Positions 1-56,081 of a stretch of DNA of 56,081 bases are shown here, piece by piece. This DNA is from Clostridia bacterium. Lineage in GTDB: Bacteria; Bacillota; Clostridia; Oscillospirales; Acutalibacteraceae. The stretch spans positions 1-56,081 of the forward strand of contig JAFTBJ010000118.1 of assembly GCA_017455295.1 (NCBI GenBank). The letters run 5' to 3'. Within the stretch, counting starts at the first letter, position 1. Each line of letters starts with the position of its first letter. Position numbers and translations under genes: made by a program. The notes under the pieces are model-generated. The model ran no database searches and was not told where the DNA came from. It was given only the letters and a program-made list of their open reading frames with translations.

Positions 1-117
1 CGCCACGGTGTTCCGGCGACGAACGTCGTACAGCGCACATTGGACGATCGCTTTCCGGACGAACGATTGGTCGCCATTTATCCCAATATGATTTTTTTAG
101 ATGCTGCAAAGCAATAG
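1..117 (+). CDS. 3' end of an unidentified CDS entering from upstream (partial)
   Basis: Frame 1 is open from base 1 to TAG 115-117 (...RLVAIYPNMIFLDAAKQ*). A strong hairpin terminator follows directly. Only 38 aa are visible and they carry no recognisable motif. Confidence 0.3.
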   Translation, partial: RHGVPATNVVQRTLDDRFPDERLVAIYPNMIFLDAAKQ

Positions 118-131
118 CATGTGATCCATCG

Positions 132-168
132 AAAACGAGTTGAGAAGATCCTTCTCAACTCGTTTTTT
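132..168. terminator. bidirectional rho-independent terminator between convergent genes
   Basis: Perfect 16-bp inverted repeat AAAACGAGTTGAGAAG / CTTCTCAACTCGTTTT (132-147 / 151-166) with a 3-nt loop. A T-run lies at 163-168 and an A-run on the left gives a U-run for the minus-strand transcript. Confidence 0.7.
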
Positions 169-772
169 GGTCGGTATTGTCGCTGTCTTCCGGACGCGAT
201 TCATGCAGACCGCGGTGGGTGACCAGGCAGAAAACCGTTTGGATCAAGATTTTGACGTCGAGCCAAAATGAAAAATGATCGATATAATACGCGTCGTAAC
301 GGGCTTTGTGCTGAATATCCACGTCGTCCCGCCCGCGTACCTGCGCCAGTCCCGTCAAACCGGGGCGCACCTGATCGGCGCGCAGTCGCTTCCGCTTCAG
401 CAGCAGTTCTACTTCGGCAAGCACCACAGGACGAGGGCCGATGAAGCTCATATCGCCTTTGAGGATGTTCCAAAGCTGCGGCAGTTCGTCGAGACTTGTG
501 TAACGCAGCAGGTGTCCAAATGGCGTGACATAGCGGTTCGCGTCTTTAAAATCCATCGTCGGCATATTCGGCGGCGCGTCCGGATACATGGTGCGGAATT
601 TATACATATAAAACGGATGGCTGAATCGTCCTGCACGCTGCTGACGGAAGATCGGCTGTCCTTTTGTTGTGACGGCGAGGATCAAATAAATCCCCAGCAG
701 CAGCGGCGAAAGCAGGATCAGCAAAAAAAGGGACAGCACAATATCTAGCGCGCGTTTGACGTACCAGTACAA
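155..772 (-). CDS. small phosphoglycosyl (bacterial sugar) transferase, WbaP/PglC/EpsL type
   Basis: Carries [20 protein letters not shown] (membrane hairpin), [27 protein letters not shown] and PGLTGLAQV, the hallmark blocks of the bacterial sugar transferase family. The longest ORF reaches 823 (TTG). GAAAGGAGGG (complement of 781-790) lies 8 nt before a TTG at 772, so 772 is preferred. Confidence 0.85.
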
Positions 773-995
773 ATGGCGATCCCTCCTTTCATCCTTCGAG
801 CTTACGAGACAAGTATACCGCAAATCGACAAAATTACAAGTAAAAATTGTCAGCTTTCCCGCTGCAGCTTTGAAAATTCCGTTGTTCCTGCAAAGATCCG
901 GGCTTGCATTTGGCTGTTTTGCACAATAAAAAACATGAATTGTTGTTAAAAAATGATGAATACCGAGATTTCCATATACAAAGTTGAAATATCTC

Positions 996-1024
996 TTGCA
1001 AATCGTTTATGAGGATAGTATAAT
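996..1024 (+). promoter_or_regulatory. sigma-A-type promoter for the rightward sugar transferase
   Basis: TTGCAA (996-1001), a 17-nt spacer, then TATAAT (1019-1024), inside the AT-rich divergent intergenic region 824-1087. Confidence 0.45.
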
Positions 1025-1114
1025 GCCTACAGGCCAAGAAAAACAAAAAAAATTTGGCGTTTAACGATAAATCAAGCACGATAAACGATGTTTCCAAAAA
1101 AGGGGGGAGCGGCG

Positions 1115-1786
1115 ATGCCGAAGGTCATTTCGCTCAATGCGCGGTATGCGGCGCTCAAAACGCCGCGCCGCAGTTTTCTTGTGTTCAAGCGCCTGTGGGA
1201 TATCCTGCTTTCGGCGACGTTGCTTGTGTTGCTCAGCCCGCTGCTGCTCATCTTGACCGTGCTGGCGGCTGTGGATACTCGTTCCCCGTTTTTTGTGCAA
1301 ACGCGGATGGGACGAGGAAAAAAAGAATTCCGCATGATCAAATTTCGCACCATGAGCAAAGATGCGCCGTGCGATGTGGCAACGCATCAGCTTGAAAACC
1401 CCGATCAATACATTTCCGGCATCGGCCATTTTCTTCGTAAATTCAGCTTGGACGAGCTGCCGCAGCTTTGGAATGTTCTCAAAGGCGATATGAGTTTCAT
1501 CGGCCCTCGCCCTGTGGTGCTGACCGAAGAAGAACTGCTTGCCATGCGGGCGCTGCACGGCGCGCAGGAAGTACGTCCCGGCATCACCGGCTTTGCCCAG
1601 ATCCGCGGCCGCGACAATCTGCCGATTGCCCAAAAAGCATTTTTGGATGGGTATTACGCCAGCCACGCTTCTTTGGTTATGGACGTGCGGATTCTTTTGA
1701 AAACGCTGGCCTATGTCCTGTCTTCAAAAGATGTAGTAGAAGGCGTCAACGAAGCGGTGTCCGGCCATATCAACAAAGCCGTTTGA
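1115..1786 (+). CDS. small phosphoglycosyl (bacterial sugar) transferase, paralog of 155-772
   Basis: Carries [48 protein letters not shown] and [18 protein letters not shown] (1101-1109) lies 5 nt before ATG 1115. The ORF-track start at 1088 has no RBS. Confidence 0.85.
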
Positions 1787-1840
1787 CACCCCGCCCCGCT
1801 TTTCAAACTTTGGGCGCTCTGCGCCGATTTTGATCGACTG

Positions 1841-1868
1841 ATCCGCAGCATTTGCTGCGGATTTTTCT
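1841..1868 (+). terminator. rho-independent terminator
   Basis: ATCCGCAGC / GCTGCGGAT stem (1841-1849 / 1854-1862) followed by TTTTCT. Confidence 0.65.
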
Positions 1869-1963
1869 GTTTATAGACTTGTGCTTTTTGGCAAAATTTG
1901 ATAAAATAAAAAGACAAATCATGAGGCAAAGACGGCTGCAAGCGATGAAATGGGGGCGTAAAA

Positions 1964-3229
1964 ATGAAAGGTTTTTGGAAGGCGGGAGCGGCATGCGTTC
2001 TGGCGGTGTGTTTGGCGATGACGGGGACGGCGGAAACCATGCAGAATGTGACAACAGAAAAAAACTATGCCGCAAACGGCGTGACTGTTACGCGCACTGC
2101 CGCATCCACACTGGCCGGGCCGCAGACGATCACAACCGTAACGGCGGAAAAAGGGTATCAATTTGTGATCGGCGGCACAGCACGGGGGCGGCATCTGGTG
2201 CCCGACATGGCGCAGGCGGCAACCGAAGCAGGCTATGATGTCGCTGCGGCGATCAACGGCGACCATTTTTCGTTCCAAACCGGGGTGCCGCTCGGCATGG
2301 CGGTGTCTGAAGGCCGCCTGGTCGTCAATCCGGTTGCGCCGGAGGATGCGGACGAATATCTCTTTCACGCACTCGGCATCACGCGGGATGGGCGGGTGCT
2401 GGTTGGTGAGAATCCGCAGTTGACCATGACCTATACCGTAGAGGGTGAGACGTACGCCATCGATCGCATCAACCGCACCCGGGAATCGTGGCCGGGTGCA
2501 CAGCTTTGCTTGTATACCTCCGATTACGGGGCTTCCACGGGAACATCCGGCATGGGCGTGGAGATGGTTGTTCGACTGGATGAGGAGATCGCCGCCGGAA
2601 AAACGCTGACCGGTACGGTGACGGCGATTGATGAAACGCACGATACTCCGCTCGAGCCGGGGACGGTCGTGTTGTCGGCCGATCCGCTGCGCTGCGGTGA
2701 TTTGCAGGCGGCGGTCGGGGAGACGATTGTGTTTTCGTTTTCCTTTGATGATGAGGCGTGGAACGACGTATGGTTTGCCATCGGCGGCGGTTCGGTCGCG
2801 GTCGAAAACGGGCAGGCGATCACCTATGACTATACGCTCGACGTGTTTGCAGAAGCGGCGCCGCGTTCGGCTATTGGTGTGAAAGCAGACGGTACGCTGG
2901 TGATGGTGGCCGTGGATGGGCGACAGGATAGCAGCGTCGGCCTTTCTGCCAACGACATGGCCGCTTATCTGGCAGAAAATCTGCATTGTGAATATGCGCT
3001 CTTGCTGGACGGAGGTGGGTCGACCGCACTTGCCGCAGTATCGGAAGACGGATTCATGTTGTGGAATACTCCGTCGGAAGAGCGCTCGGTCGGTAATGGC
3101 GTGCTGTTGGTGCGGGCGACGGCGGGCGGCATCGACTGGTTGCCGTTTACTGTGTTGGCCGTTGTGCTGCTCGGCGCAGCCGTCACGCTGTTTGTAGTGT
3201 TTCGCAAACGAAAAACGCCGCAAAGATAG
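1964..3229 (+). CDS. phosphodiester glycosidase family protein (NAGPA/DUF2233-like) with signal peptide and C-terminal TM anchor
   Basis: Carries INGDHFSF, RSAIGVKADGTLVMVAVDGRQ and ALLLDGGGSTAL, which are typical of the phosphodiester glycosidase domain. N-terminal signal is MKGFWKAGAACVLAVCLAMTG. C-terminal helix is LPFTVLAVVLLGAAVTLFVVF followed by RKRK. Confidence 0.7.
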   Translation: MKGFWKAGAACVLAVCLAMTGTAETMQNVTTEKNYAANGVTVTRTAASTLAGPQTITTVTAEKGYQFVIGGTARGRHLVPDMAQAATEAGYDVAAAINGDHFSFQTGVPLGMAVSEGRLVVNPVAPEDADEYLFHALGITRDGRVLVGENPQLTMTYTVEGETYAIDRINRTRESWPGAQLCLYTSDYGASTGTSGMGVEMVVRLDEEIAAGKTLTGTVTAIDETHDTPLEPGTVVLSADPLRCGDLQAAVGETIVFSFSFDDEAWNDVWFAIGGGSVAVENGQAITYDYTLDVFAEAAPRSAIGVKADGTLVMVAVDGRQDSSVGLSANDMAAYLAENLHCEYALLLDGGGSTALAAVSEDGFMLWNTPSEERSVGNGVLLVRATAGGIDWLPFTVLAVVLLGAAVTLFVVFRKRKTPQR

Positions 3230-3537
3230 TAAAAACGCCCAATAATGACGCTCGCGTTTTGGCAACCTTGGCATTATGACGAATACCCCAAAGAGGGCAC
3301 CTCGTCAAAATGGCCAAAATATGAACAAAAATTCTGGACATATTGCCTGTGTATATGCGGAACAGTGACAAAATTTGCCGGATATGGCAGTTTAGATTAA
3401 CAGAATAAACATTTTCGTGTATTGTACAAAATGATAAATCCGTATATCATATACTTATGAAATCCTGTCTATTTGTCCTATTTTGAGAAGACGGCAACCG
3501 ACTTGACACCGTATTCTGTTTGGAAAGGCACAATGAG

Positions 3538-4434
3538 ATGACCAACCGCCTGATTTTCGGAAAACGCTACGAATATAATAACGAATACTTTTCCAATCCG
3601 CTGAAGTTCCATTTTGCGGAGCTGTATCAAATCGGCGAATTGTTTTGCGAAGCCGGCTTCCAGATTGAGGAACACGACCAGACGTCGTATGAAATCTCCT
3701 ACATCGTCACCGGCAAAGGCACGTTCATTGTAGACGGACGGGAATATGAGGTTTCGGAAAACGACGTGTTCATCAACGTTCCTGGTCAGCACCATGCGAT
3801 CCGAGCCGATCGCGGCACCCCGCTTCGCTTTTGTTATCTGGCGTTTGCCTTCTCTGGCAAACAGGCGGCGGATCCGGAACTCGAACGATTTTACCGCCAT
3901 TTCAAAAGCATGTACACCGTGGCGGATAAAGATATGCTCGCGCCGTTTTCGGCGGCGTTTGACGAATTGCAGACCAAAAGCGATTTTTATATGGCGATGG
4001 TGGGAGCCTATGTTGAACAGATCATCATCGGCGCCTATCGCTCGTTCAGTCGGCAAAGCGTCAAGCAAAAATCGGCTTCCGGGGTTGAGACCCGGATGGG
4101 CAGCGCCGCCTATACGATCATGCGGTATATCGACACCCACTATCGTGACATCACCGATATACGGGCGCTCGCTCGTCAGCTCGGGTACAGCTACACCTAT
4201 CTGGCGCACGTCTTCAAAGAAAAAACCGATATGACCATCGGTGCGTATATCATCCGCAAAAAAATGGAGGAAGCCAAATGGCTGCTCCGCACCGGCCGGA
4301 TGAACGTGTCACAGGTGGCGGCGCGACTGAATTATATGTCGGTGCAGTCTTTTTCCAACAGCTTCAAGCACGCTGTCGGCATTTCCCCGGCGGAGTATCA
4401 AAACCTGCCCGCCGACGAAGCGGCCAAGTATTGA
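3538..4434 (+). CDS. AraC family transcriptional regulator (cupin sensor plus AraC HTH)
   Basis: The N-terminal cupin-like part reads GKGTFIVDGREYEVSENDVFINVPGQHHAI. The C-terminal AraC HTH reads LARQLGYSYTYLAHVFKEKT...VSQVAARLNYMSVQSFSNSFKHAVGISPAEY. GGAAAGG lies upstream of ATG 3538. The track start 3520 is a TTG. Confidence 0.85.
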   Translation: MTNRLIFGKRYEYNNEYFSNPLKFHFAELYQIGELFCEAGFQIEEHDQTSYEISYIVTGKGTFIVDGREYEVSENDVFINVPGQHHAIRADRGTPLRFCYLAFAFSGKQAADPELERFYRHFKSMYTVADKDMLAPFSAAFDELQTKSDFYMAMVGAYVEQIIIGAYRSFSRQSVKQKSASGVETRMGSAAYTIMRYIDTHYRDITDIRALARQLGYSYTYLAHVFKEKTDMTIGAYIIRKKMEEAKWLLRTGRMNVSQVAARLNYMSVQSFSNSFKHAVGISPAEYQNLPADEAAKY

Positions 4435-4516
4435 ATTTTTGTTTTGGCATTAGAAGGCGACTGCCTTATTAATGTATATAAAGAAAGGCAATTTTTGAAA
4501 AGGAGAGTGACCTACC

Positions 4517-5998
4517 TTGAAAAGAGTATTGTGCGCCATTCTGGCGGTGGCAATGCTACTGGCTTTGACGGCCTGCGATACGGGCAGCGGTTCGCAATCG
4601 AATCCGGTTGACGATCCGGAGTATTTCAACGCTCGCACGGCAGTCGGTGACTACAGTGACGGCATTACCCTGCCGAACCTGGATGATGCGAAGGTCAGTG
4701 TTATGATGAGCATTGACTGGAACTATCTGGAGACGAACAACGATCCGGATGATCCGTTTGCGCAGTATCAGGCGACCCTGATCTGGCGTGACGTGTATTC
4801 GGACATGGAAGGCGACGTGACCGTCGTCACCATTTCCGACGAGCAGCAGACCGACTATCTGGCGACCCAGACCGCGTCGGGCACCGCGCCGGACATCATC
4901 CCCTGCAACTATGACCTGACCTATCCGAAGTGGAACGCGGCCGGCTTGACGGCTTCCATCGATCAGTATGCGGCTTATCTGCAGCTGGATGCGAAAGACC
5001 CGACCGATCCCGAGAAAGACCTGTACAGCCATGAGATGATGTCGCAGTTCTTCCAGTGGGGCGGCGAGAGCCATGGTGCGATCACCCTTTCTCAGCCGAA
5101 CCGCGACTACATCGTCTACAACAAGACCAAGTTTGAGCAAGCTGGTCAAAAGAACCCGCTCGAGCTGTGGCAGGAAGGTCAATGGACTTGGACGCAATTC
5201 GTCAAGACGGCGAAAGCGATGACCAACGATAAAGACTTCGGCTTTACCGGTTGGGGCCTGTTCCCGTACTTTGCACCGTACAGCATGCTCAAGCTGGACG
5301 AAGAGAACCATGTATCTCTCGAGATCGACGATCCGAAATACATGCGCTTCATGACCGAGGTTTACAACCTCTATCAAACCGTGGGCGCGGCCCGCAACAC
5401 CAACGATGACCTGCAGCTGTGGAGCACGCTGTTCCCGGCTGGCACCGACGCGATGATCATCACCAGCATGTCTGGCTACAAGAGAGTGTCGGATGCGGCT
5501 CGCAAGCAGGAAGGCGACACCTTCGGTATCGCGCCGCTGCCGGTGTTCGATCCGAACGGCGAAACCACGCCGATCACCCCGGTCAGCCTGTGGGCATATT
5601 CCCTCTCCTCTGCGGCGAAGAACCCGATCGGCGCTTGCGCGTACATCCGTCTGGAGACGCTGGTCAGCCGCAATATCACCAAGGCGCTTAAAGGCACGAC
5701 CTGGAGCGATACGAACCTGACCGACGAAGAGAAAGAAATGCTCGAAGCGGTTGAGGAATATCCGATGGTGGTCGAACTGGCGCGCGGCGTCGGCGACTGC
5801 TACAGCACGATCGATACCTACATCGTGCCGCCCATCTATTACGGCCAGACCGATAGCTCCGTGCAGGCGGTGTTTGATGCTCAGAAACCCACGCTGCAAG
5901 CGGCGGTTGACGAGTTCAACGAGATGGTCGACGAAACGGCTGCGGAAATCGAAGCCGAAAGAGAAAAAGCTGCCGAAAAGGCGGCCGCTGCTGAATAA
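4517..5998 (+). CDS. ABC transporter extracellular solute-binding lipoprotein (sugar type)
   Basis: TTG start with AAAGGAGAG upstream. Lipobox is LLALTAC. Size and composition fit family-1 sugar-binding proteins. The C-terminal tail is charged and Ala/Glu-rich. It lies directly upstream of the permease genes. Confidence 0.75.
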   Translation: MKRVLCAILAVAMLLALTACDTGSGSQSNPVDDPEYFNARTAVGDYSDGITLPNLDDAKVSVMMSIDWNYLETNNDPDDPFAQYQATLIWRDVYSDMEGDVTVVTISDEQQTDYLATQTASGTAPDIIPCNYDLTYPKWNAAGLTASIDQYAAYLQLDAKDPTDPEKDLYSHEMMSQFFQWGGESHGAITLSQPNRDYIVYNKTKFEQAGQKNPLELWQEGQWTWTQFVKTAKAMTNDKDFGFTGWGLFPYFAPYSMLKLDEENHVSLEIDDPKYMRFMTEVYNLYQTVGAARNTNDDLQLWSTLFPAGTDAMIITSMSGYKRVSDAARKQEGDTFGIAPLPVFDPNGETTPITPVSLWAYSLSSAAKNPIGACAYIRLETLVSRNITKALKGTTWSDTNLTDEEKEMLEAVEEYPMVVELARGVGDCYSTIDTYIVPPIYYGQTDSSVQAVFDAQKPTLQAAVDEFNEMVDETAAEIEAEREKAAEKAAAAE

Positions 5999-6016
5999 GC
6001 AACTTTGTTTACCGAC

Positions 6017-6048
6017 CGCACAGGGGCAGGCATGCCTGCCCCTGTGCG
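6017..6048 (+). promoter_or_regulatory. intercistronic GC-rich stem-loop (attenuator or mRNA-stabilising hairpin)
   Basis: Perfect 14-bp stem CGCACAGGGGCAGG / CCTGCCCCTGTGCG with a CATG loop. There is no clean U-tract, so it is not a canonical terminator. It sits just after the binding-protein gene, a common position for differential-expression hairpins. Confidence 0.5.
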
Positions 6049-6079
6049 TGGTAAAATTTCCGAAAGGAGAACAGATCTT

Positions 6080-9025
6080 ATGAAACTAATGCGCCTGTTG
6101 TCGTGCATCATGGCAGTGCTGATCCTGATTTCTGCCATACCGGCGCTGTCTGCCGCCGCAGTAGGAGAGGATGACGTGTCCGAACCCGCTGACGAGGCTG
6201 TTCTCACGGAAGACGTGGCGGCGGAAGAAGCGACGGATACTTCCGAGGACGCGGACGAGGATGAGGACGAAGAAAGCAAAGGCGTCCCGTCCTATGAGGA
6301 CTATCTATTTGAATATACGGAAACGGATATCGATCCCGATCCGATCGTGTTGACGAAGACTGCTGTCAAAGCGGACGACGCCAACGCTGTTGTGTTGCCC
6401 TTTACCGTTGCGGAAGAGGGCTATTATTCGTTGTCGTTTGACTACCAATACATCGTCGAAGGCAACAAAAACACCAAATACGACGTGCTGATCGACGGCA
6501 AATTGCCGTTCAGCGAGGTGTCTTCTTTGACGCTGAGCCGTATGTGGACCAATGAAACGGAAATCGTTGAGGATGCGAACGGAGACGACGTCAACCCGAA
6601 GCAGGTTGAGGCACTTTTCTGGCGTTCGTATACTCTCTATGATAAAGAAGGGTATTATAAAGATCCGCTGCAGTTTTATCTGACGGCTGGCGCGCACACG
6701 CTGACGTTGCAGATGACCAGCAACCAGGTATCGCTGCAAAACGTCGTGTTTACCGGCAAAGCCCCCCTTGACAGCTACAGCGCGTATCTGCGCGAGCATA
6801 GTTCCGCCAAAACATATGACGGTGAGAACATTGTGATCCAGGGTGAAGCGGCACTATATAAATCCGAAATGTACCTGATCGCGCAAAACGATATCACCAA
6901 CCCGCTGACCCAGCCGTACAGCCCCGCCAAGATCAAGCTCAACACCTTCGGCGGCGCCAACTGGAAGCTGACGGGCGAGACGGCGTATTGGGTGTTTGAT
7001 GCGCCGCAGGCCGGCCTTTATCGCCTGGCGATCCGCTACCGTCAAAACATGTATGACGGCGTGGCGGCACACCGCCGGCTGTATGTCAACGGCGAGGTGC
7101 CGTTTGCCGAAGCGAACATGCTGCAGTTCGGCTACAGCACGCAGTGGCAGGTGCTGACGTTGGGCGGCGATGAGCCGCTGTGCGTCTACCTCGAAAAGGG
7201 CGAGAACCAAATTGCTTTGGAAGTGCTGCTCGGCGACTCGGCGCACATTGCGCAGGAGCTGCAGGCGTCGGTGCGCGAGCTCAACAACATCTATCGCCAG
7301 ATCATCATGCTGACCGGCAGCTCGCCGGATGATTTCCGCGACTACAACGTCCCGGAGAACCTCCCCGATCTGGTGGATACCTTCAAAAAAGACGTTAAGA
7401 CGAAAGATTATGTATACGACGAGGACGGCAACAAAGTCACCTCTAAAAAAGGCCTGCTGCATATTGCCAAAGATCGCTTGGATAGCATCTCCGCCGAGAT
7501 CGGCGAGAAGTACGGCGAAAAGAGTTCTTTGATCGCTAAGATCCAAAATATTACTCGTCAGATCCAGTTGATGATCGATCGCCCGGACAACATTGCCAAG
7601 AGTGATCGCCTCAGCGCGTTCAAGGGCAACATCAGTACGGTCGGTTCGTGGATTTCGATGTTCTGCGAGCAGCCGCTTGAAATTGACCGAATCGAACTCT
7701 TCGGCGAAAACAGCGAGGCGCCGCGAGCGGACGCCAATTTCGGCGAAGGCATCGCGCATTCTTATAATCGCTTTATCGCGTCCTTTACCGAAGACTATTC
7801 TTCGATGGGCTCCATCGAGGGCAAACAGAGCTCGGTCAAGGTCTGGATTCAGGCCGGTCGCGACCAGGCGAACGTTCTCAAACAGCAGATTACGTCGAGC
7901 TTCACGCCGAACACCGGCATCGGCGTCAATCTGGAGCTGGTTACCGGCGCCATCATTGAGGCGACGCTCGCCGGCAAAGGCCCGGACATCGCGCTCACCC
8001 GTCCTGTGACCGATCCGGTCAACTTCGCGATGAGAAACGCGCTGTACGACCTGTCCTCTTTTGATGATTATGAAGAGGTCACAACGAACTTTACCGACGG
8101 CGCCATGATCCCGTTCCAATATAAAGGCGGGGTGTATGCGCTGCCAGAAACCATGACCTATCAAATGATGTTCTGCCGCACCGATATTCTGGAAGAACTT
8201 GGCATCGAAGTTCCCAAAACGTGGAACGAACTGCTTACCGAAGTGTACCCGATCGTCAGCCGCAGCAATATGCAGGTCGGCGTCGGCAACATGAACCAGA
8301 TCTCGGTCATGAATGCGTCGAACATCTTCACCAACCTGCTCTATCAAATGGGCGGTCAAATCTACAACGATGATTTGACGGCGACTGCGCTGGATACGCA
8401 GGTTTCCTATACAGCGTTTAATATGGCGGTCGAGATGTATTCCGATTATCTGTTCCCGCAGGAATACGATGCGATGAGCCGTTTCCGTACCGGTGAGATG
8501 CCGATCCTGCTTGCCGACTACACCATGTACAACGTGTTCTCCCTCTCCATTCCGGAATTGAACGGCGTGTGGGAGATGTACCCGATCCCTGGCGTACTGC
8601 AGGAGGACGGAACGATTAACAACGATCAGGCCGCCACCGAGACGGCGTCCGTGATGTTCAAGAATATCGCGGATCCCGAAGCCGGTTGGGAATTCCTGAA
8701 ATGGTGGGTCAGCGACGATACGCAGGCGGACTTCGGCACCCGCATCGAAGCGGTGCTCGGATCCGGCGGCCGTTACGCCACCGCGAACAACGACGCGATG
8801 GAACAGCTGCCCTGGGATGAATCGCAGTTGAACGCGCTGAACGAACAAATGGAAAACCTCGTGTTTGTTGAGCAGCTGCCCGGCAGCTACTTCACCTCGA
8901 GAGCGATCAACAGTGCCTTTATGACCTCCGTTTTGAACTCGAAGAACCCCACGGAACAGCTCCTCTATTGGAGTGAGCAGATCAACCTGGAGCTCAAGAG
9001 AAAGATCGCGGAATTTTCGGATTGA
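6080..9025 (+). CDS. very large (981 aa) secreted solute-binding-like protein with an N-terminal non-SBP module
   Basis: AGGAGA RBS precedes ATG 6080. Signal peptide is MKLMRLLSCIMAVLILISAIPALSAAA, followed by an acidic linker. The roughly 450-aa C-terminal part resembles sugar SBPs (VWIQAGRDQANVLKQ..., GKGPDIAL, PETMTYQMMFCRTDILEELG). The roughly 400-aa N-terminal part is beta-rich and CBM-like, of unknown family. Confidence 0.7.
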   Translation: MKLMRLLSCIMAVLILISAIPALSAAAVGEDDVSEPADEAVLTEDVAAEEATDTSEDADEDEDEESKGVPSYEDYLFEYTETDIDPDPIVLTKTAVKADDANAVVLPFTVAEEGYYSLSFDYQYIVEGNKNTKYDVLIDGKLPFSEVSSLTLSRMWTNETEIVEDANGDDVNPKQVEALFWRSYTLYDKEGYYKDPLQFYLTAGAHTLTLQMTSNQVSLQNVVFTGKAPLDSYSAYLREHSSAKTYDGENIVIQGEAALYKSEMYLIAQNDITNPLTQPYSPAKIKLNTFGGANWKLTGETAYWVFDAPQAGLYRLAIRYRQNMYDGVAAHRRLYVNGEVPFAEANMLQFGYSTQWQVLTLGGDEPLCVYLEKGENQIALEVLLGDSAHIAQELQASVRELNNIYRQIIMLTGSSPDDFRDYNVPENLPDLVDTFKKDVKTKDYVYDEDGNKVTSKKGLLHIAKDRLDSISAEIGEKYGEKSSLIAKIQNITRQIQLMIDRPDNIAKSDRLSAFKGNISTVGSWISMFCEQPLEIDRIELFGENSEAPRADANFGEGIAHSYNRFIASFTEDYSSMGSIEGKQSSVKVWIQAGRDQANVLKQQITSSFTPNTGIGVNLELVTGAIIEATLAGKGPDIALTRPVTDPVNFAMRNALYDLSSFDDYEEVTTNFTDGAMIPFQYKGGVYALPETMTYQMMFCRTDILEELGIEVPKTWNELLTEVYPIVSRSNMQVGVGNMNQISVMNASNIFTNLLYQMGGQIYNDDLTATALDTQVSYTAFNMAVEMYSDYLFPQEYDAMSRFRTGEMPILLADYTMYNVFSLSIPELNGVWEMYPIPGVLQEDGTINNDQAATETASVMFKNIADPEAGWEFLKWWVSDDTQADFGTRIEAVLGSGGRYATANNDAMEQLPWDESQLNALNEQMENLVFVEQLPGSYFTSRAINSAFMTSVLNSKNPTEQLLYWSEQINLELKRKIAEFSD

Positions 9026-9055
9026 CGATAACGAGAGAAAAGGAGGTATGAGGAT

Positions 9056-9955
9056 ATGAAGATTAAAAGAGAGCATTCTCTTGGACGGCGCATACGAAAA
9101 AGCACAGCGTCTTACGTGATGGTTCTGCCGTTCATGGCCTGCTTTGTGATCTTTACGGTGTTGCCGGTTTTGGCGGCTATCGCGCTCAGCTTTACGAACT
9201 TCAACATGCTGGAAGCGCCGACCTTCGCCTTTATCGACAACTACACCCGGCTGTTTCAGGATGATATCTTCCTGATCGCCTTCAAAAACACGATGATCCT
9301 CGCGTTTTTGTGCGGCCCTTTGAGTTACATTTTCTCTTTCTTGATGGCCTGGGTCATCAACGAAATGCCCAAAAAGCTGCGCGTGTTCATGACCATCGTG
9401 TTCTATGCCCCATCGGTGTCCGCCAACGTCTACTTCATCTGGACGTATCTGTTCTCCGGTGACTCCTACGGTATCGTCAACGCGGCGCTCCTGCAGCTCG
9501 GCATCATTCGTGAGCCGGTGCTGTGGCTGACCGACCCGAACTACAACATGGCCATCGTCATTGTGGTGCAGCTGTGGCTGTCACTCGGTATCAGCTTCCT
9601 GTCCTTCATCGCCGGTTTCCAAGGCGTGGACGCGTCGCAATATGAAGCGGGCGCGATCGACGGTATCAAAAACCGGTTCCAGGAGCTGTGGTACATTACC
9701 ATCCCGAACATGAAGAGCATGATGCTCTTCGGTGCGGTCATGCAGATCGCGTCGTCCTTCTCCTGCGGTCAGGTGTCGCAGGATTTGACGGGTGGTTATC
9801 AATCGGTCAACTATTCGACCATGACCATGCTAAACTATATTACCGACTATGGTTCGGTTCGTTACGAGATGGGCTATGCCTGCTGTATCGGTGTGGTGCT
9901 GTTCATCTTGATCGTGCTTAGTAAAAAACTGATCTTCCGTTTGTTGAAGTGGTAA
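9056..9955 (+). CDS. sugar ABC transporter permease (MalF/LplB-like)
   Basis: Six predicted TM segments. The EAA-type loop reads DASQYEAGAIDGIKNRFQELWYITIPNM. AGGAGG RBS is present. Confidence 0.9.
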   Translation: MKIKREHSLGRRIRKSTASYVMVLPFMACFVIFTVLPVLAAIALSFTNFNMLEAPTFAFIDNYTRLFQDDIFLIAFKNTMILAFLCGPLSYIFSFLMAWVINEMPKKLRVFMTIVFYAPSVSANVYFIWTYLFSGDSYGIVNAALLQLGIIREPVLWLTDPNYNMAIVIVVQLWLSLGISFLSFIAGFQGVDASQYEAGAIDGIKNRFQELWYITIPNMKSMMLFGAVMQIASSFSCGQVSQDLTGGYQSVNYSTMTMLNYITDYGSVRYEMGYACCIGVVLFILIVLSKKLIFRLLKW

Positions 9956-9971
9956 GAAAGGGGGAGGAAAC

Positions 9972-10856
9972 ATGGCTACAAGACGACAAAAAAAGCAAAT
10001 GGAATTTGCCGCCCCCAAAAAGCAACAGCGGTCGATCGGCGGTACGATCATGCTGGCTTTGCTGCTGTTTTTGATGGGCTCTTTCATGGCGTTCCCGCTC
10101 ATATACGCCATTTCCTCGGCCTTCAAGCCGCCTGAGGAATTCTTCCTGTTCCCGCCCCCGATCTTCCCGAACAACCCCACGGGTGAGAACTTCCGTCAGC
10201 TGGGACTGGTTATTTCCAATATGTGGATCTCTTTTGAGAGGTATCTCTTCAACAGTCTCTTTATCTCGCTGACGTCGACATTGGCGTACTTGCTGATTGC
10301 AACGCTGGCGGCGTATCCGCTGGCCAAACACGAATTCCCCGGCAAAAAGACGATGAACGAAACGATCACCCTGGCGCTGATGTTTACCCCGGCGATCACG
10401 GCGATCCCGCAGTACATCATCTTGGCCAATCTCCATCTCGTTGACAATCCGCTCGGCGTGTTGCTGCCGACGCTTGCCAGCACCACCGGCGTCTTCCTGT
10501 GCGTGCAGTACATGGAGATCCTACCGAACGCCGTGCTGGAATCCGGCCGCATCGACGGCGCGGGTGAAGGCCGTATCTGGTGGAGTATCGTGATGCCGAA
10601 CATCAAGCCGGTTATCTTCACGATGATGATCTTCCAGTTCCAGGCCGTGTGGAATACGACCGGCGCCAACATCATCTACAACGAGGCGTGGAAAACTCTG
10701 CCCGCCGCCATGGGACAGGTGGCAACGGCCGGTATCGCCCGTGCGGGCGTCGGCTCGGCTGCCGCAATCATCTTGATGATCCCGCCGATCCTGGTGTTCG
10801 TCATCTCTCAAAGTAATGTTATGGAGACGATGGCGCACTCCGGTATCAAGGATTAA
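9972..10856 (+). CDS. carbohydrate ABC transporter permease (MalG-like)
   Basis: The EAA loop reads VLESGRIDGAGEGRIWWSIVMPNIKP. It is a multi-TM protein with GGGGAGGA RBS. Confidence 0.9.
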   Translation: MATRRQKKQMEFAAPKKQQRSIGGTIMLALLLFLMGSFMAFPLIYAISSAFKPPEEFFLFPPPIFPNNPTGENFRQLGLVISNMWISFERYLFNSLFISLTSTLAYLLIATLAAYPLAKHEFPGKKTMNETITLALMFTPAITAIPQYIILANLHLVDNPLGVLLPTLASTTGVFLCVQYMEILPNAVLESGRIDGAGEGRIWWSIVMPNIKPVIFTMMIFQFQAVWNTTGANIIYNEAWKTLPAAMGQVATAGIARAGVGSAAAIILMIPPILVFVISQSNVMETMAHSGIKD

Positions 10857-10871
10857 GGGGGTGGAGAGCAA

Positions 10872-12968
10872 ATGAAAAAATGCAGAGCGTTTTTAGCGAT
10901 CGTTTTGATGCTGATTCTGGTGCTTTCCATTCCGGCCTCCGCGCAGGGAACCGGCAAATCGTATGTGTACAATCATAACCGGATTGCGCAGGAGATTCCC
11001 GACCCCTATAACGTCACCAAGATCGCGGGACAGGGACTCGGCATGGTCAAGCCGGTGGATATGACCATCCACAACGACGAAGTATACGTGCTGGATACCG
11101 ATCACGATGCGGCCGACGGCTATTCCGCCCGCATCCTGATCCTCAACCAAGACTATCAGCTCGACCGGGAGATCTTCTTCAAGGAGGGCGGCGAAGCCTA
11201 CGACTTCCAAGAGGCGAAAGGTCTTTGGGTGGACGAACTGGATCGCATTTATGTCGCCGATCGTTCGGCGCATAAGCTGGACGTGTTTGACCCGCAGGGC
11301 AACCTGACGCACAGCTTTGGCCTTCCGGAATCCCCGATGATCACCTATACGGAAGAAAGTTACCTGCCGACCAAGGTGCTGACTGACCATCTCGGCGTCA
11401 TCTATGTACAGGTGGAAGGCGATTACCGCGGATTCATCATGATGGATCAAAACGGCGAATTCCTCGGATACTTCGGATCGAACGACGTCACCCGCACAGC
11501 GGACGTCATCGCGATGCAGTTCTGGAAGATTATCATGACGGACGAACAGCTTCAGCGTGTCCAACTCGTTCTCCCGATGGAATACAGCAACTTCTGCATC
11601 GACGAAGCGGGCGCCTTCATCTACGGCGTGCGCGGTTCGACCGAAGATATGAATGAGTTGATCCGCAAGATCAACTGCAAGAGCAAAAACGTGCTGGACT
11701 ATAAATCGACCTTCGGCGACTACAACCTCGCCCGGGTCGGCGGCCAGGCAAAAAAGACCAGCTTCAATGCCATCACCGTCGATGAGGATGGGTTCATCAC
11801 CGCGTTCGACTCGACCTGGCAGCGCCTGTTCCAATATACGCCGGAAGGCGATTTGATGTATGTGTTCGGCGGACAGGGCAGTCAGCAAGGTACCTTCATC
11901 AACGGCGTAGACGTGGAATCCTGGGGCAAACAGCTTTTGGTGCTCGATAGCGACTATGCGACCGTCACCGTGATGGAGCCCTCCACCTTTGGCAGCAACG
12001 TGCGCCAGGGTGAGATCTATTACAGCCAGGGCGACTATCAATCCTCGATGGCGCCGTTCCAGGCGGTCGTGGCCGAATGTATGAACTATGAGTTCGGCTA
12101 TCAGGGCATCGGCAAAGCGCAGTATATGCAGCGCGACTATGAAGCGGCGATGGATTCCTTCTATCTCGCGCACGACCAGTTGGACTATTCGATGGCCTTC
12201 AAGATGTACCGCGGTGAAGTGATGCGCAGCCTGACGCTGCCGTTCCTGATCCTTATCGTGCTGATTGCGGTGATCGCCATCACGGTGTCGATCCTGCGCA
12301 AGAAGGGCATCCTGAAAAAGAAAAAACTGGTGCTGGACGAATCGGGCAAGGTCAAGTATATGTTCCATACCTTGCTCCACCCGATTGAAGGCTACGAGGA
12401 AATGCGGTACAATAAAAAGTATTCGCTGGCCATTGCCAACATCGCCATTTTCTTCTTCTTCTTCAGCTCGGTGATCATGTCGATGTACAGCGGCTTCATC
12501 TTCAACGGAAAGAACGCCCAGAACTACAACGTCTTGATCACCATCGTCAGCGTGCTCGGCGGTTTCACCCTCTTTGTGCTGGTGAACTGGCTGATGGCCA
12601 CGTTCCTCGAAGGTAAAGGCAAGTTCAAGGAAGTGTGGATCTATCTCGGATATGCGACTATTCCGTATTCGGTGACCTGCTTCCTGTATACGCTGCTTTC
12701 CAATCTGTTGACATCGGAAGAATCCACCTTCCTGTGGTACCTGATGATCATCGGACAAGGCTGGGCAATCGTCATGGTGTTCTTTGCGCTGCAGGGTTTG
12801 CACATGTACAGCTTCTGGCGCAACATCCTGTCGATCTTGATCACGATCCTTGGCATGCTCGCCGTGATCTTCATTATCTTCCTGATGTTCAACCTGTTTG
12901 TGCAGTTCTTCTCGTTTGTGGAAAGCATTTACACCGAATCGATGTATCGATTCGCCGTCGGATTTTAA
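10872..12968 (+). CDS. signal peptide / NHL-repeat beta-propeller / TPR-like segment / C-terminal Yip1-type 5-TM domain protein
   Basis: NHL-like blades read DRIYVADRSAHKLDVFDPQGNLTHSFG, GVIYVQVEGDYRGFIMMDQNGEFLGYFG and EGDLMYVFGGQGSQQGTF. The TPR-like stretch reads YYSQGDYQSSMAPFQ...AQYMQRDYEAAMDSF. A block of hydrophobic helices resembling Yip1 domains follows from about residue 455. Confidence 0.65.
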   Translation: MKKCRAFLAIVLMLILVLSIPASAQGTGKSYVYNHNRIAQEIPDPYNVTKIAGQGLGMVKPVDMTIHNDEVYVLDTDHDAADGYSARILILNQDYQLDREIFFKEGGEAYDFQEAKGLWVDELDRIYVADRSAHKLDVFDPQGNLTHSFGLPESPMITYTEESYLPTKVLTDHLGVIYVQVEGDYRGFIMMDQNGEFLGYFGSNDVTRTADVIAMQFWKIIMTDEQLQRVQLVLPMEYSNFCIDEAGAFIYGVRGSTEDMNELIRKINCKSKNVLDYKSTFGDYNLARVGGQAKKTSFNAITVDEDGFITAFDSTWQRLFQYTPEGDLMYVFGGQGSQQGTFINGVDVESWGKQLLVLDSDYATVTVMEPSTFGSNVRQGEIYYSQGDYQSSMAPFQAVVAECMNYEFGYQGIGKAQYMQRDYEAAMDSFYLAHDQLDYSMAFKMYRGEVMRSLTLPFLILIVLIAVIAITVSILRKKGILKKKKLVLDESGKVKYMFHTLLHPIEGYEEMRYNKKYSLAIANIAIFFFFFSSVIMSMYSGFIFNGKNAQNYNVLITIVSVLGGFTLFVLVNWLMATFLEGKGKFKEVWIYLGYATIPYSVTCFLYTLLSNLLTSEESTFLWYLMIIGQGWAIVMVFFALQGLHMYSFWRNILSILITILGMLAVIFIIFLMFNLFVQFFSFVESIYTESMYRFAVGF

Positions 12969-12983
12969 AGGAGGAGGAGACGT

Positions 12984-15242
12984 ATGAATAAGAGATTATT
13001 AGCTCTGTTGCTCTCCGTCTTCCTGCTTCTGACGGTCTTCTCCGCTGTGTATGCGGATGAGGAGACCGAAGCGACCGAGGAAACGGCGGAGGACGAAGTG
13101 GTGCTTCTTCTCGACGAAGAGGAAGAAGTCGAGACATTCGATTTCCAGGAATACGCGTCCAACGCGAATTTCTCGCTCAGCTGCGACGAAAAGACGACCT
13201 TTATCTGCCTGAAGGATAAGCGTACGGGCCAGGAATGGTATTCCAACCCGCCGATCCCGCTTGGATCCGATCCTTATGTACAGGGCATCGCGCAGACGGA
13301 TATCCGTTCGGTCATGCATGTGACCTATACGAATGCCGCGATGAAGGTCAAGGAAACGAACAGCTATTCCGGCAGCGTGATGAAAAACGCGGCCAAAGTC
13401 AAAAAGCAGGCGAACGGCCTGCGTGTGGATTACCGCTTCACCGAATTGAAAGCGACCATCCCGGTGCGATACACACTGACGGATGACGGCATGAAGGCGG
13501 AGATCCTGTTCTCCGAGATTGAGGAAGAAACAACCAACTATATCAACAACATTGATTTTCTTACCTATTTCGGAGCGGCCGGTGAAAAGGACGAAGGGTA
13601 TCTCGTGATCCCCGACGGTTCCGGTGCGCTGGTCCGGTTCAACAACCAGAAAAATATGGATGGCATGGCGTACAAACAGTCGTTCTATGGCGACGACCTT
13701 GCGGCGATTACCGATTCGTCGGTTACGACGTCCCGTATGGAAAGCATCACGCTTCCGGTATACGGCATAGTCAAAAACGGCTACGGCTTTTTGGCGGAAG
13801 TGACGTCCGGCGTGGAGAACGCGTCGCTCAAAGCGGCGACCTCCGGCAACCGGCTTGTGGGTGCATACAACATCGTCTATACCAACGCGGTGTATCACAC
13901 CTACTATTCGCTCCCGTTGATGGGTCAGATCGCGACCGAGCGATCCAACGTGCTGTATAACGCGCAGGATCGCGTAAGCAGCGAGACCTATACGGTCGAA
14001 TACCACTTCGCTGCGGATGACAAAACGGATTATGTGTCGCTTGCGTCCATGTATCGAACCATACTGACGACGCGCGGATGGCTGAGCAAGAACGAGGTCG
14101 AGGATGCGTTTTATGCCGAGTTTTACGGCGGCGTCAACAAGACGAAATCCTTTGCCGGTATCCTGTACACAGCGCGCGAGACCCTGACCTCCTTCCAAGA
14201 TGCGCAGGCAATCCTGGAAAGCTTGAAAGCGGGCGGCGTGAGCAAGATCCACGCGACCTATCAATGCTTCTCCGACGACTTCTTTGCAAGCGATCTGGAA
14301 GTGAAGCTGAATCCGTCCGGTTCGCTCGGCGGCGGCAGCGCGATGGCGGAGCTGCTCAGCTATGCGGCAGATAACGGCGTCACACTCGGCGTCGCGGCGG
14401 ACTTCATCGACTTGCCGAGCGGCGGCAACGGATATTCCACGTTCTGGGATGTGGCGGACGCCATCAACATCTCTCCAATCAAGGTGTATCCGACCTCGCT
14501 CAACAGCAATACACAGGATACGTCGAAGAAACCGTATTACCTGATCGATCCGCAGAAGTATCAAACGGCGATCGAATCGCTGCAGAAGGCGATCGCGGAT
14601 CATGGGTACACCGGCCTCTACTTCGATGACGACGCGCTGGAGCTGTATTCCGATCTGGCGCCGAACGGCTATCAAAGAGAGCGCACGGTTACCACGCAAA
14701 GCGAAGCGATGGACGCGCTGGCGCAAACCGATGCGGCGATTGTGATGAGCAATCCGAATGCGTACATGTTCGCTTATGCGGATCAAATGGTCAACATTCC
14801 CGTGACGAGTAGCAATGAGATCCTCTTTGATGAAGACGTCCCGTTCCTGCAAACCGTTCTGCGCGGCATGGTCAACATCGCCGGTGAGAACATGAACATC
14901 ACGGATGTGTCCGAAACGGCGTTCCTCAAACATCTGGAGTATGGCACCGACCTGCGGTACGCGTTGATGGAAGCGGACAGCGAGGTGCTGCTCAATACCG
15001 ATATGACCTTCCTGTATTCGGCCAAATACGAAGTCTATAAAGACGAGATTCCGAAACGCTGGAAAGCGTTTGAGGAGTTTGGCAAAGCGGTTGGATCCGC
15101 CAATATCTCCGCTCACAAAAAAGACGGAAATGTTGCGGTCACGACCTATGACAACGGTGCGAAGGTCTATGTGAATTACGGCGCGACAGCGGCGACGATC
15201 GACGGGGTTACCGTGGAACCGTTGTCCTACGCAATTCATTGA
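12984..15242 (+). CDS. large N-terminally anchored or secreted protein of unknown function (DUF5696-like by recollection of similar operons)
   Basis: GGAGGAGGAG RBS is present. The N-terminal hydrophobic segment is [20 protein letters not shown], followed by an acidic linker. I recognised no catalytic motif. The DUF5696 label rests on my memory that such about 750-aa proteins accompany Yip1-type proteins and giant SBPs in Firmicute ABC loci, and it needs an HMM check. Confidence 0.45.
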
Positions 15243-15256
15243 GGGGAGGGACGAAC

Positions 15257-16171
15257 ATGAGTAAAAAAAGCGCAGCGGCGGATCGCCCGCCCAAAAGCTC
15301 GATGTCGCTGGAAAAGAAAGCCAAGTGGGCAGGCTACTTGTTCATGGTTCCCTGGCTGATCGGCGTTATCAGTTTCCTCATCGTCCCGTTTATCGTGGCT
15401 ATCTTCTATTCTTTCAGTAAGATTTCCCTTGCGAACGGCTTGAACGTCACCTTGATCGGCATTGAAAACTATAAATTTATTTTTACGATCGATCCCGACT
15501 TTGTGCCAAACCTCTGGACCAGTTTTCTGTCACTGCTTCGTGATGTGCCGATCATCACCATCTTCTCGTTCTTTGTGGCTCTTATCCTGAACGAGAAATT
15601 CCCCGGCCGTCTGTTTGCGAGAGCGCTGTTCTTCCTGCCGGTGATCGTGGCGTCTTCCATGGTGCTGAAGATCATCAACGAAGATTTGTTTGTCAGCTAC
15701 GGTATGAGCGGCGGTTCCACCGCCATCTTCCAGACCGGATCGATCACGGCGTTCCTCGGTCAACTCGGCCTTCCGCAAAACCTGGTACAGATCTTTGCGG
15801 AGGTTACCTCGCAGGTGTTCGACCTGTCGTGGAAATCCGGCTTGCAGATTCTGCTGTTCCTGAGCGCCCTACAAGGCGTTCCCGCTTCCTACTACGAAGT
15901 GTGCTCCATCGAGGGCGCCAACGCGTGGGATGCGTTCTGGAAGGTCACGGTGCCGGTGGTGTCGCCCACCATCTTCATCGTGGTGCTCTATACCATCATC
16001 GACAGCTTTACCGATATGACCAACCCGGTCATGGCCAGCATCATGTCGTATTCCGGCGAATTGAAATACGGCTATGCTTCCGCGGAAGCGATGATCTATT
16101 TCGTCGTCATCGGCGTGGTGCTCGGACTTATCACGTTGATCTTCGGTAGGCGTGTCTTCCATAACGGTTGA
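15257..16171 (+). CDS. sugar ABC transporter permease (second importer, MalF-like)
   Basis: Multi-TM protein. The EAA loop reads [37 protein letters not shown] lies before ATG 15257. Confidence 0.9.
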
Positions 16172-16188
16172 GAAAGGGGAGAGGAATC

Positions 16189-17202
16189 ATGAGTAAACCA
16201 ACTATGGCGGTCGGACGGGAATCCCGTCTGAAATCTGCCTCGTATCAACTCAAGCGGCATGTGCCGCATGTGCTCTATTCCATCTTCCGCTATGCGTTCA
16301 TCATCGGTATGGCGTACGTCCTCTTATATCCGATCCTGATCATGGCGTCGCGTGCACTGCGCCCGGCAGCGGATATGACCAACCCCAGCATTGTGTGGAT
16401 CCCGACCGGCTTTACGTTCGAGAACCTGCAGATCGCCTGGCGTTTGCTTGAATATCCGACGACCTTGATCTTCACGACGCGCATCGTGATCATCAGCACG
16501 CTGCTGTCGCTGATCTCCTGCTCGATGGCCGGCTATGCACTGGCACGGTATCGCCTGAAACTCTCCGGCCTTTGCTCGGCGATCGCGATCCTGACCATTG
16601 TCGTGCCGATGCAGACGTACATCATCCCACTATTTACGCAGATGCACTATTTCACACCGCTCGGCATCGGTACGCTTCTGTCGTCGCTGCCTTTTGGCAT
16701 ATCGGTCAACAACAACGTGTTGATCCCGAACCTCACCGGATCGGAATGGTGCTATTATGTCGCGGCGGCGCTGGGATCCGGCCTTCGTTCCGGCCTGTTC
16801 ATCATCGTCTTCATGAACTTCTTCAAGGGCATGCCCAAAGAACTGGAAGACGCGGCGCGCGTGGACGGTTGCTCCGAACTGCGCACCTTTGTACAGGTTA
16901 TGATCCCGAATGCGGGTGCCCCGTTCCTGGTGGTTACCTTGTTCTCCATCGTCTGGTATTGGAATGATTACTATTTCGCCCAGATGATGATGAGCGGACG
17001 CACCATGCTGTCCACCAAGATCGCGGTGGTCAAACGTATGGTCAGTCAGGCGACGGAAGTCGTCAAAACCGAAAGCGGTCTCGGCGAGACGGTGGTTGTC
17101 TTTGCTGCAGCGCTGCTGTTCATTATTCCGCCACTGTTATTATATCTGTATCTGCAGAAGTACTTTGTACAAAGTATCGAGCGGACAGGTATAGTGGGCT
17201 AA
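16189..17202 (+). CDS. carbohydrate ABC transporter permease (second importer, MalG-like)
   Basis: The EAA loop reads PKELEDAARVDGCSELRTFVQVMIPNA. It is a multi-TM protein. GGGGAGAGGA lies before ATG 16189. Confidence 0.9.
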   Translation: MSKPTMAVGRESRLKSASYQLKRHVPHVLYSIFRYAFIIGMAYVLLYPILIMASRALRPAADMTNPSIVWIPTGFTFENLQIAWRLLEYPTTLIFTTRIVIISTLLSLISCSMAGYALARYRLKLSGLCSAIAILTIVVPMQTYIIPLFTQMHYFTPLGIGTLLSSLPFGISVNNNVLIPNLTGSEWCYYVAAALGSGLRSGLFIIVFMNFFKGMPKELEDAARVDGCSELRTFVQVMIPNAGAPFLVVTLFSIVWYWNDYYFAQMMMSGRTMLSTKIAVVKRMVSQATEVVKTESGLGETVVVFAAALLFIIPPLLLYLYLQKYFVQSIERTGIVG

Positions 17203-17236
17203 TATTTTCAACATCTCTAAAGGAGGCACTACAGGT

Positions 17237-18259
17237 ATGAAAATGGCAAAAAAAGTACTGGCGGTCGTCATGGCGATCGCGATGCTCGCGGCGTTCTCGT
17301 CCGTGAGCATGGTCGTGTCTGCGGAAGACGCGAAAGACTCGGTTGAGGGCATTCGCTGGTTTCCGGCAGACATGACGCGTAATGGCGGCTATGACGACAT
17401 GTGGGAAGTCGAAGTGGCGGCGGATGGCGGCCTTGTCTGCCAGCGCTTCAACGAGGCGGACCAGAATCCCGATGCGCAGGATGCGCTGCTGGATACCACT
17501 TATGATGAGAACGGCGCTCTGACGATCTCTCGTAACGCGAACGGCGATCAGGATCCCTATTGGCCGCGTATCCGCACCCTGTATCTCGAGAATATGCCGG
17601 CGATCGATCTCAGCACGGCGAACACGCTGTACTTTGACTTCACCGCGACCGAGAGCTGGATGATCGCGCTCGACTTCAACGGCAGCCTCGAGCTCAAGCT
17701 CGCGAAAGCGATCTGCGAAGCGGCCGGCACGGCGAACCTCGGCAGCACCGACGAAGACGGTGTGGCGGGCACCTACAAAGGCTCCATCAACCTGAACGAC
17801 GTCATCAACGGCATCGCGACCTCCGCGGCCGACCCGCATAAGACCGAGATGTCGGCTCTGCAGTCGATGAAGAAGATCTTTGTGCCGATGGCGCAGATCT
17901 TCGTGGTTGGTTCCCGTTCGGCGAGCATGACCATCAACAGCCTGTACATCAGCTCCGCCGATGATCCCACCGGTGAGAAGTGCGATCTGATGGACATGGG
18001 CCTTGTCTATGGCGACGATTTCTATGACACCGACGACGCTCCGGCGACCGACGACGCGTCTGCGGATGACAAAGACGAAGAGCCTGCGGACGACAAAGAC
18101 GACGCGGCTGAGAATACTACGACTACGACCAAAGCGGCTGCGAATAATACGGGCGGCGGCGTGAACATCTGGGTGATCGTCGGCATCGTGGCGGCGGTCG
18201 TCGTGGTGGCGGTCGTTGTGGTCATTGTGGTGACCAAAGGCAAGAAAAAGGGCGCGTAA
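17237..18259 (+). CDS. secreted protein of unknown function with acidic linker and C-terminal TM anchor (paralog A)
   Basis: AGGAGG RBS is present. The signal peptide ends VSAEDA. A roughly 230-aa globular part is followed by a D/E/T-rich linker, then the helix IWVIVGIVAAVVVVAVVVVIVV and KGKKKGA. Confidence 0.7.
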   Translation: MKMAKKVLAVVMAIAMLAAFSSVSMVVSAEDAKDSVEGIRWFPADMTRNGGYDDMWEVEVAADGGLVCQRFNEADQNPDAQDALLDTTYDENGALTISRNANGDQDPYWPRIRTLYLENMPAIDLSTANTLYFDFTATESWMIALDFNGSLELKLAKAICEAAGTANLGSTDEDGVAGTYKGSINLNDVINGIATSAADPHKTEMSALQSMKKIFVPMAQIFVVGSRSASMTINSLYISSADDPTGEKCDLMDMGLVYGDDFYDTDDAPATDDASADDKDEEPADDKDDAAENTTTTTKAAANNTGGGVNIWVIVGIVAAVVVVAVVVVIVVTKGKKKGA

Positions 18260-18327
18260 ATCTTCGTGACCTTTGATTCGTCCTGCCGATAAGGTGGCGA
18301 CGAACCGCAAATAAGCAAGAATACCGC

Positions 18328-18385
18328 GCCTCTGCGGGTGGGCTGCGCCCATCCGCAGAGGCCGGATCCTGCTTTCTTTTCTGTG
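18328..18385 (+). terminator. rho-independent terminator (a second small hairpin lies at 18386-18411)
   Basis: 15-bp stem GCCTCTGCGGGTGGG / CCCATCCGCAGAGGC (18328-18342 / 18348-18362) followed by a T-rich tract CTTTCTTTTCTGTGTTTT. Confidence 0.65.
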
Positions 18386-18548
18386 TTTTCGGGGCAAATC
18401 CTGCCCGAAAACCATGTCGCGATATCGGTTTCCTGGCGTATGGAGAGGAAGCGGATATGACGGCATTTTCCCTTATCGCGCGCGTGCGTATTATTATATA
18501 TAAGGCGCCCCGCATTAGCGGCAGGACGCTGAAAGGAGAGAACCCACC

Positions 18549-19526
18549 ATGAGAATTTTGAAAAGCACATTTGCCCTGATGCTGGCAGCGGCGCTGCTGA
18601 TGTCGCTCTTGGTTTCGGCTCTGCCGGTGGCTGCCGAGGCGGATCTTGAGACCGGCGCTCGCTGGTTTCCGGCTCGCATGGAGATAAATGGCGGCTATGA
18701 CGACATGTGGGAAGTCGTGTGCGGCGAAAGCATGTTCCAGCGCTTTAACGAGGCGGAAACCAATGAAGACGCGGCGGACGCCTGGCTGGATACAACCTAT
18801 GACGCGAACGGCGCATTGACGATCACCCGCAACGGTAAGGACGAAAAAGAAGGCGTCTTCTGGCCGAAGGTGCGCACGCTGTATCTCGAAAGCATGCCGT
18901 CGATCGATTTTGAAAAAACGAATCTGCTTTACTACGACTTCACTGCGACCGAGAATTGGGCGATCGACCTCATTTTCAACGGCTCGCTGGAACTGCGCTT
19001 GACCAAGGCGATCTGTGAGGCGGCCGGGACGGCGACGCTTGCCTCCACCGCCGACGACGGCGTGGCGGGCACCTATCGCGGCTCGATCGATTTGAACGAA
19101 GCAATTGCGGCGATCGCCGCCGATTCGGCGGATCCGTTCTGCACGCAGGCGCAGGCGCTGCAATCCATGAAAAAGCTCTTTTTGCCGCAAATGAATCTGT
19201 TTGTGGTCGGCAACGTCGGCGCGTCGATGACGGTGAACAAGCTGTACATCGCATCCGAAGCCGATCCCGAAGGCGAACAGTGCGCCTATGTCGCGCTGGA
19301 CTTGATTTATGGTGAAACCGAGGAGCCGGGCGAGGAACCCGCTGACGAGGAAGAAACCGAAACGACCGCATCCACCACATCCGCCGGGGAGGACAAGACG
19401 CCCGCGGATACGCCCGATAACGGGCTGCCCGTGTGGCTGATCCCGTGCATCGTCGGTGTGCTGGTGCTGGCCACGGTGGTCGTGATCTTTGTGGTGCCGA
19501 AGAAAAAGGCCAAAAATAAGCAATAA
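18549..19526 (+). CDS. secreted protein of unknown function with acidic linker and C-terminal TM anchor (paralog B)
   Basis: It aligns by eye with 17237-18259 (RWFPA.M..NGGYDDMWEV, RFNEA..N.DA.DA.LDTTYD.NGALTI.RN, LYFDFTATE.W.I.L.FNGSLEL.L.KAICEAAGTA, VAGTY.GSI.LN). The linker, TM and KKK architecture is the same. Confidence 0.7.
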   Translation: MRILKSTFALMLAAALLMSLLVSALPVAAEADLETGARWFPARMEINGGYDDMWEVVCGESMFQRFNEAETNEDAADAWLDTTYDANGALTITRNGKDEKEGVFWPKVRTLYLESMPSIDFEKTNLLYYDFTATENWAIDLIFNGSLELRLTKAICEAAGTATLASTADDGVAGTYRGSIDLNEAIAAIAADSADPFCTQAQALQSMKKLFLPQMNLFVVGNVGASMTVNKLYIASEADPEGEQCAYVALDLIYGETEEPGEEPADEEETETTASTTSAGEDKTPADTPDNGLPVWLIPCIVGVLVLATVVVIFVVPKKKAKNKQ

Positions 19527-19565
19527 AAATGCGGCGATTCTGCCGGCAAGAGTGGAGGGCTTAAC

Positions 19566-20981
19566 ATGACCGAAACCAGTCAAACAGTGGCAAGAACCGT
19601 ATCCCTGCCGGTTATTACCGAACGGGAAGCATTTGATATCCTCGTCGTCGGCGGCGGTACCGCCGGCGTGATCGCGGCAATCGCCGCGGCGGAAAGCGGC
19701 AAGCGGGTGCTGATCGTCGAGCGTAGCTATTCGCTCGGCGGGTCGGCTACCGGCGCGCAGGTGACGCCGCTGATGATGCTGCACGTCGACGGCGTGCACA
19801 ATTCCTCTGTCAGCATCCGGCTGCAAAAGCTGCTGGAAGAGCGCGGCTATACGTCGATGCCGGCATGGTGCGATAAGGGCATCAAAACGGAGTTCTCTCC
19901 CGTGATGCTGCGCCCGGCACTCGAAGAAATGTGCAAAGCCGCGGGCGTGACGTTGCTCTATGGCGCCGCCTTTGTGGATACGGTGCGCGAAGACGGCAAG
20001 ATCCAAAGCGTGCTGGTGCAGACGCTCGATGGTTTGGTGGAGATCGAAACCAAATTTGTGATCGATGCGACCGGCGATGCGCAGGTCGCGTATATGGCGG
20101 GCTGTCCGTTTGAGGCGGGTGACCCGCAAAACGATGGCGTCAACCAGGATATGTCGCTGCGGTTTGCGATCGGCGGCGTCGACTTTGAGGAACTGCACAA
20201 GACGGTGATCGAACTTGGCTGCGGCGACGTGATGGAGGACGGCAATCCGTTTTTCAGCCTGTCGAGCGTGTGGCATTCGCCGAACGCCCTGACGCCGCTC
20301 TTCCAAAAGGCGGTGGACGACGGGGTGCTGAGGCACGAAGACGGCGTCTACTTCCAAACCTTTGCCGCACCGTCTCTCGGCCCGAACGTGATGTATTGCA
20401 ACTGTCCCGAAGCGGTGTATGAACACGACGCGACCGACCCCTGGGCAGTGACGCGCGCGGTGGTGGCCTGCCGGGAATCCATCCTGCGGCTGCACACCTT
20501 CTTCAAGACGTATTTCCGCGGCTTTGACAACAGCTTTATTCTCTCCTTTGCGGAGATGCCCGGTATCCGGGAAAGCCGCCGCATCCTCGGGGAATATTAC
20601 TTGACCGAGAACGACTATAATGAGCGCAGCAAATTCCCTGACGGCATCGCGCAGACGGCCTATCCGATCGATGTGCACGCTGCCAAAGGCGTGGTTCATC
20701 CTCGGCCGATGCAGCAAGGCGAATATTTTGAAGTGCCGTATCGCTCGCTCGTGCCGAAGGGAATCGATAATCTGCTGGTGGCCGGACGTTGCACGTCGGC
20801 GTCGTTCGTCGCACAATCCGCCATTCGTGTGCAGCTCGTATGCCGCGCGATGGGCGAGGCAGCCGGTATCGCCGCGGCGATGGCGGTGGAGCAACAGCAA
20901 CCGGCGGCAGAAGTGGACGGTGCGGCCGTGCGCGCGGAAATGATTGCCCGCGGCGGCGTGTTCCTGGACGCCGATCGGTAA
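19566..20981 (+). CDS. FAD-dependent oxidoreductase (FAD_oxidored/GIDA-like Rossmann), cytoplasmic
   Basis: The dinucleotide-binding motif is DILVVGGGTAGVIAAIAAAESGKRVLIVERSYSLGG. A late motif is LVAGRCTSASFVAQSAIR. There is no signal peptide. Confidence 0.8.
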   Translation: MTETSQTVARTVSLPVITEREAFDILVVGGGTAGVIAAIAAAESGKRVLIVERSYSLGGSATGAQVTPLMMLHVDGVHNSSVSIRLQKLLEERGYTSMPAWCDKGIKTEFSPVMLRPALEEMCKAAGVTLLYGAAFVDTVREDGKIQSVLVQTLDGLVEIETKFVIDATGDAQVAYMAGCPFEAGDPQNDGVNQDMSLRFAIGGVDFEELHKTVIELGCGDVMEDGNPFFSLSSVWHSPNALTPLFQKAVDDGVLRHEDGVYFQTFAAPSLGPNVMYCNCPEAVYEHDATDPWAVTRAVVACRESILRLHTFFKTYFRGFDNSFILSFAEMPGIRESRRILGEYYLTENDYNERSKFPDGIAQTAYPIDVHAAKGVVHPRPMQQGEYFEVPYRSLVPKGIDNLLVAGRCTSASFVAQSAIRVQLVCRAMGEAAGIAAAMAVEQQQPAAEVDGAAVRAEMIARGGVFLDADR

Positions 20982-21054
20982 ACTTGTGGTAGCAAACGGC
21001 GTTGCCGTTACTATAAATTCATTTGTCCGAAAATTTTGTAAGGAGGATCTTGCG

Positions 21055-22848
21055 ATGAAAAAAACATGGTGGCGTATTCTGGCCATGGCGCTGGCAACGA
21101 TCATGATGATCGGGGCGCTGGCGGCTTGCGACGGCGGTTCGGAGGAACCGGCCGATCCGGATGCGCCGAAAACGGAAACGGGTACGGAAGCGGAGCTGAC
21201 GGCAGTTCGTGACGAACTGATCAAAGCGACCGAAACGAAAGACATCACCGAAGAAATCACGGCGATGGAGTTCTATGAGAACGGCGTCCGCACGACGAGC
21301 GACAAATATGTGCAGGCGAAGGACAACAAAAAAATGTACTACTTCGGCAACGTCAAGCGCGTTGTCAACTACACCGACGGCTATATCATCGATATGCCGC
21401 AGGATTGGAAACCGGATTATTCGCTGAGCAGCCTGCGCTGCCGCTATGTCTCGGACGACGTGACGATGATCGCGAGCAACGAGACGGAAGCGGCGAAACG
21501 CTATTCCGAGGGCTTCCAGCAGTATCTGGATACCGTGTATCTCTACCTCAAGAACGAGGACTTCCAGAAGAACAACAAGATCACCGTGATCGAAGCGGAA
21601 AAGAAAATGATCGTCGACGATGACTGGACGGCGGAAATCTATCGCGTCAAGCTGGAAGGCTGCAAAGAGGGCATGAAGTGCTACTACACCTATGTGGATT
21701 TCTACAACGAAGTCGGCAAGACGGTGCACATGATGTTTAAAGCGGTGGACGACCGCTCCTTTGAAGACGTGATCGGTTCCTTCAAGTACATCATCCTGAA
21801 GGGCGCGCCGATCGACACGCAGACCTATCCCTGCGAGCCCAGCGAGACCTGGAGCGCGGAAACCCTCGAGAAATACGAGACGATCTGCAGCCAGGATGTG
21901 GTCGACTGGGGCCTCTTTGCCAGCAAGCTGGAGACCACCGGCTGGGATATCACCATCCCGCAGATGGAAAAACGCATCGACTACAAATTCCCGGTCATCT
22001 CGCAGTATGTCCACTTCGGTTCGAAGGATAAGAACGTCGTCACTCCCGGCAAGTTCCCGACGGAATTTGCGAATAAGGTGGATGCAGACGGCCGTATGAT
22101 GCAGATCACCTATCAGTACACCATCAACAACAACATGGATATGACGGAAGTCAGCCCGATGCTCGACATCTATCGCGGCAAAGAGGATGCGCTGGAGACG
22201 TTGACCGACTTTGCAAAGGATGCCGCCGCTTATGGAAAACCCTTCTACTTCCGTCTCAACAACGAGATGAACACCGACTGGACCAGCTATTGCGGCCTTG
22301 CAAACATGCTGGATCCCGAGATCTTCCAGGATACCTGGGTGACGCTGTACGACATCTTCACCGAGACGGGCGCCAACCAGTATGCGATGTGGGTCTTCAA
22401 CGGCTTTGACGGCTCCTACCCGCCCTTCAACTGGTGCAACTATCGCTGCTATATGCCGGATGCGAAGTACATCCAGCTCATCGGTCTGACCGGCTACAAC
22501 GGCGACGCCAAGGAAGGCGAGGCAACCAACAACTGGCGCACCTTCCCGCAGATCTATGATGATATCTGCACCGGCGTGACGAAGAACTACAACGAGTACT
22601 TCTCCGAGTGGCCCTGGATCATCTCCGAGTTCGGCTGCGAAGGCCTGATCCCCGAAGATCGTGCCGAGTGGGTCACCGAGATGTTCCAGGCGATCGCCGA
22701 CGGCAACTATCCGAACATCAAAGTGGCGGTGTGGTTCAGCGCCAACGACTTTAATGCGGAGACCGGCGAGGTCACCAACAAGTTCACGCTTGACGGCGAC
22801 ACCGAGACGCTCAAAGCGTTCAAGGAAGGCCTTGCGCTGACGCAGTAA
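21055..22848 (+). CDS. lipoprotein with C-terminal clan GH-A (GH26-like) glycoside hydrolase domain, paralog 1
   Basis: AAGGAGG RBS precedes ATG 21055. Lipobox is GALAAC. FYFRLNNEMNTDW resembles the GH26 acid/base block (R-x-x-H-E-M-N-G). WPWIISEFGCEG resembles the nucleophile block. The N-terminal roughly 300 aa are unassigned. Confidence 0.55.
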   Translation: MKKTWWRILAMALATIMMIGALAACDGGSEEPADPDAPKTETGTEAELTAVRDELIKATETKDITEEITAMEFYENGVRTTSDKYVQAKDNKKMYYFGNVKRVVNYTDGYIIDMPQDWKPDYSLSSLRCRYVSDDVTMIASNETEAAKRYSEGFQQYLDTVYLYLKNEDFQKNNKITVIEAEKKMIVDDDWTAEIYRVKLEGCKEGMKCYYTYVDFYNEVGKTVHMMFKAVDDRSFEDVIGSFKYIILKGAPIDTQTYPCEPSETWSAETLEKYETICSQDVVDWGLFASKLETTGWDITIPQMEKRIDYKFPVISQYVHFGSKDKNVVTPGKFPTEFANKVDADGRMMQITYQYTINNNMDMTEVSPMLDIYRGKEDALETLTDFAKDAAAYGKPFYFRLNNEMNTDWTSYCGLANMLDPEIFQDTWVTLYDIFTETGANQYAMWVFNGFDGSYPPFNWCNYRCYMPDAKYIQLIGLTGYNGDAKEGEATNNWRTFPQIYDDICTGVTKNYNEYFSEWPWIISEFGCEGLIPEDRAEWVTEMFQAIADGNYPNIKVAVWFSANDFNAETGEVTNKFTLDGDTETLKAFKEGLALTQ

Positions 22849-22858
22849 TATCAAGCGG

Positions 22859-23012
22859 ACGGCCGCTACCCTTTGGCGGCCGTGTCGAAAAACGATCGCA
22901 TAATTCCTCCCCCGCGACGGGGCCTTGCGGGAGGTATCCCGTAGCCCTATCGCGGGGGATTATGCGGTTTCCCAAGGATACGGGTTTTCCCGCTTCTTTC
23001 GGAAACCGCATA
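22859..23012 (+). promoter_or_regulatory. structured intergenic leader with three nested or overlapping inverted repeats
   Basis: ACGGCCGC / GCGGCCGT pairs at 22859-66 / 22876-83. GCATAAT..CCCCCGCGA pairs with TCGCGGGGGATTATGC (22898-22917 / 22950-22965). TATGCGGTTTCC pairs with GGAAACCGCATA (22961-72 / 23001-12). The second and third structures share bases 22961-65. No U-tract is present. Confidence 0.35.
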
Positions 23013-23060
23013 CACCCCGACCGACATCGGTCACGTTGATTTCATAAAGGAGTATGAGTT

Positions 23061-24776
23061 ATGAAACGAATCATTCGCTTGCTGTCCTGTCTGCTTGTCC
23101 CGGTATTGCTGTGCGGGATGCTGTCCTCCTGCGCTACCGAGGGCGGCGGCGACACACCCGAACAGCCGCAAGACGAAGCCGCGCTGACCGCGGTTCGGGA
23201 ATCGCTGGTCAAAGCGACCGAAACCAAAGGATTCGGCGAGCTGACCGCGATGGAGCTGTATGAAAACGGCGTGCGCACAGCAAGCGACGAGTTCGTGCAG
23301 GTGCGGGACAACAAAAAGCTCTATTATGCGGGCGACGTCAAACGGGTGGTCAACTACCCGGACGGCTATATCCTCGATATGCCGGCCGATTGGGTGCCTG
23401 ACTATTCGATGTCGACCGTGCGCTGCCGGTATGTGAGTGATGATGTGACGCTGATTGCCACGGTGGAGGAAGAGGCCACTCGGCAATACGGCGGCGCACA
23501 GCCGTACATCGAGCAGGTTTTTCAATATATCACCGCCGACGAGTATCAAACGCTCAACCGTGTGAAGAAACTCAGCGAGGAAACCGTTTCACTGGATGAT
23601 GAGTTTCAAGCGTATGTGCTGAAAATGCAGATGCTCGAATGCGCCGCATCGGTCAAGAGTTATTATACCTACGTCGTGATCTACAACAACGTCAATCGTT
23701 GCGTACAGCTCATGTTCAAAGCGATCGACGACCGCGATTTCGCGTCGGTCTATCAAAGCTTCCGCACGATCGTCAAAAAAGGCGCCGCGATGGATACGGT
23801 GACCTATCCGCGGGAGGATAACCCGAGCTGGAGCGACGCGACCGCCGCCTATTATCACGAATTGACCGAGCGGGACAACATCACCTGGGGCGTGTTCTCC
23901 GGCAACCTCACCGAAACGAATACGATGCGCCTGCAGGTGCCGAACCTTGAGAAAAAACTCGACTTTACCTTCCCGCTCATCTCCTCCTATTCGGCGATGG
24001 GATGGGACTTCCCGCTGAAGGAAGCGCAGGCGCTGACCGAGGACGGTCGGCATTTGCAGTACACCTTCCACTATTCTTATTGGACGGGCGAAGCGGGGAT
24101 GGGGCGCAAAGCGCCGATTCTGGACGTCTATCGTGGCATGCACGACGCGGATCTTGAGAAGGTCGCCGAGGGGATCGTCGAATACGGCCAGCCAATGCTC
24201 TTTCGGCTGAACAACGAAATGAATTCCGACTGGACCGATTGGTCGGCACTCAACTGCATGCTCGACCCCGAGATCTTCACCGAAACGTGGATCCGGATGT
24301 ATCAAATCTTTGAAAAGGCCGGGGCCAATGCAAATTGCATTTGGATCTGGAATCCGCAGGCGGACTATGGGATCCCACGCGGCGCCAACTGGGCGGATAC
24401 CCGCACCTATATGCCAGGTGCTGACTATGTTGATATGATCGGCGTGACCTATTACAACTTCGGAACCGAGGACACCTGGGCCAGCTACGAATACCTGTAC
24501 GACTGGATCGACCGCTACTATTCCGCCTATTTCGGCGACTGGTCATGGATCATCTCGGAATTCGGCTGTTCCGATACGGCCGAGCCGTCCCGCAAAGCCC
24601 AGTGGATCAAAGAGATGTTCGATTGCATGGGCGAGGGGAAATACCCGAACATCAAAGCCGCCGTCTGGTTCAACCGCAACGACTATGAAAACGGCGAGAT
24701 CACCCACCGCCTTGTGTTGGAAGAAAGCAAAGAGATTTTGGACGCCTTCAAAGACGGCCTTAAACGTACACAGTGA
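23061..24776 (+). CDS. lipoprotein with C-terminal clan GH-A (GH26-like) glycoside hydrolase domain, paralog 2
   Basis: AAAGGAG RBS is present. Lipobox is GMLSSC. LFRLNNEMNSDW and WSWIISEFGC blocks are present. It is colinear with 21055-22848 throughout (ELTAVRE.L.KATETK, YENGVRT.SD.FVQ..DNKK.YY.G.VKRVVNY.DGYI.DMP). Confidence 0.55.
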   Translation: MKRIIRLLSCLLVPVLLCGMLSSCATEGGGDTPEQPQDEAALTAVRESLVKATETKGFGELTAMELYENGVRTASDEFVQVRDNKKLYYAGDVKRVVNYPDGYILDMPADWVPDYSMSTVRCRYVSDDVTLIATVEEEATRQYGGAQPYIEQVFQYITADEYQTLNRVKKLSEETVSLDDEFQAYVLKMQMLECAASVKSYYTYVVIYNNVNRCVQLMFKAIDDRDFASVYQSFRTIVKKGAAMDTVTYPREDNPSWSDATAAYYHELTERDNITWGVFSGNLTETNTMRLQVPNLEKKLDFTFPLISSYSAMGWDFPLKEAQALTEDGRHLQYTFHYSYWTGEAGMGRKAPILDVYRGMHDADLEKVAEGIVEYGQPMLFRLNNEMNSDWTDWSALNCMLDPEIFTETWIRMYQIFEKAGANANCIWIWNPQADYGIPRGANWADTRTYMPGADYVDMIGVTYYNFGTEDTWASYEYLYDWIDRYYSAYFGDWSWIISEFGCSDTAEPSRKAQWIKEMFDCMGEGKYPNIKAAVWFNRNDYENGEITHRLVLEESKEILDAFKDGLKRTQ

Positions 24777-24805
24777 CCGCCATTATTTTCTGGGAGGAAT
24801 TTGTT

Positions 24806-26329
24806 ATGAAACGTACCGAGCAACCGTTTGATATGGCCAAAACGCCGGCCGGCGTGGTGCCGCTGCCGTATGACAACCGGTTTTTGACCGATGGCCGTGA
24901 GATCGATCTTGTGGGCGATCCCGCCGTCGATCCGCTCAAGCCCGCCGAACTCGTTTATAAAAAGCGGGAAGGCGGCACCTACATCTATTCTAATAACCCG
25001 GAAATGCTGCGGGCGAAGGATCTCGGGCAGGCGCTGCTTCGCACCAAAGACCTGACCGGTGACGTCGAGTTTACCTATGAGCACAGCAATCACAGCGGCC
25101 AACCGGCCTATATCGGCTATCAGCTCAAAAACGAGGGCAAGGAAGACGCCGAGGTGCTGGTGACCAATATCGGCATCCAGGTGGACGGCGAATGGCTCGG
25201 CCAGCGCTCTTGGTCGGATTTTTACAACGTGAAATTCGATCTGCCGACCTACTATTTTGTGGATGGCAAGGAATATTTCGGCTATGTCGGACAGGATTTT
25301 CTCGACTACACGCCGCGCGTCTTCCAGCCGACGACTTATCGCATCCCGGCGGGCGAGTACATTTATGTGCTCGGCGGCACATCGGCGGACGCTTATGCCA
25401 ATACCAACGTTGGCGATACGGCGGACAAGGTGGTCGAAGTCGGCCGCTGTTCGAACGGCGCTGTCAAATTCCGCGTGCTGACCGGCAAAGTGACCGGTAC
25501 GGTCTATTTCTATGCCGATGCCGAGCAGGTCAAAGCCGAGCCCGCCGAGCAGGGCTATGTGGTCAACCGCGACGAGATTTTCTTCGGCGGACAATATAAA
25601 GGCGTCGACCCGCATCTCGGCATGATCGAAGCGGATATCAGCTGGACGGTCAACGATCGTACCATGTGCGGTACGCTGCCGGTGAGCTTTACAAATTATT
25701 ACGACGACCATATCGCCGAATACCCGAAAACGCCGTATATGGCTTATCAAAGCACCCCGCATCGGCAGCATCTCATTCGCTGGCTGACGTCGCTCAATCC
25801 GCAAAACGCCCACGAAGCGGTGGGAACCGATATGATGATCTTTCATTGTATCACAGAAGACGGCACCCCGGTCGTCATTGACAACGAACATGCCGACGGC
25901 GCGGGAGATCCGGCGAACACCGGAAACTGGATGGTGCAGTGCAACCACAATTTCACCCTTGTCAACCAAGGCGAGAAAGAACGTACCTTCCGGATCTATA
26001 CCGACGGAGCGCTCGCCGGTGCGCTGTTTGTGCTGGTGCGCAATGAAGCGGGCGATGTGCTGAATACCCGCTGCACCATCAGCCCGATCTGCTATCCCGT
26101 TAGCGAGCTGCCCAAAGACGCCGATCCGTCGCGCTATGAAAACGACAACGGCCTGTGCTTCCCGATCATGCCGGACGGCCGGTCGTATCGCTTGCATCGG
26201 CCGGAGGAAGCCTTGATGGCGACGGTGAAGGTCGCACCGCATAGCTATGAGCGGATCACGATCGATTTCAATATTCTCGGCAATTCCTGCGGCAGTGCTT
26301 GGCACTGGGTCACGTTGGATGAGGAATGA
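24806..26329 (+). CDS. uncharacterised conserved protein, unknown-family paralog 1 of 4 (no signal peptide, cytoplasmic form)
   Basis: GGGAGGA lies 7 nt before ATG 24806. It shares the blocks KREGGTYIY.NNPE, LTGD.EFT.EHSN, YQLKNEG, GEWLGQ.SWSD.YN, TPRVFQPTTYRIPAGEYIYVLGGTS, QYKG, HADG.G..AN.GNWM and LGNS.G with the next three genes. Confidence 0.75.
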   Translation: MKRTEQPFDMAKTPAGVVPLPYDNRFLTDGREIDLVGDPAVDPLKPAELVYKKREGGTYIYSNNPEMLRAKDLGQALLRTKDLTGDVEFTYEHSNHSGQPAYIGYQLKNEGKEDAEVLVTNIGIQVDGEWLGQRSWSDFYNVKFDLPTYYFVDGKEYFGYVGQDFLDYTPRVFQPTTYRIPAGEYIYVLGGTSADAYANTNVGDTADKVVEVGRCSNGAVKFRVLTGKVTGTVYFYADAEQVKAEPAEQGYVVNRDEIFFGGQYKGVDPHLGMIEADISWTVNDRTMCGTLPVSFTNYYDDHIAEYPKTPYMAYQSTPHRQHLIRWLTSLNPQNAHEAVGTDMMIFHCITEDGTPVVIDNEHADGAGDPANTGNWMVQCNHNFTLVNQGEKERTFRIYTDGALAGALFVLVRNEAGDVLNTRCTISPICYPVSELPKDADPSRYENDNGLCFPIMPDGRSYRLHRPEEALMATVKVAPHSYERITIDFNILGNSCGSAWHWVTLDEE

Positions 26330-26348
26330 AAGTGAAGGAGTATACACG

Positions 26349-28124
26349 ATGAATCAGCAGGCATCTTTGGCGCGAAAAGGCTTGGCGTATGTTCTGTCGT
26401 TGGCGGCGATCATGGCATTGTTTAGCGGCTGCAGCGACATCCATCGCCCCGCCGTATTTCAAAATGACGCCGGGGAGACGGTGGAGGGGGCCATTCCGCT
26501 GTCCGGGTTTGAGGATGTGACCGGCTTTGACAAAACCTGCACCTATGAGATGCGGGCGGACATCACCGACAGATACACCTTTACCTGCAGCAAAAAAACA
26601 GTCGCCATTGAAGTGACGACCGCGGATGGCACACCGCTGTCGGAAGGGGAAAACCCTGCTTCGGCATCATTGCAGGCCGGGGAGACCTATCGCATCAAAG
26701 CCACTTCGAAGGAATCAAATGAAAAAATCCATGTGGATGCCGAAGCGGATAACCACAAGGTGCGGCTGCCTTATCAAAACGTGTTTACGATTGACCCGGA
26801 GGAGCATCAGGAAAGCGATCCGGCGGTTGACCCGCTGAAGCCCGCTTCTATCTCCTATCAAAAGCGGGAGGGCGGCACCTATATTTATGCCAACAACCCC
26901 GAGAAGCTGGCGAACGAAGACGTCGGACAAGCGCTGATGCGCGATCGGAATTTGACTGGCAGCATCGAAGTCACCTGGGAGTATAGCAATGCGTCCAACA
27001 AGATGTTCTATCTTGGTTATCAACTCAAAAATGAGGGAAAGACGGACGTATTCGTCACGGTGACCAACATCGGCATACAGGTGCAGGGAGAATGGCTCGG
27101 CCAGCAATCCTGGTCGGATTATTATAATCTGCATTTTGATTTGCCGGACGATTATTTTGTCAAAAGCACCGTCGTCGCTGAACCGTATCGTGGGCAGGAC
27201 TTCATCCAATATACGCCGCGCGTGTTCCAGCCGACGACCTATCGCATCCCGGCAGGGGAGTACATTTATGTGCTCGGCGGCACGTCGGAGGACGCTTATA
27301 ACAGCACCAACGTCGCGGATACGGCAAACAAGATCATTCAGCGTGGCAAATGCACCAACGCTGTTGCCAAATTCCAAGTGACCGGCGGCGTGGTGACCGG
27401 CACCTTATATTGCTATGAAAACGCCGATCAGGTGACCGAGGAGCCGGAGGAACAGGGATATGTCTGCAAGCGGGGCGATACCGAATACGGCTTGCAGTAT
27501 AAAGGTATTGACCCATATGAAGGATTGATCGAAAGCAACATCACCTGGACGGTCAACGATCAAACAGAAGCGGGCTATCTGCCGGTAACCTATCCGGTAT
27601 CCTATTCGCCGACCGCCGCCCGGTATACAAAGCCTTATAAAGAATACAAGAATACGCAAACAGAGATCTTTTCCAAATCTTTTTGGATCACCAATATCAA
27701 TCCGCAAAGCAACCATTCCGCTGTCGGAACGGATATGTCCGCGTTTACCTGCCGCACCGTGGATGGTGAGGAGGTCACGATCGACACGTTCCATGCGGAC
27801 GGCACCGGCAACTCCGCCAACCTCGGGAACTGGATGATCGACTATCATGACAACTATACGATCTATAACGACGGCGACACCGAGCGGGAGTTCCTCTTCC
27901 GCAAATATGCGAACGGCGCCTTGATGGCGATGGTGCTTGACCCGGACGGGAAGGTGCTCGCCACGAAATGCACCATCCAGCCGCTGGAAGGCAGCAAAAC
28001 GGACGCGAACGTCCTGTTGTATACGCTCACGGTGCCCCCGCATTCCTATCGGCAGATCACAATCAGCTTTCTGCTGATGGGCAATTCTTCCGGAAACGTC
28101 GCTCACATGGTCGAACTTGTTTGA
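26349..28124 (+). CDS. uncharacterised conserved protein, unknown-family paralog 2 of 4 (lipoprotein form with PPC-like N-terminal beta-sandwich)
   Basis: GAAGGAG lies 8 nt before ATG 26349. Lipobox is ALFSGC. An extra roughly 130-aa domain reads YTFTCSKKTVAIEVTT...LQAGETYRIKATS, followed by the shared roughly 480-aa core. Confidence 0.75.
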   Translation: MNQQASLARKGLAYVLSLAAIMALFSGCSDIHRPAVFQNDAGETVEGAIPLSGFEDVTGFDKTCTYEMRADITDRYTFTCSKKTVAIEVTTADGTPLSEGENPASASLQAGETYRIKATSKESNEKIHVDAEADNHKVRLPYQNVFTIDPEEHQESDPAVDPLKPASISYQKREGGTYIYANNPEKLANEDVGQALMRDRNLTGSIEVTWEYSNASNKMFYLGYQLKNEGKTDVFVTVTNIGIQVQGEWLGQQSWSDYYNLHFDLPDDYFVKSTVVAEPYRGQDFIQYTPRVFQPTTYRIPAGEYIYVLGGTSEDAYNSTNVADTANKIIQRGKCTNAVAKFQVTGGVVTGTLYCYENADQVTEEPEEQGYVCKRGDTEYGLQYKGIDPYEGLIESNITWTVNDQTEAGYLPVTYPVSYSPTAARYTKPYKEYKNTQTEIFSKSFWITNINPQSNHSAVGTDMSAFTCRTVDGEEVTIDTFHADGTGNSANLGNWMIDYHDNYTIYNDGDTEREFLFRKYANGALMAMVLDPDGKVLATKCTIQPLEGSKTDANVLLYTLTVPPHSYRQITISFLLMGNSSGNVAHMVELV

Positions 28125-28149
28125 TGTTTTGCAAAAGAAAGGATGTTTT

Positions 28150-30093
28150 ATGATGAACCGACAGATACGCCAATCACTCTGTTTGATTTTGAGCCTGACG
28201 ACGATTCTGTTGCTGTTTTCCGGTTTTACGGGTTCTTCGTCTTTCAAGGTGACGCCGATTGGCGACGTCACCGGTGACGGCGGCGTCACATCTTCGGACG
28301 CGCGTTTGCTGATCTGCCATATCATCAAGAATACGGCGGGTACTCTCGACGCGCGGATTGCGGACTGCGATGAAAACGGAATGATCGACACGGCGGATGC
28401 TCGCGCGATTTTGAACCGTGCCATGCTGGAAACCCCGATCACGGCGGAGGGCTTGCCGCTCTCGTCCTATTCGGATATGACCGATGCGGACAGCGTGTCG
28501 GCATATGAGATGACCTGCGAATTGTCCGATACCTATAAGTTTTCGTGCGTGGCGGCCAAATCCATCCGCATCACCACGCTCAGCGGCAGCACGATCGCGA
28601 GCGGTGGAAGTACGATACAGGCGGATCTAACGGCGGGGAAGACGTATCACATCGCGATGCAGTCGCTCAAAGCCAATCAAAGCTTCACCATGAACGTGAC
28701 CGCTCAAAATCATGTGATTCGTCTGCCGTATGAAGCGCGCTTCACAAGCGATCCCGAAGATTATGAAACGACCGGCGTCTCGGGAAATCCGGTACAATCT
28801 GCCGAGATCGTGTATACCAAACGGGCGGGCGGCAAATATATTTATTCCAATAATCCCGAAAAACTGGCTTCGCAGGATATCGGACAGGCGCTGCTGCGCG
28901 ATGAGAATTTGACCGGCGACGTAGAGTTTACATGGGAACACAGCAACTTTTCCAAGCGATCCTTCTATCTCGGGTATCAGCTCAAAAACGACAGCGACCG
29001 GGATGCCTTCGTCACCGTGACCAATATCGGCATGCAGGTGCAGGGCGAATGGCTCGGTCAGAAAGCCTGGTCGGATTTCTACAACATCAAATTCGATCTG
29101 CCGGGCGACTATTTTGACGAAAACGGGCAGGAATCGGAACGGTATCAGGGGCAGGATTTTGTGGATTATACGCCGCGCGTGTTCCAGCCGACCACCTATC
29201 GCATCCCGGCGGGAGAGTATATTTATGTGCTCGGCGGCACATCGAACGATGCCTATAACAAAACCAATGTGGCAAATACTGCCGATAAAATAATCTATGC
29301 CGGCAAATGCACCAACGCCGTGGTCAAATTTCGCGTGTTCGGCAGCGCCGTCACCGGCACCTTGTATTGCTATACGAGCGCGTCGCAGGTGAAGGCGGAA
29401 CCGGCGGAACAGGGATATGTTGTGTCCCGTGCCAATTCGGACGGCGAACTGACCAACTACGGCGTGCAGTATAAAGGAAGCGCCGACCATCAGGGACTCA
29501 TCGAAACGAACATCGCCTGGACGGTCAACGACCAAACCAAAAGAGGCTATCTGCCGGTGACCTACAATTCCTACCACAGCAACACCAAGCCGGGCGATGG
29601 AGAACCCTATCGCTTGTTTGAAGGCACGGATCATCAGTTATCCATGGGCGGCTGGACAACGCACGCCAATCCGCAAAATCATTCGTATGCCATCGGCACC
29701 GATATGGTGGACTATGCTTGTGAAACGACCGACGGTACGCCGATCACCATTGATGTCAACCATGCGGACGGCACCGGTCGTGCCGCGAATCTCGGCAACT
29801 GGATGATCGATTATCAGGACAACTATACCTTTGTCAACCGGGGCAACACGGCGCGCACGATCACCATTCGCAAATATGCGGACGGCGCTTTGATGGCGAT
29901 GGTGCTGGATCGCGACGGCAATATCCTGTCGACCAAGTGTACCATTCAGCCGAGCCAAGGCAGTAAGACCGAATATAATTATGATATCTATGTGTTCACG
30001 TTGCAGCCTCATTCTGTGGAGCAGCTCACGGTGAATTTCATGCTGATGGGCAATTCAAGCGGGTCGGTCAGCAATGTTGTATGGATGGAATAA
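28150..30093 (+). CDS. uncharacterised conserved protein, unknown-family paralog 3 of 4 (signal peptide, N-terminal dockerin, PPC-like domain, core)
   Basis: The signal peptide is followed by GDVTGDGGVTSSDARLLICHII...DCDENGMIDTADARAILNRA. These are two EF-hand-like dockerin type I repeats (about 28258-28440). The shared core follows. Confidence 0.75.
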   Translation: MMNRQIRQSLCLILSLTTILLLFSGFTGSSSFKVTPIGDVTGDGGVTSSDARLLICHIIKNTAGTLDARIADCDENGMIDTADARAILNRAMLETPITAEGLPLSSYSDMTDADSVSAYEMTCELSDTYKFSCVAAKSIRITTLSGSTIASGGSTIQADLTAGKTYHIAMQSLKANQSFTMNVTAQNHVIRLPYEARFTSDPEDYETTGVSGNPVQSAEIVYTKRAGGKYIYSNNPEKLASQDIGQALLRDENLTGDVEFTWEHSNFSKRSFYLGYQLKNDSDRDAFVTVTNIGMQVQGEWLGQKAWSDFYNIKFDLPGDYFDENGQESERYQGQDFVDYTPRVFQPTTYRIPAGEYIYVLGGTSNDAYNKTNVANTADKIIYAGKCTNAVVKFRVFGSAVTGTLYCYTSASQVKAEPAEQGYVVSRANSDGELTNYGVQYKGSADHQGLIETNIAWTVNDQTKRGYLPVTYNSYHSNTKPGDGEPYRLFEGTDHQLSMGGWTTHANPQNHSYAIGTDMVDYACETTDGTPITIDVNHADGTGRAANLGNWMIDYQDNYTFVNRGNTARTITIRKYADGALMAMVLDRDGNILSTKCTIQPSQGSKTEYNYDIYVFTLQPHSVEQLTVNFMLMGNSSGSVSNVVWME

Positions 30094-30147
30094 GGGAAGA
30101 AAGACGCCTTTGACAACGTTACAAGCTCGCTTGAGAAAGGATGTTTT

Positions 30148-32100
30148 ATGATGAACTGCAGAATACGCCGATCTCTCGGTCTGCTTTTGAGCCTGACGAC
30201 GATCCTGCTGTTGTTTTCCGGCTTTACAAGTCCTTCGTCCGTCAAGGTGACGCCGATCGGTGACGTCACCGGTGACGGCGGCGTTACGTCGTCCGATGCG
30301 CGTGTGCTGATCCGGCGGATCGTGGAAGGCACATCCTTTGACGATGCGATGTGGGTATCCGATTGCGATGAAAACGGTCTTGTCGATACGACGGACGCCC
30401 GCGCTATTTTGACGCGTGCGATGCTGGAAACGCCGGTATCGGCGGCAGCGGAAGGCCTGCCGCTCTCGTCCTATTCGGACGTGACCGGTGCTAGCCGAAT
30501 GGCGGCATATGAGATGACCTGCGACTTGACCGATACCTATCTGTTTGAATGCGCCGCGGTGCAGGCGATCGAGATCATGACGCTCAGCGGCAATTCGATC
30601 GCCACCGGTCAGCTTTCTATGGAAGCGGCGCTCACAGCGGGCAAAACCTATCGCATCGAAGTCACCACCTTTTCTCCCAATCAAAGCTTCACGATGAACG
30701 TGACCGCCAAAAACCACGTCAAGCGTTTGCCGTATCAGGCGCACTTCACCTCCGATCCGGAGGATTACAGCACCACAAGCGCATCGTCTGCCAATCCGCT
30801 CCAGCGCGCCGAAGTCAACTATACCAAGCGCGAGGGTGGCACCTATATCTATGCCAACAACCCCGAGGTGCTGGCCAAACAGGACGTCGGTCAGGCGCTC
30901 TTACGGGATGAGGGACTCACCGGGGATGTGGAGTTCACCTGGGAGCACAGCAACCAGACCGGGCGTTCGATCTATCTCGGCTATCAGCTCAAAAACGAGG
31001 GGGACCGTGATGTATTCATCACCGTCACGAATGTCGGCATGCAGGTGCAGGGCGAGTGGCTCGGCCAACAGTCCTGGTCGGATTATTACAACATGAAGTT
31101 TGATCTGCCGCAGGATTATTTCAACGCCGACGGCAGCGTCGCGGAACCGTATGTGGGGCAGGATTTCATCGACTATACCCCGCGCGTGTTCCAGCCGACC
31201 ACCTATCGCCTTCCGGCCGGGCAGTACATCTATGTGGTCGGCGGCACGTCGAACGACGCATATAATAGAACGAATGTCGCGAACACGGCGAATAAGATGA
31301 TTTATGTCGGCAAATGCTCCAATGCCGTGGTGAAATTTCATGTGGCGGGCGGCAGCGTGACCGGCACCTTCTATTGCTACACCACCGCCTCGCAGGTGCA
31401 GGCAAATCCCGAGGAACAAGGCTATGTCGTGCTGCGAGAAAACACGTCGGGTGTCGAAACCAGCTACGGCGCGCAGTATAAAGGCAGCGCTTCGCATCAA
31501 GGCCTCATCGAAACCAACCTGGCATGGACTTTCAACGATAACACAACGAGCGGCAATCTGCCGGTGTCCTATACAAGCTACTATAACGACCGCTGGCACG
31601 CAGTGGGCGACGCCTATCGCGTGCTGCCCGGTGTGGATCACACGGTCAGCCGCAGCTATTGGACGACTCATATCAACCCGCAGGCAAACCATGTCGGCGT
31701 TGGTGTGGATATGGTGGAGTATGCGTGCGAAACGGTCACCGGCGATCCGGTGGTGATCGACGTCAACCATGCGGACGGCCGCGGCAAGGCGGCGAACCTC
31801 GGCAACTGGATGATCGACTATCAGGATAACTACACCTTTGTCAACCAGGGCAACCGCGATCGCGAGATCACCGTTCATAAAAGCGCGAACGGCGCGCTCA
31901 TGGCGTTCATTATGGATCGTGACGGCAACGTACTTGCTACCAAATGTACGATCCAGCAACTCAACGGCGGCAAATCGTCCTATAACTACGATATTTACAC
32001 GATGACCATTCCAGCCCATTCGGTCGTGCAGATCACGGCAAGCTTCCTCTTGATGGGCAACTCGAACGGCAATGTGACCAATTCGGTTTACTTGAAATAA
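30148..32100 (+). CDS. uncharacterised conserved protein, unknown-family paralog 4 of 4 (signal peptide, N-terminal dockerin, PPC-like domain, core)
   Basis: GDVTGDGGVTSSDARVLIRRIV...DCDENGLVDTTDARAILTRA dockerin (about 30259-30450). Same architecture as paralog 3. The leader GAAAGGATGTTTTATGATGAAC is identical to that of paralog 3. Confidence 0.75.
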   Translation: MMNCRIRRSLGLLLSLTTILLLFSGFTSPSSVKVTPIGDVTGDGGVTSSDARVLIRRIVEGTSFDDAMWVSDCDENGLVDTTDARAILTRAMLETPVSAAAEGLPLSSYSDVTGASRMAAYEMTCDLTDTYLFECAAVQAIEIMTLSGNSIATGQLSMEAALTAGKTYRIEVTTFSPNQSFTMNVTAKNHVKRLPYQAHFTSDPEDYSTTSASSANPLQRAEVNYTKREGGTYIYANNPEVLAKQDVGQALLRDEGLTGDVEFTWEHSNQTGRSIYLGYQLKNEGDRDVFITVTNVGMQVQGEWLGQQSWSDYYNMKFDLPQDYFNADGSVAEPYVGQDFIDYTPRVFQPTTYRLPAGQYIYVVGGTSNDAYNRTNVANTANKMIYVGKCSNAVVKFHVAGGSVTGTFYCYTTASQVQANPEEQGYVVLRENTSGVETSYGAQYKGSASHQGLIETNLAWTFNDNTTSGNLPVSYTSYYNDRWHAVGDAYRVLPGVDHTVSRSYWTTHINPQANHVGVGVDMVEYACETVTGDPVVIDVNHADGRGKAANLGNWMIDYQDNYTFVNQGNRDREITVHKSANGALMAFIMDRDGNVLATKCTIQQLNGGKSSYNYDIYTMTIPAHSVVQITASFLLMGNSNGNVTNSVYLK

Positions 32101-32112
32101 GGAGAGCGTTTT

Positions 32113-33987
32113 ATGAAAGTCTATTTGAAAAATGATTGCGAAGAGCTGCAAGCCGGTTTGCAGGCACTTGTCTGCTGCGGCATCGAAGAAGCGGATGAGA
32201 TGACGGCGGATGTCCTTGTCACCGCCGAAAAGCGGGAGGCGGGGCTTTCCGTGTCGTTTGACGGGAAAGAAGCGACGATCGGCTACAGCCGTCGGGTGGA
32301 ATTTTTCCGCGGTCTGTCGCATGTACTGGGCGCGTTTGCGGCGGGCAAGTCGACGGACGTTTCCGAAACGGCCGCCTTTTGCTCCAACGGCTTCATGCTC
32401 GATTGTTCCCGCAACGCTGCGCCGAAAGTGGAGACCATCTATGAGGTGCTGGCGCGTATGGCGTTGATGGGGCTCAACACTATGCAGCTCTATACGGAAG
32501 ACATGTACACTCTTGACGAGCGCCCCTATTTCGGTTATATGCGCGGGCGGTATACCGACGAGGAACTGAAAGCGGTGGACGATCGGGCGTATGCGCTCGG
32601 CATCGAGGTGATCCCCTGTATCCAGACGCTTGCGCATCTCGCGACCGTGTTGCGCTGGGACGCCTTTCGCCCGTTGGTCGACTGCAACGATATCATGATG
32701 GCGGGCGAGGACAGCACCTATGAATTTGTGACCGAGATGATTGCCAAAATGCGCCGCTGCTTTAGAAGCCGGCATATCAACATCGGCATGGACGAAGCGT
32801 TTATGATCGGCCTTGGTAACTATATGAAAAAGCACGGGCTTCGCCCGCGTACGGATATCATGTGTGAGCATATCGCCCGCGTACAGACCATCTGCGACAA
32901 ATACGATTTCAAACCGATGATGTGGAGCGATATGTTCTTCCATCTCGCACAGGGCGGTTATAACGAAGCGACTATCCCCGAGGAGGTCATCGAGAAGGTT
33001 CCCGAAGGCGTTTCGCTGGTTTATTGGGAGTATTACGTCACCGATCAGGAAACGTATGCCCGCGTGATGAGCCAGCACAAACAATTCCGCAATCCCATTG
33101 TGTTTGCGGGCTGTGCGTGGAAATGGAACGGCCTGTTGCCGGAGTTGAAGCACAGCCTGTCCGTCTCCCGCATGGCGCTGGCCGAATGTATCCACCACGA
33201 CATTCGCGACGTGTTTGCGACCGCGTGGGGGGACGATGGTGCGGAGTGCCCGCTCTTTGTGGTGCTGCCGGTGCTGCAGCTGTATGCAGAATTCGACTAT
33301 AGCGGTGGCGCCGTGACGGATGAACAGCTGCGCGAGCGATTTGCCGCCTGTACCGGCGGCAATCTGGAGGATTTCCTGCTGCTCGACAAACCCAATCGCA
33401 CCACAGAGAATCAACCGGCGATCGGTCTCAACCCGACCAAATATTTGCTCTATCAAGATATCCTGCAGGGACTTTTCGATCGCCATGTGGACGAGGAAAC
33501 CTTCCCCGCGTTCTTTGCCGGGGTGCGGGATGAGCTGCGAGCGGCCGGCGAGCGCAATCCGCAATATCGCTATTTGTTTGAATATGAAGCGGCGCTGTGC
33601 GATCTGCTCGCCGATAAATGCACAGCGGGCATCGCGATCCGCCGCGCCTATCTGGAAAACGACCGCGAGACCCTCGAACGCTATGCGACCGAATGGCTGC
33701 CGATGATCGACGAAGAGCTGCGCGGCTTTACCGATCTCTTCTATGACGGCTGGATGAGAGAAAACAAAGCATTCGGATTTGACACGATCGACCTGCGACT
33801 CGGCGGCCTGCACAACCGCCTCATCACCGCCGAAAAACGTCTCTTGGCGTATCTCAGCGGCGAGGTCGACCGCTTGGAAGAACTGGAAGAACCACGGTTG
33901 TTCTTTGATAATCGCGCAGATGATAAAGCGGATCCCAATACATTCTGCAACACCTGGACGCGCATCGCAACCGCGTCGGTCTTTTGA
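32113..33987 (+). CDS. GH20 family beta-N-acetylhexosaminidase, cytoplasmic
   Basis: Carries GFMLDCSRNAAP, LNTMQLYTEDMY, GRYTDEELKAVDDRAYALGIEVIPCIQTLAHL and HINIGMDEAF. The last block is the GH20 H-x-G-x-D-E catalytic pair. There is no signal peptide. Confidence 0.8.
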   Translation: MKVYLKNDCEELQAGLQALVCCGIEEADEMTADVLVTAEKREAGLSVSFDGKEATIGYSRRVEFFRGLSHVLGAFAAGKSTDVSETAAFCSNGFMLDCSRNAAPKVETIYEVLARMALMGLNTMQLYTEDMYTLDERPYFGYMRGRYTDEELKAVDDRAYALGIEVIPCIQTLAHLATVLRWDAFRPLVDCNDIMMAGEDSTYEFVTEMIAKMRRCFRSRHINIGMDEAFMIGLGNYMKKHGLRPRTDIMCEHIARVQTICDKYDFKPMMWSDMFFHLAQGGYNEATIPEEVIEKVPEGVSLVYWEYYVTDQETYARVMSQHKQFRNPIVFAGCAWKWNGLLPELKHSLSVSRMALAECIHHDIRDVFATAWGDDGAECPLFVVLPVLQLYAEFDYSGGAVTDEQLRERFAACTGGNLEDFLLLDKPNRTTENQPAIGLNPTKYLLYQDILQGLFDRHVDEETFPAFFAGVRDELRAAGERNPQYRYLFEYEAALCDLLADKCTAGIAIRRAYLENDRETLERYATEWLPMIDEELRGFTDLFYDGWMRENKAFGFDTIDLRLGGLHNRLITAEKRLLAYLSGEVDRLEELEEPRLFFDNRADDKADPNTFCNTWTRIATASVF

Positions 33988-34008
33988 GTCAAGAAAGGGG
34001 AGAACGAT

Positions 34009-35358
34009 ATGAAAAAGATACTTTCCATCATGTTGTCTGCGTCGCTGCTGCTAACGCTTTTTGCGGCGTTTGCCACGACGTCGGTTTCGGCGTCCGGCAA
34101 AGGTGACGTCGACAACGACGGCTACATCACCACCTCGGACGTGCGCACGACACTCAAAGCCTGCGTCGGCTCCGAAACGCTTGCCATCAAACAAACGTGG
34201 TGGGCGGATTATGACGTTGACGGCAGCATCTCCACGTCCGATGTGCGGCTGCTGCTGAAAGTCGTACTGACAACGGAGGATAATCGTGCGATCGACTATG
34301 TGAACGTCACCGGGAAAAACACGTTCGGGGATCGGTCGGTGTCGATCGTCGGCGACAGCATCTCCTATGGTGCCGGTTCAAACGGCGATGTGGCGACCAA
34401 CAGCTATGTCGGCATTATCCGGAGCGCCATCAATCAAAAAACCGGCAGCAACAACTATGGTTTTGCTTCCATCCGCGCCAGAACATGGGGCGAAAATCCG
34501 GCATTTGAGATCCATGATTGGCCGACCAAGGGCGGCGAGTGGGAAACCGAGATCCGCGATCGGGACAACCTGATCGGTGACGGTTTCTTCTCGACGGGGC
34601 ATTGGAACTATTTGGACGTGAAAGTGCGCGAAGGGTATAATTATCAATACTTCTGCGTGTACTATCAAAAAGGCCCCGGCCGCGGCATCTTCTCGGTGGC
34701 AAGCGACAGCTCCGATAAAACGACGCTCGACGGCCAGCAGAACTTTGTCTGCGAAGCGGACAGCGAAACGCCCGCCCGCACCGGCTTTTATCGCATGAGC
34801 GATTTCGATAATCGCACCATCCGCATCACCGTCCAGACCGACGGCAAACCGGTCACCATCACCGGCATAGGCTATTATAACGACCTGACCGGCGTGGTGG
34901 TCAATAACTATTCCTGCCCCGGCCTGTCGCTCGCCGGCTCCCGAACCAGCGAGACCTCGGGCGTCACCAAGAAGGTGCTCGGCATCGCCGCCAAAGCGGA
35001 CACCGTCATCTTCGCGCTAGGCTATAACGACTCGCACTTCTCGGTCGACCCGTCCTTCTTCTCTGAGAAGATCGATTATCTCATCGAGCAGATCAATCAA
35101 AACGGGTCGCACCTGATCGTCAACGATATGTGCTGGTATATCCCGTCGGTGACGAGCATTTCCATGAATAAAGACCTGATCGATTTCTATAAAGGAGAGC
35201 TCAAGCGCCTGGCCCGCGAGACAGGCGGCGTCTATCTCGATCAGCAGGCGATCCACGGCGACGCGGTGCTGCAATATATTTATGACGGTGCCCATCCGAA
35301 TCCCGACGGGCATTGGGTCATTGCGGACACGATCCTGCAGGCGATGGGTTTGCGCTGA
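34009..35358 (+). CDS. secreted SGNH/GDSL-type esterase with N-terminal dockerin
   Basis: The signal peptide is followed by GDVDNDGYITTSDVRTTL...ADYDVDGSISTSDVRLLLKVV (dockerin, about 34099-34272). Block I is IVGDSISYGAGS. Block V is DGAHPNPDGH. Confidence 0.8.
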   Translation: MKKILSIMLSASLLLTLFAAFATTSVSASGKGDVDNDGYITTSDVRTTLKACVGSETLAIKQTWWADYDVDGSISTSDVRLLLKVVLTTEDNRAIDYVNVTGKNTFGDRSVSIVGDSISYGAGSNGDVATNSYVGIIRSAINQKTGSNNYGFASIRARTWGENPAFEIHDWPTKGGEWETEIRDRDNLIGDGFFSTGHWNYLDVKVREGYNYQYFCVYYQKGPGRGIFSVASDSSDKTTLDGQQNFVCEADSETPARTGFYRMSDFDNRTIRITVQTDGKPVTITGIGYYNDLTGVVVNNYSCPGLSLAGSRTSETSGVTKKVLGIAAKADTVIFALGYNDSHFSVDPSFFSEKIDYLIEQINQNGSHLIVNDMCWYIPSVTSISMNKDLIDFYKGELKRLARETGGVYLDQQAIHGDAVLQYIYDGAHPNPDGHWVIADTILQAMGLR

Positions 35359-35372
35359 AAGCGGGGAACACC

Positions 35373-36584
35373 ATGATGAAACGAATATGCGGAATTCTTT
35401 TGGCAGGAGCGATGCTTATGGCGATGTGCAGCGGTTGTACACCGACCGATCCGTGGGATCGGATCGGCAGCGAGTTTGTTCGTGCAGATAAAGTGGATGC
35501 AATGGGTGAGCATGCCATCACCATTCTCGGCGACAGCATCAGCCACGGCGCCAACGCGGAGGATATTGCAAACGACAGTTGGGTCGCCCTATTCAAAAAG
35601 GCGATCAACGCCAAAACCGGCAGCGACAACTACGGCTATACCTCGACCGAGGGAACGCTGTGGAATGCAAACGGCACCTATACGGAGCTGCACGCCTTCC
35701 CGAAAAGCAACAACGGCTTCAAGGATCGTGGTGACAAAGGCGTCGGCTGGACGGAATACCGTTCGGCGGAACTGCTCGGTACCAAAGGACTCGGCAGCAG
35801 CAAGAAAGGCGATTGGCTGCAATTTGAACCTTCGACGCTTTATCCTTATTTTCGGGTTTACTATGAAGCGGGCTCGAAATACGGCCGCTTCACGGTCGGC
35901 GGAGGAGACGGCGAAACGATCGCGGATGTAAACGGCGAAACGGTCGTGGATTGCCATGCGGACGAGCGGAGCTATGCCCGCACGGCGCTGTATGACAGCT
36001 CGCTGCTTGGCGACAGCGTCATCCGCATTACAGCGGATTCCGATGAGCAGGTGCTGATCACCGGTATTGCCTATTACAGCCATCCCGACGGTGTGGTGGT
36101 CAACAATTACAGCAACAGTGGCCTGCAGTTTGCCGGTACCGGCAAAGCACAGAACGGCAATATGACCGGCCTTGACGACAGTATCGTGGACTTTGCCGTC
36201 ACATCCGGCACACTGATCTTCGCACTCGGCTATAACGATAGCCATTATTTTGACGACTATAAACTGTTTTCTCAAAAGATCGACCATCTCATCGAGGTCG
36301 CCAACGCAAACGGCACCAGCGTGATCGTCAACGACCTTTGCTGGGATTTTGATGAGGGCGACGACAAATACCACGACCGCTACCAGTTCCTGACAGATAT
36401 CCGCGACGAACTGCGTCGCCTGGCAGAGGAGACGAATGGCCTGTACGTCAGTGCACAAGAGATCTATGGGCAGGAGCTGCTCGATACCATTGCCGACGGC
36501 GCACATCCTTCGGCAGAAGGACACCGCATGATTGCGCAGGCGCTGCTCGATGCAGTCGGTGTGCCGATGGCGGAAGACGCATGA
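35373..36584 (+). CDS. SGNH/GDSL-type esterase lipoprotein
   Basis: Lipobox is AMCSGC. Block I is ILGDSISHGAN. FALGYNDSH is shared with 34009-35358. Block V is DGAHPSAEGH. The track start 35313 overlaps the previous gene and lacks a signal peptide, so ATG 35373 is preferred. Confidence 0.8.
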   Translation: MMKRICGILLAGAMLMAMCSGCTPTDPWDRIGSEFVRADKVDAMGEHAITILGDSISHGANAEDIANDSWVALFKKAINAKTGSDNYGYTSTEGTLWNANGTYTELHAFPKSNNGFKDRGDKGVGWTEYRSAELLGTKGLGSSKKGDWLQFEPSTLYPYFRVYYEAGSKYGRFTVGGGDGETIADVNGETVVDCHADERSYARTALYDSSLLGDSVIRITADSDEQVLITGIAYYSHPDGVVVNNYSNSGLQFAGTGKAQNGNMTGLDDSIVDFAVTSGTLIFALGYNDSHYFDDYKLFSQKIDHLIEVANANGTSVIVNDLCWDFDEGDDKYHDRYQFLTDIRDELRRLAEETNGLYVSAQEIYGQELLDTIADGAHPSAEGHRMIAQALLDAVGVPMAEDA

Positions 36585-36596
36585 CGGAGGGATATC

Positions 36597-37358
36597 GTGA
36601 GTCAAAAAGCATCCTATGAACAGGGGAGCGGCAGCCTCGTCAAGACCGCGGCCAAAGTGTTTGGCTATACCGTGATGGCCGCGGTGATGAGCCTCTTTTT
36701 GAGCTTTTCGATCAATATGCTGTCCGCCGGTCTTTTCACCGAAACGATCGGCTACAAAGAATATGAAAATGTAGACGGACAAGCGGTGCTGATCGATACC
36801 GTCTATTTTGAAGAAGGCGAGACGTACAGCAGTTCGCAGGTGGTCAACGACGATGATCGTTTGATTTCGCGGGAATTGATCACCCGGCCGAAAAATGACG
36901 TCTGTGCGGGACTGGCGGTGGCGGCGGAGATTCTCAAACAGCTGCTGATGCTGGCGCTGCTGCTGGGGCTTCCCGGCTATCTGCTTCATCGAGAGGGAGA
37001 CCGTGACCGCAATTTGGTGGATCATCACGATGAGGTGCCGCAGCCGCTCAAAGGGCTTTGGGCCGGCTCGCTGGCTTCTGTCCCGGCCGCGTGTGTTTAT
37101 GCACTGCTGGCGCTCGGAAAAGCCGGCGTTTGGTCAGATGCGGCGCAGGGGATTTATCGCTTTTTCAACACCCCATGGCTGCCGATCGTCAACGTGATTA
37201 TGCCGCAGGAAGTATACCCCGCGACGGCGGTCGAGGTGTGGCAGCTTTTGCTGCTTGCGCTGCTGTTGCTGCCGGTTCCGGCGGCGTGCGCGGCGGCGTA
37301 TGTCGTCGGCTATCGCCGCCTGATCCGCCCGAAGAAAAAGAAAAAGAAAAAAGCATAA
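36597..37358 (+). CDS. membrane protein of unknown function (about 4 TM) with poly-Lys tail
   Basis: GTG start with GGAGGG 6 nt upstream. Hydrophobic segments include YTVMAAVMSLFLSFSINMLSAGLF, LLMLALLLGLPGYLL, AACVYALLALG and LLLLALLLLPVPAACAAAYVVG. It ends PKKKKKKKA. Confidence 0.6.
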   Translation: MSQKASYEQGSGSLVKTAAKVFGYTVMAAVMSLFLSFSINMLSAGLFTETIGYKEYENVDGQAVLIDTVYFEEGETYSSSQVVNDDDRLISRELITRPKNDVCAGLAVAAEILKQLLMLALLLGLPGYLLHREGDRDRNLVDHHDEVPQPLKGLWAGSLASVPAACVYALLALGKAGVWSDAAQGIYRFFNTPWLPIVNVIMPQEVYPATAVEVWQLLLLALLLLPVPAACAAAYVVGYRRLIRPKKKKKKKA

Positions 37359-37362
37359 AAAA

Positions 37363-37404
37363 GAAAACGGTCTCCGATTTCCAATCGGAGACCGTTTTCT
37401 TTTT
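37363..37404. terminator. bidirectional rho-independent terminator
   Basis: Perfect 17-bp stem GAAAACGGTCTCCGATT / AATCGGAGACCGTTTTC (37363-79 / 37383-99) with a TCC loop. It is flanked by an A-run on the left and TTTTTG on the right. It lies between convergent genes. Confidence 0.85.
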
Positions 37405-37420
37405 GTAACCCCAAGTCGTA

Positions 37421-38077
37421 TCAAGCATCTGTCGATTCGCTGTCATCTGTCGATTCGCTGCCATCTGTCGATTCGCTGCCATCGTTGCTTTGTGCAGGTG
37501 CATCTTCATCTTCTTTCCCTTGCTCCACGTTCACGATCGCATGCGTATTGGCGAACGCTTTGACTGCATGGGCGATGAGCAAAGTGGCAATCGTCTGGAA
37601 AATGGCACTGAGCAGCATCGCAATACCGGTGAAGATCGCGATGAACGGTTGATCCCGCAGACAGATGATGATGACGCCGAACAGCACATCGACCGCGCCC
37701 GAGATCAGCATCATCCACCAGGAGGGCCGATCGTCCCGCCAAAGGTCAACGGCTCGCTGCCAATCGAGCACACCGCGAATGGCGATCGCAATACCCAGCA
37801 AAACCGTCAGCAGGGCGGCCACGTCCTCCCGCCAGATCAGCACGCAGATGCCGATAGCCAGCATGCAAACCCCGATTGTGAAATTGAAGCCGGAGGTTTG
37901 ACCAGGCTTGAGTCGCAGATAGGCGATGATGTGGATAAAGCCGAACAGGATCAACGCGATCCCCAGAATGCAGGTCAGCACGACTGTCATGGTGGCGGGG
38001 AATACCAGCAGCAAAACAGCCAGCACCAGTGTGATTGCTGCTTCGATCAGATTGTTGCGCTTGAATTCTTTGAGCAT
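37421..38077 (-). CDS. DUF308/HdeD-like six-TM membrane protein with repetitive acidic C-terminus
   Basis: The pattern of paired helices (IEAAITLVLAVLLLVFPATMTVVLTCILGIALILFGFIHII...) is typical of HdeD/DUF308 proteins. The C-terminal tail is SNDGSESTDGSESTDDSESTDA. Confidence 0.6.
   Translation of the reverse strand: MLKEFKRNNLIEAAITLVLAVLLLVFPATMTVVLTCILGIALILFGFIHIIAYLRLKPGQTSGFNFTIGVCMLAIGICVLIWREDVAALLTVLLGIAIAIRGVLDWQRAVDLWRDDRPSWWMMLISGAVDVLFGVIIICLRDQPFIAIFTGIAMLLSAIFQTIATLLIAHAVKAFANTHAIVNVEQGKEDEDAPAQSNDGSESTDGSESTDDSESTDA
37427..37480. repeat. 3 x 18-nt perfect or near-perfect tandem repeat (coding, in-frame)
   Basis: ATCTGTCGATTCGCTG(T/C)C repeated three times. It encodes the D(G/D)SEST repeats at the C-terminus of the DUF308 protein. 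Confidence 0.9.
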
Positions 38078-38117
38078 ATCGTCATCTCCTTTTTTACATC
38101 ATACCATGTTTTTCGGC

Positions 38118-38155
38118 AAAAAACAAGCGTCTTTCCCATCTTGGGGAAAGACGCT
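38118..38155 (-). terminator. rho-independent terminator of spo0A
   Basis: 12-bp stem AGCGTCTTTCCC / GGGAAAGACGCT (38126-37 / 38144-55). A6 at 38118-23 gives a U-run on the minus-strand transcript. Confidence 0.7.
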
Positions 38156-38170
38156 GAAAGGGCATGTGCT

Positions 38171-38950
38171 TTAGGAGATTTTGAGCTGCAGTCGGAACTT
38201 GTCTGAGATCATAGCAATGAATTCGCTGTTGGTCGGCTTTCCGCGGCTGCCGTGGATGGTGTAGCCGAAATAGGAATTGAGCACATCGACGTCACCGCGA
38301 TCCCAGGCGACTTCGATGGCATGTCGGATCGCCCGCTCCACACGAGAGGAGGTGGTGCCGTGCTTTTTGGCAACCGCCGGATATAGGCGTTTTGTGACGG
38401 CGTTGATGATCTCTTCGTCTTCGATCGCCATCAGGATCGCGTCTCGCAAGTACTGATAGCCTTTGATATGTGCGGGAACCCCGATTTGATGAATGATCTC
38501 GGTTACGCGGATCTCCAGGGAGTGCTGACCGCTTGTGGCCGCACGGTCGATTCGCGGCAGCGCTTCCAGCTTCTTGCGGCTGCAAAGCGAGATGATTCGA
38601 TCACTCATCTGGTTGGCGTCGAACGGTTTGAGAAAATAATAATCGGCCCCTGCCTGCATCGCCTCCTGCTCCAGACTGGCATTGTCAAACCCGGACATAA
38701 TCATGAAATGCGGTTTGTCACCGTCCGGCTTTCCCAACACGCCCTTCATCACACCGATTGCATCCAGGCGCGGCAGAAAGAAATCCATGATCACGACGTC
38801 CGGATGCTTTTGTGTGATGGCCTCCAAAACCTGCCGACCGTCTTTGGCCACCGTGATCACATCAAGCCCGTGCCCCCGCATCACGTTGGCACATGGCCGC
38901 CCGAACTGTTCGCTGTTGTCCGCCAGCAAGACTTTGATTGCTTTTTCCAT
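38171..38950 (-). CDS. spo0A: sporulation master response regulator Spo0A
   Basis: The receiver domain has KVLLADN...VVIMDFFLP...LKPFD. The Spo0A-specific C-terminal domain has [55 protein letters not shown] and [17 protein letters not shown] lies 8 nt before ATG 38950. Confidence 0.95.
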
Positions 38951-39046
38951 ATTTTGATTACCTCCCACTTCAAACGGTTGCCCGTCCGTCGGAGTGCCGG
39001 ACGACTGCGCTCTCTCCGGACGGTGGTGTCTGTTTCCTGTGACACA

Positions 39047-39075
39047 ATATTACCATAAATTGGTAATTTTTGCAA
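39047..39075 (-). promoter_or_regulatory. candidate sigma-A-type promoter upstream of spo0A
   Basis: On the minus strand: TTGCAA (39075-39070), a 17-nt spacer, then TAATAT (39052-39047). It overlaps a TTACCA-N5-TGGTAA inverted repeat. Confidence 0.35.
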
Positions 39076-39137
39076 TAGTTTGGCAGAAGATTTTTTCCAA
39101 AAATTGGAAATTTTTTTGTTTCTCAGAGGATGCCGAC

Positions 39138-40367
39138 TCACGCCGCCGTATTTTGGCGGGAAGCGGGGACTGCCTTCGCGCTTTCCAGCATGGTTTCGGC
39201 AAAAATCGCATACCCGCCAGTGGGATCGCCCACCAAAACGTGGGTCACCGCGCCGATCAATTTGCCGTTTTGGATGATGGGCGACCCGCTCATTCCTTGC
39301 ACAATGCCGCCGGTCTCGGCAAGCAGGGTCTCATCTGTGATGCGAATGACCATGTGGCGGGTGGGGGAATCGCCCCGCAGATCGACCTGCTCGACACAGA
39401 CGCGATATCGCTTAGGGGTGCTGCCGTGTATGGTGGTGATGAGTTCGGCGTCTCCTTCGACGATCTCCTGCTTGTGAGCGATCGGTATGGTGGCAAGGCT
39501 GGGCGGATCGTCGGTCAGCACGCCATAAAGCCCTGTATCGCCATTTGCGGTCAGCACGCCGTAACTGCCGGCGTCGAAACTGCCTTTGAGTTCGCCCGGC
39601 GCGCCCACCGCGCCCTTAGTGACGCCGAAGATGGAAGCCGGCACGATTTCGCCAGTTGCGATCGGCATCGTTTCGCCGGTATCCACGTCGCTGATCGGAT
39701 GGCCGAGCCCGGCGAATACACCGTTTTTGCCGGTGGTAAAGGTGAGGGTGCCGATCCCGGCCGAGCTGTCACGGATCCACATCCCCGCTTTGAGACGCTT
39801 TTCCGAAACGGATGCGAGCGCGGTCAGCTGCACATCGTATTCAATTTGCCCTCTGCGCATGTGCAGCGCCAGTGGGCGGGAAGCGCTGCTTTCGATCAAG
39901 GACGCGACCTCATCGGTCTGGGAGACTTCGGCGCCGTCAATCGAGAGGATCGTATCGCCGACCCGGATCCCGCACTTTCTGGCCGGGCTTTCTGCGCCGG
40001 TGCGGGCATCAACATCCGCAAGTCCTACCACGAGAACTCCGTCGGTGAACATCTTGATGCCAAAAGGGGTGCCGCAAACGGCAACACTGGTTTCTTTTTC
40101 TACATTCACCGAAACGGTTCCGACCGGGAAGATTCCGAAAAGACGGATTTCGGCTTCATAGTCGCTGCCGGCGCGCAGGGCCGCCGCCGTTGCCGCCTGA
40201 TCGCCGGATACGGCGGCGGAGAGCGCCGAAACGGGCAGCATCAAGCCTTCCCCTTCATTGACACGAAAGGATTCCGGCAGATATCGCTGCGCTACGAATA
40301 CACATAAAAACAATCCCGCACAAATCGGGATGAGTAAAATACTGAGGATTTGAAACAGCCATCGCAT
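39138..40367 (-). CDS. spoIVB: SpoIVB peptidase (S55 family sporulation signalling protease)
   Basis: It has an N-terminal TM and a PDZ-like part (GIRVGDTILSIDGAEV). The S55 domain has GIGTLTFTTGKNGVFAGLGHPISD and the catalytic-Ser block GMSGSPIIQNGKLIGAVTHV. The conserved spoIVB-then-spo0A order is present. Confidence 0.9.
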   Translation of the reverse strand: MRWLFQILSILLIPICAGLFLCVFVAQRYLPESFRVNEGEGLMLPVSALSAAVSGDQAATAAALRAGSDYEAEIRLFGIFPVGTVSVNVEKETSVAVCGTPFGIKMFTDGVLVVGLADVDARTGAESPARKCGIRVGDTILSIDGAEVSQTDEVASLIESSASRPLALHMRRGQIEYDVQLTALASVSEKRLKAGMWIRDSSAGIGTLTFTTGKNGVFAGLGHPISDVDTGETMPIATGEIVPASIFGVTKGAVGAPGELKGSFDAGSYGVLTANGDTGLYGVLTDDPPSLATIPIAHKQEIVEGDAELITTIHGSTPKRYRVCVEQVDLRGDSPTRHMVIRITDETLLAETGGIVQGMSGSPIIQNGKLIGAVTHVLVGDPTGGYAIFAETMLESAKAVPASRQNTAA

Positions 40368-40477
40368 AAGATCATGCCTCCTTTTGTTACGATCAGATGG
40401 GCGTCACTTTAGTGTGCCCGATACAAAAACAAATCTTACAAAAAGAGAGCTTTTTCAAAAAATTTACAACCCGCACG

Positions 40478-40506
40478 TTGCAATTTGTCGGCTTTTGCGG
40501 TAAGAT
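40478..40506 (+). promoter_or_regulatory. candidate sigma-A-type promoter
   Basis: TTGCAA (40478-83), a 17-nt spacer, then TAAGAT (40501-06), about 40 nt upstream of ATG 40545. Confidence 0.45.
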
Positions 40507-40544
40507 AGAGATACCGATGTACAATAAGCAGGGAGGAACACGCG

Positions 40545-40976
40545 ATGAGTGAACTCAAGGGCAAGGTAGAAGCGACCGTTCAATTGACCAAGTCCAACTG
40601 TTATTATATGAATCACGGCGTGTGTTCGTTGTCGATTGTGGAGGATTTTTTCATTGATCCCGGCGAGCGGCTGCCGCAAAACGATCTGTTTTACTGTCCG
40701 CGTCTTTATGCGCAGATGACCGGCAAAAATACGCTGCGTCCGGTGCCGGTGGTGCCGTGCGACTGCGGCCATTTGCAGATCATCAGCGGCCATCAGCGTG
40801 CATGCATTTCGCAGCGCCGCAGCCTGACGCTGCCGGTGCGGGTGGACGAAAGCCGCGGCGAGCGCGCGTTTTGCGCCGTATGCGGCGGGCAGACCACCAT
40901 GCGCGATAAGGAAGGACGGGAGGACGCCGGCAAACGGATTTTGCTGCTGCACGCCCGCGCGGAGATGGACGATTAA
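40545..40976 (+). CDS. Cys-rich hypothetical protein (possible ParB/Srx-like GHxR motif)
   Basis: GGGAGGA RBS is present. The 143-aa protein has many cysteines, including CDCGH, FCAVCGG and CSLS. IISGHQRACISQRR vaguely resembles the DGHHR box of ParB/sulfiredoxin-fold proteins. The assignment is not secure. Confidence 0.45.
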   Translation: MSELKGKVEATVQLTKSNCYYMNHGVCSLSIVEDFFIDPGERLPQNDLFYCPRLYAQMTGKNTLRPVPVVPCDCGHLQIISGHQRACISQRRSLTLPVRVDESRGERAFCAVCGGQTTMRDKEGREDAGKRILLLHARAEMDD

Positions 40977-40994
40977 AACAGGATATGGAATAAA

Positions 40995-41040
40995 AAACCG
41001 GCAGGCAGAGCGGATTTCGTTCTGCCTGCCGGTTTAAATT
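40995..41040 (+). terminator. rho-independent terminator
   Basis: 15-bp stem AAACCGGCAGGCAGA / TCTGCCTGCCGGTTT (40995-41009 / 41021-35). Confidence 0.75.
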
Positions 41041-41094
41041 ACTGCTTTGGAATGTCATACGTCTATAAACCATTTGTAGTACAAATGCTACTTC

Positions 41095-41325
41095 CTATTC
41101 TCGAAAATCAAACAATTTGATCACCGGGATTTGAAATAAATCAGCAAGTTCAAATACAGTATCTAAGGATACGCCGCTAACAGCCAGTTCAATCTTACTA
41201 ATTGTAGTTCTATCCAGTCCCAACTTTTCCGCCAATCTTTCTTGGGTAAAACCGTTTAGTTTTCTGTAGTAAGCAATATTTAATCCAAGCATAATATATT
41301 TGTCTTTTTGCTTCAAATTCATCAT
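41095..41325 (-). CDS. XRE family helix-turn-helix transcriptional regulator (76 aa)
   Basis: The HTH_3-like block is LGLNIAYYRKLNGFTQERLAEKLGLDRTTISKIE. GGAGG lies 5 nt before the ATG. It is divergent from the micro-ORF/ABC operon. Confidence 0.85.
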   Translation of the reverse strand: MMNLKQKDKYIMLGLNIAYYRKLNGFTQERLAEKLGLDRTTISKIELAVSGVSLDTVFELADLFQIPVIKLFDFRE

Positions 41326-41395
41326 CCTCGCCTCCTATTTTGATTTTAAGGCATATCTTTTTATTTAAAATAGATTTTAGTGCATAAAATTATGC

Positions 41396-41424
41396 TTGAC
41401 ATTCTACAAAATAAGAGATATACT
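41396..41424 (+). promoter_or_regulatory. consensus sigma-A promoter of the micro-ORF/ABC operon
   Basis: TTGACA (41396-41401), a 17-nt spacer, then TATACT (41419-24). Confidence 0.6.
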
Positions 41425-41455
41425 ACTAATTGAAGTAAAAAAAGGAGGTGTATGT

Positions 41456-41530
41456 ATGGGCTTTTTAGCATGGAGCGCCGTGTACTCTGTGGTAGTTATT
41501 GCCGCAGCCTATAAACTCCGTCGGCGTTGA
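41456..41530 (+). CDS. 24-codon micro-ORF encoding a hydrophobic cationic-tailed peptide MGFLAWSAVYSVVVIAAAYKLRRR
   Basis: It is too short to appear in the ORF track. AAAGGAGG (41441-48) lies 7 nt before ATG 41456, and the stop is TGA 41528-30. It sits about 30 nt downstream of the consensus promoter and directly upstream of the ABC genes. It encodes a single TM-length helix plus KLRRR. Confidence 0.45.
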   Translation: MGFLAWSAVYSVVVIAAAYKLRRR

Positions 41531-41540
41531 CCGTCAGCAG

Positions 41541-41574
41541 CAATATGGGCACAGTAACAACTGTGCCCATATTG
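41541..41574 (+). promoter_or_regulatory. perfect 14-bp stem-loop between the micro-ORF and the ABC ATPase gene
   Basis: CAATATGGGCACAG / CTGTGCCCATATTG with a TAACAA loop. No U-tract follows, so it is a possible attenuator, processing site or stabiliser. Confidence 0.5.
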
Positions 41575-41596
41575 TCATGGAAAAAGAGATGATAAT

Positions 41597-42322
41597 ATGC
41601 TTCAAATAGAACATCTATTTAAAAACTTTGGTCACCAAGAAATAATTAAAGACCTTTCTCTTACCATACATAAAAATGAAATCACTGCACTGATAGGCAA
41701 GAATGGTGCTGGAAAAACCACATTGATACGACTGATATCGGGAATTTTGCAACCTGATTTTGGAAAAATATCTTTTCCAAAAGATATTTCTATTGGGGTA
41801 CACCTCGGAGGAAACTCGGAATTATATGATAATTTGACCGGCGAAGAATCTATAAAATACTTTGCAAAACTTAAACATATGCCTGCAACATTGATTGATA
41901 AAAGGATAAATGAATTAAACGATATTTTAAAATTTAGCGAATTTTTCCGAGCGCCTGCTCGCACGTATTCAAGGGGCATGCGGCAAAAAATAACGTTTGC
42001 CATTTCTGTGATTCATGATCCTGATTTTTTGCTTCTGGATGAGCCTACTACGGGACTTGATTTGGAGGCGGCAGGCGATGTCGTACACTTTATTCAATAC
42101 CTGAAAACCAATAAAAAAGCTATCTTCATATCCACTCATAACGTATATGAAATATCAGAATTAAGCGATCGAATTGCACTACTGTCAAATGGTAAGATAG
42201 CAGTCGACAGTCCGACGTCTAATTTCTTTAAATCTTGCGCTCATAATAATAAAATTGAATTTATTATAGATCGGCTTAATGGAGAAACTTATCATGAAAA
42301 GCATCGTTTTGACGATAATTAA
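41597..42322 (+). CDS. ABC transporter ATP-binding protein (ABC-2/NatA-like exporter type)
   Basis: Walker A is GKNGAGKTT. The signature-like block is YSRGMRQKITFA. Walker B is FLLLDEPTTGLD. The H-loop is STHN. Confidence 0.9.
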   Translation: MLQIEHLFKNFGHQEIIKDLSLTIHKNEITALIGKNGAGKTTLIRLISGILQPDFGKISFPKDISIGVHLGGNSELYDNLTGEESIKYFAKLKHMPATLIDKRINELNDILKFSEFFRAPARTYSRGMRQKITFAISVIHDPDFLLLDEPTTGLDLEAAGDVVHFIQYLKTNKKAIFISTHNVYEISELSDRIALLSNGKIAVDSPTSNFFKSCAHNNKIEFIIDRLNGETYHEKHRFDDN

Positions 42323-43367
42323 AAGAGAATTCCAGGAAATATTCAGAGACAAAACTTGTATTATTCTGATTTGCATTTCTACATTTATATTTCCGATTCT
42401 AAGCATTGGGCTAAATATAATCGTCCCGAATAAAAGCCTTCATATTCGTGTCGCAGTAGAGTCTCAAAGCGATGTTTGTACAGATATATTTACCGCCATA
42501 CAATCCAATCCCGACACTCAATATATTGACATTATACAAAGCAGCAACGCCTATGAACAATTAAAAAACAATGATATAGATTGTATTATTTCTATAAAAG
42601 ATCATGTTATTAGCCTAATTGCCAATCCCTATTCATACTCATCTATATCCTCCACAGCAAAATTTGCTGAAGTTTTTGAAAATGTGTACCTAAGTAGTAT
42701 CAACCATAATACAATCACATTTAGAATGACTGATGAACAACAACAAGCAATTAATATGCCAACTGCTATGGTTACTATTTTTGCTCCAGCTGTGTTTGTT
42801 ATGGTGATTTTCCAAGGAGTATCCGGCTTTGCTAATGATATGTTTGCAGGAGAGAGGGAAAGAAAAACAATAGAATTGTTAATACATTCGACAAAAAGGC
42901 CTTATATTTTATTTGGAAAGCTAATCGCTTTAGCAATTATATCACTTCTAAATACAGGAATAGCTTTATTCTCGTATAGCCTATCGTGTAGATTTCCATT
43001 TTCAAGTCCCTTAAGCGCGCTACTAACTCTTGTGTGTTTGTCGATTTTGTCAATAGCAGCTTCTTTAATATCTCTTACTGTTTCCATGCATTGTAAAAAA
43101 ATAAGGCAAGCTCAATTCATTAATGAATTATTTACGCTCCTTCCAACAGGTATGACTGTCGCTGTTTGCTTTGAAATGATAAATAGGAATCACATACTTG
43201 TGAGAATAATGCCTATTTTAAATTTAGTTTCTTCTTTTTCAACTGTAGTGAACGGAAATTGGAATATTTCAGAGCTCATCTTAAGCATCGTCATTAGCAT
43301 TGCGTTTATCATACTCTTAATTCTATACGATATCCGCTACATAAACTCAGAGAAACTTATTCTCTAA
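42294..43367 (+). CDS. ABC-2 family permease (NatB-like, large extracytoplasmic loop after TM1)
   Basis: The N-terminus reads MKSIVLTIIKREFQEIFRDKT. TM1 is followed by a roughly 130-aa loop and then five more helices. GGAGA precedes ATG 42294. The gene overlaps the ATPase gene end, suggesting translational coupling. Confidence 0.8.
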   Translation: MKSIVLTIIKREFQEIFRDKTCIILICISTFIFPILSIGLNIIVPNKSLHIRVAVESQSDVCTDIFTAIQSNPDTQYIDIIQSSNAYEQLKNNDIDCIISIKDHVISLIANPYSYSSISSTAKFAEVFENVYLSSINHNTITFRMTDEQQQAINMPTAMVTIFAPAVFVMVIFQGVSGFANDMFAGERERKTIELLIHSTKRPYILFGKLIALAIISLLNTGIALFSYSLSCRFPFSSPLSALLTLVCLSILSIAASLISLTVSMHCKKIRQAQFINELFTLLPTGMTVAVCFEMINRNHILVRIMPILNLVSSFSTVVNGNWNISELILSIVISIAFIILLILYDIRYINSEKLIL

Positions 43368-43373
43368 AAGAAA

Positions 43374-43422
43374 AAGCCCTCCTATGATACTTTTTTTCAT
43401 CGTATCATAGGAGGGCTTTTTC
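43374..43422 (+). terminator. rho-independent terminator
   Basis: 17-bp stem AAGCCCTCCTATGATAC / GTATCATAGGAGGGCTT (43374-90 / 43402-18) followed by TTTTC. Confidence 0.8.
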
Positions 43423-43493
43423 TATTGTTCGTTTTTACTGGACTTGTTCAAAAACACCCTTTGCAGCAGCCCGCTTTTTGCGGTTATAAGATC

Positions 43494-44162
43494 TTAGTCG
43501 TCTGCTTTCGGCGCCAGGAATTTGTAAACCAGCGCCGCGAGCACACCGCCGACCAGCGGCGCCACGATGAACACCCACACGTTGGTCAGCGCGTCGCCAC
43601 CCGCAAAGAGCGCCGGGCCAAAGCTGCGCGCGGGGTTGACCGAGGTGCCGGTGAAGTAGATGCCATAGAGATGCACCAGCGTCAGCGACAGACCGATCAC
43701 AAGGCCGGCCACGTTGCTGTATGCTTTTTTTGATGTTACGCCGAGAATGCTGAGTACAAACACAAACGTCAGGATCACTTCGATCACGAGCGACAGCCAA
43801 ACATCGCCCTGGAACAGCCCGTTGGTGCCGAGACCGCTTTCCGCGCCGAAGAAGCCGAGCAGCACCGCGCCGCCTGCGATAGCGCCGACAAATTGTGCGA
43901 CGATGTATCCGACAAAATCGCCGAAGCTCATTTTACCGCTGATCAGCATCGCGATGGAGACCGCCGGATTGATGTGGCAGCCTGAGACGTTGCCGATGGA
44001 ATAGGCCATCGCCACGATCACAAGGCCGAAAGCGAGAGCGGTGATGAGGTATCCGGCCGGGTTATCGGCCGAGCATTTCACCGCCACCGCGGTACCGCAG
44101 GCGAACAGTACCAGCACAAACGTGCCGATGCATTCCGCTACATACTTTTTGAATGATTGCAT
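43494..44162 (-). CDS. MIP family aquaporin/glycerol-facilitator channel
   Basis: It has two NPA boxes (SGCHINPAVSIAM and GTSVNPARSFGPA) and six TM helices. AAAGGAGGA precedes ATG 44162. The track start 44255 is an unsupported upstream extension. G+C is host-like. Confidence 0.9.
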   Translation of the reverse strand: MQSFKKYVAECIGTFVLVLFACGTAVAVKCSADNPAGYLITALAFGLVIVAMAYSIGNVSGCHINPAVSIAMLISGKMSFGDFVGYIVAQFVGAIAGGAVLLGFFGAESGLGTNGLFQGDVWLSLVIEVILTFVFVLSILGVTSKKAYSNVAGLVIGLSLTLVHLYGIYFTGTSVNPARSFGPALFAGGDALTNVWVFIVAPLVGGVLAALVYKFLAPKADD

Positions 44163-44235
44163 AAAAACATCCTCCTTTTGATCTTGATGTTCGAACAACA
44201 ACAGTATACCACGTTTTTTGAAAAACGCAATCGAA

Positions 44236-44340
44236 TCAAAGCACCATCCACTCAAGAATTTTATGGATCGCCGCGTCCATCTTCACCGGATCGGAAAAAG
44301 CGGTGATCAGCGTAACACGTTTTTGCGAGAACGCAATCCG
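44236..44340 (-). pseudogene. eroded 3'-terminal fragment of an alpha/beta hydrolase gene homologous to 47887-48642
   Basis: The minus strand reads ...ADHRF(+1 nt)SDPVKMDAAIHKILEWMVL*. The intact gene reads ...ADHRFSDPVKMDAAIHEILRFFSF*. Both copies have 27 nt from stop codon to the shared 27-mer. One extra A (44296-44300 run) breaks the frame. No 5' part of the gene is present. Confidence 0.65.
44263..44289. repeat. 27-nt perfect direct repeat, left copy (partner 47914-47940)
   Basis: ATGGATCGCCGCGTCCATCTTCACCGG is identical at both sites. Similarity continues imperfectly for about 20 nt to the right and, at protein level, 27 nt to the left. Confidence 0.9.
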
Positions 44341-44369
44341 AATACTGGCGATTTTTGAAAGTAAGACGG

Positions 44370-44398
44370 TTGTGATTTTGAAATAGGTATGGTATACT
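44370..44398 (+). promoter_or_regulatory. candidate sigma-A promoter with extended -10 for the TIR gene
   Basis: TTGTGA (44370-75), a 17-nt spacer ending in TGG, then TATACT (44393-98). Confidence 0.5.
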
Positions 44399-44445
44399 GA
44401 TTATATAGAAAAGTGCCTTTGAGGATAGAAATGAGGATAGTGTGT

Positions 44446-46638
44446 ATGACCGAAAAGCAGTATAAAGCATTTATCAGTTATCGCCATATAGAACCGGATA
44501 TGCAAGTGGCGGAGCGATTGCAAAAAATGATCGAAACCTATAAGCCTCCCAAAGAATTGGGGCTGACATTTGAAAATCGACGTGTGTTTCGAGATGTTTC
44601 CGAATTGCCGACGAGTGGAAATCTCGGTGATGATATTCGCACGGCTTTGGAGCATTCGGAGTTTTTGATCGCTATTTGCTCGCCGGAGTATCCCCGTTCA
44701 AAGTGGTGCATGGAAGAATTGCGCTATTTTTTGGAATTGCATGGCGGCCACAATGATCGTATTCTCACGTTGCTTGTTGATGGAAAACCGGAACAGTCGT
44801 TCCCTGAAGAATTGTGTTATTCCATAAAAGAAACGCTGAACGAAGCGGGAGAAACCGTTACGGTACACACGAAGATTGAGCCGCTCGCTGCTAATATTGT
44901 GATGCCAACAAAAAAAGAATCTTTGGCCAAATTAAAAACAGAGTTTTTGCGTCTGGCAGCACCGATGCTCGGATGCGGATTTGATGATTTGTATCGGCGA
45001 GAGAAGAAACGTGCGGCACAGCGGCGGCATCGGCGGCTTGGGTTGGCCTTTGCGGTGTTGGGTGTCATAGCGGCGATCAGCATCACTTCTGCAGTTACGA
45101 TCATGGGGAAAAACCGGGAGATCGAAACAAAGAATCAGACATTATCTATCGAAAATGCCCGCCATTTAGCGACCGAATCGGAAGCGCAATATGAAAAGAA
45201 GGAATTGATTTCTTCTATTCATTCCGCACTGGAAGCTTTGCCGCAGGATGGAGAAGATAAACCGGTTGTACCGGAAGCGGAATACGCGTTAGCTCGTGCG
45301 CTTGGCGCATTTGATTATCAACAAATGTCCCCCGTTCATCAGTTGGAACATAAAGCGACAGTTGAAGACATCACGTTTGCCGGAGAAGGACAGACGATTG
45401 TTTCACAAGATGCGACGGGAATTTATGTGTGGGACGCGCAGACGGGCCGTTTGCTCCATAAGTATACGGGACAGGACGAAGAATTTCGGTCGGATAGCGC
45501 CGTTTCCGAGGATTCTTTATCGCTTTGGTATGAACCGATATTGTCGATTCGGGAATCTTTGACCGGCAGCAACGGAAACGGCAAATTTCGTTTGTCACTG
45601 CATGCAGCGTTTGGCATTCTGCGCGTGGATCGCATGAAATCGACCGAACCGGAAATCAGTTTGCAAAAGCATCCGGTTTATCTTTACAATTCCGACAAAA
45701 TTGTTTGGCGATTGGATGAGAGTACGGGAGATATTTTGTGGAAAGCCGGGATATCGGATCAGGCATATGGGTATACGGATATTTTCTTTTTGAGTGACGG
45801 TATTGTTCGCATATACCATGAACGAGTCGAGCCTCCGGCCGGATATATAATATGGAACGGTGAAGGCGAACGTACTTTTGCAGAATGGGTAGATCCCGAA
45901 ACGGGCAAGGTGACAGAAACGGTGGATGTCACGCCGCTGGTCGGAAAGTCTAAGCTTTGGCCGCTTAACTTGGAAATTCAAACCTTTTCGGATAAAGAAA
46001 TTCGATGTTCGTATTATGACAGTTTCTTTGTGTGTCCGATAAAAGAGGGAGTGGTCATCCCTTCAAAGGAAACAGAGATTCTTTCACAAGATGTTTCGTT
46101 TTCGGATATGGAGAAATATGCCGATTGGTACGTTCTTGATCAGGCGCTTGTTCGCACTTGCCCGACGAATAGCCAGGCAACATTGATGGGATTATTTCAG
46201 CCGTATGAAATCGTACGTTTTGATGATAAGGGAACTACCGAATTGTGGAAAACAACCGTCAAGGATTTGATATATAGCCCTGACGCTATGGTGTATTTTT
46301 CAGCCGAAGATAGTGGCAATTATACGGACCTTTTGGCCATAATCGGTGACGAAAAGATAGCAGTGATTGATGCTCGCACAGGCGAAGTTATCCATGAATA
46401 TCTGTTTGATTATGAAATTGTCACATTCTATTATAGTCAAAACGGTATATTGTATGTTATCACCGGAAACGGGCAGGAGATAGCGTTGATCCTTTCTGGA
46501 ATAGAAAAAGGACAGAATTTCTATTTTGCTGATTTAACCGGTGAATTTGCGATGCCGGTTGCGGCGGGCGCATATTATGATCACCACTATGTTACGCCAA
46601 TAAAAATGATCATGTTGCATATATTCAAAAGATTGTAA
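44446..46638 (+). CDS. TIR domain / single TM helix / WD40- or PQQ-like beta-propeller protein (N-terminal part; probably continues in 46659-47816)
   Basis: GAGGA lies 8 nt before ATG 44446. The TIR blocks are KAFISYRH, VFRDVSELPTSGNL and FLIAICSPEYPRSKWCMEELRYF. The basic stretch RREKKRAAQRRHRR is followed by the TM helix LGLAFAVLGVIAAISITSAVTIM (45037-45105). Propeller-like repeats follow (IYVWDAQTGRLLHKY, IVWRLDESTGDILWKAG, IAVIDARTGEVIHEY). Confidence 0.85.
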   Translation: MTEKQYKAFISYRHIEPDMQVAERLQKMIETYKPPKELGLTFENRRVFRDVSELPTSGNLGDDIRTALEHSEFLIAICSPEYPRSKWCMEELRYFLELHGGHNDRILTLLVDGKPEQSFPEELCYSIKETLNEAGETVTVHTKIEPLAANIVMPTKKESLAKLKTEFLRLAAPMLGCGFDDLYRREKKRAAQRRHRRLGLAFAVLGVIAAISITSAVTIMGKNREIETKNQTLSIENARHLATESEAQYEKKELISSIHSALEALPQDGEDKPVVPEAEYALARALGAFDYQQMSPVHQLEHKATVEDITFAGEGQTIVSQDATGIYVWDAQTGRLLHKYTGQDEEFRSDSAVSEDSLSLWYEPILSIRESLTGSNGNGKFRLSLHAAFGILRVDRMKSTEPEISLQKHPVYLYNSDKIVWRLDESTGDILWKAGISDQAYGYTDIFFLSDGIVRIYHERVEPPAGYIIWNGEGERTFAEWVDPETGKVTETVDVTPLVGKSKLWPLNLEIQTFSDKEIRCSYYDSFFVCPIKEGVVIPSKETEILSQDVSFSDMEKYADWYVLDQALVRTCPTNSQATLMGLFQPYEIVRFDDKGTTELWKTTVKDLIYSPDAMVYFSAEDSGNYTDLLAIIGDEKIAVIDARTGEVIHEYLFDYEIVTFYYSQNGILYVITGNGQEIALILSGIEKGQNFYFADLTGEFAMPVAAGAYYDHHYVTPIKMIMLHIFKRL

Positions 46639-46658
46639 ACAATGCAGATTTTACGGTA

Positions 46659-47816
46659 TTGGATTATGGCGAGGGCCGTATCGAAGCGTTTAGCGATTCC
46701 GGGAGATATGCGTTGTGTGTGGATGAGAGCGACGAGGCCTTTGAAGCGGCAATTTATGATACTGTCACAAAGAAGCGACAAACAATCGAATCGCTGCAGG
46801 GAACGACGTTCGGCAATGCTGCATTTATTGGTGACGGCGCGGTCTTCATTCGCACGCAAACCGATTATGAACATCGTTGGGAAACCATGGTGCAGCTACC
46901 GTCCATGCAGTGTATTATGGTGGAGGACGATCGCTTGTCCGAAATTAGCACATATACGGCGTTCTTGTCCGGCAGCAGTGAATGTGCATACGTGGGAGAA
47001 ACCTCTGACACGCTGCTTTCTATTAACGCGCAAGGACAGGTGCAGGCCATTTCTACAGAGTTGGTCGATGAATACGGATATACCAAGTTGGATCGAACAT
47101 TGCAGAATATATCCACGGTTTCCCTATCACCGTCCGGACAATCGGTATTTGCGAGTATAAAAGATACGGAGACTTCTGAAATTCAAGCGCAGGTCTTGCA
47201 TTTTGAACATGATCTGACAACGACAGTGCTCGCTATATCGCCGGAAGACATGGAGAGTCTGTCCATTGTATCGGTATGCTGGATGTCGGAGGATACGGTG
47301 GCCTTATTGCTTTCAAACAGAACGGTGCGCGCCTTTTCTGCCGTCACCGGGGAAGAGATGTATCGTTTTATAATTGACGACGTGTTTCCGGCTGTGATTG
47401 GCGTGGTTGCTGTCGATGCGGATCATATGGCGATGCTGTGTTGCGATCAAATGCTATATGAGATGGATCAAAACGGCTATACCGGCCGTGCCGTCAAGCT
47501 TGAGCAGGAAGAAAACGCTTTTGACAAGGAAATACGCGGTGCTACCGGTGCAAATAGCTCGTATCTTTCTTCCTATAAAACAAGTCGCGATAACGAATTG
47601 TATATTGTGTGGGGCTCATCCGACAAAACCGCTTGGATCGTAGATTTGCAAGACTGGAAAATCCGATATCGCATCGAGCATTATATTCAGGCGTTACCGG
47701 ATGGGGATCGTGTCTTGATCGACGACTACAGCGCGGGGGTTATTGGTTGGTTCCCGGTTTACAGCACAAAGCAACTGGTCGATAAAGCGACAGCATATTT
47801 GTCGAGCTTTTCTTGA
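46659..47816 (+). CDS. beta-propeller-like repeat protein; most likely the frameshifted C-terminal continuation of the TIR gene
   Basis: There is no RBS and no ATG. The track start is a TTG, and the frame is open back to 46581, overlapping the end of the TIR ORF. The repeat style matches the upstream ORF (SDSGRYALCVDE, LSPSGQSVFASIKD, VRAFSAVTGEEMYRF, AWIVDLQDWKIRYRI). Confidence 0.6.
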   Translation: MDYGEGRIEAFSDSGRYALCVDESDEAFEAAIYDTVTKKRQTIESLQGTTFGNAAFIGDGAVFIRTQTDYEHRWETMVQLPSMQCIMVEDDRLSEISTYTAFLSGSSECAYVGETSDTLLSINAQGQVQAISTELVDEYGYTKLDRTLQNISTVSLSPSGQSVFASIKDTETSEIQAQVLHFEHDLTTTVLAISPEDMESLSIVSVCWMSEDTVALLLSNRTVRAFSAVTGEEMYRFIIDDVFPAVIGVVAVDADHMAMLCCDQMLYEMDQNGYTGRAVKLEQEENAFDKEIRGATGANSSYLSSYKTSRDNELYIVWGSSDKTAWIVDLQDWKIRYRIEHYIQALPDGDRVLIDDYSAGVIGWFPVYSTKQLVDKATAYLSSFS

Positions 47817-47832
47817 TTCTTGATCACAATAT

Positions 47833-47881
47833 CCATCATAAAATACGGCTGCCACAAAATGGCAGCCGTATTTTATGATGG
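47833..47881. terminator. bidirectional terminator, perfect 22-bp stem
   Basis: CCATCATAAAATACGGCTGCCA / TGGCAGCCGTATTTTATGATGG (47833-54 / 47860-81) with a CAAAA loop. It lies between convergent genes. Confidence 0.85.
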
Positions 47882-47886
47882 TATAT

Positions 47887-48642
47887 TTAAAACGAGAAAA
47901 AGCGAAGGATCTCATGGATCGCCGCGTCCATCTTCACCGGGTCGGAAAAGCGATGGTCGGCGCCGTCAAACGCCAGAAAGGGAATGCCGTTTCGTTCGGA
48001 AAAGGCCTTGTCGATGTCAAACGAAATGATCTCATCTTTGGTGCCGTGCAGGATCAGCAGTTTGTCCGCATACGGGACAAACGCGTCGCTGTGCGCGATA
48101 TCGTGATCGGACAATTCCTGCAAGGCCTCCGGAGACAGCTTGATCTTGCGATCAAATCCCGCGAGAACGTCTTTGCCGCGGTGCAGCTTTTGCCGATCGT
48201 CTTCGGACAGGATGACGGTGGTCAGAGATTCATAGATGTTGATCGCCGGGCAGCGCAGTGCGATTTTTTCAAAGACGCCAGGGGACTGCAGCATGTAATT
48301 CAGCAGCAAATACCCGCCGAAGCTGGTGCCGTAGGCGAACAGCTTCCTGGGTTGAAAACGCTGTTTGGCGTAAGCGGTGACGATGTCGAGATAGCGAAAG
48401 CATTCGTCGAGTCGCAGTGCTTTGCGGGCGTCCTGCCCGTGGCACGGCCAATCAAACGCGATGACGGCCACGGATTTATATTTGGAGAGCACACGATCGG
48501 CAAACCGCGCGATTGCGTGGCTGTCCTTGCTCCCGCCGAATCCGTGACAGCAAATAATCACGCGGTCGGCTGCTCGTTTGTCGGCAGCAAACAGCTTGCA
48601 GCGCACGCTGAATCCTGCTTCGTTGATATCAAAATAGGTCAT
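47887..48642 (-). CDS. alpha/beta hydrolase fold protein (esterase/peptidase S9-like)
   Basis: Carries VIICCHGFGGSKDS, the nucleophile elbow AYGTSFGGYLL, LILHGTKDEI and GADHRF (catalytic His region). ATG 48642 is preferred over the track start 48702. Confidence 0.8.
   Translation of the reverse strand: MTYFDINEAGFSVRCKLFAADKRAADRVIICCHGFGGSKDSHAIARFADRVLSKYKSVAVIAFDWPCHGQDARKALRLDECFRYLDIVTAYAKQRFQPRKLFAYGTSFGGYLLLNYMLQSPGVFEKIALRCPAINIYESLTTVILSEDDRQKLHRGKDVLAGFDRKIKLSPEALQELSDHDIAHSDAFVPYADKLLILHGTKDEIISFDIDKAFSERNGIPFLAFDGADHRFSDPVKMDAAIHEILRFFSF
47914..47940. repeat. 27-nt perfect direct repeat, right copy (partner 44263-44289)
   Basis: The sequence is identical to the left copy. It lies inside the 3' end of the intact hydrolase CDS. 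Confidence 0.9.
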
Positions 48643-48806
48643 GAGGTTCCCGCCTTTCTTTTCGGCTGATACCAGTATGCCACCGCTCCAAAGCTTTGTC
48701 AAGGTGGTCGGTTCTGCCTTGACAAGAAAACCGGAAAATGGTATACTTTTAATGGCGAAATATCAAAATTATTAGTTAATATGAACAAACACAAGGGGGA
48801 ATTTGT

Positions 48807-50849
48807 GTGAAAATGATGAAGTGTATCGGCGCTGTCGCGTGCACAATTGCGTTGATGCTGTCGGCTTTGACCCTGATGGGCGCGTCGGTATGGGCGCTTC
48901 CCGGCGGTGGACAGGCGGGAGATGCCAACAACGTGGCGTTTGGGTGCGATCTGTCATTCTGGAACGTGGGCGGCGGCAATCTCAATTATTCGCTTGTAGA
49001 CTTTGCCAAAATGAAAGCGGACGGCTGCGAATTTGCGATCATGCGTATCGGCGTGGAGCTCACCTCAGGCACCGATGGGATGGATCGCGCCTTTTTACAG
49101 ATGTATAAAAACGCGCGCGCGGCGGGCGTGAAGCTCGGCGTCTATTTCTACGCGCTCGCGAAAACGCACGACGAAGCGGTGCAGGACGCCCAGTGGGTGA
49201 TCGAGCAAATTGAAGAAAACGATCTCTATTTTGAGTATCCGATCTATTATGACGTCGAAGATCCCGGCAGCGACACCCGTCCAAGCCACTATTCGCTCAA
49301 TTCGGCGCAGATGACCGATCTCTGCCTCGGCTGGGCGGAGACGCTCGCGGCGGCGGGGTATATGCCCGGCGTGTATTCGACCTATGAAAATGTGATCAAG
49401 CTGCAAAGCAGTTATACCGACAACTATGAGGTCTGGTACGCGAAGGTAAAGTATAATCGTCATGTGAACGACGGCGAATCGCAGCTCAACCCTTTGACCG
49501 AGTCCCATAAAGATATGTGCGGCATGTGGCAGTATTCGTGGTATGACTATGAATACGACGGCATCGGCCTCGATATGCTCGACGTCGACGTGGCGTATAA
49601 AGATTATCCCGCGATCACCGCGACCTATGGCTATAACAATGTCCCGAAAGTGGTCGATGGGCCGGTACATCAGCTGGTCGGTGCCGGTAAGCTCGGCACG
49701 GTCAACAACGCGGCGTTCGGCTGCGACCTGTCGTCGTGGGATGTGGGCGGCGGCAGCGTGCTCGACTATTCGCTTCTGGACTTTGAAAAAATGAAGGCGG
49801 ACGGCTGTGAGTTTGCCATCCTGCGCATCGGTTACGAAGGCGCCGCGACCCGCAAAGACACGATGGATCCCTCCTTCCTGCAACTGTATCAAAACGCCCG
49901 CGCGGCGGGGCTGAAGCTCGGCCTTCACTTCTATTCGCTCGGCAAGAGCTATGTGGAAGCGCAGCGGGACGCTTTGTGGGTGATCGGCGTCATTGAAGGC
50001 AATAACCTTTCGTTTGAATACCCGCTCTATTACGATATGACCGATCCCGGCGACTCTGCTTCCGGCCGCGTTTCTCACGCCTCGCTTTCGGATGCGGCGC
50101 TGACGCAGACGGCGCTCGGCTGGGCGGAAACGCTGGAAGCGGCGGGCTATTTCCCCGGCGTCCATTCCTCGACGAACATTCTCTCGAAGCTGCAAAGCGG
50201 CTACACCGACTATTATGACGTTTGGTGCGCCGCCGTCAAATTCGATCGCCCGGCAGGCGAGGGCGAAGCGCAGTACGACCCGCAGACCAAGACGATGATG
50301 GACGTCGCCGGTATGTGGCAGTACGCGTGGTATGACTACAACTACGACGGCGTCGGCCGTGACACGCTCGACGTCGATGTGGCCTATAAAAACTATCCCG
50401 CTATTATGGCAGCAAACGGCTACAACAACGTGACGGTCGACCTCACGGCGCTGACCTCCGACACGGTCACCGTCGGCGACACCACGGTGTCAAATGTAGC
50501 GATCGGACAGACGGTCACGGAGCTTAAAGCGTCGTTCGATCAACCGTCGTCGATGATCGCGGTCTATGACAAAGACGGTAATGCGGCGGCGGATACCGAC
50601 ACGGTTAAAACCGGCATGATGGTGAAGCTTATCTTGGACGGCAACGTGGCGGCGACTTATACGCTTGCCGTGCTCGGCGACATCGGCGGCACCGGCGAAG
50701 TGAATTCCAAATCCATCCGCGACCTGCTGTGCACGCTGACCGGCGGCGGGGAACTGACCGCGCTGCAAACGCTTGCGGGCGATTTCACCGGCGACGGCGC
50801 GGTGACCACGGCGGACGTGCGCCGCATGCTCAGCCTGTTGGTTGGATAA
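48807..50849 (+). CDS. secreted protein with two tandem GH25 muramidase (lysozyme) domains and a C-terminal dockerin
   Basis: It has a signal peptide. GH25-like blocks occur twice: FGCDLSFWN...MKADGCEFAIMRIG...AGVKLGVYFY...YPIYYDVEDPG, then FGCDLSSWD...MKADGCEFAILRIG...AGLKLGLHFY...YPLYYDMTDPG. The C-terminal dockerin is GDIGGTGEVNSKSIRDLL...GDFTGDGAVTTADVRRML. The start is GTG 48807 or ATG 48813. Confidence 0.8.
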   Translation: MKMMKCIGAVACTIALMLSALTLMGASVWALPGGGQAGDANNVAFGCDLSFWNVGGGNLNYSLVDFAKMKADGCEFAIMRIGVELTSGTDGMDRAFLQMYKNARAAGVKLGVYFYALAKTHDEAVQDAQWVIEQIEENDLYFEYPIYYDVEDPGSDTRPSHYSLNSAQMTDLCLGWAETLAAAGYMPGVYSTYENVIKLQSSYTDNYEVWYAKVKYNRHVNDGESQLNPLTESHKDMCGMWQYSWYDYEYDGIGLDMLDVDVAYKDYPAITATYGYNNVPKVVDGPVHQLVGAGKLGTVNNAAFGCDLSSWDVGGGSVLDYSLLDFEKMKADGCEFAILRIGYEGAATRKDTMDPSFLQLYQNARAAGLKLGLHFYSLGKSYVEAQRDALWVIGVIEGNNLSFEYPLYYDMTDPGDSASGRVSHASLSDAALTQTALGWAETLEAAGYFPGVHSSTNILSKLQSGYTDYYDVWCAAVKFDRPAGEGEAQYDPQTKTMMDVAGMWQYAWYDYNYDGVGRDTLDVDVAYKNYPAIMAANGYNNVTVDLTALTSDTVTVGDTTVSNVAIGQTVTELKASFDQPSSMIAVYDKDGNAAADTDTVKTGMMVKLILDGNVAATYTLAVLGDIGGTGEVNSKSIRDLLCTLTGGGELTALQTLAGDFTGDGAVTTADVRRMLSLLVG

Positions 50850-50868
50850 ACAAAAGAAGAGGATTAGC

Positions 50869-52392
50869 ATGATGATCAAACGTATAACAGCCATCGTGAT
50901 GGCGCTGCTCCTTTTGATGACGATGTCGATGACAGCGACGGCGGAAGCGGTGATCCCGCGCGCCGTCGTCATCCAGTGGCAGGATGAATGGAAAAATTAC
51001 TATTACGGCGGCCAGAATCTGTATGACACCGGCTGCGGTGTCTTTTCAACCGTCAACGCGGTCGGCTATCTCACCGGCAACGAGATGAGTGTGGTGGAAG
51101 TCGCCGACTGGGCGTATGAAGTGCGGGCGCTCAACTATTATGCCGGCGGCACCGATCTCAGCATCTTCTTCCCGAAGCTGCAAGGACGGTTTGGAGAAGA
51201 ATATGGCTTTACGGTGGCGGACGGCGTGTGGCAAGGCGTTTCGTCCACCACCTTGAAAAACCATCTGAAAAACGGCGGCGTCGCCGTGGCGCGTGTGCCG
51301 GGACATTATATCGCGCTGGTGGGGTATGAGTCCTCAACCGGCTATTTCCATGTGTACGACAGCGCGCCGAGCAGCGCCCGCGGTACCGGAAACGGGGATG
51401 CGTGGGTGAGCGAGTCGTGGCTGACGACCAGCGCCAAACTCAAGGTGGACTGGTATTGCATGCTGACCCGCACCGGCACGGTGATCAACCGTCCCTATGG
51501 CGGCACCTCGCAAACCGGTACCATCGCCGATAAATGCGGGACCTATCGTGTCGCGACCGAAACGCTCAACGTGCGCTACGGCCCGAGCACGGATTATACC
51601 GCATTCACAACCGTTCATTCAGGCGATCTGCTCAACGTGACCGAGCTCGCCTCCAATGGTTGGGGCAAATTCAAGACGTCTTCCGGTGTGGATGGCTGGT
51701 CAAACGTGAGCTACTACGGCGCCTATATCGGCGTGGATGCGCTGGCTTGCGATGTGGTCGTCACCTCCGGCGCTATTACCTATACGTATTATGGTGACGG
51801 CAGCATGGTGCTGACCAATAACGGATCGACGGCGGCTTCGGCGGAGCTGATTTTGCCGCAGGGGATCGGCACACTCACAACGCCCTATTTCGGCATCCAT
51901 ACAGCACCGCTCTATGGCAACGGCTACGGCTTCGGCTTCAAAAACAGCGGCAGCGGCTACACGATGATGCGGGATTGCTATTCGGGCGATCAACTGGTTG
52001 AGGAAACCAGCGCACCCTATATGAAAACCGCCGAGAAAATGGAGATCGATCTGTCCGATTGGTGGAAACCGGCATCTGGCGACAAGATCGACCGTGTGCG
52101 CATCGATCTCGCGGCTTCGTCGTCGCTCAAAATCAACTATCTCTATTTCGCCGCGGAGTCCGGCGTCGTGACCGACACAAGCTATAACCTTCCCCGCACA
52201 GCGACGGCGCAAAGAGGCGACGTGACCGGGGACGGCGTCGTGAGCACCAGCGACGCGCGGGCGATCATCGCGCATCTTTCCGGCGGCAAAACGCTTGTGC
52301 AACCGGCGCTGCTCGCGGCGGACTACAACGGCGACAACGAGGTGACCACCACCGATGTGCGCCTCTTGCTCAAAGATGTAGCGGCGGTGTGA
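50869..52392 (+). CDS. secreted papain-fold (peptidase C39-like) / SH3b / unknown domain / dockerin protein, paralog 1
   Basis: It has a signal peptide. The Cys block is LYDTGCGVFSTVNAVGYL. The His block is VPGHYIALVGYESSTGYFHVYDS. The SH3b-like part is GTYRVATETLNVRYGPSTDYTAFTTVHSGDLLNVTELASNGWGKF. The C-terminal dockerin is GDVTGDGVVSTSDARAII...ADYNGDNEVTTTDVRLLL. Confidence 0.7.
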   Translation: MMIKRITAIVMALLLLMTMSMTATAEAVIPRAVVIQWQDEWKNYYYGGQNLYDTGCGVFSTVNAVGYLTGNEMSVVEVADWAYEVRALNYYAGGTDLSIFFPKLQGRFGEEYGFTVADGVWQGVSSTTLKNHLKNGGVAVARVPGHYIALVGYESSTGYFHVYDSAPSSARGTGNGDAWVSESWLTTSAKLKVDWYCMLTRTGTVINRPYGGTSQTGTIADKCGTYRVATETLNVRYGPSTDYTAFTTVHSGDLLNVTELASNGWGKFKTSSGVDGWSNVSYYGAYIGVDALACDVVVTSGAITYTYYGDGSMVLTNNGSTAASAELILPQGIGTLTTPYFGIHTAPLYGNGYGFGFKNSGSGYTMMRDCYSGDQLVEETSAPYMKTAEKMEIDLSDWWKPASGDKIDRVRIDLAASSSLKINYLYFAAESGVVTDTSYNLPRTATAQRGDVTGDGVVSTSDARAIIAHLSGGKTLVQPALLAADYNGDNEVTTTDVRLLLKDVAAV

Positions 52393-52429
52393 CCCGATCG
52401 TCTATAAAACGGAAAGGTGGAATCCCACT

Positions 52430-53974
52430 ATGAGCATCCGGCGGATTTCTTTTACTTTTCTCTCCTTACTGCTGACGTTTGCTCTGCTCGCGTCGGCTGC
52501 CCTGCCGATGATCTTATCGGCGGAGGATGTCATCCATCGTCCGATCGTGTTGCAGTTTGTTTCCAAATGGAGAAATTATACCTATGGTGGCGGCACGCTT
52601 TATGATACCGGCTGCGGTATGTTCTCCATCGTCAACGCGGTCGGCTGGCTGACCGGCAACGAGATGAGCGTGACCGAGGTCGCCTCGTGGGGACACAGCA
52701 TCGGCGGGTATAACCCCGGCACAAGCTCGGACGGCACCTATCGCCTGACGGTCTATCCGAAGCTGCAGGCAAAGTATGGCGCCACCTATGGCTTCACCGT
52801 CGACTGTGGCTCGGACGATGAAGGCTATTGGGCGGGTGCCAGCTCGTCCATTTTGCAAAATCATCTGGCAAATGGCGGCGCAGCGATCATCCATGTGCCG
52901 GGACACTTTATTGCCGCGCTGGAATTTGATAAAGATACAAAGTATTATCACATTTATGAAAGCGCTCCGAGCTCCACCCGCGGCACTAACGGTACCGACG
53001 GCGATATCTGGCGCTCGGTGTCCCAAATGTCCACCGGCGGTCTCAAGATCGACTGGTTTTGTCTGCTGACAAAAACCGGCTCGCCCATCAACCGCGACTA
53101 TGGCCAAACCGGCACGACCGCGGCAAAATGCGGCACCTATCGCATCACCGCGGACGCGCTGAATGTGCGCAGCGGTCCGAGCGTGGATTACGGCGTGTTG
53201 ACTACCGTGGAGAAGAACGATCTCGTCAAGGTGACGGAGCTTGCCTCCAACGGTTGGGGACGCTTTGAAGCGCCGAGCGGCGTGGAGGGCTGGTCCAATG
53301 TGACCGGCTACGCTTCCTATATCGGCGTGGACGCGATGGCGTATGACATCCATGTCCCGTCCGGCGTGTCGTATACATTTGCGGAGGACGGCAGTATCAC
53401 CATCACCAACACCGGCTCGGCGGCCGCTTCCGCGAGCTTTATTTTGCCGCAAACGATCGGCACCTGGACGACGCCATATTTTGGCATCAAGGCGACGCCG
53501 CTGTCCGGCAGCTTCGGATTTGCTCTGCAAAACCGCACCGGTGGCTACACGATGATCTGGAGCGGCGGCAAGCTGACGGCGGGGATGAATGTATCGACAG
53601 CGATCACGATGGCGCATACTTCCGAAACCGATCTCGCGCCCTTATGGTCGCTGGATGCGGAGAAACAAATCGACTGCGTCCGCATCGATTTAGCGCCCGC
53701 CTCTTCCGTCAAGATCGACTATTGCTATTTTGCGGCCTCGGCCAAAACCGTGACCGATACGTCCTATAACCTCGCGCGGCCGCAAAACGTGACGCCCGGC
53801 GACGTGACCGGGGATGGCGCGGTGACGACAGGCGACGCGCGGGCGATCGTGTGCCATCTGGCCGGCAGCAAAACGCTTGATGCGAGCGCGCTGCTTGCGG
53901 CGGATTATAATGGCGACGGCGAGGTGACCACCTCCGACGTGCGCTTCATGCTGCAAGCATTGGCGGCGGCATAA
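52430..53974 (+). CDS. secreted papain-fold (peptidase C39-like) / SH3b / unknown domain / dockerin protein, paralog 2
   Basis: It is colinear with 50869-52392 (LYDTGCGMFSIVNAVGWL, VPGHFIAALEF, GTYRITADALNVRSGPSVDYGVLTTV, GDVTGDGAVTTGDARAIV...ADYNGDGEVTTSDVRFML). Confidence 0.7.
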   Translation: MSIRRISFTFLSLLLTFALLASAALPMILSAEDVIHRPIVLQFVSKWRNYTYGGGTLYDTGCGMFSIVNAVGWLTGNEMSVTEVASWGHSIGGYNPGTSSDGTYRLTVYPKLQAKYGATYGFTVDCGSDDEGYWAGASSSILQNHLANGGAAIIHVPGHFIAALEFDKDTKYYHIYESAPSSTRGTNGTDGDIWRSVSQMSTGGLKIDWFCLLTKTGSPINRDYGQTGTTAAKCGTYRITADALNVRSGPSVDYGVLTTVEKNDLVKVTELASNGWGRFEAPSGVEGWSNVTGYASYIGVDAMAYDIHVPSGVSYTFAEDGSITITNTGSAAASASFILPQTIGTWTTPYFGIKATPLSGSFGFALQNRTGGYTMIWSGGKLTAGMNVSTAITMAHTSETDLAPLWSLDAEKQIDCVRIDLAPASSVKIDYCYFAASAKTVTDTSYNLARPQNVTPGDVTGDGAVTTGDARAIVCHLAGSKTLDASALLAADYNGDGEVTTSDVRFMLQALAAA

Positions 53975-54085
53975 TTTGAAAATGCGTGCATTTTTTGTCC
54001 GATTTTCTTGTTTTCTTTTCTTGAGTTTTGTAGGTATGCGTCCTATAATAATATAGAGCTAGCCATAGCAAACGGAGGGATCGAT

Positions 54086-56081
54086 ATGAAACGTCGGATA
54101 TTGGCTTTGTTTCTTACGGTGGCGCTGATCCTCAGCCTGTCGGGGGTATCCGTCTTTGCGGAAACCATTTCGCCGCTTGATGAGGACAAATTCACCATTT
54201 TGTGGGTCAGCGATCCGCAGTGGTATTCGTTTGCGTACCCGGAGATCATCACGGCGGATAATCAGTGGGTGGTGGATAACTACGACCGCATGGACATTCG
54301 CTATATCGCGATGACCGGCGACTTTGTGGATAATCCCCACAACCACGAACAATGGAAACCGATGGACGCGGCGTATAAGCTGTGGGATCAGGCGGGACTG
54401 CGTTACGGTGTGCTCGCCGGCAACCACGACGTGGATGGCTCCGACCATACGGAGTTTAGCCAGTATTTCGGTGCGGCGCGGTATCAGAACAACCCGTGGT
54501 ACGGCGGCAGCTATGAAGATAACTTTGGTCACTACGACCTGCTCACCATTGAAGGCATCGAGTTCGTGTTTGTCTATATGGGTTACAACAAGTCCTATAA
54601 ACAAGCGGACATCGATTGGATGAACAGCGTACTCAGAGCCTATCCGAACCGCATCGCGGCGGTGCTCTTTCATGACTATATGACAGCATCTGGCGAGCGC
54701 AGCGCAAGCGGCGAGAACTTCTTCCAAAAGGTGGTGCTCCCGAACCCGAATGTGCGGCTTGTGATGTGCGGCCACAACGCGGAATGCACCCGCACCGTGG
54801 ATGAGGTCGACGACGACGGCGACGGCAAAGCCGATCGTACGGTCTATCAAATGATGGCGAACTATCAATACACCGACGTGGGTGGCAACGGGTTTGTGCG
54901 CTTTATGGAATTTGATAAAGCGGACGGCACCATCACCCAGCGCACCTATTCGCCCTACGTTGCGAAATTCGGCTCGCCTTATGAAGACGGTATCGCGTAT
55001 GACGAATACGGCACCCGCGACACCTTCACGATCCCGTTCGATTTCTCGGCGCCCAAGGCCAAAAGCGCCGGTGACCCCGACACCGGCACCGTGGTGGTTA
55101 CCCGCGAAGTGACTTTCGCGCAAACGTCGTCCTCCGCGGCGTCGGTCGTACCGGTGACCTATCAAAACGAAAGTGAGACCAGCAAGCCTTATGAAGGCAT
55201 TGGCGTGTACGATCGCTACTTCTCGCTTAACGCGGCGGATGCATTCAATAATCCGCGTGCGCTCAATTATGTGACGGCGATCTATGACGGCGATGCGTAC
55301 TATATTGACAGCGTTACGCGCGGCTCGTGGATGTCGGCAAACGATGCGACGGTATTGATCCCGCAAAACGGTGTTGTTGTCGCACTTCCTGACGGAATCA
55401 CGGATAAAACCGGAAAAGCGCTCAATATCGGCGCTTTGGAAAAAGGGCAGAAGATCTTTTTGAAAAATCTCGACGGCATCAAAACGCCGTCTGCTATCAA
55501 CCGGGTATCCATCACCACTTCGTTTGGCGGCACATACAGCATTAACAGCACCAACCGCGAAGGCGGCAACAACGAATGGGTGCTGTACGACACAGCGGTC
55601 AACTGCGACCATACGTGGGATATGCTCTTTTCCTTTAAGCCCGTTTCGGGACAGGCCGGGCGCTATACGATCGAAAACGCCATGACCACACTCGGGCAGG
55701 CAAAATCCCTGACCGTCCCGACAAACGGCTTCCTGCTCTCGATCAACACCTATTCCGGCAAAGACGAGCTTCGTGCGTCGCTGCGCAAGTATTTCACCGT
55801 TGGCGCGACTGTGACGCTCAACGACTACACGCCCGGCGCGGGGGCCAGCTACTCGATGAAGAGCATCTTGCCGAGCAGTGTGTCTTCCTGGAAGTATGAC
55901 AGCTCGTTGATGAAGTTCACCCAAGAGGGGAACGCGCAGGTGTTTTATAAGGTGAGCGGCGACTGGCCGACGGCGGATTACAACCTGACGTCGCCCATCA
56001 CGTTCGACCCTGCGGCCTATGCGCTCTATTATGATTTCAAGATGGTCAGCGGCTCCAAATCCAACATCATCCTGTTCTTCA
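54086..56081 (+). CDS. secreted calcineurin-like metallophosphoesterase with large C-terminal extension (partial, runs off the window)
   Basis: It is not in the ORF track because there is no stop inside the window. ACGGAGGGA lies before ATG 54086. Signal peptide is MKRRILALFLTVALILSLSGVSVFA. Motifs are ILWVSDPQ, MTGDFVDN, GVLAGNHD, VLFHDY and VMCGHN. I translated the frame by hand from 54086 to about 54430 and from 55139 to 56081 and found no stop. The segment 54430-55139 was not translated codon by codon. Confidence 0.75.
   Translation, partial: MKRRILALFLTVALILSLSGVSVFAETISPLDEDKFTILWVSDPQWYSFAYPEIITADNQWVVDNYDRMDIRYIAMTGDFVDNPHNHEQWKPMDAAYKLWDQAGLRYGVLAGNHDVDGSDHTEFSQYFGAARYQNNPWYGGSYEDNFGHYDLLTIEGIEFVFVYMGYNKSYKQADIDWMNSVLRAYPNRIAAVLFHDYMTASGERSASGENFFQKVVLPNPNVRLVMCGHNAECTRTVDEVDDDGDGKADRTVYQMMANYQYTDVGGNGFVRFMEFDKADGTITQRTYSPYVAKFGSPYEDGIAYDEYGTRDTFTIPFDFSAPKAKSAGDPDTGTVVVTREVTFAQTSSSAASVVPVTYQNESETSKPYEGIGVYDRYFSLNAADAFNNPRALNYVTAIYDGDAYYIDSVTRGSWMSANDATVLIPQNGVVVALPDGITDKTGKALNIGALEKGQKIFLKNLDGIKTPSAINRVSITTSFGGTYSINSTNREGGNNEWVLYDTAVNCDHTWDMLFSFKPVSGQAGRYTIENAMTTLGQAKSLTVPTNGFLLSINTYSGKDELRASLRKYFTVGATVTLNDYTPGAGASYSMKSILPSSVSSWKYDSSLMKFTQEGNAQVFYKVSGDWPTADYNLTSPITFDPAAYALYYDFKMVSGSKSNIILFF

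Follow-up and report, generated by a model that had tools for sequence, protein, structure and literature searches.

Four tandem genes of an undescribed protein family, a candidate for a new carbohydrate-active family, in a glycan-utilisation operon of an Acutalibacteraceae bacterium

The window, i.e., the whole analysed stretch of 56,081 nucleotides from an Acutalibacteraceae bacterium, contains on its + strand a block of genes in which four consecutive paralogs, here designated W1 to W4, lie between two genes for GH26-like lipoproteins and a gene for a GH20 hexosaminidase. The family to which the four proteins belong is named X in the following. The features of the block are:

19566..20981, + strand, FAD-dependent oxidoreductase (PF12831), upstream of the GH26-like genes
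21055..22848, + strand, GH26-like lipoprotein a, paralog of the next gene, no Pfam match of its own
23061..24776, + strand, GH26-like lipoprotein b, directly upstream of W1, Pfam GH26 with 32.7 bits versus 20.2
24806..26329, + strand, copy 1 (W1), 507 aa, core only, from ORF, translation and alignment
26349..28124, + strand, copy 2 (W2), 591 aa, lipoprotein-type leader, N-terminal beta module, core with a deletion of ~32 aa
26349..26432, + strand, W2 signal peptide, ending in a lipobox-like LFSG-C (Cys28), read from the translation
26481..26804, + strand, W2 N-terminal module of ~100 aa, conserved in relatives
28150..30093, + strand, copy 3 (W3), 647 aa, signal peptide, dockerin, N-terminal beta module, core
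28261..28410, + strand, W3 type I dockerin, residues 38-87 (PF00404, E 1.9e-6, 28.4 bits)
28447-28749 and 30454-30756, + strand, equivalents of the W2 ~100-aa module in W3 and W4, conserved in relatives
30148..32100, + strand, copy 4 (W4), 650 aa, signal peptide, dockerin, N-terminal beta module, core
30259..30402, + strand, W4 type I dockerin, residues 38-85 (PF00404, E 1.3e-6, 28.9 bits)
32113..33987, + strand, GH20C-type beta-N-acetylhexosaminidase (PF00728 and PF18088), no signal peptide
34009..36584, + strand, two SGNH/GDSL esterases at the end of the gene block, the first with a dockerin

W1 to W4 follow each other with gaps of 19-54 bp and share a colinear core of ~470 aa, which has ~190 invariant columns in a MAFFT alignment and is 51-54% identical to W1 in W2, W3, and W4. 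Pairwise identity among the four is 0.51-0.68, with 68% between W3 and W4, and in a search of 5.8 billion proteins W2 to W4 match W1 with E-values of 1e-137 to 1e-148, so that the resemblance is far above chance. Since the pairs have dS>1 and dN/dS values of 0.22-0.34, the four genes are old duplicates under purifying selection. W2 carries an H93Y substitution. The original prediction of four adjacent same-strand paralogs with a common core was borne out by the ORFs and the alignment, and nearly all motif blocks that it had quoted as invariant are present among the ~190 columns. Its assignment of an extra C-terminal insertion to W1, however, has to be turned around: the long C-terminal segment of W1 is the ancestral form, found in 54 of 85 family members, and it is W2 to W4, together with 28 other secreted relatives, that carry a deletion of ~32 residues.

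The four copies are predicted from their sequences to be deployed at three locations. W1 has no signal peptide, since a stop codon just upstream of the ORF leaves no room for a leader. Residues 12-28 of W2 are hydrophobic and end in ...ALFSGC, which agrees with the lipoprotein pattern by pattern match, with Phe at lipobox position -3, where Leu is commoner. In W3 and W4 a hydrophobic leader precedes the dockerin, and both dockerins, the only matches above cut-off in a Pfam scan of W1 to W4, exceed the gathering cut-off of PF00404 (Dockerin_1, 22.9 bits) and show the duplicated Ca2+-binding segments GDVTGDGGVTSSDA and DCDENGxxDTxDA. The expected split into a signal-less, a lipoprotein, and two dockerin-bearing copies is thus real, and similar pairs recur in other species: signal-less plus lipoprotein X proteins at the loci L009 and L010, lipoprotein plus dockerin X proteins at L066, L067, L069, L076, and L080. 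Close orthologues even alternate between lipoprotein and signal-less forms. The N-terminal module of W2 to W4, which had been described as a PPC-like sandwich, is real as well and conserved over seven proteins from five loci. It has, however, no Pfam match at E<=1 (PPC, PF04151, included) and no PDB sequence match at E<=10, so that "PPC-like" describes a pattern; a homologue search with the module gave fragments only.

The core itself has no match beyond chance level at E<=1 in any of the four copies in Pfam or NCBIfam, which between them cover most CAZy and peptidase families, and none in PHROGs at E<=0.01, and the two sequence-profile searches against PDB sequences (A1 and A7) gave chance matches only. 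X is therefore an undescribed family as judged by these sequence searches, just as had been supposed, and it comprises at least 358 cluster representatives, every one named "hypothetical". Invariant in 85 of 85 close relatives are N63-N64-P65-E66, E92, N95, N109, Y264, G266, and D342, and in the C-terminal part D364, N371, N374, W375, and N387; most of these universally invariant residues are Asn and Asp. Homologues with ~25% identity from other phyla, likewise all named "hypothetical" in their sources, retain the same set, including four carboxylates, a His, a Tyr-Lys pair, and an Arg, with the conserved residues spread over the N-terminal and C-terminal halves of the core. The order of motifs common to X and its ~400-aa relatives is NNPE, EHxN, YKG, D, NLGNW, N.G..R, GG.S.GG. 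Among 50 such distant relatives, 16 have weak matches to DUF3370 (PF11850), the best with an E-value of 5e-5 and the weakest one listed far below the gathering score of 25 bits, and X itself has no DUF3370 match even at E<=1. A common superfamily of X and DUF3370 is therefore a possibility suggested by sequence. DUF3370 comprises uncharacterised bacterial proteins of ~430-460 aa without a described function, whereas the X proteins are longer and carry additional insertions as well as targeting modules at the N-terminus.

Two AlphaFold models of X proteins are confident (pLDDT of about 94-96, with 93.6 for W1) and all-beta, and the core is accordingly modelled as two-lobed and all-beta with ~350-480 aa across the family. 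The modelling check that had been proposed thus yielded confident folds, but no enzyme: Foldseek searches of the two models against PDB and BFVD returned generic beta-sandwiches with TM-scores of at most 0.25. The best neighbours of both were domain 3 of the botulinum progenitor-toxin haemagglutinin HA70/HA3 (HA70/HA3 D3), the Clostridium perfringens enterotoxin (CPE), and the ColG collagen-binding domains, besides CUB and the SIDT1 ectodomain, with E-values of 2.6e-6 to 1e-4 and a probability of 0.94-0.99 for HA70, but with TM-scores over the whole models of only 0.13-0.25, where more than 0.5 over a domain would be convincing, an rmsd of 16-20 A, and a sequence identity of 5-11%. The three toxin proteins are multi-beta-sandwiches of clostridial origin. 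X differs from them by the lack of any sequence-profile link and by polar motifs that are seemingly absent from them, and the toxin domains bind their ligands without catalysis. X might work like jelly-roll glycanases and lyases of the GH16, GH11/12, and PL7 type or like the two-jelly-roll amidase PNGase F. It is similar to these enzymes in its all-beta build with long curved strands, along which conserved polar or charged residues alternate (T90/E92, Q106/K108, N121/Q125), and in its operon partnership with other glycanases. It has neither a sequence match to any of them nor a catalytic signature such as ExDxxE, and none of them is among the best 50 Foldseek matches. Kinship with double-jelly-roll capsid proteins (PR772 P3 and GC1 capsid matches, probability 0.18-0.30) was rejected, as was a likeness to multicopper oxidases (probability 0.2-0.4, no His-rich copper motifs).

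The gene neighbourhood is that of a glycan-utilisation operon, with GH26-like proteins, GH20C, SGNH esterases, and also ABC importers. GH26-like lipoprotein a combines an unassigned N-terminal domain of ~330 aa with a GH26-like C-terminal domain. The closest PDB entry of lipoprotein b is Lic26A of Clostridium thermocellum (E 2e-14), and its NNEMN and SEFG motifs align with both Glu of CtLic26A, which we take to be the catalytic residues; lipoprotein b thus belongs to GH26. The GH20C gene starts 12 bp after W4, an adjacency also found at L006-L008 and L010-L012. No convincing + strand terminator was found ahead of a hairpin at 37358-37404, and neither Rfam families nor tRNAs were detected in the window. 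The family forms two clades in uncultured gut Clostridia, of which clade A includes W1 to W4 and their closest relatives from Acutalibacteraceae MAGs. In 12 of 25 clade A loci one to four GH26-like genes lie directly upstream of X, with GH20 hexosaminidase and FAD oxidoreductase genes as frequent companions, and the order FAD oxidoreductase, GH26-like, X recurs at L006, L012, L031, L033, L053, and L056; in one case a dockerin-X gene is two genes away from a dockerin-GH26 gene. What had been missed is that half of the family, the sister clade B, occurs elsewhere and is never linked to GH26-like genes. In this clade X comes after a small membrane protein. A compact podovirus-like head module precedes it in 22 of 78 species, where X ends the same-strand series TerS, TerL, portal, major head protein, virion structural protein, coiled-coil protein, X. 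Genes for Big_2/GLUG, F5/8C-DUF4855, or esterase surface proteins are inserted between module and X in many loci. Signal-less X proteins comprise W1, those at L009, L010, L015, and L016, and most of clade B.

We tentatively explain X as a new family of glycan-cleaving enzymes, either hydrolases or lyases, that are partners of GH26-like enzymes. The lipoprotein W2, at the cell surface, and W3 and W4, docked on a cohesin scaffold, would degrade a HexNAc-containing beta-glycan jointly with the GH26-like endoglycanases encoded directly upstream. The fragments would then be imported by the ABC systems of the operon, and the signal-less W1 would complete their breakdown inside together with the cytoplasmic GH20C hexosaminidase. 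A putative active site would consist of residues kept across phyla, namely E66 (of NNPE), E92-H93-x-N95, Y264-K265, D342, and R393. A structural Ca2+ is probably bound by the loop D364-G-x-G-x-x-x-N371-x-G-N374-W375. An enzymatic role is supported by the GH26-like genes upstream and, in several loci, GH20C downstream of X, by the alternating polar strand residues reminiscent of jelly-roll glycanases, and by the fusion of distant relatives to NPCBM and Laminin_G_3 modules of CBM type, an arrangement that is common for catalytic domains. Against it stand the non-catalytic binding domains as best structural neighbours, the link to GH26-like genes, which is confined to about half of clade A and absent from clade B, and the fact that an Asn/Asp-rich invariant set fits a Ca2+- or sugar-binding site as well.

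The latter points lead to an alternative that we regard as rather unlikely but serious, namely that X binds glycans without catalysis, probably in a Ca2+-dependent manner, and captures the substrate at the membrane and at the scaffold for the GH26-like enzymes, comparable to surface glycan-binding proteins, of which it would be the Gram-positive counterpart, or to the dockerin-borne binders of amylosomes. Such capture proteins would be expected to occur as lipoproteins and with dockerins, the D-G-x-G-x-x-x-N-x-G-N-W loop resembles a Ca2+ site, and HA70/HA3 D3, one of the neighbours that are all binding beta-sandwiches, binds sialyl-glycans. However, the TM-scores are too low for homology with the toxin domains, and distant relatives bear CBM-like modules of their own. 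Moreover, signal-less forms are frequent, including W1 within a catabolic operon, and a cytoplasmic lectin is hard to explain. Finally, the residue set kept across phyla takes in Glu, His, Tyr-Lys, and Arg beyond the putative metal ligands, which is unusually strong conservation for a mere binding module.

It is improbable that X derives from, or still is, a virion-associated protein of phage or GTA type, by which a domesticated podovirus-like element would bind its receptor or, as with a depolymerase or lysin, degrade the cell envelope, and that W1 to W4 are a branch recruited for nutrition. The position of X at the end of the head-module gene run would suit this origin, as would the lack of signal peptides in most of these X proteins, like in virion or lysis proteins, and the tail fibres and minor tail proteins among the BFVD neighbours, though these are weak. 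But tblastn detected X in none of 50,697 phage genomes, the PHROG search was empty, and an IMG/VR scan found X on one contig only. On a related genuine phage contig other genes flank the virion structural protein gene, with no X homologue, and the window has no homologue of the phage module or of TM184. The ordinary surface-protein genes between module and X and the changes between lipoprotein and signal-less forms argue in the same direction, and the adjacency may be synteny inherited among related species.

Very improbable is another enzyme class acting on glycoconjugates, e.g., a glycoprotein-specific peptidase or amidase, for which PNGase F, whose active site lies between two jelly-roll domains, would be the precedent, in line with conserved residues from both core halves, the fusion of one distant relative with an S8 subtilase, fragments clustered with a distant relative that JGI names "predicted aspartyl protease", GH20 and GH38 neighbours that would fit N-glycan trimming, and the dockerin enzymes that Acutalibacteraceae use on host mucin (PMC12997984), whereas no peptidase or amidase model or structure matches X in the Pfam, NCBIfam, and Foldseek searches, PNGase F is absent from the best 50 Foldseek matches, the named fragments have only 47-48 aa, and the fusion is a single case.

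Coming back to X as a glycan-cleaving enzyme, the presence of dockerin, lipoprotein, and cytoplasmic paralogs in one operon resembles cellulosome, amylosome, and mucinolysome sets (Limousia, PMC12997984), but differs from such multi-location sets of Oscillospirales in that the deployed module is outside the GH, PL, CE, and CBM families covered by Pfam and NCBIfam. Most gut Oscillospirales, an abundant group, are uncultured, their annotation is poor, and dbCAN-type CAZyme annotation would probably overlook X. A duplicated family located between GH26-like and GH20 genes and exported with dockerins points to a missing step in the breakdown of some glycan; with its targeting and its GH26-like neighbours X is thus a good candidate for a new carbohydrate-active family. 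If catalytic, it would add a new CAZy family, possibly with a new catalytic fold, and give a handle on the substrate of the divergent GH26 lineage. The link of the sister clade to the head module suggests that these bacteria harbour a domesticated element not described so far. A more far-reaching version, which we consider quite unlikely, sees in X a new CAZyme class with a two-lobed catalytic beta-sandwich of HA70/CPE type and an interdomain Glu/Asp/His/Tyr-Lys site, an obligate partner of the divergent GH26 lineage in gut Oscillospirales, with the sister clade as the depolymerase by which a domesticated podovirus-like particle degrades envelope glycan. Feeding on a bacterial or host HexNAc-containing glycan and penetrating it would then rely on one chemistry, and a structural type so far known for binding only would become catalytic.

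Some minor observations remain. Literature searches on DUF5696, DUF3370, DUF4855, and PF12831 gave nothing useful. The 7,945-aa protein P0201, which matched with 53 stretches, is a spurious relative with a T/D-rich cadherin-like repeat. Two remote homologues have glycan contexts, one with a GH38 neighbour and one with GH20 and TonB-type porin neighbours; as the other remote contexts are unrelated, these lend no statistical support. X genes were called from tblastn coordinates, and in 23 loci a long antisense ORF lies within the X locus. A metagenome scan for X yielded nine loci.

Four tandem paralogs with a long colinear core had been claimed in the original prediction, and the ORFs and their translation bear this out. 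The four genes, named W1 to W4, and the two paralogous genes for GH26-like lipoproteins before them are located as follows:

21055-22848, plus strand, GH26-like lipoprotein
23061-24776, plus strand, GH26-like lipoprotein
24806-26329, plus strand, W1, 507 aa
26349-28124, plus strand, W2, 591 aa
28150-30093, plus strand, W3, 647 aa
30148-32100, plus strand, W4, 650 aa

Consecutive ORFs of W1 to W4 are separated by 19-54 bp, and their alignment reveals a colinear core of about 470 aa with about 190 invariant columns, in which practically all motif blocks listed beforehand are present. W2 to W4 are 51-54% identical to W1, pairwise identity among the four is 0.51-0.68, and W3/W4 is the closest pair. 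Since synonymous sites are saturated (dS 1.1-1.5) and dN/dS is 0.22-0.34, the four genes are old duplicates under purifying selection rather than recent copies or pseudogenes. The claimed differences in targeting were found as well: W1 is without signal peptide, as its possible starts are closely preceded by a stop codon, the hydrophobic leader of W2 ends with LFSG-C28, a lipobox pattern read from the translation, and in W3 and W4 a leader with LFSGF at its end precedes a type I dockerin above the Pfam gathering score. The signal peptides of W3 and W4 (28150-28240 and 30148-30240) end in LLLFSGF, whereas that of W2 (26349-26432) ends in ALFSGC, which makes the dockerin copies look derived from a lipoprotein ancestor that lost the lipobox Cys and gained a dockerin. 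The long C-terminal segment of W1 had been regarded as an extra insertion. Instead, 54 of 85 relatives have the long form and W2 to W4 share a deletion of about 32 residues with 28 other secreted relatives, so that sequence comparison identifies the segment as the ancestral state. W2 to W4 also have an N-terminal module of about 100 aa in common, which recurs in relatives. It had been called PPC-like; the module exists, but it matches neither Pfam nor PDB sequences, and the PPC assignment was a pattern impression. Long antisense ORFs of up to 970 aa overlap W1 to W4 and GH20C, the signal-less hexosaminidase gene after W4:

24683-26347, minus strand, antisense ORF
27405-28442, minus strand, antisense ORF
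28627-29634, minus strand, antisense ORF
30901-33813, minus strand, antisense ORF

These are by-products of the G+C-rich coding strand; with naive longest-ORF calling, such an antisense ORF displaces the true gene in 23 related loci.

The protein family defined by this core, here named X, is matched by no model of Pfam-A, NCBIfam or PHROGs, and nothing was found among PDB sequences, profile searches included, in agreement with the claim that the core lies outside recognised families. Judged by these searches, X is an undescribed family that is contained in no curated model library among those searched. A word-indexed search of 5.8 billion proteins revealed at least 358 cluster representatives, all named 'hypothetical protein' and none with a Pfam domain besides dockerin, while 1.84 billion representatives, searched exhaustively with a profile, gave only 279 matches with E<=1e-3. 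X is a real family, though a narrow one. Acutalibacteraceae and Eubacteriales MAGs contain the proteins closest to W1 (73% and 67% identity). Distant relatives of about 380-500 aa and about 25% identity occur in Acidobacteriota, Armatimonadota, Saccharibacteria and others, and retain in order the motifs NNPE, EHxN, YKG, a lone Asp, D..G..(P)N.GNW..Y, N.G...R and a C-terminal GG/GN-S-xG. Conserved across phyla are the carboxylates E66, E92, D342 and D364, H93, Y264-K265, R393 and Asn- and Trp-rich segments. Some distant relatives are fused to CBM-type modules, and 16 of 50 are weakly matched by Pfam DUF3370, likewise an uncharacterised family. In Armatimonadota (locus L091:4893-9058, the same as L113) a ~25%-identical homolog overlaps the start of a GH38 alpha-mannosidase gene, and at L109:536-8185 another of ~25% identity follows a GH20 gene and a gene for a TonB-type outer-membrane protein (porin); each of these settings in other phyla may be a glycan operon. 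JGI gives the name 'predicted aspartyl protease' to fragments of 47-48 aa from the 90%-identity cluster of a distant relative (P0193).

W1 to W4 lie inside a long plus-strand gene block, which extends from an AraC regulator to a strong hairpin at 37358-37404, and no convincing plus-strand terminator was found in the block before this hairpin. The regulator is followed by two solute-binding proteins (one of 1006 aa), four ABC permeases, a Yip1 membrane protein with NHL/TPR repeats, a DUF5696 protein, two unknown proteins, a PF12831 FAD oxidoreductase, the two GH26-like lipoproteins, W1 to W4, the GH20C-type hexosaminidase, two SGNH/GDSL esterases (one with dockerin) and the gene 36597-37358, which ends at the terminator hairpin. 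Glycan-utilisation operons of Gram-positive bacteria with cellulosome-type targeting are known, and this setting is one of their kind. Since Spo0A and SpoIVB genes come after the block, the host is a spore-forming Firmicute. The GH26-like protein adjoining W1 aligns with both catalytic glutamates of the Clostridium thermocellum lichenase CtLic26A. Among PDB entries, CtLic26A is the closest to this lineage, whose relationship to GH26 is only distant and which is present in 1-4 tandem copies in related loci. An N-terminal region of about 330 aa, conserved in both lipoproteins, gave no family match. The substrate of the GH26-like lineage is probably the key to the whole locus. The upstream transport block (4517-17202) is unusual in its two solute-binding proteins, two ABC permease pairs, Yip1 protein and DUF5696 protein; the 1006-aa protein has an N-terminal extension of about 600 aa, the Yip1-domain protein with its NHL and TPR repeats has 698 aa, and the DUF5696 match is full-length (E 7e-150). 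Just upstream of the AraC regulator (1088-3229), genes for a Bac_transf sugar transferase and a NAGPA-type phosphodiester glycosidase are probably part of a separate locus for surface polysaccharide.

One genome per GTDB species was scanned, which gave 145 confirmed matches, and the 78 best loci were analysed. All 78 belong to uncultured Clostridia (Acutalibacteraceae, Oscillospiraceae, 'Eubacteriales') from the gut of ruminants, chicken, rabbit and human. In a neighbour-joining tree, 81 full-length proteins fall into two clades, A with W1 to W4 and its sister clade B. One to four tandem GH26-like genes directly precede X in 12 of 25 clade-A loci, five clade-A loci have the FAD oxidoreductase before these genes, and GH20C directly follows X in three, and also in L006-L008. 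Elsewhere, a dockerin-X is located two genes away from a dockerin-GH26. Signal-less and lipoprotein X are paired in L009 and L010, lipoprotein and dockerin X in L066, L067, L069, L076 and L080.

Modelling with AlphaFold2 and Foldseek, as had been proposed, led to a confident, almost entirely beta model of W1 (74-sequence alignment; pLDDT 93.6, pTM 0.92), whose strands number about 29 and in several cases span 14-22 residues, but matched no catalytic fold. The minimal relative P0277 (389 aa) was modelled with a pLDDT of 95.5. Against the PDB neither model gave a convincing superposition (TM-scores 0.13-0.25). The best neighbours of both are botulinum HA70/HA3 (probability up to 0.99, E 2.6e-6), C. 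perfringens enterotoxin, ColG with its tandem collagen-binding domains, proteins with CUB domains and the ectodomain of SIDT1. In BFVD, the neighbours at an equally weak level were tail fibres and minor tail proteins. All-beta models and weak beta-sandwich neighbours together assign X, as modelled, to the multi-lobed beta-sandwiches, the nearest known examples being ligand-binding domains.

We tentatively favour, at somewhat less than even chances, that X is a new glycan-cleaving family which, in cooperation with the GH26-like enzymes, acts on a beta-glycan containing HexNAc. The polymer would be attacked by the extracellular copies, and imported fragments by W1 together with GH20C. This reading is based on the conservation across phyla, including the four carboxylates, H93, Y264-K265 and R393, on the frequency of signal-less forms, one of them inside a catabolic operon, on the rigid adjacency of X to GH26-like and GH20 enzymes, on the remote homologs next to GH38 or to GH20 and porin, on the fusions to CBM-type modules, and on the alternating conserved polar residues of the long strands. 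With GH26-like, GH20 and SGNH esterases present, an acetylated HexNAc-bearing host or microbial glycan would fit better than plain plant beta-glucan. Acutalibacteraceae relatives use dockerin enzymes on mucin (PMC12997984), which by analogy may be a pointer to the substrate. For specialists in CAZymes and the gut microbiome X is solidly interesting, with a value that hinges on biochemical proof. X as a non-catalytic glycan binder is a possible though rather doubtful alternative: each structural neighbour is a binding domain, Asn and Asp make up most of the strictly invariant residues, and the loop D-G-x-G-x-x-x-N-x-G-N-W resembles a Ca2+ site.

A phage-derived receptor-binding, depolymerase or lysin role, which we regard as unlikely, is suggested by the neighbourhood of clade B. 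In 36 of 78 loci a protein of about 184 aa is encoded immediately upstream of clade-B X (e.g. L017:9327-9908, L040:9247-9795). This protein has a single transmembrane helix at the N-terminus and a conserved domain at the C-terminus (...YD.DGMI.YSSEYNK...RWY.AYA), and it matches nothing in Pfam or PHROGs. In 22 of 78 loci, from 22 Oscillospirales species (L017, L018, L022, L025, L041 (1-11419), L043, L047, L051, L058, L060-L064, L083 and others), this pair closes a compact, podovirus-like same-strand head module of about 10 kb between host genes (hemW-like, c18). It comprises genes for a gp3-like TerS, TerL, portal, a 180-aa protein, a 273-aa major head protein, a 127-aa protein, a 570-aa virion structural protein (phrog_3287) and a 380-aa coiled-coil protein, with no tail-tube, replication or integrase genes in view. 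The tail-fibre/hydrolase and internal-virion-protein genes, which accompany a homolog of the 570-aa protein in L101, a related genuine 39-kb phage contig, are absent from the modules. Its gene content gives the module the look of an element that is domesticated or defective, similar to a GTA or a capsid island. Clade-B X is mostly without signal peptide, although close orthologs are lipoproteins. Annotated phages lack X, and IMG/VR is nearly devoid of it. Genes for ordinary surface proteins often intervene between module and X, and neither the module nor the ~184-aa protein has a homolog in the window; the adjacency may therefore reflect function or inherited synteny. That X is another class of glycoconjugate enzyme is more improbable still.

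Over about 8 kb of the window (40001-48000) the G+C content falls from about 0.56 to 0.41-0.47. This part may have been acquired horizontally as an island; it holds an ABC ATPase gene and encodes a 741-aa protein with WD40-like repeats.

Follow-up and report, generated by a model that had tools for sequence, protein, structure and literature searches.

Does a lone Clostridia gene that couples a TIR domain to a predicted extracytoplasmic sensor act by itself, or is it what remains of a larger module? The question is raised by positions 44446–47816 (+) of a 56,081-nt stretch of DNA (here termed the window), in which one gene is read as two ORFs, 44446–46638 and 46659–47816. A first-pass annotation had proposed a self-sufficient, single-protein envelope sensor. 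The reading that we lean towards, with modest confidence, is that the window carries the remnant of a two-gene module in which an extracytoplasmic sensor would control a TIR-made nucleotide acting on an RyR/RCK or DHH partner.

One gene in two frames

The first ORF begins with an ATG that lies 8 nt downstream of a GAGGA ribosome-binding site (44433–44437, +), comprises 730 aa counted from that ATG, and ends at a premature stop (46636–46638). By tblastn, full-length homologs of 1132–1141 aa are colinear with frame 1 up to around 46554 and thereafter with frame 3 (46611–47810). Residues 1–706 and 722–1126 of homolog P0002 are matched in the window gene, and residues ~722–1138 of P0002, P0003, and P0013 match 46611–47810 in frame 3. 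Insertion of a single nucleotide at any point of 46578–46637 restores an ORF of 1123 aa, and likeness to the family motif YVTA-x6-AYIQ in a three-frame translation narrows the lesion to 46595–46606 (+), where one base is missing, either between ACG and GCC or in a run of five A residues. The broken frame, mentioned in passing by the first-pass annotation, is a 1-nt frameshift at this site. The A5 run (46601–46605) falls within the interval, and an assembly error there may account for the frameshift.

An uninterrupted ORF of about 900–1270 aa is the norm for the family, from which the window gene departs through the frame change between 46595 and 46606. The window protein retains every invariant column of the family alignment and differs at only nine of the 133 columns that are highly conserved, which places it 24th of 110; thus, it bears no sign of long decay. 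No relative more than 42% identical to the window protein was found to confirm an intact allele.

The TIR domain

The protein opens with a cytoplasmic TIR domain (aa 1 to ~175; 44446–44970, +), as had been proposed, and this rests on Pfam, PDB phmmer alignments, and the modelled fold of a homolog. Pfam TIR_2 (PF13676) matches aa 9–115 of the window protein with 45.4 bits (cut-off 28; E-value 1.3e-11), and Pfam TIR (PF01582) does so with 38.8 bits (cut-off 21.3; 1.1e-9). The AlphaFold2 (AF2) evidence comes from the full-length homolog P0002, which is 41% identical to the window protein and in which strands and helices alternate over residues 6–175 in a flavodoxin-like alpha/beta fold (pLDDT about 80–90).

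The segment SKWCMEELRYFL (44698–44733) contains E91 (codon 44716–44718), previously singled out as the catalytic-type glutamate. PDB phmmer aligns it with the Glu of WCxxEL (WCL(D/E)EL) in AtTIR, Roq1, RUN1, L6, and Cat1, at the catalytic position in helix alphaC, in agreement with that assignment. None of the 110 family members departs from W87, C88, or E91, and the window protein reads W87-C-M-E-E91. TLR2, which is non-enzymatic, likewise possesses a Glu at the aligned position, and this residue would be necessary, not sufficient, for NADase activity. In bacterial TIRs, the W-x3-E Trp was reportedly tied to cyclase activity by Manik and colleagues in 2022.

Among Thoeris TIR profiles, the window protein scores 18.0 bits against Pfam ThsB_TIR (cut-off 21.2), 5e-4 against PADLOC ThsB, and 20.7 bits against NCBIfam ThcB4 (cut-off 220), while relatives P0244–P0246 reach 36.7–47.1 bits with ThsB_TIR.

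Membrane helix, stalk, and ectodomain

A basic stretch, RREKKRAAQRRHRR (aa 184–197), is followed by the sole transmembrane (TM) helix (aa 202–220), and together these occupy 44995–45105 (+), as judged from hydropathy and K+R bias. The helix is the only hydrophobic one (hydropathy 2.26 over 19 aa), and REKKRAAQRRHRR lies directly N-terminal to it. Within 15 aa of the helix, the mean number of K+R residues is 6.9 on the N side versus 3.2 on the C side, with the N side richer in all 110 members. This favours the earlier proposal of one TM helix with the TIR inside: the protein is predicted to be an N-in, type-II, single-pass protein with a cytoplasmic TIR and propellers outside.

The helix is followed by a putative extracytoplasmic helical stalk (45106–45339, +), delimited by the homolog model and by conservation. 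In the P0002 model, the TM helix runs on as one long helix (helices 179–207, 211–257, 261–270, and 283–293), and the stalk region is conserved among relatives (57% mean pairwise identity).

The ectodomain is divided by the frameshift. Its first part, a candidate beta-propeller in frame 1 (45340–46638, +), is supported by tblastn, Pfam near-matches, and the homolog model with its Foldseek matches; its second part, in frame 3 and running to the stop (46596–47816, +), corresponds by tblastn to a second propeller and a C-terminal helix. The P0002 model (pLDDT 86.8) is all-beta across 299–1108, and its best Foldseek matches are tandem WD40 double propellers, including Utp21 (4nsx, 2.5e-18) and Aip1, with E-values for such tandem propellers reaching 1e-19. 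These matches suggest a tandem beta-propeller and, with the colinearity of the two frames, uphold the claim that an extracytoplasmic propeller region of some 900 aa extends into the next ORF. The WD40/PQQ profiles that the first-pass annotation had recommended gave a near-match with Pfam PQQ_2 in the ectodomain, albeit just below the cut-off (26.7 versus 27.6 bits), and other propeller models scored far below theirs.

A large receptor family of Clostridia

The window protein is a member of a large, uncharacterised receptor family that is restricted to Clostridia among the relatives listed. At least 577 relatives occur in GTDB species genomes, a count of clusters at 50% identity gives no fewer than 150 with E<1e-117, and the 80 loci kept are all from Clostridia or unclassified Bacillota MAGs. 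From the N to the C terminus, members are predicted to comprise a W-x3-E TIR, a basic stretch, one TM helix, a helical stalk, and a tandem beta-propeller of 800–950 aa. Mean pairwise identity is 75% in the TIR versus 40% in the ectodomain. Sources label these proteins merely as 'TIR domain-containing protein', and the architecture looks undescribed in the searchable literature.

The insertion that carries the gene

A direct repeat of 45 nt (91% identity, spacing 3651), whose alignment can be extended to ~60 nt with one indel, brackets a 3.6-kb insertion bearing only the TIR gene. The left copy (44254–44312, −) is an orphan remnant of an alpha/beta-hydrolase 3′ end, reading AFSDPVKMDAAIHKILEWMVL followed by a stop, and the right copy (47905–47949, −) lies within the 3′ end of an intact alpha/beta-hydrolase gene (47887–48702; Pfam Hydrolase_4 and Abhydrolase_6). 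The insertion is thus bracketed by a duplicated 45–60-nt piece of the neighbouring hydrolase gene, and the earlier view of a horizontally acquired segment is supported. GC content is 0.44–0.48 over the TIR gene versus about 0.55 in the flanks, and the immediate neighbours are an aquaporin gene and the hydrolase gene.

A promoter of its own had also been claimed. A promoter-like site is present at 44370–44398 (+; TTGTGA-17-TATACT, the −10 hexamer being preceded by TG), 48 nt 5′ of the ATG; however, it is a consensus match, and the scan found nine such sites in the region against 7.0 ± 2.5 expected from shuffles, which leaves its position as the sole argument. Just 3′ of the TIR stop, where the TIR and hydrolase genes converge, a perfect hairpin with 22-nt arms (47833–47881; 100% complementary) is likely a bidirectional terminator.

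No partner gene accompanies the receptor, as the first-pass annotation had stated: HMM searches for RyR, the 650-aa partner described below, or DHH gave no match in window ORFs of at least 60 aa (56 kb), tblastn for the RyR and DHH partners gave a best E-value of 0.16 inside unrelated genes, and no Thoeris-type effector (SIR2/SLOG, Macro, RyR, or DHH) was found in the window. The window copy is most likely inactive because it lacks a partner and its ectodomain is broken. It could at most yield a truncated receptor (TIR, TM helix, and first propeller), whose sole possible output would be NAD+ consumption.

Partner genes in relatives

Related loci speak against a single protein that suffices by itself. 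Of 90 such loci, 70 (78%) have the receptor in tight linkage with either of two partners that exclude each other: an RyR-domain protein in 39 loci, a DHH-DHHA1 phosphoesterase in 31, and both in none. The remaining 20 have no partner within about 4–6 kb, several of them lying on truncated contigs; given these loci, the receptor may act alone or with unlinked genes.

The gap between receptor and RyR gene has a median of about 12 nt (39 loci). A 650-aa RyR-type gene lies 0–17 nt downstream of the receptor in 30 loci in all (L001, L003, L005, L007, and L008 among them), and stand-alone RyR genes of 96–106 aa lie just upstream in L009, L074, and L084, with Pfam RyR E-values of 1.1e-34 (L009) and 2.7e-25 (L074). 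The 500-aa DHH-DHHA1 partner is encoded within 150 nt of the receptor in 28 of 31 loci.

The 650-aa partner comprises N-terminal membrane helices, a tandem RCK 'gating-ring' fold, and a C-terminal RyR domain (PF02026). Its AF2 model (pLDDT 86, pTM 0.80) matches the GsuK RCK domain (4e-7), CASTOR/DMI1 gating rings, TrkA, and Slo1/Slo2.2 in Foldseek; the membrane part appears channel-like, as read only from this monomer model. The RyR region scores below the Pfam gathering threshold (15.6–19.6 versus 27.4 bits), and its assignment rests on PDB phmmer matches to RyR repeats (6uhi, 1.2e-10; RyR3 R12, 2.4e-5; Bacteroides thetaiotaomicron 3nrt, 3e-4) and transitive HMM links. The residues E-H-R-R-W are invariant within it.

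In the receptor tree, the RyR-partnered clade has the window copy as its sister, so the solo state of this copy is derived here, and the DHH-partnered receptors of L019, L020, L029, and L030 are nested within that clade. A survey of homolog neighbourhoods for known defence genes, suggested by the first-pass annotation, returned none that recur among 136 neighbour proteins from 25 loci; PADLOC matches were scattered and mostly to generic domains, and the flanks of annotated loci hold mostly housekeeping or transport genes. A role in phage defence is thereby neither favoured nor contradicted.

Proposed signalling route and its rivals

In the module of which the window gene would be a remnant, the fast-evolving propellers would read an extracytoplasmic cue on the outer side of the membrane. 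This cue would alter receptor clustering via the stalk and TM helix, thereby bringing the cytoplasmic TIRs together, and the assembled TIRs would cleave NAD+ or cyclise it to a cADPR-type nucleotide. Binding of the nucleotide by the RyR domain of the partner would then gate the channel-like RCK protein; alternatively, the small RyR proteins that stand alone may bind or cleave the nucleotide, or the DHH enzyme may hydrolyse it. RyR-domain proteins of phages bind the TIR products 2′/3′cADPR with nM affinity or cleave them (PMC13232231). As both partner types are nucleotide-handling, a TIR-made signal is favoured over plain NAD+ depletion.

Plain depletion is central to the autonomous sensor, in which an extracytoplasmic cue, for instance wall damage or an adsorbing phage, would trigger NAD+ loss through the receptor's own TIR (abortive infection) with no partner. 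Such a sensor is unlikely, given the tightly linked nucleotide-handling partner in most loci, partner swaps inside one receptor clade, a window copy that is frame-broken and sister to the partnered clade, and housekeeping or transport flanks without recurrent defence genes. In its favour are the partnerless window gene with its own promoter-like site and probable terminator, the 20 related loci without either partner type nearby, the invariant catalytic-type Glu and W-x3-E motif, and fast ectodomain evolution, as expected under arms-race pressure.

Somewhat less probable again is a gene that is intact in the real genome (A6, not A5, at 46601–46605) with a partner or effector outside the window. 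The homopolymer within the lesion interval, the presence of one lesion only with the downstream frame open for 1.2 kb, and the retention of conserved residues speak for an intact gene; however, the repeat-bracketed insertion holds the TIR gene alone, the partners of relatives almost always lie within 25–150 nt, and no close relative confirms the intact allele. Least probable is a non-enzymatic scaffold TIR as in animal TLRs, binding RyR/RCK or DHH proteins directly: TLR2, which is not an NADase, also has a Glu here, and tight operonic linkage would suit physical complexes equally well, but RyR (which binds cADPR isomers; PMC13232231), RCK, and DHH are all nucleotide-binding or -hydrolysing folds, the unrelated RyR and DHH partners are interchangeable, which a shared small molecule explains more easily than a shared protein interface, and W87, C88, and E91 do not vary even between members that have diverged very far.

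Relation to known systems

Among the closest known systems are the anti-phage systems of Thoeris, which pair a ThsB TIR with an effector activated by its signal, especially type X (ion-channel effector), type II (Macro-TM), and type V (channel-like DUF2270) (10.64898/2025.12.03.692087). In both Thoeris and the present family, a TIR gene is coupled to a protein with a nucleotide-binding module, often membrane-embedded, some family members (P0244–P0246) pass Pfam ThsB_TIR, and by analogy a TIR-made, NAD+-derived signal would activate the neighbour. Thoeris TIRs, however, are small, cytosolic, and located in defence islands, whereas in the family the TIR forms the cytoplasmic end of a single-pass receptor whose extracytoplasmic part is a double propeller of 900 aa, family contexts are mostly housekeeping, and the window copy lacks any partner. 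Neither RCK+RyR nor DHH is among the effectors of the Thoeris survey, and RyR, DHH, RCK, propeller, WD40, and PQQ are absent from its text and accessible supplements (10.64898/2025.12.03.692087).

Phage RyDEP (PMC13232231) and B. thetaiotaomicron 3nrt contain the same PF02026 domain as the partner C-terminus and the stand-alone neighbours, and the motifs H-x2-W, GW, and (H/N)P-x-LV are common to all of these. The phage proteins are counter-defence sponges or glycosidases; in contrast, the family RyR is host-encoded, linked to the TIR producer, and usually fused to RCK and membrane helices. With the RCK-gated prokaryotic K+ channels and transport regulators GsuK, MthK, and TrkA, the partner appears to share a tandem Rossmann/RCK fold that follows a membrane domain at the N terminus, in which the model places a pair of long helices and a short segment resembling a re-entrant loop. 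Unlike these, it lacks the canonical TVGYG filter (the conserved loop being NAFGFKAS) and has the extra C-terminal RyR.

The Toll-like logic of inverted polarity that had been suggested applies in part. Animal Toll-like/IL-1 receptors likewise cross the membrane once, sense with extracellular repeats, and carry their TIR in the cytoplasm, but their ectodomain is LRR or Ig and their TIR C-terminal, as against the propeller, N-terminal TIR, and type-II orientation of the family; moreover, Toll-like receptors act with adaptor TIRs, whereas the family TIR bears an enzymatic motif. The analysis yielded no sign of direct descent between the family and either these receptors or the SARM1/CD38 axis discussed below. 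TIR-STAND and TIR-WD40 conflict proteins of multicellular bacteria (PMC7159879, PMC8195603) also combine a TIR with a propeller as presumed sensor, yet they are cytosolic with a STAND NTPase, while the family has no NTPase and a TM helix parts TIR from propellers.

A possible outside-in pathway in Clostridia

The adjacency of RyR and DHH genes in relatives points to an undescribed outside-in nucleotide signalling pathway. More tentatively, and as a possibility rather than an expectation, Clostridia may possess a true outside-in TIR pathway, in which a cue at the propellers would lead to a cADPR-type nucleotide and thence to RyR/RCK gating or DHH clearance, the window holding a decayed solo copy. 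By analogy, such a pathway would share with the SARM1/CD38-cADPR-ryanodine receptor axis a TIR-type enzyme, an ADPR-derived nucleotide, and a channel-associated RyR repeat domain, although in bacteria a small RCK-type protein takes the place of the 5000-aa ryanodine receptor. If true, this would be the first bacterial TIR receptor sensing outside the cell, as well as a bacterial counterpart, and possibly an evolutionary source, of the animal TIR(SARM1)-cADPR-ryanodine-receptor axis.

Receptor anatomy

The TIR gene at 44446–47816 (forward strand) encodes a membrane protein whose architecture, comprising a TIR domain, a transmembrane (TM) helix at around residue 180–260, and a C-terminal region of 800–950 aa, recurs in 90 of 90 loci from relatives. 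Residues 9–115 of the window protein match Pfam TIR_2 (1.3e-11; 45.4 bits against a cut-off of 28), and Pfam TIR is matched at 1.1e-9. Within this domain, SKWCMEELRYFL is encoded at 44698–44733, with codon 44716–44718 specifying E91; phmmer alignments with solved structures pair this residue with the glutamate of WCxxEL in the plant proteins AtTIR (3jrn), Roq1, RUN1, and L6 and in the CRISPR-associated Cat1. None of the 110 aligned family members varies at W87, C88, or E91, so the TIR domain with a catalytic-type glutamate that the first-pass annotation had recognised is upheld. A glutamate also occupies the E91-aligned position in TLR2, which is not an NADase, and E91, although necessary, therefore does not suffice for activity.

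REKKRAAQRRHRR precedes the only hydrophobic helix of the protein (aa 202–220). Lysine and arginine residues per 15 positions average 6.9 on its N-terminal side versus 3.2 on its C-terminal side, with the N-terminal excess present in 110/110 family members; by the positive-inside rule, this places the TIR domain in the cytoplasm, as originally proposed. For the full-length homolog P0002, an AlphaFold2 (AF2) model built from a 54-sequence alignment (pLDDT 86.8; pTM 0.72) shows a TIR fold leading into one long helix, which forms an outer stalk as well as the TM segment, followed by an all-beta region at residues 299–1108. The closest structural matches to this model are tandem WD40 double propellers, namely Utp21 (4nsx, 2.5e-18), WD proteins of the SSU processome, and Aip1. 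The propeller ectodomain predicted from the sequence is thus favoured by structural comparison, although Pfam PQQ_2 reaches only 26.7 bits in the window protein, just below its cut-off of 27.6.

Output-domain swaps, in which the conserved ectodomain is fused to a cytoplasmic domain of another kind, were sought because they would prove receptor logic. The candidates, P0244, P0245, and P0246 (relatives of 1190–1240 aa), were rejected, as they too begin with a TIR domain and differ by an additional segment of ~100 aa between this domain and the TM helix.

Partner genes

In five annotated loci, a gene of ~650 aa without a Pfam call lies 0–17 nt downstream of the receptor gene, and an HMM search places this partner directly downstream in 30 loci. 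Pfam RyR matches its C-terminus below threshold (1e-3 to 2e-2); phmmer searches of the PDB with the same region return an RyR1 chimera (6uhi, 1.2e-10), RyR3 repeat12 (2.4e-5), and 3nrt from B. thetaiotaomicron (3e-4), and the partner preserves E-H-R-R-W and GW, which are invariant motifs of the RyR domain. Judged by sequence, the C-terminus, at residues ~520–651 in P0131, is a divergent RyR domain. An HMM of it retrieves stand-alone RyR proteins encoded just upstream of more distant receptors at L009 (5707–5997; Pfam RyR 1.1e-34; RyR2 repeat 3.6e-19), L074 (Pfam RyR 2.7e-25), and L084. Other neighbours ending in RyR are 470 aa (L046, L055, and L062) or 920–975 aa (L010, L039, and L087) in length. 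The partner's invariant D639 was considered as the counterpart of the catalytic aspartate of RyDEP and rejected, since phmmer, in aligning the partner with RyR repeats, places it three residues off.

In its AF2 model (pLDDT 86; pTM 0.80), the 650-aa partner has four N-terminal helices, of which two are long and two form a short pair around a conserved NAFGFKAS loop, followed by a tandem Rossmann region and, lastly, the RyR domain. The best structural matches to the Rossmann region are RCK gating rings: GsuK (4gvl, 4e-7), CASTOR, DMI1, TrkA, and Slo1/Slo2.2. In the partner P0131, residues 38–70 (e.g., L001:11539–11637) form a short helix–loop–helix with the nearly invariant sequence QNSINAFGFKAS between the two long membrane helices; its position resembles that of the pore loop in 2-TM cation channels, but P0131 lacks their TVGYG filter.

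A second partner, unrelated to the first, is a DHH-DHHA1 phosphoesterase of ~505 aa (Pfam DHH 1e-15 to 1e-17), which adjoins the receptor gene in 31 loci in varying orientation; at L020, it is encoded at 9484–11037. Across the 90 loci, 39 carry an RyR partner, 31 carry DHH, none carries both, and 20 carry neither, several of these last lying on truncated contigs. The gap between receptor and RyR genes has a median of ~12 nt, and DHH lies within 150 nt in 28 of its 31 loci. The view of the receptor as a single protein without partners consequently fails for the family, in which an RyR or DHH gene adjoins it in 70/90 loci. At L009:13412–14521, an ADP-ribosylglycohydrolase gene (PF03747) lies three genes downstream of the receptor, and at L010:2590–3099, a gene for CinA (NMN amidohydrolase family) lies upstream; either may be due to chance.

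A tree built by neighbour joining from the first 330 receptor residues nests the DHH-partnered loci L019, L020, L029, and L030 within an RyR-partnered Ruminococcus clade, and the Lachnospiraceae clade is mostly DHH-partnered. The exchange of RyR and DHH inside one receptor clade is a recent partner swap, which suggests that both partners act on the same molecule. Comparison of these four loci with their near relatives L026, L021, and other Ruminococcus finds either RyR/RCK or DHH downstream, never both.

In the window, the reported lack of a partner holds: tblastn of three 650-aa partners over the 56 kb gave a best E-value of 0.16, and HMMs for RyR, the partner, and DHH matched none of the ORFs of at least 60 aa. 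Weak partner matches at 31.6 kb and 7.5 kb fall inside long unrelated ORFs and were dismissed as chance. In the tree, the window protein branches as the sister of the RyR-partnered clade, and L009 and L010, both with RyR partners, lie outside the two as deeper outgroups; the solo state of the window copy is therefore derived.

The window copy and its insertion

The window gene is divided between a 730-aa ORF in frame 1, which starts with the ATG at 44446 and stops at 46638, and a 385-aa ORF in frame 3 (46659–47816). The second had been taken as the remainder of the same protein, and rightly: full-length homologs (1132–1141 aa) align colinearly with both pieces, with 44446–46554 in frame 1 corresponding to residues 1 to ~700 (40%–41% identity) and 46611–47810 in frame 3 corresponding to residues ~722–1138 (25%–26% identity). 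The two ORFs are hence a single gene, interrupted because one base is missing. Inserting one base anywhere within 46578–46637 regains an uninterrupted ORF of 1123 aa, and comparison with the family motif YVTA-x6-AYIQ confines the lesion to 46595–46606, an interval containing an ACG/GCC junction and an A5 run at 46601–46605. The lesion may be either a real mutation or a homopolymer assembly error. Programmed −1 frameshifting at the A_AAA_A of this run (46601–46605) is unlikely, given that there is no canonical X_XXY_YYZ heptamer at this site and that the homologs, more than 100 in number, are all single ORFs.

The window copy deviates from the family in just 9 of 133 highly conserved columns (rank 24 of 110), and any inactivation is therefore recent. 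With its partner missing and its second propeller broken, the window copy is most likely an inactive remnant; the 730-aa product, if translated, would retain the TIR domain and the TM helix together with approximately the first propeller.

The gene stands between a divergent upstream aquaporin gene (MIP, 3.8e-53) and an intact, convergent alpha/beta hydrolase gene downstream. A promoter-like site with an extended −10 element lies at 44370–44398; such sites are no commoner in the region than in shuffled sequence. A hairpin with perfect 22-nt arms (47833–47881) follows the stop codon. Bracketing the gene is a direct repeat (44254–44298, or to 44312 in extended form, and 47905–47949) with 91% identity over 45 nt, the alignment extending to ~60 nt with one indel. 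Its right copy belongs to the 3′ end of the intact hydrolase gene, while its left copy, read on the minus strand, encodes AFSDPVKMDAAIHKILEWMVL followed by a stop, an orphan remnant of the hydrolase C-terminus. The ~3.6 kb in between (44299–47904) thus looks like a discrete insertion and appears to carry the TIR gene only; its GC content is 0.44–0.48 against ~0.55 in the flanks.

Upstream lies a module of still lower GC content (41095–43426; 0.34–0.36 versus 0.55), with an XRE-type HTH gene (41095–41325, minus strand), an ABC ATPase (41597–42322), an ABC-2 permease (42279–43367), and, at its end, a hairpin with 25-nt arms (43366–43426). This is probably a separate horizontal acquisition beside the TIR insertion. 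A protein with two GH25 lysozyme domains (48807–50849), a C39-like peptidase/SH3/dockerin protein encoded directly after it (50842–52392), and SpoIVB (39138–40367) suggest a spore-forming, cellulosome-type Clostridial host.

Distribution and genomic context

Among 5.8 billion proteins searched, 444 are relatives of the window protein, the best at 41% identity; most are 1115–1160 aa in length, and those that are named are designated simply 'TIR domain-containing protein' from Ruminococcus or Oscillospiraceae. Neither this protein set nor the GTDB genomes yielded a relative above 41%–42% identity. In GTDB, scanned at one genome per species, at least 577 relatives occur, and the 80 loci kept from it belong to Ruminococcus, Oscillospiraceae, Lachnospiraceae, Clostridiaceae, Butyrivibrio, Roseburia, Blautia, and unclassified Clostridia/Bacillota MAGs. 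When 1.84 billion cluster representatives were searched with a profile, 5165 matched at E ≤ 1e-30, a figure that includes partial matches to the TIR or propeller and so is an upper bound; the best 150 of the 5165 are all below 1e-117. The receptor gene occurs in two tandem copies at L044:6001–12307, and at L058:4097–5938, a second, different TIR protein (613 aa, beginning YDVFISYRR) is encoded immediately upstream of the receptor.

Annotated homolog loci are flanked mostly by genes for housekeeping or transport (ribosomal proteins with IF3 and SpoIIR, ParAB with SerS, ABC transporters, LuxS, and FtsH), and one locus lies beside an integrase–primase element. PADLOC models gave scattered matches to 136 neighbour proteins from 25 loci, each in one to three proteins and most arising from generic domains (ABC/AAA ATPases, radical SAM, and RNase T). 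The neighbour scan does not support residence of the family in defence islands. Mean pairwise identity across the family is 75% for the TIR domain versus 40% for the ectodomain, and so fast-evolving an ectodomain is compatible with a defence or a physiological role alike. In the window, PADLOC matches to known defence systems remain at the level of the TIR domain (SAVED_TIR 2e-8, to the TIR alone; ThsB 5e-4); apart from generic hits to HTH and ABC ATPase models, neither the ectodomain nor the neighbours match anything. Receptor, 650-aa partner, and DHH protein are all without a model in PADLOC and NCBIfam, and none of the three scores above cut-off against any NCBIfam family.

A putative small-molecule relay

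Given two unrelated, interchangeable nucleotide-handling neighbours and a TIR motif (W-x3-E) that does not vary, receptor and partner are most economically read as a small-molecule relay, with anatomy and gene linkage observed and each biochemical step being what we infer. A cue would reach the outer side of the membrane and cluster the receptor via its stalk and TM helix, whereupon the TIR domains would assemble; self-association is required by TIR NADases. The assembled TIR would then produce an NAD+-derived nucleotide, to be bound by the RyR domain of the channel-like RCK protein or, alternatively, buffered or cleared by the small RyR proteins or the DHH enzyme.

The bacterial TIR systems known to us (Thoeris types I–XI, TIR effectors of CBASS and Pycsar, and TIR-STAND) all sense inside the cell. 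The family shares with Toll-like receptors a common receptor logic of TIR domain, TM helix, and large extracellular sensor, but its TIR carries a predicted enzymatic motif. Its closest functional counterpart, by analogy, is Thoeris; a survey from December 2025 catalogues 29 putative types of it and validates seven new ones (types V–XI), type X having an ion-channel effector (10.64898/2025.12.03.692087). The TIRs described there are cytosolic ThsB-type proteins, whereas the family TIR is part of a membrane receptor, and the available text and supplements of the survey make no mention of RyR, DHH, RCK, propeller, WD40, or PQQ (10.64898/2025.12.03.692087). Within the literature searched, whose coverage is incomplete, no TIR–TM–propeller receptor and no TIR–RyR or TIR–DHH operon is described. 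Absent from PADLOC, NCBIfam, and this literature, the family is classed as a new form of TIR signalling, its novelty lying in a membrane receptor as producer and in new partner types, with the window copy as a degenerate member. The receptor architecture of the first-pass annotation therefore stands, but its autonomy does not extend to the family, the window copy being both solo and broken.

For the same reasons, the window copy is unsuited as an experimental representative; better ones are the intact two-gene loci of Ruminococcus flavefaciens isolates, such as L013 (ATCC 19208) and L017 (MA2007). The interchangeable RyR/RCK and DHH neighbours provide a testable hypothesis for the step that follows once the TIR fires. 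To our knowledge, the link between cADPR and the ryanodine receptor in animals has long been without a defined binding site. The RyR connection is timely, since recent work on phages shows the RyR repeat domain binding and cleaving cADPR isomers made by TIRs, with ligand residues common to animal RyR repeat12 (PMC13232231). A bacterial operon that unites a producer with an RyR-domain, channel-like protein would make the cADPR–RyR relation directly testable in a simple system.
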